Assembly: GCA_964016885.1 (NCBI GenBank) | Contig: OZ024757.1 | Location: 15,004,001-15,068,000 of the forward strand | From: Eledone cirrhosa | Taxonomy: Eukaryota | Reading direction: 5' to 3' | DNA: 64,000 nt | Shown here: one piece after another, positions 1 to 64,000 of the stretch | Position numbering within the stretch: the stretch's first letter is position 1 | How the letters are laid out: every line of letters starts with the position of its first letter | Translations under genes and position numbers: made by a program | Notes under the pieces: generated by a model | What the model saw: only the letters and a program-made list of their open reading frames with translations | What the model was told of the DNA's origin: nothing | Databases searched by the model: none

Positions 1-405
1 ATCGCTTAAAATCTACATTTTCATATTATAAATACCACCAGGATTGAACGCCTGTCTCTATCTCCGTTTGATTGTCAAAATAGATATTAACATTCTCTAT
101 TAGTCTTAATTCTATCAACTCTTCTATTATTTACCATTTAATATAAACTGCTATAGATAAAATGAGATTTCTGATTTCTTAATTCAATTCCCTAATGCAT
201 ATACCAGCTGGCTACTAGCATTGATGTTATTCAGTAGCAATCGAAATCTCCTCCCCAATTGACACTTTATAATTAATACTACTACACCAAATGACCAGCC
301 CTGTCCACTGTCCAATTGGTCAAGTATAGATTAAAATTGGCACTCCCAAAAATTCTTATTTAGATAAAATAAACCATTTACTCATGGTATTCTCATTAGA
401 AACCC
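1..405 (+). mobile_element. Penelope-like element 3' region/pseudo-LTR fragment
   Basis: Slightly diverged copy of 3124-3528; breaks at AGAAACCC and joins Gypsy RNase H sequence. Confidence 0.8.
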
Positions 406-1835
406 GGCGGAGATGCTGATAAAGCGCCGCCTGGGAACGTTAGGAGAGCTGGCCACCGAGTTCGACCTGAAGCTGAGCGTAGTGTTCGTGCCCTCAGAGA
501 AAAATAGGGCGGACATCTTAACTAGAGTGAAGAAAGCCTGAATGGAAGCGCCGGAGGAGGTAGAGGATGAGATAGCTGCCGTGTGTCGGTTGACCGAGTT
601 AGACCTGAAGGGGTTACATGACATGCACCACATGGGGGTGGATAGGAGCCTGTTCCTAGCCAGGAGAATCGACTCGGACGTTAGCAGACACAGGGGGGTG
701 GTTAGAGGCTGCGTCCGATGTCAGTCCATTGATCCCGCCCCGGGTGTACACGAAACGGGAAGCCTCCCGGTGGATCGCGACTGGAAGCGATTAGCGGTGG
801 ATGTGACGCACTACCAGCAGGGAACGTACCTCTAGATGGTCGACTGTGGACCAGGTCGAATGGCGATATGGAGGGAGATGAAGACTGGAACGGCCGAGGA
901 AATCGTGCAGACATTGAGAGGTGTTCTTGGAGCGGGGCCCTGTGGATGAACTGCTGATGGACAACAGCGCAGCGTTCCGCTCGGAGGCACTGAGGGAGAT
1001 GCTCGATGGATGGAAGGTGGACCGTTTCTTCAGAGCGGCGCACAGGCCGAGCGGGAATGGAATCGTGGAGCGACACCACCGGACGATCAAGGCAATGGCG
1101 GAGCGGGCCATATCTCACCAATGGAGGCAGTGTTCTGGTATAATATGTCCCCTCGGGTTGGACAGGTCGAGGAATCGGTGCCACACAGAGCAGTATTCAA
1201 ATACGAGTGGCGGCACCCGTGCACGCCACCACAACGGCCAGTGGGGAGAGAGAGTGCATTCGTGCAGGTGGGCGAAGAAGTCTGGGTTAAGCCCCCCAGA
1301 TGTACGGTGCACATCTCAATGGGGAAGGGGAACGGTGACGGCCGTAAATTCAAAGAACAATGTGTCCGTGGACGGGGTACCACGTCATGTCCTGGATGTA
1401 AGAAGAATCACTGTGTCAACGGACTCCGAGGAAGAGGAAACCCAAGATGAGGTGGAAACCCAGAGCCCTGCCCCAATACTACGAAGATCGCAACGAAGTC
1501 GTAGACCACCGACCTGGACGGCAGACTTTCATATGCAGAGGGACGAGGGGGAATTTGATCCTTGAGATCAGGGGGGCGTGTGGGTATGGTGTGGTGTGCG
1601 GTGGCCGGGGGAGTGCTCGACCGGAAGGTGTTTTTGAGTGCTCGACCGGAAGGGGTCTTTGACCGGAAGGATGCTCGACCGGAAGGGCCAGGAGAGGGCC
1701 TCTCTAGTGGTGACCAGCATACGGTGAGGACGCGTTTTGGGCAGTTCCCGGTGTTAAGCAGTCGGACGCACGTGGAAGAGGAGTACCTGCAGTGGAATTT
1801 AGCGGCGCCTGTGAAAAGCGGTAAGTGAGATAGCT
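406..1835 (+). mobile_element. Gypsy/Ty3 LTR retrotransposon fragment (end of RNase H, integrase, polypurine tract, partial 3' LTR)
   Basis: Same sequence as 6672-8101; integrase motifs LAVDVTHY, LLMDN, GNGIVERHHRTIK; stops and frameshifts. Confidence 0.9.
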
Positions 1836-1839
1836 TTTT

Positions 1840-3818
1840 CTAACCACAATTACTATGGGTTCTAATGATTCGGCGGAAGTAACAGATCTTGTGGGAATTT
1901 ATATCACCCACAGACTACAAGGAAAATTCAAGGATCTCCACGGTGATGATGCGCTCCTATTAGTTAAGCATATGAACAACCAGAATTTAGAAAGGATGCG
2001 TAAAAATATCAGAAAGCTTTTTAAGGAACTAGGATTAAATATTACATTTGAATATAACCTCAAAGAGGTCAATTTCCTTGATGTTACTTTGAATCTCAAT
2101 ACAGATACGATTAAACCGTTCCATAAACTAAATGAGAACCTTAAATATGTAAATACGAGTTCTAACCATCCACTCTCTATAATTAAATCCATCCCTAGAA
2201 ATGTTTCTCTTAGAATCTCCCGCCTGTCGTCCAACCAACAAACCTTCAAAGAACATGCCGATATTATGATGATGCACTTAGGAAAGCCGGACACCTAGAT
2301 AATATAGAGTATATAGTCGAAGATCACCAAAACACCCAAAATAAATCCCATAGGAGTAGAAATAGCACAGAATCACCACCATACATACACTACCGCAATA
2401 GACACAATAATAGTCGCACACCACCAAACAGAAGGCGATGTAAAGAGTATATTTGGTACAACCCGGTCTATAACAACTCTATCCTCACGATTCTTTCGAT
2501 TAGTAAAAAAACACTTTCCAACATCACATAAATATAATAAAATCTTAAACCCTAACACTATTCGACTTTCATATTCAACCGCCCCTAATATTGAACATAT
2601 AAAAAAGCTTAACGCAAAACGGTTGTATAAATGCCTTCCAACACATAACAATACACGTAAAACATTAGCTATAACATCACAAAACAACAAACATCCTGCC
2701 CTACCTAAGCAACCTCATCAACCCATCCATGACAATACAACGCAAAATTATAATTGTAACTGTGTCCAACCAGGAATGTGACCGTTGAACAATCAGTGTC
2801 TTGAACGCAACATCATATACAAATGTACTATCGAATCGGATAGACAGAAGTGGTACTATGTGGGATCTACAGCCACCTCCTTCAAATCACGCCTTTATAG
2901 ACATCGTTACTCGATAAAACATGAAAACCAGCGTTATGTAACAACACTCGCAGACAAGGCTTGGCAGTTGCGTGAAAATAACCAACAATTTCACCTAAAA
3001 TGGGATATAATAGCCCCACATATCCCACGGACAGGAATTTTGTAAATTATGTAATATGGAATTATTATGAAATCCAAAAACATTTTATTAAATAACAGAA
3101 TAGAGCGATCGTTATACTGTAACCATCGCTTAAAATCTATATTTTCATATTATAAATACTACCAAGATTGAACGCCTGTCTCTATCTCCGTTTGATTGTC
3201 AAAATAGATATTAACATTCTCTATTAGTCTTAATTCTATCAACTCTTCTATTATTTACCATTTAATATAAACTGCTATAGATAAAATGAGATTTCTGATT
3301 TCTTAATTCAATTCCCTAATGCATATACCAGCTACTAGCATTGATGTTATTCAGTAGCAATCGAAATCTCCCCCTTCCCCAATTGACACTTTATAATTAA
3401 TACTACTACACCAAATGACCAGCCCTGTCCACTGTCCAATTGGTCAAGTATAGATTAAAATTGGCACTCCCAAAAATTCTTATTTAGATAAAATAAACCA
3501 TTTACTCATGGTATTCTCATTAGAAACCCTTTATATACTTGTTTAGCAGTAAATTGAATTACCATCTGTCATATACTATCCCCTCTCTTCTTCCTCTATT
3601 ACTAATATAAATACTTCAATTTTTCTGATTTTATCCAATTTATCCAAAATCTCTGAAGAAGTGACAACTGATTATACATTTGCTATCGAATACTTGCTAA
3701 CATTATATGATTACGCAAGCAGCGATACATAGGTATTCCGTCTGTTACAGAAACATATGTCAATACCTAATAAATTCTTTTTAAAAAAAGCACTTTCATT
3801 TTATATTCATCTTTTCTA
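1840..3818 (+). mobile_element. Penelope-like element 3' half (RT C-terminal part, GIY-YIG endonuclease, 3' region), degraded
   Basis: TMGSNDSAEVTDLVG, VNFLDVTLNL, SNHP RT motifs; QCLERNIIYKC...YYVGST...FKSRLYRH GIY-YIG at 2785-3045. Confidence 0.92.
3653..3774 (+). ncRNA. Candidate hammerhead ribozyme in Penelope pseudo-LTR (copy at 9919-10040)
   Basis: CTGAAGA core 3653-3659, stem II GTGACA/TGTTAC, GAAA 3750-3753, palindromic stem III ACATATGT, GTC site 3759-3761, AATAAA just downstream; stem I weak. Confidence 0.6.
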
Positions 3819-3974
3819 CATTTTCTCCGGAATATAATTTATACTCGTTGAGCAAACCTACACGTACGCTGTTCATCTCTAACGTAACGATATATTATCA
3901 CTACATTATTGATACCCTGAAATTTTAATAATCTCCTATACAGTTGAGCAACTAATTCAGCATACGCCTCTAAA

Positions 3975-4720
3975 ATGGAAAGGCACCAATTGGATATGTC
4001 GTTAAAAAACATACCTATTCAGTCAAAAAAGGAATATATTCTAGGTATGATACGAAGGACCAATGATTTTATTCGACGAATCAGATGGAAAACATTCCAT
4101 TTTGACAAAAGCCGTATAAACCAAACATCGGATCTTAACAAGGATAAATTTGGATTTAAATCTTACAAAAACCCACCCTCAAACCCACTTTTGGATGCAT
4201 TTGAACAAGACCTAATGGATATGATCATGGAGATCAAATTTACAAAACGGAAGAACAATAAACTACAGAATGACATCACGGCACTGCTCAATAATCTAAA
4301 AAACGCCAATGGAATTATTGTTAGAGCAGACAAAACATCAAACGTATATACCATGGATGTGGACACTTACAATAACTTCATCCGTAAGGAATTGCATAAA
4401 AAATACAAGAAAACTAATGAAGCTACACTTAAAAACATCAACAACTCGGCATGTGAAATTGTTAAAAAACTTTGTATTGACGATGGAACGCAACCCTTAA
4501 CACCAGCTATACCATCCTTCAACCTGAAGGACCACAAGGTAAACTTCGATACTAACCCTAAGATTAGACTTATATGCCCCTCTAAATCTGATATAGGCAA
4601 AATTAGCAAATATATACTAGACAGAATTATCCCCCAAGTTAAGGTTAAAGTAGAAATTAAACTATGGGGTAACACTCATGAAGCAATAAGATGGTTTAGT
4701 GACATTACTGATAAGAACAA
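3975..4720 (+). pseudogene. Penelope-like element ORF, N-terminal part, interrupted by Gypsy fragment
   Basis: SLKNIPIQSKKEY, ADKTSNVY, LKDHKVNFDTNPKIRLICPSKSDIGKISK are typical Penelope N-terminal/RT motifs. Confidence 0.92.
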
Positions 4721-4965
4721 GCCCGGATCATAGCGGAAGATGCCAAAAAGAGTGTCGCGGCGATAGCGACTACGGAGGCTCAGGACACCTGGCAGCGAAA
4801 TGGTCAAACGGAGGCAACTTCGGCACGCGGCCGTTCGCGAGAATTTAGGGGCCGCTGTTTTAGGTGTCACGGCCCGCATATGGCTAGAGACTGTAGAGAG
4901 TCAAAGCCGGATATAATTTGCTACCGGTGTAAGCGACCAGGCCACATCGCTACTAACTGCGACCA

Positions 4966-5009
4966 GGGAAACGGTCCAAGGGGAACTACTGTGCCGGTAG
5001 TTGCCCCTT
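4966..5009 (+). promoter_or_regulatory. -1 programmed ribosomal frameshift signal (gag-pol)
   Basis: G_GGA_AAC slippery heptamer in gag frame, 5-nt spacer, hairpin AAGGGG-AACTAC...GTAGTT-G-CCCCTT; the -1 frame is open into the protease ORF at 5029. Confidence 0.85.
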
Positions 5010-5028
5010 ACGAGTAGCAGCGCTGCCC

Positions 5029-7831
5029 GTGGTGGAAGTCTTCGTGAGGGGGAAGCCACAGCGAGCCCTCGTGGATACGGGCTGTACGACGACACTGGTG
5101 ACCGCAGGGGTGGCGCAGAGGTGGGGAGGGAAGAGCAGCGTAAGGGCAGTCGACGGCAGGAAAATTGAATGCCGAGGTCGCAGCGAGATGGAAATAGCGG
5201 TACGGGGAAGGACGATAAGGCTTTCCGCCATCGTGGTAGACAGTGTGGTGGATGGGATCGGCGTGGTTATGGGCATGGACGCGATTGGCCGTCTAGGGGG
5301 CGTCACGGTGAACAATGTCGGTGTGTCGTTTGGCGCCGCTGCATCGGTATGCGCTGTGAGTGCACGTCATGAGAACCAGAAGGCCCACAAGGAGCAATAC
5401 CCCGCTTACACTGTACAGGACAAGGACTTCAAGGCCGTGTTTGATGGGCAGCGATGGGTTGTTGAGTGGTACTGGAAGGGAGAACCACCAACACTGAAGA
5501 CCAAAGTGGGCTGCTATCAACACACATTGAAGGGAAACGCTAGGGGCGAGTTCGAGCGAGAAGTAGAGAGATGGCTCGAAGAGGGCATACTGCTTCCCTG
5601 GAAGGAGGTGAAGTGCGGAGTATTGCCGTTGATGGCGGTGGTGCAACCCACGAAGAGCAAGGTGAGGCTGGTGCTGGACTATCGAGAGCTGAACGAGCAT
5701 GTGTCATGCCACACGGGTGGCGAGGTCACGGATGTCTGTGGGGAAACCCTGCGTGAGTGGAGACGCATGACGGGGGGTTCAGCGATCGTGGATCTAAAGT
5801 CGGCTTACTTGCAGTTGCATATAGATGAGAAGCTCTGGCGGTATCAGCTGGTCAGGTATAAGGGCCGGACATATTGCCTGACCAGGCTCGGTTTCGGGCT
5901 GAGCTCCGCACCGAAGATCATGGCGGCGGTCCTCAAGACCGCTCTGGGGAGGGCCGACAAGATAAAGAGGGCTACTAACTCCTACATTGACGACATCCTA
6001 GTGGACGAGTCGGTGGTGTCGACGGCGGAGGTCACGAGCCATTTGCGGAGGTATGGACTGACTGCGAAGCCATCAGAAGCATTGGAGGGAGGAGCCGCGC
6101 TGGGACTTAGGCTACGGCGAGATAAGACGGGCGTTTTGGTGTTCCAGAGGGGAAACGAAGTTCCGGAACTGGGCCCAAGTATGAATAGGCGGGAGCTTTT
6201 CTCGGTGTGTGGAAAGCTGGTGGGTCACTACCCGATCGCTGGGTAGCTCCGGACGGCATGCAGCTATGTCAAGAGACGAGCGGGAGGGGTGACTTGGAGT
6301 GACAGAGTGGGAGAGAGAACGGTGGCCATGATGCAGGAGATCGTGGGGAGGGTGAAGGCCGACGACCCAGTGCGGGGACGCTGGTACGTTCCCAAATCAC
6401 GGAGCGGGACCGTATGGTGCGATGCCAGCAGCATAGCGCTGGGTGTCACGTTGGAGATAGGAGGTGTTGAGGTCGAGGATGCAGCCTGGCTTAGAAAGAA
6501 GGACGACTGCAGCCACATCAATGTGGCCGAGCTGGACGCGGTGTTGAGAGGGGTGAACCTCGCCCTGCGGTGGGGGCTGCGCACCATCGAGATACGCACC
6601 GACTCGGCTACCGTACTCGGATGGGTAAGATCAGTGCTCACCAGTGAGAAGAGAGTGCGAACGAGAGGCGCGGCGGAGATGCTGATAAAGCGCCGCCTGG
6701 GAACGTTAGGAGAGCTGGCCACCGAGTTCGACCTGAACCTGAGCGTAGTGTTCGTGCCCTCAGAGAAAAATAGGGCGGACATCTTAACTAGAGTGAAGAA
6801 AGCCTGAATGGAAGCGCCGGAGGAGGTAGAGGATGAGATAGCTGCCGTGTGTCGGTTGACCGAGTTAGACCTGAAGGGGTTACATGACATGCACCACATG
6901 GGGGTGGATAGGAGCCTGTTCCTAGCCAGGAGAATCGACTCGGACGTTAGCAGACACAGGGGGGTGGTTAGAGGCTGCGTCCGATGTCAGTCCATTGATC
7001 CCGCCCCGGGTGTACACGAAACGGGAAGCCTCCCGGTGGATCGCGACTGGAAGCGATTAGCGGTGGATGTGACGCACTACCAGCAGGGAACGTACCTCTA
7101 GATGGTCGACTGTGGACCAGGTCGAATGGCGATATGGAGGGAGATGAAGACTGGAACGGCCGAGGAAATCGTGCAGACATTGAGAGGTGTTCTTGGAGCG
7201 GGGCCCTGTGGATGAACTGCTGATGGACAACAGCGCAGCGTTCCGCTCGGAGGCACTGAGGGAGATGCTCGATGGATGGAAGGTGGACCGTTTCTTCAGA
7301 GCGGCGCACAGGCCGAGCGGGAATGGAATCGTGGAGCGACACCACCGGACGATCAAGGCAATGGCGGAGCGGGCCATATCTCACCAATGGAGGCAGTGTT
7401 CTGGTATAATATGTCCCCTCGGGTTGGACAGGTCGAGGAATCGGTGCCACACAGAGCAGTATTCAAATACGAGTGGCGGCACCCGTGCACGCCACCACAA
7501 CGGCCAGTGGGGAGAGAGAGTGCATTCGTGCAGGTGGGCGAAGAAGTCTGGGTTAAGCCCCCCAGATGTACGGTGCACATCTCAATGGGGAAGGGGAACG
7601 GTGACGGCCGTAAATTCAAAGAACAATGTGTCCGTGGACGGGGTACCACGTCATGTCCTGGATGTAAGAAGAATCACTGTGTCAACGGACTCCGAGGAAG
7701 AGGAAACCCAAGATGAGGTGGAAACCCAGAGCCCTGCCCCAATACTACGAAGATCGCAACGAAGTCGTAGACCACCGACCTGGACGGCAGACTTTCATAT
7801 GCAGAGGGACGAGGGGGAATTTGATCCTTGA
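5029..7831 (+). pseudogene. pol: Gypsy pol polyprotein with in-frame stops (6244, 6805, 7099) and frameshifts
   Basis: Consecutive ORFs 5029-6246, 6289-6807, 6808-7101, 7187-7831 carry PR, RT, RH and INT motifs. Confidence 0.92.
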
Positions 7832-7844
7832 GATCAGGGGGGCG

Positions 7845-8101
7845 TGTGGGTATGGTGTGGTGTGCGGTGGCCGGGGGAGTGCTCGACCGGAAGGTGTTTT
7901 TGAGTGCTCGACCGGAAGGGGTCTTTGACCGGAAGGATGCTCGACCGGAAGGGCCAGGAGAGGGCCTCTCTAGTGGTGACCAGCATACGGTGAGGACGCG
8001 TTTTGGGCAGTTCCCGGTGTTAAGCAGTCGGACGCACGTGGAAGAGGAGTACCTGCAGTGGAATTTAGCGGCGCCTGTGAAAAGCGGTAAGTGAGATAGC
8101 T
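7845..8101 (+). repeat. Partial Gypsy 3' LTR with four GACCGGAAGG repeats (copy at 1579-1835)
   Basis: Starts TGT right after purine tract; no terminal ACA seen, so truncated. Confidence 0.65.
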
Positions 8102-8104
8102 TTT

Positions 8105-10084
8105 TCTAACCACAATTACTATGGGTTCTAATGATTCGGCGGAAGTAACAGATCTTGTGGGAATTTATATCACCCACAGACTACAAGGAAAATTCAAGGA
8201 TCTCCACGGTGATGATGCGCTCCTATTAGTTAAGCATATGAACAACCAGAATTTAGAAAGGATGCGTAAAAATATCAGAAAGCTTTTTAAGGAACTAGGA
8301 TTAAATATTACATTTGAATATAACCTCAAAGAGGTCAATTTCCTTGATGTTACTTTGAATCTCAATACAGATACGATTAAACCGTTCCATAAACTAAATG
8401 AGAACCTTAAATATGTAAATACGAGTTCTAACCATCCACTCTCTATAATTAAATCCATCCCTAGAAATGTTTCTCTTAGAATCTCCCGCCTGTCGTCCAA
8501 CCAACAAACCTTCAAAGAACATGCCGATATTATGATGATGCACTTAGGAAAGCCGGACACCTAGATAATATAGAGTATATAGTCGAAGATCACCAAAACA
8601 CCCAAAATAAATCCCATAGGAGTAGAAATAGCACAGAATCACCACCATACATACACTACCGCAATAGACACAATAATAGTCGCACACCACCAAACAGAAG
8701 GCGATGTAAAGAGTATATTTGGTACAACCCGGTCTATAACAACTCTATCCTCACGATTCTTTCGATTAGTAAAAAAACACTTTCCAACATCACATAAATA
8801 TAATAAAATCTTAAACCCTAACACTATTCGACTTTCATATTCAACCGCCCCTAATATTGAACATATAAAAAAGCTTAACGCAAAACGGTTGTATAAATGC
8901 CTTCCAACACATAACAATACACGTAAAACATTAGCTATAACATCACAAAACAACAAACATCCTGCCCTACCTAAGCAACCTCATCAACCCATCCATGACA
9001 ATACAACGCAAAATTATAATTGTAACTGTGTCCAACCAGGAATGTGACCGTTGAACAATCAGTGTCTTGAACGCAACATCATATACAAATGTACTATCGA
9101 ATCGGATAGACAGAAGTGGTACTATGTGGGATCTACAGCCACCTCCTTCAAATCACGCCTTTATAGACATCGTTACTCGATAAAACATGAAAACCAGCGT
9201 TATGTAACAACACTCGCAGACAAGGCTTGGCAGTTGCGTGAAAATAACCAACAATTTCACCTAAAATGGGATATAATAGCCCCACATATCCCACGGACAG
9301 GAATTTTGTAAATTATGTAATATGGAATTATTATGAAATCCAAAAACATTTTATTAAATAACAGAATAGAGCGATCGTTATACTGTAACCATCGCTTAAA
9401 ATCTATATTTTCATATTATAAATACTACCAAGATTGAACGCCTGTCTCTATCTCCGTTTGATTGTCAAAATAGATATTAACATTCTCTATTAGTCTTAAT
9501 TCTATCAACTCTTCTATTATTTACCATTTAATATAAACTGCTATAGATAAAATGAGATTTCTGATTTCTTAATTCAATTCCCTAATGCATATACCAGCTA
9601 CTAGCATTGATGTTATTCAGTAGCAATCGAAATCTCCCCCTTCCCCAATTGACACTTTATAATTAATACTACTACACCAAATGACCAGCCCTGTCCACTG
9701 TCCAATTGGTCAAGTATAGATTAAAATTGGCACTCCCAAAAATTCTTATTTAGATAAAATAAACCATTTACTCATGGTATTCTCATTAGAAACCCTTTAT
9801 ATACTTGTTTAGCAGTAAATTGAATTACCATCTGTCATATACTATCCCCTCTCTTCTTCCTCTATTACTAATATAAATACTTCAATTTTTCTGATTTTAT
9901 CCAATTTATCCAAAATCTCTGAAGAAGTGACAACTGATTATACATTTGCTATCGAATACTTGCTAACATTATATGATTACGCAAGCAGCGATACATAGGT
10001 ATTCCGTCTGTTACAGAAACATATGTCAATACCTAATAAATTCTTTTTAAAAAAAGCACTTTCATTTTATATTCATCTTTTCTA
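8105..10084 (+). mobile_element. Penelope-like element 3' half (continuation of 3975-4720)
   Basis: Same as 1840-3818; RT and GIY-YIG motifs. Confidence 0.92.
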
Positions 10085-10709
10085 TATATACATATATATA
10101 TATATATTATTAATATATATGTTATTATTACATAACCATATATAAATTTATTATTAATCATCAACCAACAATTATTAATAAGAAGAAATAATAAAAAATA
10201 AAAAATTTTATGTTTAAAATATAGGAATGTTTCTAAACCCATGGAAATTCAGAGATTTTACCAAAGAATAATCTCTTCTTCGCAATACAGCATGAAGGAA
10301 ATTAAGTGATTTATTTGTAATTTAGATAGCTCTAAGGATTAAATGTTATAAAGGTTAAGATGATAAAAAAGTTAAGATTATAAAAAAAATCTTATACTAT
10401 TTTATAGTAAGTTATAATTTTATAAATTTTATATATTTTATAAATACACCTGTTATACAGTTGTGACTGTTAAAATATAAGTTTGTTTACTATTACGTCT
10501 TAAAGTTTTTCATAAGGATACATCTAAAGCATAAACAGTAAAAAACCTTTTATACGTGTTCATTCATAGAATGTATTCAAATTATACATTTTGATATATA
10601 TACATATACATACAGACATACATACATGTATACATGATGGCTGCCCCCTCATTATCGAGTATGGCCATTGCACGAGAAAAAAAAAAATAAAATGAAAATA
10701 AAATAAAAA

Positions 10710-10710
10710 G

Positions 10711-10749
<39 letters not shown>

Positions 10750-10762
10750 AATATATGTATAT

Positions 10763-10810
<48 letters not shown>
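10710..10810. repeat. (TA)n microsatellite
   Basis: Direct inspection. Confidence 0.95.
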
Positions 10811-10814
<4 letters not shown>

Positions 10815-11137
10815 ATAGAGGTGTAACACACAAGTTATTATATATTGGTAAACGGAATAGAAAATTCTGACAAATTGTTCACAGTGAAAAATAGTTTCAT
10901 TAGGAATAAGTGAGAATTAGTAATTGATAGGGAGCAGCGGCTGTTAGGGCAAGACGTGTTTTCTTGGGCTCTGCTAGAGTCAGCAGCAACACGCAACACA
11001 CAACCACGTGTTGCTACACACAAGGGGAAAGAGAAAAATTATGAGACCAATAGAGATATGTACATTTATATTTATATCTAAATATTGCTATTATCATTTA
11101 CAGTCCCTCTGTGTTTAATGTATGTTCATTAGTATAT

Positions 11138-11439
11138 GTGTTATTTCTGCTTGCATTTTACATATACATATATATATATCTATGCTTGCGTGGACCCCTC
11201 TCAAAAAATTTGTTGGATTTTCTAATTGGATACCCCGAAACTGGATACCAACACTGAATACACCTGAACTTCTACCAGGAAATCTTTCGTTGTTATTTCT
11301 GCTTACATTTTACATATATACATATATATATCAATGCTTGCGTGGACCCCTCTCAAAAATTTGTTGGATTTTTTAATTGGATACCCCGAAACTGGATACC
11401 AACACTGAATACACCTGAACTTCTACCAGGAAATCTTTC
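11138..11439. repeat. Two tandem copies of a ~151-bp unit
   Basis: TGTTATTTCTGC...CTACCAGGAAATCTTTC at 11138-11288 and 11291-11439. Confidence 0.9.
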
Positions 11440-11754
11440 ATATCAGTGAAATTTTCTTTTCTTTGCTTCATATATATATATTATATATACTTGTCCGCCA
11501 TTGCAAAAGACCATAAATTCAAAATTTTGAAGAGAGAGGAAAAGAGACAAGTGATCTATGAACTTGTACATCTCACTGACCCCCCGCCACCACAATAACA
11601 ATAACGTCTACACTCGCTCCCCACCATCACCACAGTACTCATTACTCTATCTAAGGTGGCTGACCTGTTCCCTGTTGACATACTGCTGACTCTTTTGATG
11701 TATGTATGTGTATATACATATATATATGTGTGTATATGTATGGATGCGACCAGA

Positions 11755-11990
11755 TTTCAACACAGCAACAACTACAACAACAACAGCAGCAACACCAACA
11801 ACAACACCACCAACAACAACACCATTGTCTGCAGCAACAGCAACAGTGAAATGAAGAACAACAACAACAGCGACAACAGCAACAACGACTACAATAACTA
11901 CAGCACCAACAACTGCCACCACCATCACTGACCATCCACCACCACCACACTGACACCATCCACCACCATTCACCAACGCCATTACCAGCG
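11755..11990. repeat. Degenerate (CAA/CAG/CAC)n low-complexity tract
   Basis: Direct inspection. Confidence 0.9.
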
Positions 11991-12117
11991 TAAAGCAAAC
12001 AATTATTATTATTGTTATTATATACAAGCTGAACTGGACTGGGAAAGGTCAACAGTTGACATGATATTGATTTTGATGATTTTGATTTTGATTTTGTATT
12101 TGTATCAGTACTGTCGG

Positions 12118-12914
12118 TAATATATGTTTATATATGTGTTTGTGAGTGGTGTGTGTGATTGTATGCATGAATGAGTGTTGGTATGTGAGTGGCGTGTGTG
12201 TGGTTGTGGTTTGTATGCATGAGTGTTTGTGTGTGCGGCGTGTCAATAAGTTTTTTTCTTTTTAATGACCATGCTGTAAAATGGAGGGGTAGAGAGGGCC
12301 CTTGAGTCTAGTAAGACATCCTCTCTAGTGCTGGTGGCACAAATAAAAGCACCCAGTCCATGCTGTAAAGTGGCGCTGGTGTTAGGAAGGGCATCCAACC
12401 AGTGTATCAATGCCAAAACGCTTATCAGCACAGCAACAAAACAGCATAGGAACAACAACAAAATATGAAGATGTCGCATCTCAGAGTTGCAACACTTAAT
12501 GTTGGCACTCTCAGAGGTAGATCTGCTGAAATAGCGGAGATGCTGGAGAGAAGGCAGGTGGATGTGTGCTGCGTGCAAGAGGTGAGATGGAGAGGTGCCT
12601 CTGCGAGACTAGTCGTAGGCAAGCGTCTTAGCTATAAGCTATTCTGGGTAGGTAAGGATGATGGGCTAGGGGGAGTAGGCATTTTCCAGGCTGAGAAATG
12701 GATCAATAAGACAATAGAGGTAGTTCAAATTAGTAATCGAATAATTAAGCTTAGATTAGTTGTAGGTAGGAGACTACTGACAATCATCTCGGCCTATGCT
12801 CCCCAAGCAGGCCTAGGCAAAGATGAGAAAGACTGCTTTTATGAGCAACTTTTGCAAACAACCACAATGACAGAGGACGGAGACATTGTTATGCTAGCAG
12901 GAGACTTCAATGGT
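12118..12914 (+). mobile_element. RTE LINE 5' UTR and start of APE domain; duplicate of 15154-15958
   Basis: LRVATLNVGTLRG, CVQEVRW, SAYAPQ, GDFNG; near-identical to the downstream copy. Confidence 0.92.
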
Positions 12915-12942
12915 TATTATTATTAATGACTTCAATTATTAT

Positions 12943-15155
12943 TAATGGCCGCACAAGTGTGAAGACAGACAAGTCTGCGGGGAAAAGGTTCGTAGCTTTA
13001 AGCTCTTTTAAAGTGTCTTTTTTTTTGTATTTTCTTGTCATTAACGAAACTTAAGGTACACATCTTGATTTAAAGAGAGGGATACCTCTCAATATTCGGG
13101 CTTTAAGCCCGAATATTCAGATTTATTTTTTTAAATCTTCGAAAAAAATCGCTTCCCCACCAAAAGAAAATTATGGAAATTTTCGACCTTGAAACGGTAA
13201 ACAACGTTCAGGTCAAAAGTTTAAAGGCAGCCACTGCAGATTTCACCACGACTACGATGGCTACAGTCATGCCTGTCATCCACTCTACTGAATGCGAAGG
13301 CAAAACTAAAAAGCTACCATCACAACCTTCTGCCATAGCAGCAGTATCATCTGAAAACGACATCACCACCACGACAACAACTCAGAGCAATAACGACAAA
13401 AACACCGACAGCTTCAATGTAAACAAGGATGGCGGTGGCAACAGCAAGAATGAAAACAACAACAATAAGAGCATCAGAAACACCACATTTGCTGCAGCAG
13501 CAGCAGCAAAAACAAAGCGCTTATTGAATATCGATATTGATATTAGCGATAAAGACGAACAGTTGGCCAAAGCGTGGAGGCTAATTAAACGGGAGAAGTC
13601 CTGGGCAAACCTGACCATCCCGGACGAAACAATAGCGGCCATGCAAAGGAGGATGGTGCTCTTTCGATGTATTTCGGTGCAGACACGAAAAGTGGAACTT
13701 GCGAGCCAAGCAGAGGTAGAGGCTGCTTTAGAGTACATCGGAAGTAACATAGAGTACAAAGCAAGAGGCAAACAGTTCGGTACCATCTCGGTACTGTTCA
13801 AATCCGAGGCCCTCGCTATTAAGCACTCGGTGATCCCCTGCAGAACGGAACGCATTATCATGCATCCGTCCTATATGGGTAAAAGGACAGTGAAGGTACG
13901 CATTCCCAGCATCACACCAGGAATGAACATATGGTGGCTGCTGGGATGCGTAATCGAGGAGGGGACAAACACCACCCTCCTGGACATCAAAAGGACAGAG
14001 AGAGAAGACTGGTCCGGAATGGATTTGGAGATTCTTCTCCAAATGAAACCGGAGGATATAAATAACATCCCAGATTTTGCCTGCCTGCAGGACGGGACAA
14101 CAATCCAACTAATGATTGACGGAAGAAGGCCACGTTGCTTCGTTTGTGGGGAAGCCACGCATCTTCAAGCCTTCTGCCCTCAGCGCAAAAATGCAGGGGG
14201 TCGCAAACCTCCTTTGTTGCCAACGCCAGTGTCAGCACGGAAAGCTGCACCACCACCACCACCACCAAAAACAACATCAACAAAAACACGGACACCAACA
14301 TCAAAAGCAGCCGGATCACCACCAACACCAAAACCAATCCAAGGAGAAAACGAGGAAAGCTCTCCCACTCCCCCTACCCCCCCAACTATATATACATAGA
14401 CAAAAAAAAAATAAACGCACACACAGACACAGAAACACTCACAGACACAGACCCTTTGTCTTCCAGCAGCGAAGATGAAGGAAAACCCCAAAGTGCAAAA
14501 AAAACAGAGAAAACTCACAAAAAAAAAAAGCCCCAACAAAACACAAAAACACACACAACAAAAAATACAGACACCACTAACGCAGACACTTCCCCAATAA
14601 CATCAGCACCATCAGCAACATCGACACCACCTCCACAATCCCCGAAACGCAAACAACCTAAACAAACACAAGTACAAATAAACACACAAATACCTGAAAT
14701 TGCAGACACCACACCTACAACAAACATAGACTTACCCGAAACAACACCACCACCTTCACCAAAACGAAAACAAATAAAACCACACCAACAAAATGTTAAA
14801 AAACTTTGTGCTTGTCAGAAGGGCCAACGATAAACTGATGGCCCTCTTAGCGCGAAGCGAGGACATTCAAACAGAGGGGGAGATTTTTGAAATGAGCACA
14901 TTTTGCGTGCCAGAAGATTTGCTTCTGGTCCGAATGTCACTCAATTCCTTCAAAGAAATTCGAGAGAGCTTTCCTCAAGACGTGGGAAACCCGAATGTGA
15001 AACCCACATCAAGACTTTTAAAGGGGTTCCCAAAAGAAACCCCACCAACCATGGAGGTCGAACCACCCGACCTTCACAAGACCCGGGAGGTAAGTAAACC
15101 TTCCCTCTCTCTCTCTTAGCTTACCAATATGGCCATATTAAGAGTAGGAAGTTTA
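12943..15155 (+). mobile_element. Tx1/L1-type non-LTR retrotransposon: 5' UTR, ORF1 and first codons of ORF2
   Basis: ORF1 13173-14399 (continuing by frameshift to 15119) with zinc knuckle CFVCGEATHLQAFC; ORF2 start MAILRVGSL at 15129 resembles an APE N-terminus. Confidence 0.75.
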
Positions 15156-15309
15156 ATATATGTTTATATATGTGTTTGTGAGTGGTGTGTGTGATTGTAT
15201 GCATGAATGAGTGTTGGTATGTGAGTGGCGTGTGTGTGGTTGTGGTTTGTATGCATGAGTGTTGGTGTGTGAGTGTTTGTGTGTGCGTCGTGTCAATAAG
15301 TTTTTTTTT

Positions 15310-18300
15310 TTTAATGACCATGCTGTAAAATGGAGGGGGTAGAGAGGGCCCTTGAGTCTAGTAAGACATCCTCTCTAGTGCTGGTGGCACAAATAAAAGC
15401 ACCCAGTCCATGCTGTAAAGTGGCGCTGGTGTTAGGAAGGGCATCCAACCAGTGTATCAATGCCAAAACGCTTATCAGCACAGCAACAAATAGGAACAAC
15501 AACAAAATATGAAGACGTCGCATCTCAGAGTTGCAACACTTAATGTTGGCACTCTCAGAGGTAGATCTGCTGAAATAGCAGAGATGCTGGAGAGAAGGCA
15601 GGTGGATGTGTGCTGCGTGCAAGAGGTGAGATGGAGAGGTGCCTCTGCGAGACTAGTCGTAGGCAAGCGTCTTAGCTATAAGCTATTCTGGGTAGGTAAG
15701 GATGATGGGCTAGGGGGAGTAGGCATTTTCCAGGCTGAGAAATGGATCAATAAGACAATAGAGGTAGTTCAAGTTAGTAATCGAATAATTAAGCTTAGAT
15801 TAGTTGTAAGTAGGAGACTACTGACAATCATCTCGGCCTATGCTCCCCAAGCAGGCCTAGGCAAAGATGAGAAAGACTGCTTTTATGAGCAACTTTTGCA
15901 AACAACCACAATGACAGAGGACGGATACATTGTTATGCTAGCAGGAGACTTCAATGGTCATGTTGGACAGCTCCAGGAAGGTTACACTCGGATACATGGT
16001 GGGCACGGTTACGGTTCAAGAAATGAAGGAGTGAGACTTCTTGAATTTTGTGATGCGGGTACATTGACTATTTGCAACACAAACTTCCAGAAACCTGCCA
16101 ATCACCTAATAACCTACAAATCTGGTGAGCACATAAGCCAGATTGACTTCCTGCTAGTTAGGCAGCGGGACAGGCAGATAGTGTCTAATACCAAGGCATA
16201 CCCTGGGGAAGAATGTACCCCACAGCATAGGTTAGTTGTTAGTGATATCTCAGTAAGCAAGAGATGGAATGAGACATATAGGAAGGTGTGGAGAAGAAAG
16301 GTCTGGAAGCTAAAAGACCTTTCACTAAAATACAAATTTAGGAAAGCCCTTCAAGATGTATATGACGAAAAAGAAGACGATTTAGAGACGTATGACATAG
16401 ATAATAACTGGAATTTCTTACGCGACAACTTGCTGCAGGCTACTGACGAAACCTGTGGGTGGAGCAGAGCTCCAACCAGACAAAGAGTGACCTGGTGGTG
16501 GAACAGCACAGTAGATAAGGCTATTAGAGACAAAAGACTAGCATGGAAGGCTTGGAAAAAGGGTGGGAGTAGGGAAGAATATACAGCCACTAAGAGATAA
16601 GCTAGACGTCAGGTGTACTTAGCACGCAGGGAGGCAGAGAGTAGGAGGTTTGCCAATGTTCTGCGATGGGAAGATCAGAGGCGTGCGGTGTTCCACATTG
16701 CAAGGCAGTGTGTCAATGCAAATCAGGATGTTGTTGGAGATAAATGTGTCCGGAATGATGCCGGTGTACTTAGTGTCACGAATGATCAGAAAAAGGAGGC
16801 CTGGAAATGTCGTTATGAGAGACTGATGAATGTGGAGAACGAATGGGAGAGAGAGAAATTACCCTTGGTGGATCCGACAGAGGGACCAGCTATTGAGATT
16901 GACGAATATAGGGTCCAAGAGGCGATTAAGGAAATGAAAAATGGTAAGGCTGCCGGACCATCGGGAATAGTTGCTGAGATGCTGAAGGCATCAGGGGACG
17001 TAGGCACTAAACTGGTTGCACGCATCATCAATCAGGCTATATATGTGGTGTCATACCCAAAGACTGGTGCAGCAGTATTCTCATAAATTGCTACAAAGGT
17101 AAAGGAGATGCTTTCGAAAGGAGCAATTATAGGGGTATAAAACTGATAGATCAGGTTATGAAAGTGGCAGAAAGGATTTTAGCACAACTAATTAGAGAAA
17201 GGGTCAAACTAGATGAGATGCAGTTTGGTTTTGTGCCTGGGAAGAGTACAACAGATGCCCTCTTCTTGGTGAGACAATTGCAAGAGAGGTTCTTAGAGAA
17301 GAATAAGCCACTATACTTAGCCTTTGTTGACCTAGAGAAGGCCTTTGATAGGGTACCCCGATCTGTCATCTGGTGGTCCCTAAGGAAGCTAGGTGTTGAG
17401 GAATGGCTTGTGAGGACAGTGCAAACTTTATACAGAGGTACTCTCAGTAAAGTCAGGGTAGGAATGGAGTTTAGTGAGGAATTCCAGATACAAGTAGGAG
17501 TACATCAGGGTTCGGTCCTCAGCCCGCTCTTGTTCATTATAGTCCTCCAAGCCATAACAGAGGAGTTTAAGACTGGCTGTCCATGGGAACTTCTCTATGC
17601 TGACGATCTGGTTCTTATAGCAGAATCAGTAGAGGAGCTAGAGAATAAATTCTGGCTATGGAAACAGCAGTTGGAAGCAAGAGGACTGAGAGTGTATCTA
17701 GCTAAGACAAAAGTGTTGATGAGTAGAAAAGAGGACAAAACCCTGATTCCGACAGGGAAATGGCCATGTTCGATATGCAGAAAAGGAACTGGCATAAATT
17801 CTATAAAATGCACACAATGCAGATCCTGGGTACACAAGAGATGTAGCGGGATAGCAGGCAAACTAACAGGTAGGGAGAAATATGTATGCAGTAAATGTAC
17901 AGGGAAATTAGACAGTAGAAGTCGCACTGACAGACACATTTTTTAAATGCAAGAGGGCGCTATAGAAGTGGTGGATAGCTTCCGGTACCTAGGAGATCAG
18001 ATTAGCATGGGAGGAGGGTGTTCCGAGGCCATAGTATCTAGAATAAGGATGGGTTGGAAGAAGTTTAGGGAGCTGCTTCCTCTGTTGACGAAGAAGGGTT
18101 TCTCCCTGCGTACGAAAGGCCGGTTGTATGATGCCTGTGTGAGGAGCGCGATGCTGCATGGTAGTGAGACATGGGCAGCAACTGCAGAGGATATGCGACG
18201 GCTGGAGAGAAATGAGGCAAGCATGCTCCGTTGGATGTGCAGTGTAAATGTGTTGAGAGAGAAACCGTGTCTGAGAGGGATAGAATGTAGTGTACGGGAG

Positions 18301-18566
18301 AGGAGACTGAGGTGGTATGGACATGTGATGCGCATGGAGGATGACCGATGGGTGAAGAAGTGCCAAGAATTGCCAGTTGAAGGAAGACGTGGGAGAGGTA
18401 GACCACGAAAAACATGGGCGGAGGTGGTGAGAATAGACCTCAGATCATTGAAGCTCACGGTGGAGATGACGAGGGACCGTGACGAATGGAGAGATGCTGT
18501 GCTGAATAAGACCCGTCCCACCCTTGCAAGCAGGGAAAAGCGGACGTAAAATGATGATGATGATGA
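15310..18566 (+). mobile_element. Near full-length RTE-clade LINE (APE-RT, PHD-like insert), disabled
   Basis: APE 15509-16600; RT FVDLEKAFD, HQGSVLSP, YADD, FRYLG; RGRPRKTW C-terminus; (TGA)n tail at 18552-18566. Confidence 0.95.
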
Positions 18567-18768
18567 TTAGTTAGTATTCAGTTTTGGTTTTAAGTTTTAC
18601 TGGTTGCGCATTTCTAATGCTTTTCAAAAATAATTTTGAGATAGAGCGTCCGTGATGTTTGCTCTGATCAGAGCAAACATCACGGACGCTCTATCTCAAA
18701 ATTATTTTTGAAAAGCATTAGAAATGCGCAACCAGAAAACTTAAAACCAAAACTGAATACTAACCAAT
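18566..18768. repeat. Spacer-less ~200-bp palindrome
   Basis: ~101-bp arms centred on CTCTGA|TCAGAG at 18667/18668; one indel and one mismatch seen. Confidence 0.95.
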
Positions 18769-18850
18769 ACAATTACTAATTCTCACTTATTCCTAATTAA
18801 ACTATTTTTCACTGTGAACAATTTGTCAGCATTTTCTATTCCGTTTACCA

Positions 18851-19020
18851 ATATATATATACACACATACATACACATACATATACACACACACATATAC
18901 ATTAATAACAATAATAATAATAATAATAACAATAATAATAACGACAACAACAATAATAATATACATATACATATACACATACACGCACACATAAACATAT
19001 CTATACACACACACGATAGC
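18851..19020. repeat. Compound microsatellite (CATA/AAT/AAC)
   Basis: Direct inspection. Confidence 0.9.
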
Positions 19021-19022
19021 AA

Positions 19023-21790
19023 CTAACAGCGCTGCGATCGCATGTGGCTTTTTAGCCCAGCCAATGATCTAAAATGTCTTGCACAGAGTCGACAACCAAA
19101 ACATTCACTGGGAATAGTCGGCTGTGGTTGGAGTTTGTGTACTTTTGCATGTCGCTTGAGCCCTCCTGCTGATTTACATTCTCTACCACATGTTTGGCAA
19201 GCATGATGAGTAGCATCTCCAACAGCAGCCTGGTAGTCAACCACTGGTCTTACTTTATGACTGCGAAGATGACTTTCGAGTCCAGCTTTGCTTAGGCAGA
19301 GTCTCGCACACACGCTGCATGTCAGCACCATAGAAGGACCCTCGCCGTCTGGAAGTGCAACAGCAATGCCCTTCCTCACATCCCGCCTTACTTTCTCGTA
19401 TGCGATTCGAGATGCCTCAAAGGCAACTTTTCCCTCATATACAGTCTTTCCCCATTTATTACGATCAGCAGCAATATTTTCCCATGTATCAGCAGAGATG
19501 TTAGCGTCTTTCAAGGAATCCTTATACCTCTTTTTTGGTCTATGTGGCGGTCGTTTTCCTTTAACCAACTCTCCATAAAAGAGTTGTTTTGGTATTCTAG
19601 AATCCTTCATCCTGGCAAGGTGACCACTCCAACGGAGTCGTTGCTTAAGCACAAGAGCTTCTATACTGTCACACATAGAGCTTTCCAAAATCTCGACATC
19701 ACTGATGTGGTCTCTCCAGTGAACGCCATGGATCCGTCTGAGACACATCTGATGGAAACGCTCCAATTGCTTAAGGTGGTGTCGATATGTGACCCAGGTC
19801 TCGCAGGCATAAAGAAGACAAGAGAGCACACATGCCCTGTACACCTTTACCTTTGTCCTCCTGCATATGTCTCGCTGACCCCAGAGTCGCCTTTCTAGCT
19901 TTCCGAAAGCATCACTTGCTTTCCTAATCCTGAGATTTCACTGTCAAGGTTGCCGTATCGATTGACAGTGCTTCCCAGGTAGACAAACTGATCAACCACT
20001 GCAAGTCGTTTGCCATACACATAGATGTTTGGTTCAGTGTACTGCTTACCAGGGGCAGGTTGGTACATGACGACGGTTTTCTTGAGACTGACAGTCAGAC
20101 CTAGGGCAGTGCAAGCGTCAGAAAATGCATTCAAAATGTGCTGCATATCACTCTGTGTGTGCTACAAGATCGCAATCAACTGCATACAAGAGGTCTCTTA
20201 TGATTAATGTAAATACTTTTGTCTTCGCAGCAAAGCGCCTGATGTTAAATATGCTGCCTGAGGTTCGATATCAGATGTAAACACCATGCTCACAATTCCT
20301 GAATGCAATACAAAAAACCATTGCAAAGTATATGGCAAACAGGGTCGGTGCTGGAATATCCATCTGTTTCACTCCATTTTTTACTGAGATAGGCTCCGAC
20401 ATGTTACCTCCGACATTAACCCAAGCCTTCATGTCATCATGGAAAGACCTAACTAAAGAAAGGAACTTAACAGGGCAACCAAGTTTCTAGAGAACCTTCC
20501 ATAATGCATCTCTGTTAACAGTATCGAAAGCTTTTGTCAGATCGACAAAAACCTGATACAGATCCAAGCCTTGTTCCTGGCACTTCTCCTGCAGCTGTCT
20601 AGCTGAGAAGATCATATCAGTAGTGCCGCGTCCAGCACGAAAACCAGATTGACTTTCAGGAAGAACACAATCTGCAATGTGTGTCAGCAGACGGTCCAGA
20701 AGCACCCTACATAAAACTTTCCCTACGACAGAAAGCAATGATATACCTCTGTAGTTCCCACAATCATTCCTGTTACCCTTTCCCTTGTACAAGACCACCA
20801 TTACTGCATCTCTCCAGACCTCAGGTACGGATTCATTAGCCCATATCCTTCCAAACAAAGAGTGAAGATGTTGCAGGAGTCTCACACCACCATATTGTAG
20901 GAGCTCAGCATGTATGCCATCCATACCTGGAGATCTTCCACTGTTCAGCTTCGAAATAGCCACTGCAACCTCCACCAGCGTCGGAGGTTCTGCGAGAGCT
21001 ACTTTCACAGGACTTTCTGGAATGAGATTGAGGAAATCTTCACTGACAACAGACGGCTGATTCAAAAGATCATCAAAGTGCTCTCGCCACCTTCGTAGAT
21101 TTCCTTGTGAGTGACGAAGAAGTTCTTTGCCATCCTTGCTGCGAAGCAGTGTCACCAGAGAAGAAGACGGTCCATAAACCTCACGCAAGAGACTGTACAA
21201 CAGCTTTGTGTTATTGGAATCTGACGCAGTTTGTATCTCACCAGCCTTCTCACTCCACTATTGATCCTTCATCTGAGAAAGACTCCGCCTAACACGTGAT
21301 TTTACATCCTTGAGTTCCTCATGCAACGTATTCCTCTCCTGTGGTTTTGCCGTCAAGTAGCATGACAGAGCACGCCTCATATCAGTCAACAAGTCTTCTA
21401 TATGTTCATCATTCTCATTAAACCAGTCTTGATGTTTTCTCTGCACCAATCCCAGAACACGCCTGCCTACATCATAAACCGACTTTTTAAGGGTCGGCCA
21501 ATCCTCACCAAGATCTGCAGCCTGCATCTCTTCTTCCTATGTCCTCTTCACATTTTTATTCTCAAGACGAGCAGCATTCAATCTTTTGAGCAGGGCAACA
21601 CCAGGAGCCCGGATTTTACGTTTAGTGATTAGTTTCACTTTTGCGCGTACCAGGCGGTGGTCCGTCCAGCACTCAGCTCCACGAAGAGCACGAACACACT
21701 GCACATCCTGTCTGTCATGCATCCTGACTAGGACGTAGTCCAAAAGATGCCATTCCTTAGATGCAGGATGCATCCATGTGGTCTTGAATT
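19023..21790 (-). mobile_element. RTE/BovB-like LINE, 5'-truncated, with three C-terminal C2H2-type zinc fingers
   Basis: WHLLDYVLVR, WTDHRLV (APE); NYRGISLL, LPESQSGFR, FVDLTKAFD, FVYLGS (RT); LRWSGHLARM; three CxxC...H fingers in 19023-19330. Confidence 0.93.
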
Positions 21791-24700
21791 ACTGATTTAT
21801 TTACAAACACATACAAACACACACTCACATAAATTGATCAAAAAAAATTTAAAGCAATTAAACAACGTGTGGGATTTATAACCACAAATACACACTTCAT
21901 TAAAAAATAAACTAATAATTTGCGACAATTCTTTTCTTTAAATCGTAAAATTAAACGACATAATTATTTTCATTTTCGGCTATTAATTTTCATGGGGATA
22001 CTAATACCCTTACATTTCAACTCATACACTTTACAGACTAAACAACAAAAACATTAGCCACATTAACGTACAATTTCGTTTATTCTAAATGTGAGTCTTC
22101 AAACTGATTTATTTATTTGCAAACACATACAAACACACACTCACATGAAATGAATAATTAAACTTTAAATCAATTTAACCACGTGCCGGATTTCTAACCA
22201 CACATACACACTTCATTAACAAATAAAAATTCTAATTTGCGACAATTATTTTCTTTCAATCGTAAAATCAAACGACATAATTATTTTCTTTTTCGGTTGT
22301 TAATCTTCATGGCGATAATACTACCCTTCCATTTCACATCATGTGAGTTAACAAATAATTTTTTAAAACACTATTCGCAGACTTCCTTAAACAACAAGAT
22401 CAATTGCGTAGCCGGTAAAGCTATGTAGCAGGTAAAAGGCTATGTAGTCAGTACGATGTTATATAGCATGAAAAGTTTATATAACCGGTAAATGTTATGT
22501 CGCCGTTAACATGTGTGTGTGTGTGTGTGTATTACCGTCAATACACACGTGTGTGTGTGCGTGTTTCAATGTAGTTTTTGTTAACAATGACGAGAGTACA
22601 ATCGCGCCAGAAACAATTCAATTTCTCATTCTTAACTGCTAGGGACGTTCACAGGTTCATTAAGTACTTTTAGTAAGGAATAAAAAAATTAGGGATTGAA
22701 CCCAAAACCACGACATAAACAGGCACCAACAAATGTTTTCTTTGTCCTGTCAAAAAGTGATTGATCCTATCCCCTTCACCTACGACCTCAGTTAGGTCAG
22801 GCGAAAGTCAAATAGACAGGGGATCACCTCTGTAGGTACAAACCCTGCTGCAGTATGTCTATTTTTCTAGCTGCAACCAGATTATATATACCGTAGTTAA
22901 CAGAGACCATGACACACCAGGCCTGCAAACCAAACGAGATGGAATATTCATTATAATACATCAGTTCCACACATGTACCCTGAACGAGATGGACTATTCA
23001 TTATAATACATCAGTTCCACAAATGTACCCTGGTTATATTTCTGACAACTGCACAAACATTTGCCATTTGCAAAATGTACGTAAACAAATTCCTTTCTTA
23101 AAAATGTCAGTTTATTTTCTTTGTTTCAATTTACGTTTCTATACACTTTAGACAAATATTTTATTAAACAACTAAAACATTTGTCATTTGCCACATGTAC
23201 GTAAACAACTTCCTTTCTTACAAATCTCACTTCATTTTCTTTCTTTTAACTCACGTTTCAATACACTTTACACACTCTGTCGCTATACTTACCTAAACAA
23301 TTTCTTTCAGCTCCAAATATTTGTTTCTTTTCCTTCCACGGTCAAAATTTTTCCACATTTCATTCACATTACAATTTCTATCTTTAAGTAACTTTCACCC
23401 TTTATTTTTCACATAAAATACCACCGAAAAAGAGAAGTCGCCTCGGCCGCCATACGGCAGCAGCAGCCGCGCAAAAGGCGATTACTGCAAACGAGTCCTC
23501 CGACAAAAAGGATTTCAAACTTTCACAGAGCGCCTTACGTTCAGCGGAATCACGAGCTGCTGAAACTTTCCAACAGCGGAACGCACGCCGAGCAAAAAAG
23601 GCTTCATACGATGCTGCTTCCAGGGTTTCAGAGCGTCCGGAAACAAGGTCGAATCGCATGGCTATAAAGGCTGCTGCTTCAGAGGGCCCACAACAAAGGG
23701 CCACTAAACTGGCTACAAACACTGCGGTTACTGCTGCTTCAAGATTTTCGGAACGTTTCAAACTACCGACCACCCACCTTCATAGGAACGAGGCGGCTTT
23801 CACTGCTTCTATGCCTTCTCAAGATGCAGACGGCCGGTCCATTACCATTGCAAACGTCGCTTCTGCTACTGATGCGACACCTTCCCACGACTCAGACCAG
23901 CAACGTTCTACATTCCAGCGGAACAGCCGACGGCGCGAGGCTACCCGCGGTCTGACGAGTCCACACAGCCCTTACTGGCATCTACGGGCTTTCAAGTATG
24001 AGCCCAACTTCAATTACTTGATGCGCGCCGACATAAATATTGGGGAAATGTGCTTCAATTGCCAATTCTGCAATGCTAAAAAGTGGGCTGGGGAACCACC
24101 TGCAATGTGCTGCTTAAACGGTAAGGTCAGCTTGCCCCCTCTTCGGGAGCTTCCAGACCCTTTGAAAGAATTACTTACTGGTTCGACCTCAAGGTCATCA
24201 AAATTCCTTCAACTCATCAGGAAGTACAATTGTGCATTTCAGATGACTTCTTTCGGGGCTAACATTGTCAGAGAAACTGGTTGGATGCCTACTTTCAAGG
24301 TCCAGGGCCAGGTGTACCACCTTATTGGGTCACTCCAGCCACTACAAAATTCCAAACCTTCGTTCCTTCAAATTTACTTCATTTCAAACTACAATACGCA
24401 AATTGATGTGCGTTTCGGCATTATTCCACCACCTGCAAACACTGACGCTGACAATTTTGACAGGGACGTGCTGCTCAGTCTGCAAAACATGCTTCATGAG
24501 CACAACAGCTACATTCGCAGTTTCAAATACGCCTTGGAAACAGCCCCTTCACCAAACTTCACCATTGTCATCGATGCTGACAAAAGAACAAAAGACATTC
24601 TGGGGAGCACGCACGCCGATATAACGCTCCTTCGTGCAATGAAGTGGCCATAGTTCTCCATGGTGAACAGCACAATAAGCGAGACATAGTTCTTCAACGT

Positions 24701-27700
24701 ATTAATGAGACGCATCGTTCATATGACGCCCTGCAGTATCCCCTTCTTTTTCCGTACAGAGACGACGGGTACCATTCGGCATTCCTCAGCACAAACCAAA
24801 CGAGCCCACTGCTGCGACATCTAAAACTGTTTCATGTATGGCTTTCTACTCATACCGCTTCATGACAAGGCATAATGATTTTAGCCCCCTGCACAGCTCA
24901 CGGGAACTGTTTCACCAGTTTGCAGTTGACATGGCTGCAAAGATGGAGTTCGAGAGACTGTGCTTCATCAAATTGAATCAGAAGCAGCTGCGCTCAGACT
25001 CCTACATACATCAGGAATGACACTGACGCCCGCAACATCGGCAAGATGTGCATTCTCCCCTCAACCTATACAGGGGGCCCACGGTACATGCACGAGCGAA
25101 CACAAGACGCTATGACTTACGTTCGGCATTATGGGCGACCCGATTTATTCATCACCTTTACATGTAACCCAAAGTGGCTTGAGGTAACGTGAGAACTTCT
25201 CCCAGGGCAGCAGTACTGCCATCGCCATGATATTATTGCAAGGGTTTTCAGACAGAAGCTCGCTAAGCTCATTGATTTAATAAAAAAAGGGCAGGTTTTT
25301 GGGCCTGTTAAGTGCCACATGTATACTGTTGAGAGGCAGAAAAGAGGGTTGCCACACGCGCACATTTTGCTTTGGTTGGTCAACAAAATAGACCCGACAG
25401 TTCTTGGTGACGTCATCGCAGCAGAAATCCCGGACCCAACTGTTGACCGGCAGCTGTACGACATTGTGAAGGCACACATGGTGCACGCTCCGTGTGGTCC
25501 CGGTTTTCAAAAGTTCTCCTCATGTCACAAAGACGATGTGTGCACTAAACGATACCCAAAGAGGTTCGTGGAGGAGACCCAGACCGGCCACGACGGATAC
25601 CCACTGTACAGACGAAGGCACCCTGACAATGGTGGATTCACTATGACGTTACGGGGTCATCAAGTGGATAATAGGTGGGTAGTCCCGTACTGTCCATTTC
25701 TGATGAAAACTTTTAACGCTCACATAAATGTGGAGTTCTGTCATTCAGTAAAGTCTATAAAGTATATATGTGAATATGTTAACAAGGGTTCTGACGCTGC
25801 CATGTTCGGCCTTAAAAAGACAATAGCATGGACGAGGTGTCGGAGTACTTGGCAGGTCGATACATAAGCAGTGGTGAAGCTTTTTGGCGGATATTCGGGT
25901 TTCCGCTTCACCAAAGGCATCCCGCCATCATACAACTAACGGTTCATTTGGAAAATGGCCAGCGAGCTTACTTTACTGAACAGACTGCTGCTCAATTGGC
26001 GGCAAATCCAAAACAAACAACTTTGACCGGTTTCTTTAGGCTTTGCCAAATTGACACATTTGCCAAAACACTTTTATACCCTCAGGTCCCGTCCTACTAC
26101 ATGTGGTCAAACAACAATTGGGTGCGTAGGAAGTCGGGTCAGGATGTTGAAGGACATCCTGGTGTCAAGTTTAACAGTTGTCTAGGAAGAGTGTACACTG
26201 TACCTCCCAACCAACATGAGTGTTTTCACCTGCGCCTTCTACTCCATGAGGTTTTAGGCCCACAAAGTTTTCAAGACATCAGAACTGTTGACGGTGTATT
26301 ATGTGATACTTTCTGCGAAGCCTGCTTTCAGCGTGGACTTTTGGAGGACGATTCACAATGGGGCACCACTATGGCAGAGGGTGTTTCGTTAAAATCTCCT
26401 AAAAAAATCAGATCGCTTTTCGCTATTCTACTCCTATGGTGTGACTTGGCTGATCCCGCCTCTTTATGGCTTACTTACAAAAATTATATGTCTGAAGATT
26501 TCCTGTGTCACGCTCAATGGCTACATCCATCAATGGAGGTTGGGTACAGTGACCTCATTTACAACAGGGCGCTGCTTGAAATCGAAGATACTGTACTTGA
26601 TATGGGCGGTAGTGCCTTGGCGGTATATGGCCTACCTTCAACAAACCGGGAACGCACAAACACACTGTCTTCAGATTTGCTGCGTGAGACATGTTTTAAT
26701 GTTGACGAGCTTGCACAGTACATAGCCGAGAATGAGCCAAAGCTACTTCCAGAACAGAAGTTCACTTACAACTCCGTTGTTAATTCAGTCCGGGCCAAAG
26801 CTGGAGGGATTTTTTTCCTGGACGCTCCTGGGGGCACTGGGAAAACTTTTGTCAACAAATTAATATTGACTGAGATTAGGCGAACACAAGGCATTGCCCT
26901 AGCTGTGGCATCATCTGGAATTGCGGCTATTTTGTTGCCAGGCGGCAGGACAGCTCACTCCACTTTCAAGCTTCCGCTTGACTTAGTGAAGACTGAGACA
27001 CCAACTTGCAACATCAGTAACAGCTCCGATCAGGCAGAAGTCTTCAGACGATGCAAGCTTATCGTTTGGGATGAATGCACAATGGCCCACAGAGGTGCTC
27101 TTGAGGAACTAGATAGATCTCTCAGAGACATCAAACACTCTACAGCTCCCATGGGAGGCATAACACTTCTTCTCTCAGGGGACTTCCGGCAAACACTTCC
27201 CGTTATTCCCAAGGGGACTAGAGCTGATGCAGTAAGTGCGTGTCTTAAGTCATCCACATTGTGGCCACTGGTGAACACTCTTAAACTTAACACTAACATG
27301 TGTGCTCATATGCGACGTGATATCACATCAGCAGCATTTTCTCACACCCTCCTTGCACTTGGCGAAGGCAAAATAACCGGGGATGAAAATGGTAATATTG
27401 CCATCGATTCCATTTGTACCATTGTTAATACGCCTTCTGAGATGCAGTGTTCCCAGATCTACAAGCTAATTATCAGAATATGGATTGGATTGGCCAAAGG
27501 GCTATTCTGGCCCCGAGGAATAAAACTGTTCACCATATTAATGATCAAATGCTAAAACTCATTCCTGGGGATGGCTATGTATATAAGTCTATCGATACAA
27601 CTCCTGACCCAGAGGACGTCAGCAACTATCCAATAGAGGTACTCAATTCCTTTGAGCCCCCCGGACTACCACCACACATTCTCAAACTTAAAGTTGGTGC

Positions 27701-28939
27701 CCCTATAATACTCATTAAAAATTTGGTTCCCCCGAAACATTGCAATGGCACACGTTTGATCGTTAAGTCCTTATCTCCCAATCTGATTGAGGCCACGATT
27801 ATCACAGGGTGCGGTCGAGGCAACGTTGTGCTCATACCTAGGATGCATCTTTTCCCATCAGGAGCAGACGTACCTTTCACATTTCGGAGGTCCCAGTTCC
27901 CAGTAAGGCCATGTTTCGCTATGTCAATTAACAAAGCGCAGGGTCAAACACTGTCTGTGGCGGGAATACATTTGGGGGAGCCATGTTTCTCTCATGGTCA
28001 GCTTTACGTTGGCTGCTCGCGTGTTGGCAGCAACAGTGATGCTTTCGTGTTCGTTCCACAACGAAAAACGAAAAACATTGTGTACAAGGTTTTATAGGAT
28101 TACTACGCTTCATCATTTTGGAACAACACGTTAGTATTTCACTTATATACGACTCTCTTTTATGATGGCATTTACATTTTTAGGCGTTTCCTGAAATTAC
28201 TTCACACTTAACCAACACCTGTCCTCCGCTCACCTCTATTTCCATCCATTCGTCATCAAACCAGCAGCCTCATCTATATCCAACGTACATGAGACATCTA
28301 CCCCTACATCTACACTCTCACTATTAAAGTTTACACCAGCGACAACACGATCGCAACATACACTTTCAAAACTAAGCAACAGATCATTTTATACAACAAC
28401 AAATTTACTCATAACGCCGATCAATGAAAACAACATCTCCACCACAGACGTGTTGTGATTCATCTATTCAGCACCACTACAGTCTTGCCGGTCTGACAAA
28501 TGGTGAGTAGATGCTATTGTTCTAGATTTTATAAATTACCCGTATTTACTTACCCATACTTAATTCCCCTCTTGCCTACATAGGGCATCGATTCTCTTTT
28601 AACACACCATGAAGTTTTGTAACAGCACATCCGCTGCCGTTCGTGGAAAACGAAGAGGCCCTATTCACCTGCGAACGTTTTACACCCCCTTCCACGACTA
28701 TCAAATTCTTACAATTATGAGAACAATAACATGGCCCTTTTCAAGGCAACCTCACATTCAATTCTTACACCATTCTACGAGGGGTAGGAACCCCTTTACA
28801 GGGCTTTCTATACACTTACAAATAGATTCATTCGGCTTAAACTTATATCAATCTTTGCCTGAATAATCATAATTCAGTGCAATCATTAACAGTACTTTCA
28901 AGCAATTCAGCCCCGAGCAACGCCGGGCACTTCTGCTAG
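21791..28939 (+). mobile_element. Helitron (Rep-Pif1 helicase), degraded; 5' boundary uncertain
   Basis: 3' end GC hairpin CCCGAGC-AAC-GCCGGG (~28911-28927) followed by CTAG|T at 28936-28940; RepHel coding remnants; ~310-bp internal repeats at 21791-22340. Confidence 0.9.
23418..28097 (+). pseudogene. Helitron RepHel protein (frameshifts/stops)
   Basis: (M)PPKKRSRLGR start with ATG>ATA; DLFITFTCNPKW; QKRGLPHAHILL HUH motif; KYICEYVNKG; DAPGGTGKT, IVWDE, GDFRQ, AMSINKAQGQT, SHGQLYV. Confidence 0.95.
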
Positions 28940-28940
28940 T

Positions 28941-30390
28941 GGTTATTAAAACGAGATTTAAAGTCTGTGGAAGTAGAACCTACATAATTAAATGAATTTA
29001 AATTAGTTTTTACATTACAATTATATACTATATTTTTAGCTAAACAATTGTTATTTAACGGACAGATTTATTTCTACAGTTACATTTATCAAAATTCAAG
29101 TTACTAGGAGCCGTATTATTAAATTGGATATTGCTGGGGTTGTTAATGGTATTCTGGTTAGGTTTTAAGTTTCTATTATTAATTCTATTAATATTCTGCG
29201 CTAAATTACTGGTGGTTGAATAAGTTAATTTTATAGTATGTCTATTAAATATTGAGTAATATCTATGTGTTCTAGGGAAGCATTTGTCAAGAGCTTTAAA
29301 GAATAGTTTAACAATAGGAGTTTTAATATTTAATGAGAAAGGAGGAGCGAACCATAATATGTTCCTAGTTCTATTTCTTTTTTTATTTTTCGAATTATTG
29401 TAAGGTTTTCTATTATAGTTGTTAAAATTATGGTTAGTTGTTATATTATTATTATCAATGTATTTAATTGTATTACTATATCCAGCTCTACCTAACGCTT
29501 CGTTGTAATACTGTGCTTTATCATAAAAAATATTCTTATTAGCTGAAATTCTAGAAATGCGTTGCTGTACAGAATTTACTATAGTATTTTTAACGGATCT
29601 GGGGTGATTAGAGTTAAAATTAACGTAGTTTAAGTTCTCGTTTAATTTGTGAAATGGATAATAAAGACATGTGTTAAGGTTTAAGGTTACATCTAGAAAG
29701 TTAACTATTTTATAATTATTCTCTATTTCTACTTTAAGATTAAGGTAATTAAAAAATTGTATAATTTCTTTTCTTTTCCTATTTAATTCACAGTTATTAT
29801 TTTAATAAGTAATAGCATATCGTCGCGATATAAACCTCCAGTCATCTCCGGTATTTTCCTATGTAGAGAATTATTTATAAAAAGCCCCACAAGATCCGTT
29901 ATATGGGCGGAAACAGATGACCCCATAGTGATATCGAAATTATTATCTCTATCTGCTCTAGTCCAGAGGTGGTTGTTAAATTTAATTAATGTTTTCCATG
30001 ACATTAGGATAATGTGCATTTTATTACTAGTTAAGTCTGTATGTTTAAATGCATATGTCAGTGCTTTATTAAGTAGATTAGGAGTGATGGATGAGTAATA
30101 ATTAGCAATATCCAATTGAATAAACTTATTATTATAGTTATATTTAATGTCTTTAAACCATTAGATAACTTCTTTAGTTCCTTTCCATAATTTTAAATAA
30201 GATAAATCCTTAATTTGTGGTATTATTCTGTCTAAAATGTTCTTGCTAAGTATGCCAAGGTCCGATTTAGATGGTGCTAAGTATGTCAAGGTCCTATTTA
30301 GATGGTGCAATTAATCTAACTGGTAAGTCAATTTCGAAGTTCCCTTTGTGGTCCTTCATATTAATTTTTGGTTTCCTTGGCATGAAGGGT
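28941..30390 (-). mobile_element. Second Penelope-like element, RT fragment
   Basis: DIANYYSSI, FDITMGS, GGLYRDD in 29783-30115; very AT-rich and degraded. Confidence 0.85.
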
Positions 30391-30391
30391 T

Positions 30392-31214
30392 GTGTCCTAT
30401 TTTCAATGCCTAATTCCCACAGACGCGATGTACAAGTCTCTGAAGGCTGAAATACTCAGCCGGACTGCACAGTCTGCAGAAAAAAGATTTAGGGCTCTGG
30501 TACATCTGGAGCATATAGGTGATGGCACCCCATCGAACCTCCTAAGGCGAATGAAGGACCTAACGGAGGGGTCGGTAGCGGAAACTGCCATGCTGAAGCA
30601 GTTGTTCTTCTCGCGCCTACCGAACAACGTACAGGCAATTTTGGCCCCCATTAGGGATTCTTGCACGGTGGATCAGTTTGCCGCCTCTGCGGACAAAGTT
30701 TTTGAAGTTCAGGATGCGAGAGAGACTGATGGCTTGCCAGCCCTCAAGGGATACAACTCCATTTAGTACATGAATCTGCCAATGGGGGTCGGGTCTGTTG
30801 CAAAGGGACGTAACTCCTATACGTGCTGAGTTACGACTGATACACATTGACCTCGTTGGACCTTGGCCATTCAGCAGTGGATATTCGTACCTCTTGACCT
30901 GTGTCGAGCGTTTTTCACGACTACAAGATATAACTGCTGAGAATGTAGCACGTGCCCTGGTATCAGGGTGGATTACCCGCTTTGGGGTACCAACTACAGT
31001 CACCACAGACCGTGGTAGACAATTCGAGTCCCATCTTTTCTCTGAGCTCACAAAGATCATTGGCGCGCAACGGATTCGGACCACAGCCTATCATCCTGCT
31101 TCAAACGGAATGGTGGAACGATTCCACCGCCAATTAAAGGCCACTCTTTGCACCTATCCAGACTCTCAACGTTGGAGCGAGTACCTTCCTATTGTGTTGT
31201 TAGGAATTCGGTAA
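30392..31214 (+). mobile_element. Gypsy fragments (gag piece fused to integrase core) of a different family
   Basis: LEHIGDGTPSNLLRRM...LFFSRLP gag motif; [38 protein letters not shown]. Confidence 0.9.
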
Positions 31215-32103
31215 TCAATAAATTTATATATTGCGCACCAATACCATTGATAAACCAGTTTTCTACTGCACCGATAACAGAAACAACTTTAAAAAGTACA
31301 GTATTTATTCATAAACTACACGACTGGAGAGATATGCGATAAAAAAAAAAAAATTAAAACAAGGAGATACTTTCACACACATATGGAATAACCCATCCAG
31401 ACTAGAAATCGGACTTACAAACTTCACACAAAACCAAAACTATACAGTAACAGGCCTAACTAATACAAGGGGCGACGCTTTCAACTTTGAAAGAAACATA
31501 AATCTTGACATGACATGGGATGGATGCCTGGACACAGGTACAGCACCATTAGTAGGAACTCATACTACAGAATGAAACGAAGGCTTTATGGAAACTAGAC
31601 AAAGAGCCAGAGAACCAACACAAGAAGATATACATTACACCGAACATTCAGATATTACATTCGACCATCAGAACACTCACACAGTAGAAGGCATAGACGT
31701 ACAGGCATCAGGAGATTTCGTTGTAGCAAACAGAACAGCAATTAACAAAGTATTATACACACCAGAAGAACCACAAGAAATGTGTCTCATTAACGTAGCA
31801 GTCGTGGTTCGACCCAACAATACGAGGCCTCAAATCTACTTTACATTCGACCTAACCTATTTCGTAGAAATTGAATGCAACTACGAACAATTCAACCATC
31901 CTCAAGTTGTAGGAACAATAGACCCCATGACAGGATTAACATTCGCCGAGGAGTGGAATTACAATCAATTCTCAGTAACAATGCCAAGTAGGCACTTACA
32001 CGGAACTGCTGCCAAAAATAGAAAAACGGGGAGAACATTCCACCATTGTAAAGATAGAAAACGCCCACTAGCCTACTTATCAGGCCATTTCGTCAACAAG
32101 TAA
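31215..32103 (+). pseudogene. Putative parvovirus/densovirus capsid (VP) remnant
   Basis: T/N-rich, beta-strand-like sequence (e.g. QIYFTFDLTYFVEIECNY), A-rich codon usage like the adjacent NS1; no diagnostic motif. Confidence 0.45.
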
Positions 32104-32439
32104 ACCACGCCCACTGTTGGCAATGCCAGTGAACGCTGGCACTTAAGAAAGCCTATATATACAGCTGCTGCTATCATCCTGCCACACAGCTACTAACCAT
32201 AGCAGAAGCAGAACTCACTGACCTACAGACGAAAAACATATTCAACGAGATAGCGTTCCAAGGAGAACTAACACCGAACACTTGGGTGTATAGGTGGCAG
32301 TTTGAAAAGGAATTCGAATAGGACCAGGTTGAAAAACTTGTAGCAAGAGTTGCCTCCCTTGTCATGACAATCTCATCACTGCTCTCTAGACAGGAATTAG
32401 CTGGAGTTGCTTCCCTTTGGGATTGACAGACTCCCTGTT

Positions 32440-32470
32440 GGTCACTTCCGGTCACCTCCTATAAAAGGAA
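32440..32470 (+). promoter_or_regulatory. Putative viral Pol II promoter
   Basis: ETS-like CACTTCCGG followed by TATAAAAG at 32460; another TATA-like CCTATATATA at ~32152 after CCACGCCC boxes. Confidence 0.45.
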
Positions 32471-33019
32471 CAGGTCACCACGATATCTCTCTCTCGCCTC
32501 CTGATTTCCGAAGTGGTAACACCTGCGACCTTAGCCTGAGATGATTCCTTTTTGATAATCCTTCACTACCAAGAACAATGCAACATGCAGCCTGAGAGCC
32601 TAAGATGTTAATACCAGCTAGAAAAGATCTCTTCTTTTCTCTACACACTTCAGCCTGGAATTGTGACCATCGGGTAACGCACCATTATATTTAATACCTT
32701 TGACTTCTATGAAGTAAAAACATTATCACAACACACACCGGTATTTACTGTCTTTTGTAATAATTTTATATGTACACCGATACTAATCTCCTAAAGTGGT
32801 GACCCCCGACGTGATTTAAAAAGAAAAAAAAAGAATGGGAAATGGTATACGGTGTATATAATGGAAAAAAAGAAAGACAGAAGAAAAAGAGAAAAATATA
32901 ACAATTTAATACAAAACGAACACCTACAATTATTGACACACAGACAAACAGCAATTGTATAAATGTTTTTGCCTTTTTTTTCTCTCCTTTTCTGCCTTCT
33001 CTTCTCTGGCTAAAAATGT

Positions 33020-34543
33020 TTGAGGATGACAAGATGGAGTCTCTCTTCTCCATCAATAGTGTTTTTGGCGCGAAATGGTCCGCCATGTTGGATTTTTTTT
33101 TTAGGTTCCTTGCCCTTACTTAATCGCTTGTTTACGAACAGTACCAAATACCTCTTGAATATATTGAAAAACCATCCATCAATTGCGATATTTCACAAAA
33201 GATCATACAGCAGTATAAAGCACTGCCAAGATGCGCCGCACTTCCATATCATTTCATGGCATAAGGAGCATCCTACCAACATTCATTCTTTTTATATGCT
33301 TAAAAATATAATACGGAGCACAGCTAAACCCTACGAGATGAATGCGCAAAAAGTTTTCAATCCGTACGGTCTATGTAGATATCTCACAAACGACAAAGAT
33401 AAACGGGACACGATTGCAGCCTCAAATATTACTACAACTGGACAAATACATGTCCTTCAGGCATTAACTGACAAACAAATTGACCTAACCAACAGCGAAA
33501 TCCAGGCAGCAGCTAATACGTACACAGACAAACAAACGATACGTGGAAGAAAACATGACTTTATAAAACAATTAATGTCAGCAGCAAATTCTACAGAGCT
33601 AGGTGACCTCATATGCTTCGCTAAAAATACAACGGATCGAAACAAATCGAAAAAATGGGATGATATTTACAGAAATACACCCAACCTAATAAGCATCATC
33701 AACGCAACGGCCACGGAATTAAATATAGAAACGATCAGCATACCCATATGGCAACAACTACAGCAGAAAACGGAACTATTCAACGAGATGAATTTTAAAC
33801 ACCATTCTGTGCAGACCTCCTTAAATATATTTACCTCGTGGGTGAAACACCACAATTTCAATCCAGAGGCATTCGCTCGTGAAACATTCGAGGTATGCCA
33901 TAAAATACATCCGAAAAAGAACGGACTCCACATCACCGGCGTCTCCAATAGTGGTAAATCGTATATTTTACGTTCTGTAAGGAACGGTTTAATGAATAGC
34001 GGTAGAATGAGATGCCAAGCCGCTGATAGCTTCACTTTCGGAAGCTGTATCGACAAGCCACTTATATACACGGACGAGATGTGGTTTACTAACAACAACA
34101 TAGAAGAGGGTAAATGTATTTTGGAGGGAACAAATACCTACATTAATGTGAAGCACCAGCAGGAGAGAGTGCTGAAAAGAACGCCCTGCTTGTCTACAAG
34201 TAACACGGAACCGTGGAGAGTCGTGCCGCAAGATGAGGATGCGATTAGAAATCGACTATTTTATTATGTCACTAACCAGCCGATGCAAAAACTGAAAGAC
34301 TGGGGCAAAATAGAGTTGAATCCACTAATGTGGTTAACCACATGGAAGCCGTACATCGACAAATTCATAGACCATAAATACACAGATATATACACGTCCG
34401 AGGACGCACCGCCAAACTCGGATCTCTACACCATCATTCTGAGCGATTATGAATCGCCAGATAGTAAAAGAAAACTAAATGCGGTTAAACGTAAATTAGT
34501 CGAACAATTGTACACACCGACACCGAAAAAAATTAAAAATTGA
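33020..34543 (+). CDS. NS1: Endogenous parvovirus-like NS1/Rep (HUH endonuclease + SF3 helicase), uninterrupted frame
   Basis: HUH PHFHII, tyrosine motif LCRYL, Walker A GVSNSGKS, Walker B IYTDE, B' KCILEG...NVKHQ, motif C STSN, Arg finger IRNRL; first ~35 codons probably not viral NS1. Confidence 0.9.
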   Translation: MRMTRWSLSSPSIVFLARNGPPCWIFFLGSLPLLNRLFTNSTKYLLNILKNHPSIAIFHKRSYSSIKHCQDAPHFHIISWHKEHPTNIHSFYMLKNIIRSTAKPYEMNAQKVFNPYGLCRYLTNDKDKRDTIAASNITTTGQIHVLQALTDKQIDLTNSEIQAAANTYTDKQTIRGRKHDFIKQLMSAANSTELGDLICFAKNTTDRNKSKKWDDIYRNTPNLISIINATATELNIETISIPIWQQLQQKTELFNEMNFKHHSVQTSLNIFTSWVKHHNFNPEAFARETFEVCHKIHPKKNGLHITGVSNSGKSYILRSVRNGLMNSGRMRCQAADSFTFGSCIDKPLIYTDEMWFTNNNIEEGKCILEGTNTYINVKHQQERVLKRTPCLSTSNTEPWRVVPQDEDAIRNRLFYYVTNQPMQKLKDWGKIELNPLMWLTTWKPYIDKFIDHKYTDIYTSEDAPPNSDLYTIILSDYESPDSKRKLNAVKRKLVEQLYTPTPKKIKN

Positions 34544-34599
34544 AATTAACGAAGAAGAAAACTCTGGCCACTGGAGCCTTATTCTTTTTTTTTTTTTTC

Positions 34600-34888
34600 T
34601 TTATTGTATTACCATGTACCTTTCGTTACCATTTCATGATTGTACCTTCTCGTTACCATTTCATGCCTGTGCTGGGAGCCCATGCTTGTGGGTTCGCTAC
34701 AGTTACCTTCAGGCTTTTTGCCTAGCGTCTGGAGGAGGGTACTGTAGCATAGTGGCCCCTTACGGCTGTGACTCAGCATGTATGGGAGTTGCGTCCCTTT
34801 ACGACAGTCGTAACTCAGCACGTACAGGAGTTATGTCCCTTTGCAACAGGCGCGTCCCCCATTGGCAGATTCATGTACTAAATGGAGT
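34600..34888 (-). mobile_element. Inverted fragment related to the Gypsy piece at 30758-30838
   Basis: 34805-34888 is the reverse complement of 30758-30838 with a few substitutions. Confidence 0.7.
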
Positions 34889-34889
34889 C

Positions 34890-35213
34890 TCACCTCCTTC
34901 GCCAGCAAGAAGAAGAATACCGGCAGCCTAAAAAAATACTAACACCTCCAAGAGAAGATTTCTGTTCTTCTCTACACACTCCAGCCTGGGAGTTGTGACC
35001 AACTGAACATCTCCATGTCGTAACAAATTATTTATATCAATTTATTTGACTTCTGTGAAGTAAAACCTTGTCACAACACACACCGGTATTTATTGTCATT
35101 CCTGATAATATATATATGTACACCGATACTAATCTCCTAAAGAACTATTGCCCCTTCACTTTACACAGCATCAATGAAGACACCTTTGAGACTGTGATAA
35201 GAAAACTTCAAGA
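34890..35213 (+). other. Second diverged copy of the viral region upstream of NS1
   Basis: Aligns by eye to 32560-32796 (TCTCTACACACT, ACAACACACACCGGTATTTA, TGTACACCGATACTAATCTCCTAAAG). Confidence 0.75.
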
Positions 35214-36510
35214 TACCAGGAAGAGACTTGATTGTCAGCTACTGGTACAAAAAACTGACTTTCTATCGGATATATCAACCTCTACCAGCAAGCTCTCAAG
35301 GAAGATGCACATATACCAGAGTGGTTGGCATTAGCACAAACAATACTGGTCCTCAAGAATATACCCACTTGGTATAAAACTACTGACCCATTGCACACCA
35401 GAACCTAATTCTCCAAGACCACTGTGACAATAATAACATCACAAATGAGCAAGCAGATGGGAATAAAGGTGTTTGGGGGTGTACTGAACAACTCCTAATT
35501 AACAAATCCACGATGTCAGAGGTGCAGTGACAGTCTGGCTGGCCTACAGGAAAGCATTTGGTTCTGTTCTCCACTCCTGGATGGTAGAGGCCCGCCGACT
35601 TGCTAAATTTCCAGACACTATTATCAGAGCCATAGAGAACCTATCTTCCTCATGGACAACTATCATAAAGTTAAAAACAGAGAAGGACTCCATTTTCACT
35701 TATAAAATAGAATATCAAAGGGGTATATTTCACGGAGACAGTACAAATTTAACCCACATTTTCTTTGTGGATGACCTGAAACTCTATGCCAGGAACTTAA
35801 ATGGAATAAAGAAAAAAACATGACCTGGTTACAATGTTCTAGAAAGATATAGGAATGGAGTTTGGCCAGGATAAATGTTCATATATGATTGTAAAGGGAG
35901 GAAAAGCTACAAGCCAATCTGGCAACATTTTTATCAATGGTCTAATTGTTTCACAGATATCTGACAAGGACTGCTAATACCTCGGGATAGATGAGAATAT
36001 ATCCTATGATGGTATTTGTAATAAGGAACGCGTAAACCATGGAATATTAAACCCGATTAAGAAAAATGTGGTCATTGGAACTCTCTGAGCACAATAAAAC
36101 AGTGGCTCAGAATTTGTTTGCTGTGCTTGTCCTAACACCAACATTCGGAATACTCGATTGGACGATAGATGAATTCCGAGCTATCGATGTTAAAACCCGA
36201 AAAATCTTAAACAACACCGGAAATTTCCACATCAACAGTGACATAGAGCATCTCTACCTGAAACGTAAAGAGGGAGGCAGAGGCCTAACATCAGTCTAGA
36301 CAGTATGAGTGTTGCATCATGTACCCCATTTATGATCCTCCAAGTGTAGGAGCTCATCTATTGAGCAAGCCTGTCTAAATGAGCCAGATACGATCACAAA
36401 AGTTGGGAAGGAGCTCTTCGAAAAATTCTCCCTGCATGATAATCAAAAACTCAAACCCAAGGAAATTATCCAGCAATACCACAGTGAATCCATGGATGAA
36501 AAGCTGCATG

Positions 36511-36856
36511 CTTCATTTCATTTCATTTCATTTCATTTTACGTCTGCTTTTCCCTGCTTGCAAGGGTGGGACGGGAACTGATTCTGGCTTGATTTCTACA
36601 GCTGGATGCCCTTCCTAACGCCAACCTCATTTACAGTGAGTGCTGGGTGCTTTTTTGCCGTGGCACCTCCACGACTACTTTGCAGTGGAATGATAGGGAC
36701 CCCAGTCCCTATCATCTCATTTCTACAGCTGAGTAAACTGGAGCAATGTGAATTAAAGTGTCTTGCTCAAGGAAACAACACATCACCCGGTCTGAGAATT
36801 GAACTCATAACTTTTCGATTGTAAGCCCAATGCTCTAACCACTAAGCCATGTGCAT
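36511..36856 (-). mobile_element. tRNA-derived SINE with RTE-derived body and tail
   Basis: A box TGGCTTAGTGG and B box GAGTTCAATTC on minus strand; tail matches the RTE 3' end at 18512-18553; (ATGAA)n tail. Confidence 0.88.
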
Positions 36857-37040
36857 CCACAAAAAATCATGCATGGATATGTTGTCAGGAAACTCCAAAG
36901 TGAGAGTAGTCTATCTTGGACCAACAACCGCGATCTTGACTCTCACTATCAAGGATATACTTTTGCAAGCCAAGAACAGGAGATCAATACAAAATATGAT
37001 CCAAAAAAGAGATAGGGATGTAGGCAAAATACCGATCAGC

Positions 37041-49147: not shown

Positions 49148-52125
49148 TCTATGTAACTATGACTCTCTCTTGTCGGCACCACCCTTGGCGTGGGAAGAGA
49201 GCTTAAGTCAGTGGTTTTGAGCTGTACGAGAGAGGCAGCTCTGTCCCGCTTCCCTTTTTTTTTTTTTTTTTTGTGGTGGTCAGTGTTGACTCGGCAGGTT
49301 CTACCATTCTCGGTTGGTCGGCCACATTAATGACGAACTAATTGGTGCCTAAATTATGATGATACAAAATTTGAAGTCCATACGGCAGCTGGGGGCCGAA
49401 AAACCAGTGGCCGGAGGGAATGGGATGGGTCCCTCCGGCCTGTCGCAGCGTTCTGTAATGGCCCGCTGCGATTGGCAACTGTCTCCGAGGACTGGCAAAG
49501 AGCCGGGCCATGTTCCTCGTAAGAGCGCCGGCTCACTGGATTTGACCCACCGGAGGTTTCAAATACCGACTATACTAGTCCGTAGGGATACACCCGATAA
49601 ATTTATTCTGGAGTACCCAACCCACGCTTTGGTTTTGAGAGGCAAGCAACTGCCGTCGGGCCAACGGTCGCGGGGGAGGACTGTCTCGAGATTCCGTGTA
49701 AGAGCGTAGTCTTGTTTTGTTCGTGCTGTTCGCGTCATTTCTCGGGCCCGTATGGTGGGCGGAGCATTTGCTGCGCTGTCATGAGCGAAAGGCAGTTTTT
49801 AGGTGCAGCAAATGCGGTAGGGAAAGTTGCCACCTGCATTCGCTCCGGGTGCACGTGGGCCGATGTACGGGCAGGAGATGGGACGACATGCCCGCCGTCT
49901 CGGACTTGATCCACAGGTGCGGAGAGTGCGACCGTGCCTTCCGTACGGTCGCAGGAAGATCGCAGCACGAGAGGCATCGTCATCCAGTGGCAGCCAATCG
50001 CCGCAGGATCGCGAAACACGCGGAGGAGATCGGAAAGAAGCGTGCCTCTCGTGCTGCTGCTGCAGCCTCTCGTGAGAAGGCTGGGCAGCCCCGCACCCGG
50101 GTTGGCCGTGGTTGTTGGTCCGAGCAGGAGGTTTCGGTCCTTCTCGAGAAGGAGGACGAGCTTCTTAGGGCGGGGTGTCGTCGTGTCAATCTTGGGATCG
50201 CTCCTTTCCTGCCCGGAAAGACTGTGAAACAGATTAGTTCGAAGAGGAGCGATCTAAGGAATAAAAAGAAATACTGTAAACAGTCCCCTACCCGTTCTGC
50301 AGGGTCGTTAGAAAGACGGCCGCCTATGGATTGGAGAGTTGGGTTTGTCGAGTTTGGCGTACGCGGATGACAATGCTCTGGTGTCCGGCTCCTCGGTGGA
50401 GATGCAGCGCCTAGTTGACAGGTGTGTGTCTTTCTACCGGGAGATGGGGCTAGCAGTCAATGTCTCCAAATGCGCCTTTTTCTCGATTAAAGCGTGGGGA
50501 AAGTCTTTCTTGGTCAACACGGACTCCGCCCCTGAGACTGATGGGATTCAGCTCTTGAGAATCGACCCTGCGGAGAAGTGTTCTTACTTAGGTGTTAGTG
50601 TCGGCCCGTGGTCGAAGCTCGAGTTGAAAGTTTCGGTGGAGCAGGTGTCACAGTGTGTCGATCAGATTTGCTGTGCTCCACTGAAGCCCCGGCAGAAATT
50701 CCATCTACTACAGCAGTATTACCTGCCTAGATTGTTTTAGTCTGGTGCAGGTGATGCCTAGCCGGATTAAACTTGAGGAGCTAGACGCGGCGATTCGCGC
50801 GGGAACACGTAAGATTATGCATCTGCATGCGTCGACCTCGGTTTCCTTCTTGTACTGTAGCAGGCGGCACGGTGGTTTGGGTCTTTGCCATCTGGCGAAG
50901 TTAATCCCATCCATCGTGATTCGTAAGAATCTCCGCCTGCTAGCCTCTCGATATGACGCGGTTCGTCTCATGGCGGAATCGGCGGGCCTCGCTATGCGGA
51001 ACAGCGAGATAGCGTTACGCTATGGGCTACCTCCGGTCTCGCCTGGCGCGTCCACGTACGAGCCCGATCTTGGACGACAGGCCGCCGAGGCCTGGGCCTC
51101 CCAGCCCGTCCAGGGGGTGTGTGCGGGGTCGTTTCGGGGTGACCGAATCGGCAACGATTGGTTGCTCCGCCCGGGTGTGGCTTCTGAGGGGACCTTTCTG
51201 AGTTGTCTGAAATTGCGAACCAATACGTTTCCCACTCGGGAATGCTTGACGAGAGGAGGTCGCGGTGATAAGTCCTGCCGACGCTGTGGAACGGCCGCGG
51301 AGACAATCGCCCATATCAGTGGCCAGTGCCCTCTTCTCAAGAGAAAGCGACTGGCTCGGCATAACCAGCTGTGCCAACTGATAGCGGGCGAATCTATGCG
51401 CCTCGGTTGGGCGGTTGGCTGGGAGCCGTCCTACCGGGTGAACGATGCGAGGCTCATTCCAGACCTGGTGATGACGAGAGGAGGTGCGACGTTGGTCGTT
51501 GATGTTACGGTGAGATTTGAGCAGGGGAGTGCCTTGATTGACGCTGCGGCGGAGAAGGTACGAAAATACCTTCCCCTAACGGCTCTGCTGGAGAATGAAA
51601 CGGGTGGGAGAGTCTCAGTCCATGGCTGTCCCATTGGGGCCTGCGGAGCCTGGTCCGTCGCGGCTGAGGAGACACTTGGCGCTCTTGGGATCGTTGATGA
51701 TGCGTTCAGGAGGCTCTTGTGTCGTAGAGCGATGCTAGCGACGCTGGGCATGCTTGAATGAGCTCTGGCTCAGCTCGGCTTGCTGGCGGGCTCGCGAGGC
51801 GGGGCTATCTGGACTCTTCTGGTTCCTCTTGCTGTAACTGACTGTCGTCTGCTCCCCTCTTGTATGGACTCACACTGGGTTCGGGGGATGATTGCCTCGG
51901 ATTTTTTTTTTTTTTTTTTTACGCGTTAGAGCCCGAGTCCACTCTTCCTAACTCAGATTAACAAAACTAAACCGGTCAGCGGTCGGATAGGAAATCCGAG
52001 TAGGAGAGGTGAGACGACTCCGCCGTTTCCGCTAGTCTGGGCGTTCGTGGTGGTTTCACGATGGCACGCCCCTTACCCCCCCGTCGCAGGGTTACGCGTT
52101 TATTTGTTAATTACTAAAAATTTAT
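49148..52125 (+). mobile_element. R2 lineage A, copy A2 (about 1.2-kb internal RT deletion at ~50326)
   Basis: Starts with the same CTATGTAACTATGACTCTCTCTTGTCGGCACC junction as 40145; CGCCTA|TGGATT joins A1 positions ~41878 and ~43085. Confidence 0.93.
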
Positions 52126-55100
52126 TAATTGTATGTTGAGTGGGAGAGTGGAAACTTGGGTCTCGAGGAGCGGTTTTTTTTTTGTTTTTTTTTTTTGATG
52201 AAGGAAATAATGGATTGACAGATGGCGGGTCGAATTGCGGTCGGCGTGACAGGATCATTCTGCCACGGCCGGCGTGCGGTTTGATCTGCGATCAGAACTA
52301 ACCGGAATGACAGGGGCGCACCGTTCATGCCATAAGAGCTGAGATGGCGCTGGCCCGTGGGACCACCCACTTCAAATAACAGGGAAAGGCGTCTCGTACC
52401 TTTAAAAAAGGTGCGAGTTAAATGCCAGCTACCATAGCCAACGGACCGCCACACCCCCTTGTCGCAGGGAGAGAGCTTAAATTCGTAGAACGAGCTACGC
52501 GGGAGAACCGGCCCCCATCCGGAGGCCGCTTCGGTAGGTGTAACCAGTCCCGATTGGTCGTTCCACACCAGAATGAACTAAGCGTGTGGAAAGAATAAAA
52601 CTATGGCAAAGTTGAAGAGTACAATTATCAGACGGGTGCATGGCCCCGCAAACATGCGGCCGGTTGGAACGGAACGAATCCAACCGGTCAGGGGCTGTTG
52701 GTTGAATCAACCGGCAGCCACGCGAAGCTATCGTTCCTTGGTGCAGACAAGGGATCGGGTCCGTACTACAGTAAGACAGCCGATCCCATCGGATTCAAAC
52801 TTTATTCCTACTATCGTGGTCCGTAGCGGAACGGGTGGCCGCTTCACCCTCGACTATGGCACCCACATCTTGGCGCTCTCCGGGAACCAGCTCCGCCGCC
52901 ACCTGGCTGTGGTTCCCGCCCCTGAGTGCGCCGATCACGCGACATTGGCCCCGGATGACGCCGAATCGGACACGCTTATTCCGTACCGGGTTCCGTTGTT
53001 GCACTACCGCCTTTGCTCCCGTAGCTTCTCAACGCCGGCCTCCCTGGGCCGTCACCAGGTCGATCGACGCGGGGTCTGTACCGTGTTCAGATGCCGTTTC
53101 TGCGGCCAGAGGAGCGTGGCGCTCCATTCGATCAGAGTGCGCGCGGGACTCTGCTCCCGCACTCTGCTCGTTCCGGCCGCTGCCGCCGGCGTGCCGGCTG
53201 GGTCCGAGAGTTGCAGCCTTTGTGGTAGAGTCTTTGCCACCGTGTCCGGAGTGTCGCAGCACATGCGCCACCGACACCCCGACGAGTCGAACGCAAGACG
53301 TATCGCCAGTTATTCCAAGGAACTGGCGGAGAAAAGAGAGAAACGTGCCCTGGCGAGGGCTGGGCCCGAGCCCGTCCCACGTCGGAAGGGCCGTGGTTGT
53401 TGGTCTAACACGGAGATCAGCATACTCCAGTTGGAGGGAGAGCGGTTGGCGCGGGAGGGCGTGCGATTCGTGAACGTGGTCCTCGAGTCCTTTCTCCCCG
53501 GCAAGAGTCGTAAACAGATCAGCGACAAGCGACGAGACCTGACGGCGAAAGGCAGGTCTAGTGCACCGGTGATCCCGCTTCCCGCGGCGCTGGCCGCCTC
53601 GAGCCTCTCCCAAACGGCTGCCCCCGACAACGCGGCCTGGCGGGAGATGTTTAGAGCCGCCACCGTCCCGGGTCGTTCGAAGTGGTCGGTGGAGTTCGCG
53701 GAATGCTCTTTGGAACTCGCTGAGGGGTTCACAGAGGAAATCTGGCGGAGGTAGGAGGGAAGCCTGGGCGATTGGATCGGCTCCCTCCGACCTGTCGGTC
53801 CCAGGGCAGAGAGCGGTCCCCGACGTAGGGGTAAGGGAGTGACGGTGAGACCGCGAGGGGCTGGAGGGAGAGGCCAGCGCGCGGTGCAGTCCCGGTTTCA
53901 GAGGCTTTATGAGAAGGACCGACGGCGGCTTCTTAGGCTGATACTGGGCGAGAGTGCGAGCGGCGTCTGCCCAGTTCCGCTGGTCGAGGTAGGGGGGGAT
54001 TACCGGGCTAGGTTCGCGGAGCGAGGTAGCGTAGTTGATCTTGGCGCGTATCTGCCCTCCGAGGGCGTGGTGAACTCCGCGCTGCTGCGCCCGTTTAGTG
54101 TCCCGGAGATTACCTCGGCTCCCGGGGGGCTGAGGGCCGGCTCGGCAGCAGGCCCAGACGGGGTCCCCCAACGGGCGATTCGGAGGGCCGGCCCAGAGGT
54201 CAGCGCTAATCTGTTCAACTGCTTCCTTCTGGCGGGTCGTGTACCAACGGTGCTGAAAGAAGGCAGGTCCATTCTTCTGCCTAAAAGCGGAAGAAACCCG
54301 AACGACCTGTCCGACTGAAGGCCCCTGACGATTTGCTCTGCGATTTATCGTCTCTACACGAAGGTTCTGGCGAGGCGCTTCTTGCAAGCCACTTCCCTGA
54401 ACCAGGCGCAGAGGGGATTCATTAAGGCAGACGGGTGCGGCGAGAACGTTTTTGTGATTCGCGAACTGATTGCGATGGCGCAGGGTCGGAGAGGTGCCCG
54501 ACGTCTGGGCCGTCTGGATGTCGCCCTTTTGGATCTCGCAAAGGCCTTCGACACGATTCCCCATCAGTTGGTGGCCGCCGGTATGAGGCGGAAGGGATTT
54601 TGCGCTCACATCACTGACCTTGTCGCTGACCTGTACACGGGGGCGACGACCAGGTTTGAGTTGCGCTCGGGGAGGAGCGACCCCATACCGATTCTGAGAG
54701 GAGTCCGACAGGGTGATGCGCTTTCCCCGATTCTGTTTAACATAGCGACGGGCATATCGTGCTTGGCATACGCGGACGACACGGCACTGTTGTCCGGCTC
54801 CTCAGGGGGCCTGCAGCGTCTGCTCGATCAGAGCGCGAGCTTCTTCGGGGAGGTCGGCATGGCGGTGAATGTGTCTAAGTGTACGTCGTTCGCGCTGGAG
54901 TCGCGGTCCTCCCGTACCTTCTTTGTGAATAGGGATGCGTCCCCGGTGATCGGCGGTAGGCCTCTGCCGCGGATTGACCCTGCCGACAGGTCCTTCCGAT
55001 ATCTCGGGGTGGAGGTCGATACTTCGTCCGGTGGTGGCGAGGTGGTCTCCGTGGAGTGGTTGCGCGGATCCCTCGAAAAAATCCGCGCGGCGCCCCTCAA

Positions 55101-56413
55101 GCCGAGACAGATGTTGGATCTGGTTCAGACCTTTCTCCTCCCGAGATTCCTCTACGGTCTGACGATGAATCTTCCGGCGCGATGCGTGCTCGAGTCACTG
55201 GATGCGGTGGTGCGTTCCGGGGTGCGGTCGTTCTTACATCTCCACGAGTCGACATCGTCCCATTTCCTCTACAGTTCCAGGGCGGATGGCGGACTCGGCC
55301 TCCAGGAGCTGGCGAGATGTATCGCGGCGAACGTGATTAAACTCTACCGCAGACTCGAGACATCTAGCTCGGCTGCAGTCCGGGGGCTTGCAGACGCGGC
55401 TGGTCTGCGTGCGAGGTGCGCCGAGATTGCCACCAGGTACGGACTGCCGCTGCCGCCTTCTGACCCGGAGCGGCCTTATGATCCCGGCATCCGAGCGTTC
55501 CACTCGCGGGCGTGGGAGTCGCAGCCGGTGCAGGGGGTATGTGCGGCCGCCTATCGTGGGAACGCAGAAGGCAACGACTGGCTATACAGTGGCGGCCCCG
55601 GCCCCCTCGAGGAATGGACGTTTCTGTGCTGCCTTAAGATCCGTACGAACACGTTTCCCACGCGGGAATGCCTCGCAAGGGGAGGCAGGGGAGGTCGCTC
55701 ATGTCGTAGATGCGGAGCGAGGGTCGAGTCGCTCTTGCATCTGAGCGGGGCGTGCCCCGCATACGGGCGCCTTCGGCTTCACAGGCACAACTCGGTGTGC
55801 GGTTGGATCGGAAAGGAAGCGGAGCGCCTGGGCTGGTCGGTCGCGGTGGAGCCGGTCTTCTTCGTGGAGGGCCGAAGGCTCATTCCGGATCTGGTATTTA
55901 GCAAGCCGGGTTGGACGGTCATAATTGATGTGACGATTCGGCTCGAGCAGGGTTCGGCCCTTGAGAGGGCGGCCGAGGAGAAAGTGTCGTAATATTCCCC
56001 GTTGGCGGATTCGCGTCGGGAGGGCGATCCCCGGACGACGGTCTTCGTGCACGGTTTTCCAATTGGGGCTTGTGGCAGCTGGTCCGTCGCGGCCGAGGCA
56101 GCTTTGAACGATCTTGGAGTTGGTGGCGGTGCGTTCCAGAGATTCCTCTGCAGGCGCACTCTCTGTAACACCATGGGGATGTTACGTGATTGAGCACGCC
56201 CGCGGGGCGCCTCCTTTGCTTCGTATTAGACCTTTCGGGCCCATCGATGGCGACCTCCCGTAAAAGCTCACCGTGGCCGAGCCCGCCCTCCCAACTAAAA
56301 CTGGGCTGGGTGTCGGCCGTTGAGTTACAGTCGCCAACGATCCGGCTCCCGGCTTTTTGTTTCAGACACGGATCCCCGCCACAGGGCGACGCGCCGGTGT
56401 CCGAACCTCGAGC
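52126..56413 (+). mobile_element. R2 lineage B, copy B2 (ORF 52603-56193 with stops; 3' UTR truncated)
   Basis: All R2 domains including RHN, PDLVF, IIDVTI. Confidence 0.94.
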
Positions 56414-57327
56414 TTTTTTTTTGCAGTGGTCAGTGTTGACTCGGCAGGTTCTACCATTCTCGGTTGGTCGGCCACATTAATGACGAACTAATTGGTGCCT
56501 AAATTATGATGATACAAAATTTGAAGTCCATACGGCAGCTGGGGGCCGAAAAACCAGTGGCCGGAGGGAATGGGATGGGTCCTTCCGGCCTGTCGCAGTG
56601 TTCTGTAATGGCCCGCTGCGATTGGCAACTGTCTCAGAGGACTGGCAAAGAGTCGGGCTATGTTCCTCGTAAGAGCGCCGGCTCACTGGATTTGACCCAC
56701 CGGAGGTTTCAAATACCGACTATACTAGTTCGTAGGGATACACCCGATAAATTTATTCTGGAGTACCCAACCCACGCTTTGGTTTTGAGAGGCAACTGCC
56801 GTGGTGGCTCGCGCGCGACCCCATGGACTCTGTCTGTGTGGCCAACAGTCGCGGGGGAGGACTGTCTCGAGATTCCGTGTAAGAGCGTAGTCTTGTTTTG
56901 TTCGTGCTGTTCGCGTCATTTCTCGGGCCCGTCTGGTGGGCGGAGCATTTGCTGCGCTGTCATGAGCGAAAGGCAGTTTTTAGGTGCAGCAAATGCGGTA
57001 GGGAGAGTTGCCACCTGCATTCGCTCCGGGTGCACGTGGGCCAATGCACGGGCAGGAGATGGGACGATATCCCGCCGCCTCGGACTTGATCCACAGGTGC
57101 GGAGAGTGCGACCGTGCCTTCCGTACGGTCGCAGGAAGCTCGCAGCACGAGAGGCATCGTCATCCAGTGGGTGCCAATCGCCGCAGGATCGCGAAACACG
57201 CAGAGGAGATCGTAAAGAAGCGTGCCTCTCGCGAGAGGGCTGGGCAGCCCCGCACCCAGGTTGGTCGTGGTTGTTGGTCCGAGCAGGAGGTTTCGGTCCT
57301 TCTCGAGAAGGAGGACGAGCTTCTTAA
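56414..57327 (+). mobile_element. R2 lineage A, copy A3 (5' fragment)
   Basis: Leader end, zinc fingers and start of Myb; ends at the piggyBac. Confidence 0.92.
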
Positions 57328-59871
57328 CCCTTTAGCGTTCAAAGCGACAAAAACCGACAAAATTATGTCCCCTTTCATTTATTCAAACCGACAAAAACCG
57401 ACATTTCAGACCACTCGTAGATCTCCTTCTAAAAATAAACATTGACATCATCAAAATCTCGTCAATTCGAGATTACAGCGAGATAAAGCCCTTACGCGCG
57501 AAAATTAACTCTTAGTATAGTTAAAGACCTTGTGATAACACGTGTTTTTAACTTTGAAATTGTAACATGGCTTCCGAAAGCAGCGACAACGATTTTGAAG
57601 GTTTTACATTCTACGACATTCAAGATAAAAAAGAAACAGAAGATAATATCAGTGATTTATCTTCAAATGAATCAGATATATTTATTTCTGATATATCTGA
57701 TGATGATGATAGTCACTTTGAAAGTGAAAGCGAAGAGATATCTGACACCATTGAAAAAACACCAACGTGGTTGAAAGAAACAACACCGATACATGTTTCG
57801 GATTTTAATGAAAATTCTGGACCACAACACACATTACCACCCGATGCTAAAGCTCTGGATTATTTTTTTTTATTTCTACCACAAACTTTCTTCAAAGTTG
57901 TGGCAGAAGAGACAAATCGCTATGCACAACAACAGATTTCTAATCGAGCAAAACCCGATCTGTTATGGCGTCCGACAGATTCTGCCGAAATGAAAGCGTT
58001 TTTTACCATAAACATTATGTTTGGTATTAAACAATTTCCACGACTGTGGAATTATTGGAGTACTGATATAAGGTTTGGTGACCCTTATATATCTAGTATT
58101 ATGGCCAAAACGAGATTTATAAAATTAAACCAGTATTTGCATCTGGTTGATACTACAAATGCCCCTGGTAGAAATGAATCGAATTACGACCCACTGTACA
58201 AAGTACGACCATTAATTGAAATGTTGACGGAAAAATTTAAAAGTATGTATTTACCTGGAAAAAATCTTAGTGTTGATGAAGCTATGATTGGGTATAAGGG
58301 TAGGGTTCATTTCAGACAGTATATGCCAGCTAAACCCACCAAATGGGGCATCAAAGTGTGGGAACTGTGTGAATCGGACACGGGATATTGTGTAAACTTT
58401 GATGTTTACACAGGAAAAAAACTTAACGGAGAGAGAAAGCACGGGTTGGGTTACGATGTTGTGTGGTCGCTGACTCAACCCTTCCACTTTCAACACAGAC
58501 ACATTTATTATGACCGTTTTTTTTCTTCGGTGCTTTTAGCAGAGGATCTTGCCCTTGTAAATACGTACACCTGCGGCACAATAATGAGCAATCGGAAAGG
58601 GCTACCCCAAGAAATAAAAGTTGCGAAACTAAAAAACAGAGGAGACATTCTCCAAATACAAAAAGAGAACATGTTAGCCACAGTGTTCAAAGACAAACGG
58701 CAAATTTTGTTCCTGAGTTCTAACCAACAACCAGGTGTTGGGGCTGAGGGTAGACCTTTAGTTAACCTCTCCTACAATAAATATATGGGTGGGGTTGACA
58801 AATCCGACCAATATTGCGCGTATTACCCAGTTGGACGCCCTGGAAAGAAATGGTGGAGATACATCTTGTGGTTTTTAGTGAATTTAACCATTGTGAATTC
58901 TTATATTGTATTTACTAAAAGCCACAAGGATCCGCCACCACCAAAGGACTACTGCCACATGAAATTTCGCGTGGACATTGCATCCCAGCTACGTGGGGGA
59001 TATACTTCTCGCAAACACAAAGCTGGGAAAAAATCAAAATTAGCAGTGGTCCACAAAGAAAATATTGATTTTCATAAAGTGGAGAGAATTGATGGTAGGA
59101 GGAAGGTTTGCCGATTGTGCTCTTTGCAAAAGAGAAAAACTGTTAAAGGTTACGCAATCCAAACCCTATTTATGTTCCTTTTGCAAAGTGCCCTTATGTA
59201 AAGGGTGCTTTGGGCAGTATCACGATAGAAATATTGTCTGACAATATTGAAAACAATATTTTAAAAATATATTAGCACACATATACAAAAACACCTGCAT
59301 TCACCTGTGACACACCTGTTAATGAACTTATATATTGGGAACATTCTGTTACGTAATTTTACACCGTACATTGTGTAAGAGTACATTGCCAATATTATTT
59401 TGACTGGGGAAAAGGTTTTATACATTTTTTTCAATGAAAATATTTGCCTAGAATGTAGAGAAAGACTAAAACATTGTACTGATTACACCTGCATTTTTAA
59501 TTAATTCACCTGTTCGGAAAACTGCTAGAATTGATGGAAATCATAATCTAGATCATTATTGGATTTTTTTGCAACAAATCTAACAGGTAAGGCAGATAAA
59601 GTTTAAATTTTTGTGTTTATCCATAAAGTTATTACTTTTACACCTGTTAATTAATTTTACCTGCCCATAAAAGTCAAATTTAACAAAAAAAAATCAGGTA
59701 AAAATATATAATTGTAAATTATAGTTCTTTAAACGTCTACTGACAAAATTTCAAGTCTGCACATAGAAAATTAAAGTAATTAGAAACAAATAAAATTGAT
59801 AACCCTCTTGAGTGAAAATAATGCGAATAGATGAACATGACATTTGACAATTCAATGTGAATGCTAAAGGG
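57328..59871 (+). mobile_element. piggyBac DNA transposon, 2544 bp
   Basis: TTAA at 57324-57327 and 59872-59875; 14-bp terminal inverted repeats CCCTTTAGCGTTCA / TGAATGCTAAAGGG (1 mismatch). Confidence 0.97.
57567..59201 (+). CDS. piggyBac transposase (frameshift in C-terminal cysteine-rich domain)
   Basis: Acidic N-terminus; SVDEAM, YYDRFF, GGVDKSDQ DDD triad; KPTKWGIK; rest of the Cys domain is in another frame to 59241. Confidence 0.95.
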   Translation: MASESSDNDFEGFTFYDIQDKKETEDNISDLSSNESDIFISDISDDDDSHFESESEEISDTIEKTPTWLKETTPIHVSDFNENSGPQHTLPPDAKALDYFFLFLPQTFFKVVAEETNRYAQQQISNRAKPDLLWRPTDSAEMKAFFTINIMFGIKQFPRLWNYWSTDIRFGDPYISSIMAKTRFIKLNQYLHLVDTTNAPGRNESNYDPLYKVRPLIEMLTEKFKSMYLPGKNLSVDEAMIGYKGRVHFRQYMPAKPTKWGIKVWELCESDTGYCVNFDVYTGKKLNGERKHGLGYDVVWSLTQPFHFQHRHIYYDRFFSSVLLAEDLALVNTYTCGTIMSNRKGLPQEIKVAKLKNRGDILQIQKENMLATVFKDKRQILFLSSNQQPGVGAEGRPLVNLSYNKYMGGVDKSDQYCAYYPVGRPGKKWWRYILWFLVNLTIVNSYIVFTKSHKDPPPPKDYCHMKFRVDIASQLRGGYTSRKHKAGKKSKLAVVHKENIDFHKVERIDGRRKVCRLCSLQKRKTVKGYAIQTLFMFLLQSALM

Positions 59872-61175
59872 TTAAGGACGAACTAATTGGCGCCTAAAAT
59901 AATGATTGTAATAAATTATTTTAAAAAAAATCATTTATATCCGTACGGTAGCTGGGGGCCGTTTTAAAACCAGTAACCGAGGGGTCGGGATGGGCCCCTT
60001 AGGTTTACTAACCGCAGCGGGCCGTTGTGGTAGCTCCGTGATCATTACAGCGGATCGTGATGGGATATGGAGTCGCCGTGGTGGCTCGCTGTGGTACTTA
60101 ACCACCCTCGAGGGCTGACAGGGAGCCGGGATACGCCCTCTGGATTAGAGCCGGCTCAAACCTTTTTTTTTTTTTTTGTCCTTGTTTTTCTTTTTGTGTG
60201 GGCGCGGAAGTTCCTGGAAACTCTCTTCCTAGTTTTTTTTTATTAACTCGGTGAGCGGTCGGATATAATATCCGAGAAGGAAAAGTAAGACGTCTCCGCC
60301 GTTCCGCTAGTCTGGTGGTTCGCCTTGGGAAAGCGATAGAACCACCTTATCCCCCCGTTGCAGGGTTACGCGTTGCTTAAAGGAAAGTGCTTTTCTTTTT
60401 GTATTATTAACAGTTTCGTTATTTTAGGAATAGGAAGGGAGTGATGAAATGGCTTCTGGAGCGCCCCACTTTTTTTTTTAGTACAATGGCACGGCCAAGG
60501 AGTTTAGAACCTCTCTGTGCAGGATTCGTGCAACAGGATCTCCGCGCGGGGTTCGGTTCGGGTTGCTCACTTGGTGCGTCCAACTGGATTGACAAAATAG
60601 CACGGCCGGGAGCGCTTAGTGTCTCGCATTGTTCGCTCGCTGAGGGGGTTCCCAGCCAGCCCTCGCGGGGTCCATGGCTTGGACTGCTCTCTTGGCGTGA
60701 CCAACCGAATTGACAGGGCACACCGTTCATGCCATAGTTCGCTTGATGGCGTTGGCCCGTGGGACCACCCACTTTAAAAAAAGGGAAAGGCGTCTTATAC
60801 TTTGAAAAAAGTATAAGTTAAATGCCAGCTAAAAGAGCTGTACGACTCTTTGAGCTGTACGAGTGAGCCAACTTGACGCGTTTCTTTTTGCGGATTAACG
60901 CGTGTCCGTACCTTTCGACCGAGGTGCGGGCTCAGGTTGGCTCGGCAGGTTTTACCATACTCGGTTGGTCTGCCACATTAAGGACGAACTAATTGGCGCC
61001 CAAAATAATGATTGAAATAAATTATTAAAAAAATCATTTATATCCGTACGGTAGATGGGGGCCGTTTAAAACCAGTAACCGAGGGGTCACGTTGGGCCCC
61101 TTAGGTTTAATTCTCTTACCGCAGCGGGCCGTTGTGGTAGTCCCGTGATCATTACAGCAGATCGTGACGGGATAT
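59872..61175 (+). mobile_element. Non-autonomous R2-derived element (lineage C), tandem partial copies
   Basis: Leader end + post-AUG structures (59876-60160) fused via poly-T to A-like 3' UTR (60201-60374), then a new leader (60420-61175); no R2 ORF. Confidence 0.75.
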
Positions 61176-61364
61176 AGATCTTAAGTATATGTACGAAGGA
61201 CAGCGTATAGTTATATTTGACTTTACTCGTGCACAACAGAATCACATTAATTATGAAGTTATTGAATCTATTAAGAATGGTCTCAGATGCTCTTGTAAAT
61301 ACTTTTCTTATACTAAGTCATTTCCTATACCTCATGTTATTGTATTCGCCAACTTTTCTCCCAA
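61176..61364 (+). pseudogene. rep: CRESS DNA virus Rep helicase fragment (nanovirus/alphasatellite-like motifs)
   Basis: YEGQRIVIFDFTR (Walker B), NYEVIESIKNG...SCKY (B'), PHVIVFANF (motif C); AT-rich island within GC-richer R2 leader. Confidence 0.88.
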
Positions 61365-64000
61365 TGCGATTGGCAACTGTCTCCGAGGACTGGCAAAGAG
61401 CCGGGCCATGTTCCTCGTAAGAGCGCCGGCTCGCTGGATTTGACCTACCGGAGGATTCAGATACCGACCATACTAGTCCGTAGGGATACACCCGATAAAT
61501 TTACTCTGGAGTACTCTTGAGCGGTTTGAACTGCGGTCGGTACCTACCGGATTGACATCGGCACACCGTTCATGCCATATTGTCCTAATGGCGTTGGCCG
61601 TGGGACCACCCACTCTAAAAACAGGGAAAGGCGTCTCATGCTTTGAAAAAAAAAAAGCACGAGTTAAGTGCCAGCTACAATAGCCACCCTTGACGTGGGA
61701 AGAGAGCTTAAGTCTGTGGTTTGAGCTGTACGAGAGAGGCAGCTCTACCCCGCTTCCCCTTTTTTTTGTTTTTTTTTTGCGGTGGTTAGGGTTGACTCGG
61801 CAGGTTCTACCATTCTCGGTTGGTCGGCCACATTAAGACGAACTAATTGGTGCCTAAATTATGATGACACATATTTTGAATTCCATACGGCAGCTGGGGG
61901 CCGAAAATCCAGTGGCCGGAGGGAATGGGATGGGTCCCACCAGCCTGTCTCAGCGTTCTGTAATGGCCCGCTGCGATTGTCAACTGTCTCCGAGGACTGG
62001 CAAAGAGCCGGGCCATGTTCCTTGTAAGAGCGCCGGCTCACTGGATTTGACCCACCGGAGGTTTCAAATACCGACTATACTAGTTCGTAGGGATACACCC
62101 GATAAATTTATTCTGGAGTACCCAACCCACGCTTTGGTTTTGAGAGGCAAGCAACTGCCGTCGTGGCTCGCGTGCGACCCCATGGACTCTGTCTGTGAGG
62201 TTGGGCAAACAGTCGCGGGGGAGGACTGTCTCGAGATTCCGTGTAAGAGCGTAGTCATGTTCTGCTCGTGCTGTTCGCGTCATTTCTCGGACCCGTCTGG
62301 TGGGGCGGAGCATTTGCTGCGCTGTCATGAGCGAAAGGCAGTTTTTAGGTGCAGCAAATGCGGTAGGGAGAGTTGCCACCTGCATTCGCTCCGGGTGCAC
62401 GTGGGCCGATGCACGGGCAGGAGATGGGACGACATGCCCGCCGTCTCGGACTTGATCCACAGGTGCGGAGAGTGCGACCGTGCCTTCCGTACGGTCGCAG
62501 GAAGATCGCAGCACGAGAGGCATCGTCATCCAGTGGCAGCCAATCGCCGCAGGATCGCGAAACACGCAGAGGAGATCGGAAAGAAGCGTGCCTCTCGTGC
62601 TGCTGCTGCAGCCTCTCGTGAGAGAGCTGGGCAACCCCGCACCCGGGTTGGCCGTGGTTGTTGGTCCGAGCAGGAGGTTTCGGTCCTTCTCGAGAAGGAG
62701 GACGAGCTTCTTAGGGCGGGGTGTCGTCGTGTCAATCTTGGGATCGCTCCTTTCCTGCCCGGAAAGACTGTGAAACAGATTAGTTCGAAGAGGAGCGATC
62801 TAAGGAATAAAAAGAAACACTGTAAACAGTCCCCTACCCGTTCTGCAGGGTCGTTAGAAAGACGGCCGCCTAACCAGCCGAGTGGGGCGTCCATCCCGGT
62901 TGCATCTGATAGCGATTGGAGGAACTTGTTTGGCGAGGCGGTGGAGCAGGGGCGCTCCCAATGGTCCGCCGCTTTTGCCGAGTATCTTGTTACATTCTGT
63001 GATGAGATCACGGATGAGAGCTGGGATGCGTTCGCCGGGTTTGTCGACGAATGGGTGAACAATGTGTGCTCGAATAGAAGGCGTGGTGGAGCGCGAAACA
63101 CACGGAAAAAGAGTAGATTTAAAAGGCCCTATAAGAAAACTGGTAGAAAGAGTGCAAAGAGTTTGCTCTACGCTCGCTACCAGTTTTTGTATGACCGAGA
63201 CAGGAAGAAGCTCCTTACAGTAATTTTAGGCGAAGAGATGCAGGGGGTGTGTCCTGTCCCGATGGCGGACATCGCGTCTGCTTACGAGGACAGATTCTCC
63301 GTCCCTGGACCAGATGTGGATCTTAGCGCGTATCCCGCAACGGAGATGGTTAACAATGAGCCGCTTTTGCAGCCGTTTACCGTGTCCGAGGTGGTGGGTG
63401 CGCGTAGGTGTATGGATCCGCATTCGGCTCCGGGGCCCGACGGAATCACGCCCCAACAGGTGCGCGCAATCGACCCTGCAACTCTAGTGAACTTATTCAA
63501 CTGTTTGCTGCTAGCCGGGAGAGTTCCTGATATCTTGAAGCAGGGAAGGTCAGTCCTCATTCGCAAAAAGATGGACGGTCCGATCGACCTTTCCAATTGG
63601 AGACCCCTAACGATATGCTCTGCCATGTATCGTCTATACAGCAGGATTCTCTCCAAAAGAATGCTTCAGGTAACACCCCTGAACCCGGCCCAACGAGGGT
63701 TCATTAATGCGGACGGCTGCAGTGAGAATTTATTCTTACTGCAGCAACTAATCGCTCGCACTAGGGGTGGGCTAGCTCGATCGAGGATTCGGCAGTTGAA
63801 CGTGGCCTTCTTGGACCTTGCCAAGGCCTTCGATACTGTTCCGCACTCACTTGTGTTTGCGGGCATGAGAAGACTTGGATTTCACGAACACATGGTCGAA
63901 GTCGTGAGAGGTCTATACGAGGGCTGTGTCACAAAATTCTCGGTCGGAGCGGAAACGAGCAGAGCCATCTCGATCAGGCGAGGAGTACGGCAAGGAGATG
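61365..64000 (+). mobile_element. R2 lineage A, copy A4 (duplicated leader; runs off window end)
   Basis: Homology to A1. Confidence 0.95.
61861..64000 (+). CDS. R2 protein, apparently open reading frame to window end (partial)
   Basis: ATG at 61861 is in frame with RAISIRRGVRQGD at 63961; the ORF track lists no terminated ORF in this frame. Confidence 0.85.
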   Translation, partial: MMTHILNSIRQLGAENPVAGGNGMGPTSLSQRSVMARCDCQLSPRTGKEPGHVPCKSAGSLDLTHRRFQIPTILVRRDTPDKFILEYPTHALVLRGKQLPSWLACDPMDSVCEVGQTVAGEDCLEIPCKSVVMFCSCCSRHFSDPSGGAEHLLRCHERKAVFRCSKCGRESCHLHSLRVHVGRCTGRRWDDMPAVSDLIHRCGECDRAFRTVAGRSQHERHRHPVAANRRRIAKHAEEIGKKRASRAAAAASRERAGQPRTRVGRGCWSEQEVSVLLEKEDELLRAGCRRVNLGIAPFLPGKTVKQISSKRSDLRNKKKHCKQSPTRSAGSLERRPPNQPSGASIPVASDSDWRNLFGEAVEQGRSQWSAAFAEYLVTFCDEITDESWDAFAGFVDEWVNNVCSNRRRGGARNTRKKSRFKRPYKKTGRKSAKSLLYARYQFLYDRDRKKLLTVILGEEMQGVCPVPMADIASAYEDRFSVPGPDVDLSAYPATEMVNNEPLLQPFTVSEVVGARRCMDPHSAPGPDGITPQQVRAIDPATLVNLFNCLLLAGRVPDILKQGRSVLIRKKMDGPIDLSNWRPLTICSAMYRLYSRILSKRMLQVTPLNPAQRGFINADGCSENLFLLQQLIARTRGGLARSRIRQLNVAFLDLAKAFDTVPHSLVFAGMRRLGFHEHMVEVVRGLYEGCVTKFSVGAETSRAISIRRGVRQGD

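Follow-up and report, generated by a model that had tools for sequence, protein, structure and literature searches.

The window analysed here, a stretch of 64,000 nucleotides from Eledone cirrhosa (contig OZ024757.1, positions 15,004,001 to 15,068,000), consists of transposon-rich animal DNA. A 28S rRNA fragment ends near position 40140 at the R2 target site, and from there head-to-tail R2-type units run for 24 kb on the + strand. They include two coding lineages, designated A and B, which are 42% identical over 236 N-terminal residues. The A protein contains three N-terminal zinc fingers, Myb, a reverse transcriptase (RVT_1), a zinc knuckle and a restriction-like endonuclease. Its best matches among solved structures are the vertebrate R2 proteins 9nl2, 9dou and 9nl3 (E 7e-68 for the N-terminal part with the RT, 1e-50 for the C-terminal part). 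A is inserted at the 28S R2 site: upstream 28S sequence directly precedes the A-type 5' end, and TAGCC(AA) follows the 3' ends. The following features define the array:

39960..40159, + strand: 28S rRNA fragment whose end is the R2 site, with a short target duplication behind it; the array begins here
40160..40682, + strand: unit D, a second ORF-less unit (523 nt) with an A-type 5' end and a 3'-terminal module, then TAGCC; at the 28S junction
40686..45182, + strand: A1, a frameshifted full-length A-clade R2, then TAGCCAA and lineage B
57328..59871, + strand: piggyBac-type transposon with TTAA at both ends and an open 547-aa frame; left flank in the ORF of A, right flank in the leader of C1
61177..61365, + strand: seemingly captured 63-codon piece of a CRESS-DNA-virus Rep gene, which ends C2; same sense as the R2 units
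61684..64000, + strand: A4, an A-clade R2 whose 714-aa frame is still open where the window ends; candidate helper lineage

Frameshifts or deletions affect every complete coding R2 copy in the window. The last A copy keeps an open frame as far as the window end, and no complete intact helper ORF was found within the window.

Between 59872 and 61176 lie two partial copies, C1 and C2, of an R2 derivative without ORF. They are 92-94% alike, with a period of 1106 nt. In this derivative the 5' leader is followed by an AUG with an early stop and by about 260 nt of folded ORF start, which a poly-T joins to an R2 3' UTR. A complete C is estimated at ~1.15-1.2 kb, which is the period plus the missing head. 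The parts are as follows:

59872..60834, + strand: C1, with a complete 3' end; its 5' part is lost at the piggyBac
59876..59967, + strand: leader end of C1, AUG at 59902 and 21-codon micro-ORF
59935..60159, + strand: folded stretch from the R2 ORF start; three hairpins in common with A, one of them ~46 nt longer (folding z -2.6)
60160..60195, + strand: poly-T and junction of the internal deletion, at which ~3.6 kb is missing relative to A (the ORF and the beginning of the 3' UTR)
60196..60479, + strand: 3' UTR block homologous to A 44678-44945 (core 80% over 128 nt), AT-rich stretch and second poly-T
60480..60700, + strand: two long predicted hairpins in the 3' UTR; A has one at the equivalent place, with no significant sequence match between them
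60708..60834, + strand: 3'-terminal module with hairpin, predicted pseudoknot, GGGAAAG hinge and compensated stem; predicted R2-protein binding site
60835..60848, + strand: C1/C2 junction, a short duplication without a clean TAGC spacer
60849..61176, + strand: C2, starting inside the 5' head; leader with a covarying long-range helix; 3' part missing
61008, + strand: AUG of C2, with stop at 61026..61028, then the post-AUG fold

These boundaries differ from those of an earlier sequence-only reading, which ended the 3' UTR at 60420 and saw another leader behind it. The 3' UTR extends to ~60834, the supposed leader is the pseudoknot, hinge and stem of an A-clade 3' end, and the next copy starts at ~60849 inside the 5' head. 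The search sequence proposed with that reading, 59876-60420, omits the 3' module to which the R2 protein would bind. The name "satellite" was also given up. Only two partial copies are present, C2 being cut at both ends, and depth in the bin of their junction is 16-37 versus ~70-310 in the two bins on either side. A long head-to-tail run of C with a repeated junction, the hallmark of a satellite, was not found within the window. Nor was there any Rfam match up to E 10 in 59800-62200 that would indicate a tRNA-, 7SL- or 5S-derived head as in Pol III SINEs.

R2 origin and the 3'-terminal module

The earlier reading had traced both sides of the poly-T to lineage A, and these assignments withstand comparison with shuffled sequences. 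The leader end and post-AUG stretch (59876-60159) reaches a local score of 55 against A, the best of 300 shuffles reaching 24; against B the score is at chance level (168/300 shuffles reach it). The poly-T leads into a block homologous to the 3' UTR of A with a score of 123 (best of 300 shuffles 29); the matching stretch is 60245-60374, and B again scores at chance level. The early stop was likewise found as read, at codon 7 after the AUG at 61008, and the C1 AUG at 59902 is followed by a stop after 21 codons. No likeness to the A or B protein was detected in any frame of C (best tblastn E 0.19). C is thus an internal deletion of R2 without ORF, as R2 SIDEs are. Over 117 columns its identity to four A copies is 69-79%, against 92-98% among those copies themselves. 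The divergence of C from A therefore lies beyond that among the A copies, which upholds the claim that C is not a fresh deletion of a neighbouring copy.

The most conserved module occurs in five copies (60708-60834, 40552-40682, 45053-45182, 52305-52434 and 61550-61680). It is the 3' end of the elements and not a leader, because the element starts with another module at the one 28S junction present and because four of the five copies precede TAGCC or TAGCCAA, which are 28S letters downstream of the R2 site (taken from the Rfam consensus and from PMC11371274). The order of pseudoknot, purine hinge, stem and short tail also fits A-clade 3' UTRs, as described in the accessible part of PMC11601368. 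Finally, the annotated 3' UTR of the published element R2-1_ECi ends in this module, and its annotated 5' end is the other one, in the part of the record that was available. The same observations (28S junction, TAGCC, A-clade fold and R2-1_ECi) ruled out the module at 60700-60835 as a 5' ribozyme or leader start.

The C1 copy is the sole one of the five without a clean TAGC after it. With 85% identity to the module of A and 87-88% to a second 3' end type in the window, C has an R2 3' end with conserved structure, as is found in R2 SIDEs. Compared by eye with the published part of the sequence, its module agrees with R2-1_ECi in 71/76 letters and with A1 of the window in 63/76. The pattern of the terminal module gave 0 matches in viral contigs, and the single match in metagenome contigs was judged to be due to chance because its flanks are unrelated.

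The long 3' UTR of lineage B lies at 48506-49147 and 56200-56414 and is unrelated to that of A by a shuffle test; a likeness of the A or C 3' UTR to it did not beat shuffles and was discarded. A terminal module of B is absent from the window. The A-B pair is duplicated (40144-48505 versus 49148-55742, ~96% identity, with a deletion in the second copy), and both duplicates carry identical 28S-derived junction letters.

RNA pairing, the folded ORF start and the 5' head

It had further been claimed that pairings are kept in C although its primary sequence has diverged. This is clear for hand-picked helices, but a blind test gave P=0.08 overall. All 10/10 pairs of the terminal stem are formed, with 2 and 3 two-sided changes relative to the other two 3' end types, and one stem of the 3' UTR shows 3 two-sided changes. 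In the leader, a 5-bp long-range helix covaries in C, A and B. For the blind test, pairs were predicted from A alone. Of those changed in C, 27/68 still pair (null 21.8, P=0.08), and of those changed on both sides 9/11 still pair (expected 4.8, P=0.012). In the high-depth form of C described below, one of five paired or 1x1-loop sites of the post-AUG fold loses its pair, among the 40 of 223 differences listed.

The protein block conserved between A and B begins ~68 codons after the AUG, which suggests that this AUG is probably the real start and that the codons ahead of the block double as RNA structure. A short protein block before the first zinc finger (62068-62160, 52804-52900) is also conserved between A and B. 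By eye it recurs in published octopus R2s and may possibly be an extra N-terminal domain. Possible likenesses to viral IRES motifs and 18S rRNA were considered and dropped. Rfam scans of 59800-62200 and 40100-40900, taken up to E 10, yielded no match to a ribozyme, an IRES or an R2 family.

The 5' head is missing or cut in both C copies of the window. A contig at depth 116 joins 40 letters like the head of A (61683-61722) to the leader of C. When the heads of A and B were compared by eye with the published 5' ends of octopus and scallop R2s, as far as those were accessible, a 3-bp stem with two-sided changes between species, a TTG.CG loop, a later GAGCT-like strand and a purine strand able to pair with the 28S letters immediately 5' of the site were seen. 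Parts like P3, the loop, P1' and J4/2 are retained across the octopus and scallop R2s, P3 being compensated. By eye, this order of elements resembles an HDV-like core, if one whose loop and first base pair are unusual, and makes the head a candidate ribozyme. Three descriptor scans and two Rfam scans gave no convincing complete canonical HDV fold, the descriptors yielding either nothing or chance-like hits; one of the descriptors required a G at P1 and two P1.1 pairs, and the atypical head has neither. R2 HDV-like ribozymes often borrow P1 from 28S and vary widely, according to the part of PMC3774820 that was available. If the head cleaves, it would represent a distinct ribozyme variant. Candidate HDV-like heads with the TTG.CG loop lie at 40160-40235, 45190-45250 and 61684-61735.

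Further copies of C and their origin

Contigs from three runs (X1-X3) of one sample were aligned to 59500-61900 at 85% likeness. Unique contigs that match exactly have a depth of 10.9-11.9. Among the 24 of 1794 pieces listed, C-like contigs that are ~88-92% identical to the window have a depth of 109-210, 10-20 times the unique value, where summed contig depth is not to be equated with copy number. The C-like contigs reach this depth left and right of the internal junction as well as along the leader and the 3' UTR. In a depth-169 contig of this high-depth form, the frame opened by the AUG ends in a stop at codon 7. A second diverged copy (19 differences) spans the internal junction from 60098 to 60328, with 62 letters to its left and 168 to its right, and is present in all three contig sets at a depth of 12.8-16.3. 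At least four distinct forms (C1, C2, the high-depth form and the junction-spanning copy) differ by ~6-12%. No contig among those listed bridges the poly-T of the high-depth form, and no C-28S junction occurs among the 24 of 404 loose ends listed. A RAD run gave almost no depth over C apart from the poly-T tracts and two terminal-module bins, which is uninformative because the library is of reduced representation.

The earlier reading would have fallen with a single-copy junction. The junction is not single-copy, given the second diverged copy and the C-like contigs at 10-20 times unique depth; together with the stop at codon 7, this makes a one-off deletion an unlikely origin of C. C derives from R2, has lost the gene, retains 5' and 3' RNA modules and exists in several diverged copies of one design, a multi-copy family with a low-divergence core, like that of R2 SIDEs, in the one sample. 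The second junction-spanning copy and the high-depth contigs lend support to the view that it is an independently propagating non-autonomous R2 family. We consider it likely that C is a multi-copy, SIDE-like R2 family of ~1.2 kb without ORF that is copied in trans by an A-clade R2 protein.

Alternatively, a single deletion could have given rise to C, and unequal crossing-over of the rDNA units or array in which it lies could then have multiplied it passively as DNA, without further reverse transcription. The degenerate R2Br-deg of stick insects provides a precedent (PMC4370867, in the part seen). The high-depth form collapses into single contigs and is therefore homogeneous, the array holds a segmental duplication (40144-48505 versus 49148-55742, ~96%), and the blind pairing test is weak. 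Such a course would nevertheless have to account for at least four distinct C forms that differ by ~6-12%, for compensatory changes specific to C and a lengthened hairpin that is still paired, and for C2, which is cut at both ends and abuts a piece of viral mRNA in sense. We thus regard purely passive amplification as unlikely.

Much less probable still is a descent of C from a coding lineage that exists at full length elsewhere in the genome, of which C would be the UTR remnant and the window copies local one-off deletions. An identical junction is found in the second copy, depth is similar on either side of it, and the high-depth form stops at codon 7 after the AUG that A uses. A published coding relative, R2-1_ECi, is nearer to C at the 3' end (71/76 by eye), and the high-depth contigs that flank the poly-T are unbridged among the rows listed; R2-1_ECi, however, lacks the post-AUG insertion and the lengthened hairpin of C (by eye, in the published part of its sequence). 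An assembly artefact in this repetitive region is very unlikely in spite of the dense repeats and poly-T tracts, as contigs with 0 differences cover 60965-61147 and 61118-61394, across the C2, viral and next junctions, and another copy spanning the internal junction occurs in each of the three contig sets.

Proposed helper protein, known systems and neighbouring elements

As to how an R2 family without ORF is propagated, we infer that C is mobilised by reverse transcription. An intact C within a 28S gene would be co-transcribed with the rRNA, and the atypical HDV-like head would release the 5' end of the C RNA. The 3' pseudoknot, hinge and stem with a few nucleotides of rRNA would bind the helper R2 protein, made by a coding element, and prime reverse transcription of the C RNA at the R2 site. 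The copies in the window would then be older insertions that have since decayed. They would lie in an array of head-to-tail R2 units, away from any intact rDNA unit, that probably grew through successive insertions or template jumps before the piggyBac cut it. The rRNA spacers, the doubly cut C2 and the viral piece in sense would fit array building at the RNA level by insertion or template jumps, and such jumps are described for R2 (PMC3414825, in the section available).

The helper is most likely of the A or R2-1_ECi type, and on homology B appears unlikely in this role, though the window does not include the terminal module of B. The A protein of the window had been proposed as the helper, which is not clearly the case: the C module is nearer to that of R2-1_ECi (71/76) than to that of A1 (63/76), compared by eye with the published portion. 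The helper is perhaps a sister of lineage A. The proposal that C outlines a minimal cis-template was abandoned. C has ~1.2 kb, while for avian and turtle A-clade proteins templates of 68-98 nt with a 4-5 nt rRNA tail suffice in vitro (PMC11601368, in the part consulted), and unit D of the same array is, at 523 nt, shorter than C.

A SIDE derived from CR1 has reportedly been described. The best comparison for C is R2Dwi_SIDE of Drosophila willistoni, whose source, a Drosophila R2, we take to belong to the D clade. R2Dwi_SIDE, 529 bp long, is made up of a ribozyme and a poly(A)-tailed 3' end (Eickbush and Eickbush 2012, PMC3414825), and SIDEs are generally described as ribozyme and 3' UTR only (PMC3774820), both according to the parts of these papers that were available. 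In R2Dwi_SIDE, as in C, the 5' and 3' ends of an R2 are joined by an internal deletion, the ORF is gone, there are multiple copies, and structure is kept, R2Dwi_SIDE being 20-35% diverged from its coding element. C differs in its size of ~1.2 kb, its A-clade source and its lack of poly(A). The leader is retained in full in C, as are the AUG with its early stop and the ~260 nt of folded ORF start. R2Dwi_SIDE has been shown to cleave and to have junctions with 28S; for C, both are predicted.

R2-1_ECi, a coding R2 of 3818 nt listed for the curled octopus (PMC13188248, Table S2), is the closest published element in the literature available. In the published part, compared by eye, it has the 5' head directly after 28S, the leader and the AUG context in common with the elements of the window, the 3' UTR block and the terminal module, there followed by TAGCC, in common with C, and a protein near that of A. 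The 3' UTR fold of avian and turtle A-clade R2s agrees with that predicted for C in its pseudoknot, purine hinge, 3' stem, short single strand and rRNA tail; the hinge reads GGAAAAG there and GGGAAAG in C, and the predicted fold of C has a longer 3' stem and an extra conserved upstream hairpin (PMC11601368, in the part describing these folds). R2Br-deg of Bacillus rossius is, like C, a non-coding R2 present in many copies beside a functional one, but it is full-length, has a dead ribozyme and is thought to have spread by recombination (PMC4370867, accessible part), whereas C is internally deleted and keeps compensated structures.

R2 SIDEs are reported as rare and from Drosophila (PMC3414825, as far as available). 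No R2 SIDE outside Drosophila was found in the literature searched, which left most subscription journals out of scope, and the word "non-autonomous" has 0 occurrences in the portions seen of the main text of PMC13188248, PMC5035012 and PMC13580325. We suggest, only tentatively, that with C an R2 parasite derived from an A-clade element, and one outside flies, is seen for the first time. The first ~65 codons of these R2s may double as an RNA structure that is needed in cis: in C the frame is lost while the fold is kept and extended, together with a pseudoknotted leader and an early-stop AUG. Equally tentatively, the genome may hold a small ecosystem of A, B and the parasites C and D, strung head to tail by template jumping that also took up a viral mRNA. 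At its head would stand an HDV-like ribozyme whose active-site loop is rewired. A-clade R2 proteins are now used for RNA-templated gene insertion, and little is known of their 5' RNA needs in vivo. A long-lived parasite marks those RNA parts that selection has kept after the loss of coding. In C these include the 3' pseudoknot, hinge and stem, as expected, and also the leader pseudoknot and the folded ORF start.

The Rep piece that ends C2 has 44 matches, the best with 71% identity. It sits between two R2 units, its junctions are covered by contigs with 0 differences, and it looks like a viral mRNA captured by an R2 reverse transcriptase. The flanks of the piggyBac come from different elements; therefore, a deletion or recombination must have occurred beside it. 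At its 3' end, summed depth reaches up to ~20,000. The design of unit D, in which an A-type 5' part leads into a 3' end of a third type, occurs at 40160-40682 and 61366-61680. Its junction is found at a depth of 12-17 and its 3' end at 20-59, so D is of low copy number. Outside the array, 36600-36850 resembles what we take to be an octopus-type SINE, with a weak Rfam tRNA match at 36792-36849 on the - strand. Positions 1-39000 contain many broken frames and a 3.4-kb direct repeat (405-3821 versus 6671-10087) of 99.9% identity.

What the first reader, a model, noticed from the sequence alone, without database searches (positions are those of the whole stretch)
61176..61364. CRESS-virus Rep fragment inserted between two R2 leaders at near-homologous positions
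Seen: 189 bp encoding SF3 motifs B, B' and C replaces part of the GCAGCG...CGCTGCG domain. The left flank is lineage C (..GGGATAT|), the right flank is lineage A (|TGCGATTGGC), there is no target duplication, and the insert is in the same sense as R2. Established: R2 reverse transcriptase jumps between RNA templates. Inference: viral RNA was captured during R2 reverse transcription or repair, a possible route by which ssDNA-virus sequence enters a small-RNA-producing locus.
Basis: partly seen in the sequence, partly recalled or inferred. Interest (0 to 1): 0.72.

Follow-up and report, generated by a model that had tools for sequence, protein, structure and literature searches.

The report
Viral scrap inside stacked R2 retrotransposons
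A 189-base piece of a small circular DNA virus's replication gene, whose closest relative found lies in an octopus genome, sits inside a stack of broken R2 jumping genes in an animal's ribosomal-DNA copy, most likely pasted in as filler when a DNA break between two neighbouring elements was repaired.

Summary
Window 61176-61364 encodes 63 uninterrupted codons of a CRESS-virus Rep helicase (motifs B, B', C). It is 67% identical to Dragonfly larvae associated circular virus-10 Rep and 76-77% to an unannotated Rep in the Octopus vulgaris genome, its sister in a tree. It is single-copy in this genome, and one sequencing contig crosses it without a difference. The flanks are R2 sequence: a non-autonomous C-type leader on the left, an A-type leader fused to an A 3' end on the right, in a >30-kb R2 array at a 28S site. 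The RNA-capture reading is only partly supported. A sister copy at 40144-40790 shares the right half's diagnostic bases and its junction to the next element, yet keeps the intact hairpin, so the viral piece probably replaced part of an element already in the chromosome. Same-sense orientation says little: nearly every mobile element here faces that way, and another R2 junction holds antisense DNA. Best reading: filler capture during a deletion between two tandem leaders (0.55); R2 template jumping remains live (0.33). It is a new, short viral fossil pointing to a likely mollusc-infecting CRESS lineage, in an unusual setting.

The parts
61176..61364 (+). CRESS-virus Rep fragment, SF3 helicase motifs B, B', C (reading frame 61177-61365); starts after Walker A and stops before the arginine finger; one to three bases at each end could belong to either side
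60835..60848 (+). 5' junction of the chimeric element: 11-nt duplicate of 60852-60862 plus CTC, right after the 3' end of the previous element
   Evidence: sequence
60849..61109 (+). 5'-truncated leader of the non-autonomous C-type R2 derivative, with a 46-nt internal deletion; best match to the sub-type that carries an internal 28S cassette (96.4% to L075 over 60919-61109)
61110..61116 (+). ATTCTCT, likely the last remnant of the internal 28S target cassette seen whole in L119 and L131
61117..61175 (+). 5' part of the long C-type hairpin (GCAGCG arm and inner stem), cut inside its 3' arm; 98% to L107
61365..61514 (+). A-type R2 leader piece, beginning inside the 3' arm of the homologous A hairpin; 98.7% to L070
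61515..61680 (+). three extra bases (TCT), then the last ~163 nt of an A-type R2 3' untranslated region; 95% to the sister copy at 40541-40685
61681..61686 (+). TAGCCA, the first bases of 28S downstream of the R2 site, overlapping the truncated 5' end of the next A element; same junction at 40683-40688
40144..40790 (+). sister copy: A leader with intact hairpin and no viral insert, 96-nt deletion between CCTACCGGA repeats, same 3' end and same junction to the next element
   Evidence: (joint table)
59872..60834 (+). C-type non-autonomous R2 derivative just upstream, cut at its 5' side by a piggyBac-like transposon at TTAA
61684..64000 (+). next A-type R2 element (zinc fingers, reverse transcriptase), running past the window end
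39932..40141 (+). 28S rRNA gene sequence upstream of the R2 site, at the head of the tandem array

Best explanation
The 189 bases are a fossil piece of a CRESS virus's Rep gene, likely captured as filler when a DNA break between two R2 elements already stacked in a 28S gene copy was repaired with a deletion. Shown: the piece is Rep; it joins a C-type leader to an A-type leader; the host array holds many junctions and duplications that span element borders; a sister copy of the right half has the intact hairpin. Inferred: the array grew by insertion of new elements at its upstream edge, so a short A derivative (leader fused to 3' end) and, upstream of it, a C-type element were neighbours about 1.2 kb apart; a break, perhaps made by R2 endonuclease or at the hairpin, removed most of C and the first ~320 nt of the A derivative; the two similar leaders guided the ends to near-homologous places; viral DNA present in the germ-line nucleus (single-stranded genome or replicative form) was copied or ligated into the gap with one to three bases of overlap. 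The polymerase is not identified; R2 protein acting at the break is not excluded. The product is non-coding. It would be read antisense if the locus is a one-strand small-RNA cluster, which is untested.
For: (1) At two diagnostic sites in the 93 nt they share, the chimera and the 40463 copy carry the L069/L070/L077 bases, while the five other array copies aligned carry the alternative. (2) Both share the long A-run in the 3' end, the TAGCCA junction and the start of the next element, a tract that crosses an element border and so was likely duplicated as DNA. (3) In the sister copy the L069/L077-type bases continue upstream through the whole hairpin, so the ancestor likely had it intact. (4) DNA-level duplication in the array is plain: 43084-48505 matches 50325-55742 at 95.7% across an A-B border. 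(5) An R2 5' junction on C4 holds 84 nt that are 100% identical to the antisense strand of 28S about 1 kb upstream, so DNA-templated fill occurs at R2 junctions here. (6) The genome's other Rep fossil (C1, 48% identity) has no R2 match within its 10 kb, and two parvovirus-like NS1 pieces lie in this locus outside the array: ssDNA-virus capture happens here without R2. (7) Eickbush and Eickbush 2012 (PMC3414825; passages and section 8 read) call non-homologous recombination the more likely origin of internally deleted R2 elements and link R2 to large upstream deletions.
Against: The sister copy is itself a mosaic: its first ~200 nt resemble the 49148 copy, so its intact hairpin could have been restored by recombination. 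The TAGCCA junction could recur independently through microhomology, and the downstream elements are not clearly sisters over 1.2 kb (96.4% to each other, 96.2% to L063). No empty-site copy with a C left half and an A right half was found among 23 and 46 genome matches. All four pieces are in R2 sense, and the TCT junction looks like non-templated addition, as template jumping predicts. R2 copies lie at non-28S sites in 5 of the 20 loci scanned, so R2 protein does act away from its target. The donor virus is unknown, so junction overlap cannot be measured.
Confidence: 0.55

Rival explanations
1. R2 reverse transcriptase made the chimera by template jumping in one insertion event: A 3' end, then A leader, a stall in the hairpin, a jump to viral mRNA or viral single-stranded DNA, then a jump to C-type RNA or a join to C-type DNA upstream.
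For: R2 jumps between templates with one or two bases of overlap and needs non-templated addition (PMC8857657, passages). U12 snRNA and tRNA were captured at R2 5' ends in Drosophila (PMC3414825 section 8). The A piece starts six bases into a predicted stem, entered from its 3' side. All pieces share R2 sense. The C family once captured about 100 nt of sense 28S some 60 nt upstream of the viral site and then spread (4 of the C-type loci printed).
Against: The sister copy with the intact hairpin and shared downstream junction. No RNA-specific mark in the insert. Orientation is shared by at least 10 of 11 other non-R2 mobile elements in about 100 kb. Jumping gives no reason for landing within 21 nt of the homologous place on another lineage, though a uniform break in a 1.2-kb element would do so about 4% of the time (my estimate) and the array has about a dozen junctions. 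Among 39 related viral contigs Rep is on the origin-motif strand in 16, opposite in 12, unclear in 11, so sense does not separate mRNA from viral DNA.
Confidence: 0.33
2. The piece was copied from a larger endogenous Rep already in the host genome (as DNA or as its transcript), not from an infecting virus.
For: The nearest relative is itself an endogenous-looking Rep on a 100-Mb Octopus vulgaris contig, so larger fossils of this lineage exist in molluscs. Genome searches score only the best candidates.
Against: DNA search finds the insert only here. Protein searches with the insert and with a full Rep find one other clear match, 47-48% identical, with no DNA similarity. The open frame and kept motifs fit a young capture, as do flanks within 1-4% of their nearest copies.
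Confidence: 0.08
3. The junctions are an assembly or library chimera with a contaminating virus.
For: Only run X1 holds the insert; X2 and X3 of the same sample show no cover over it. X1 may be the source of the assembly. The right junction is crossed by 30 letters, one short of the tool's bar for bridging.
Against: One X1 contig covers 61118-61394 with no difference at depth 10.9, like neighbouring single-copy contigs (10.9, 11.9), and bridges the left junction by 58 letters. The closest relative is in another animal genome rather than in an environmental sample. No other part of that virus is in the assembly.
Confidence: 0.04

Closest known systems
Endogenous CRESS-virus (cressdnavirus) Rep elements in eukaryote genomes (Kinsella et al. 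2022, PMC9615429; passages read)
   Same: A Rep fragment in host chromosomal DNA that serves as evidence of a virus-host link.
   Different: Only 189 nt, inside an R2 array at a 28S site; the passages seen concern protist hosts, and the paper has no occurrence of 'mollus' or 'Octopus'.
Rep of Dragonfly larvae associated circular virus-10 (P0002) and the Octopus vulgaris hypothetical protein CAI9729859.1 (P0046)
   Same: 67% and 76-77% identity over the fragment; the octopus protein shares its unusual residues and is its sister (SH-aLRT 96).
   Different: The first is a full viral Rep from environmental samples; the second is a longer, 266-residue genomic piece whose surroundings I could not fetch.
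In vivo R2 template jumps to U12 snRNA and tRNA, and R2 SIDEs, in Drosophila (Eickbush and Eickbush 2012, PMC3414825; passages and section 8 read)
   Same: Foreign sequence of 18-170 nt joined upstream of R2 sequence with a deletion of upstream DNA; short non-autonomous elements made of an R2 5' end and 3' end.
   Different: There the foreign piece lies between 28S and a full-length R2 and one case carries the post-transcriptional CCA that proves an RNA template; here it lies between two leaders, is viral, and has no RNA mark.
Retrotransposon-virus chimeras and viral fossils in one-strand piRNA clusters of flies and mosquitoes (recalled, no call)
   Same: Viral fragment among co-oriented broken transposons and other viral fossils.
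   Different: Those mostly involve RNA viruses and LTR elements; no small-RNA data were available here.

Membership tests
CRESS-virus Rep (Cressdnaviricota) | SF3 helicase motifs B, B' and C in order | tested here: met
   all four key residues present and kept in 182-185 of 185 homologs
CRESS-virus Rep (Cressdnaviricota) | best relatives are Reps with an N-terminal Viral_Rep domain on small contigs | tested here: met
   38 of 44 carry PF02407; 39 viral contigs of 2.0-3.0 kb
CRESS-virus Rep (Cressdnaviricota) | HUH endonuclease, Walker A, arginine finger, origin stem-loop, capsid gene | not testable with these tools
   all lie outside the 189 nt; none found next to it
a named CRESS family | placement inside a family clade of full-length Reps | tested here: inconclusive
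   quick tree, 92 rows, 135 columns, no labelled family references
endogenous viral element | host DNA on both sides in a chromosome-scale contig | tested here: met
   G000:C18, 43.9 Mb; R2 flanks
endogenous viral element | junctions confirmed independently of the assembly | tested here: inconclusive
   one contig in 1 of 3 runs; 58 letters over the left junction, 30 over the right; possibly the source sample
R2 retrotransposon (flanks) | insertion at the R2 site of 28S | tested here: met
   copies between ...TAACTATGACTCTCTT and TAGCCAAATGCC
R2 retrotransposon (flanks) | zinc fingers, reverse transcriptase, restriction-like endonuclease motif | tested here: met
   (PD..D motif read by eye in A and B)
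R2 retrotransposon (flanks) | 5' HDV-like ribozyme | tested here: inconclusive
   complementary ends GGCACCA/TGGTGCC (A) and GGCGCTA/TGGCGCC (C) seen by eye; Rfam at gathering score found no ribozyme; cleavage not testable
R2 SIDE (lineage C) | R2 5' end joined to R2 3' end without ORF, many copies at the R2 site | tested here: met
   5 of the 10 loci L131-L140 show 28S, a ~1.2-kb C element, 28S; also L073, L075
R2 in vivo template-jump product | mark that only an RNA template leaves | tested here: not met
   no poly-A, CCA or gap against homologs in the 189 nt; absence does not exclude an internal mRNA piece
R2 in vivo template-jump product | foreign piece added to the 5' end of a newly inserted element | tested here: inconclusive
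   position fits, but the sister copy suggests the element was already inserted
one-strand piRNA cluster | co-oriented transposon and virus fragments | tested here: met
   at least 10 non-R2 elements on +, 1 on - from L068 to L064; two - hits further out in L065
one-strand piRNA cluster | small RNAs mapping to it | not testable with these tools
   no RNA holder listed

The most novel reading that the evidence does not exclude
R2 reverse transcriptase copied nucleic acid of an octopus-infecting single-stranded DNA virus by template jumping and wrote it into a one-strand small-RNA cluster, making R2 a route by which DNA-virus sequence becomes heritable antiviral guide sequence in molluscs.
Probability: 0.2. 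Interest if true: 0.7.

Novelty: new member of a known kind. Interest (0 to 1): 0.4.

Why it matters
Most CRESS viruses have no known host. This fragment, its sister in the Octopus vulgaris genome, two Batillaria genomic relatives and a second fossil on C1 point to molluscs as likely hosts of a lineage otherwise known from water and invertebrate samples. My searches found no paper on octopus CRESS fossils or on ssDNA-virus pieces inside R2 or 28S arrays; the library lacks most subscription papers. If R2 protein did the copying, it would extend known in vivo R2 template capture from small cellular RNAs to viral nucleic acid. As it stands it is one short, non-coding fossil whose mechanism cannot be fixed from one junction pair.

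Tried and rejected
Pfam and PDB sequences: no match for the 63-residue piece. PF02407 against the own genome: 0 matches, but the control rang nowhere, so uninformative. No RNA holder listed. Runs X2 and X3 show no cover over the insert; the tool states that a hole proves nothing, and contig simplification may drop a low-depth link between high-depth repeats (inference). A closer read-level view of the two junctions in these runs remains open. An empty-site C/A recombinant was sought among genome matches and not found; the leader-to-3'-end junction of the right half is found once among 25 matches. The idea that odd residues in the insert reflect decay was dropped for most of them, since the octopus relative shares them; three residues are found in none of the 185 homologs. 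Using Rep orientation in related viruses to tell mRNA from DNA template failed: 16 +, 12 -, 11 none of 39. The careful tree did not finish; the quick tree on the top 90 of 185 homologs was used. My first Pfam scan gave 32 of 168 ORFs, mostly + strand; 49 more from 1-39,800 (35 on the - strand) gave no - strand hit. Earlier scan findings: none bearing on this. No supplementary files were read; they could list mollusc Rep fossils.

Full report
Observation. The stretch 61176-61364 is 189 bp and AT-rich (32% GC) between R2 flanks of 48% and 54% GC. The + frame from 61177 is open for 63 codons; 227 of 20,000 shuffles are. A search among longer proteins returned 44 of 47 candidates at E<=0.01, 38 of them with the Viral_Rep domain; the best named virus is Dragonfly larvae associated circular virus-10 at 67%. 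A full scan found 1,975 representatives at E<=0.001 and 188 at <=1e-10, and 39 viral contigs of 2-3 kb encode relatives. Against 185 homologs the fragment keeps the key residues of motifs B, B' and C (motif names from my knowledge). It begins after Walker A and ends before the arginine finger.

Whose virus. The closest sequence by identity (76-77%) is a hypothetical protein annotated on a 100-Mb Octopus vulgaris contig. It shares most of the insert's unusual residues and is its sister in a quick tree of 92 rows (SH-aLRT 96; few columns). Of 20 hits looked up, five clusters carry names: this octopus protein, two Batillaria attramentaria proteins, the dragonfly-larva virus and a protein on a 3.9-kb contig of a bacterial bin. 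The window's organism is not given. Its R2 protein's best named relatives, at about 40%, are from molluscs, followed by fish; chromosome sizes and microsatellites suggest an octopod to me (inference only). The octopus Rep itself was not found in G000: the only other clear Rep match is a decayed piece on C1 at 47-48%, with no R2 match in its 10 kb. The insert's DNA occurs once among 23 matches.

Is it in the DNA. One contig of run X1 covers 61118-61394 without a difference at depth 10.9, like its single-copy neighbours; it bridges the left junction by 58 letters and the right by 30, one short of the tool's bar. X1 may be the assembly's source, and two runs of the same sample do not cover the insert, which the tool says proves nothing. 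I take the junctions as real but not independently confirmed.

The setting. From 40144 onward the window is a tandem stack of R2-type elements that follows 28S sequence at the R2 site and runs about 8 kb past the window. A and B are coding lineages (zinc fingers, reverse transcriptase, endonuclease motif). C is a ~1.2-kb non-autonomous derivative, found between the two halves of the 28S site in 5 of 10 loci mapped and in L073 and L075, like the SIDEs of Drosophila (PMC3414825). The host of the insert is a four-piece chimera: C leader (60849-61175), Rep, A leader (61365-61514), and after three extra bases an A 3' end (to 61680). The pieces are within 1-5% of their nearest copies, so the event is likely young. 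Both breakpoints fall in the 3' arm of a homologous predicted hairpin, 21 C bases or 16 A bases apart.

The sister copy. The short element at 40144-40690 has the same A sub-type bases as the chimera's right half at two diagnostic sites where five other array copies differ, the same 3' end and the same junction into the next element. It has lost 96 nt between CCTACCGGA repeats, a joint also seen in contigs of X1 and X3, but it keeps the whole A hairpin, with sub-type bases running upstream of the chimera's breakpoint. A shared tract that crosses an element border is best explained by DNA duplication, which this array has clearly undergone. The simplest order is therefore: short A derivative inserted, tract duplicated, then one copy lost its 5' part and gained the viral piece. 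Against this, the sister copy is a mosaic, the junction could recur by microhomology, and the downstream elements are not clearly sisters.

Orientation. In about 100 kb from L068 to L064 at least 10 other non-R2 mobile elements with a Pfam hit lie on + and one on -; with the insert that is 11 of 12 (p 0.006), or 11 of 14 (p 0.057) if two - hits in L065 are added. Two of them are parvovirus-like NS1 pieces. So + orientation is the local rule, as in a one-strand small-RNA cluster (resemblance; not tested). An R2 5' junction on C4 holds 84 nt of antisense 28S at 100% identity, which shows capture from a non-mRNA template at R2 junctions in this genome. Related viruses carry Rep on either strand.

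Mechanism. I favour filler capture in a deletion between two tandem, similar leaders (0.55): it explains the sister copy, the near-homologous breakpoints and the absence of RNA marks. R2 template jumping (0.33) stays possible: the enzyme does it (PMC8857657, passages; PMC13000458, passages on jumps at 5' junctions), it has put U12 and tRNA at R2 5' ends in vivo (PMC3414825, section 8), the A piece starts inside a stem, and this C family earlier took up sense 28S close to the same place. The two are not exclusive, since R2 protein could have made the break or filled it. A copy from a lost larger fossil (0.08) and an artefact (0.04) are unlikely.

Verdict. A real, new but small viral fossil of a known kind. 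Its value is as host evidence for a likely mollusc-infecting CRESS lineage and as a rare virus-in-R2 junction. I found no paper describing either (search listings only, open-licence library). Interest 0.4.

Noticed in passing
L119:1685-1790, L108, L118/L131:2088-2275, L125; remnant at window 61110-61116: A sub-type of the non-autonomous C element carries its own ~100-nt copy of the 28S R2 target inside its leader. In L131 (C7) a full B-lineage R2 has inserted exactly into that internal target, with the rest of C continuing after B's 3' end: a non-autonomous element that carries a landing site for other R2s.
   Followed up: partly
L069, L072, L077, L134, L139: R2 A and C copies with near-complete 5' ends lie outside 28S, one in a CA microsatellite; 5 of 20 loci scanned. 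Off-target insertion appears common in this genome.
   Followed up: partly
L070 (G000:C4, near 236.7505 Mb): R2-A 5' junction with duplicated leader bits and 84 nt of antisense 28S, 100% identical to sequence about 1 kb upstream of the site.
   Followed up: partly
window 33014-34540 and L064:4020-4577: Two parvovirus-like NS1 (PF01057) pieces on the + strand; the first is a 509-codon open frame with relatives at 43-63% among 15 unnamed proteins, between 76%-identical direct repeats at 32609-32796 and 34940-35142.
   Followed up: partly
G000:C1:385244869-385245099 (L022, L076): Second, more decayed CRESS Rep fossil, 47-48% to the queries, in AT-rich microsatellite DNA without R2.
   Followed up: partly
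window 57328-59871: piggyBac-like transposon with terminal inverted repeats, TTAA at both sides and a 547-codon open frame (PF13843), sitting between an A-type ORF piece and a C-type leader.
   Followed up: no
window 1-64000 with L068, L067, L063, L064: About 100 kb of nested transposons and viral fossils almost all on one strand, resembling a one-strand piRNA cluster.
   Followed up: partly
window 43084-48505 and 50325-55742; 405-3821 and 6671-10087: Segmental duplications, 95.7% across an A-B border and 99.9% near the window start; the latter could be very recent or an assembly duplicate.
   Followed up: no
L063:3003: An A-type ORF is joined directly to the middle of a B-type ORF, another inter-lineage deletion junction in the array.
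   Followed up: no
window 23388-28097: Broken Helitron (Rep and PIF1 helicase pieces) on the + strand.
   Followed up: no
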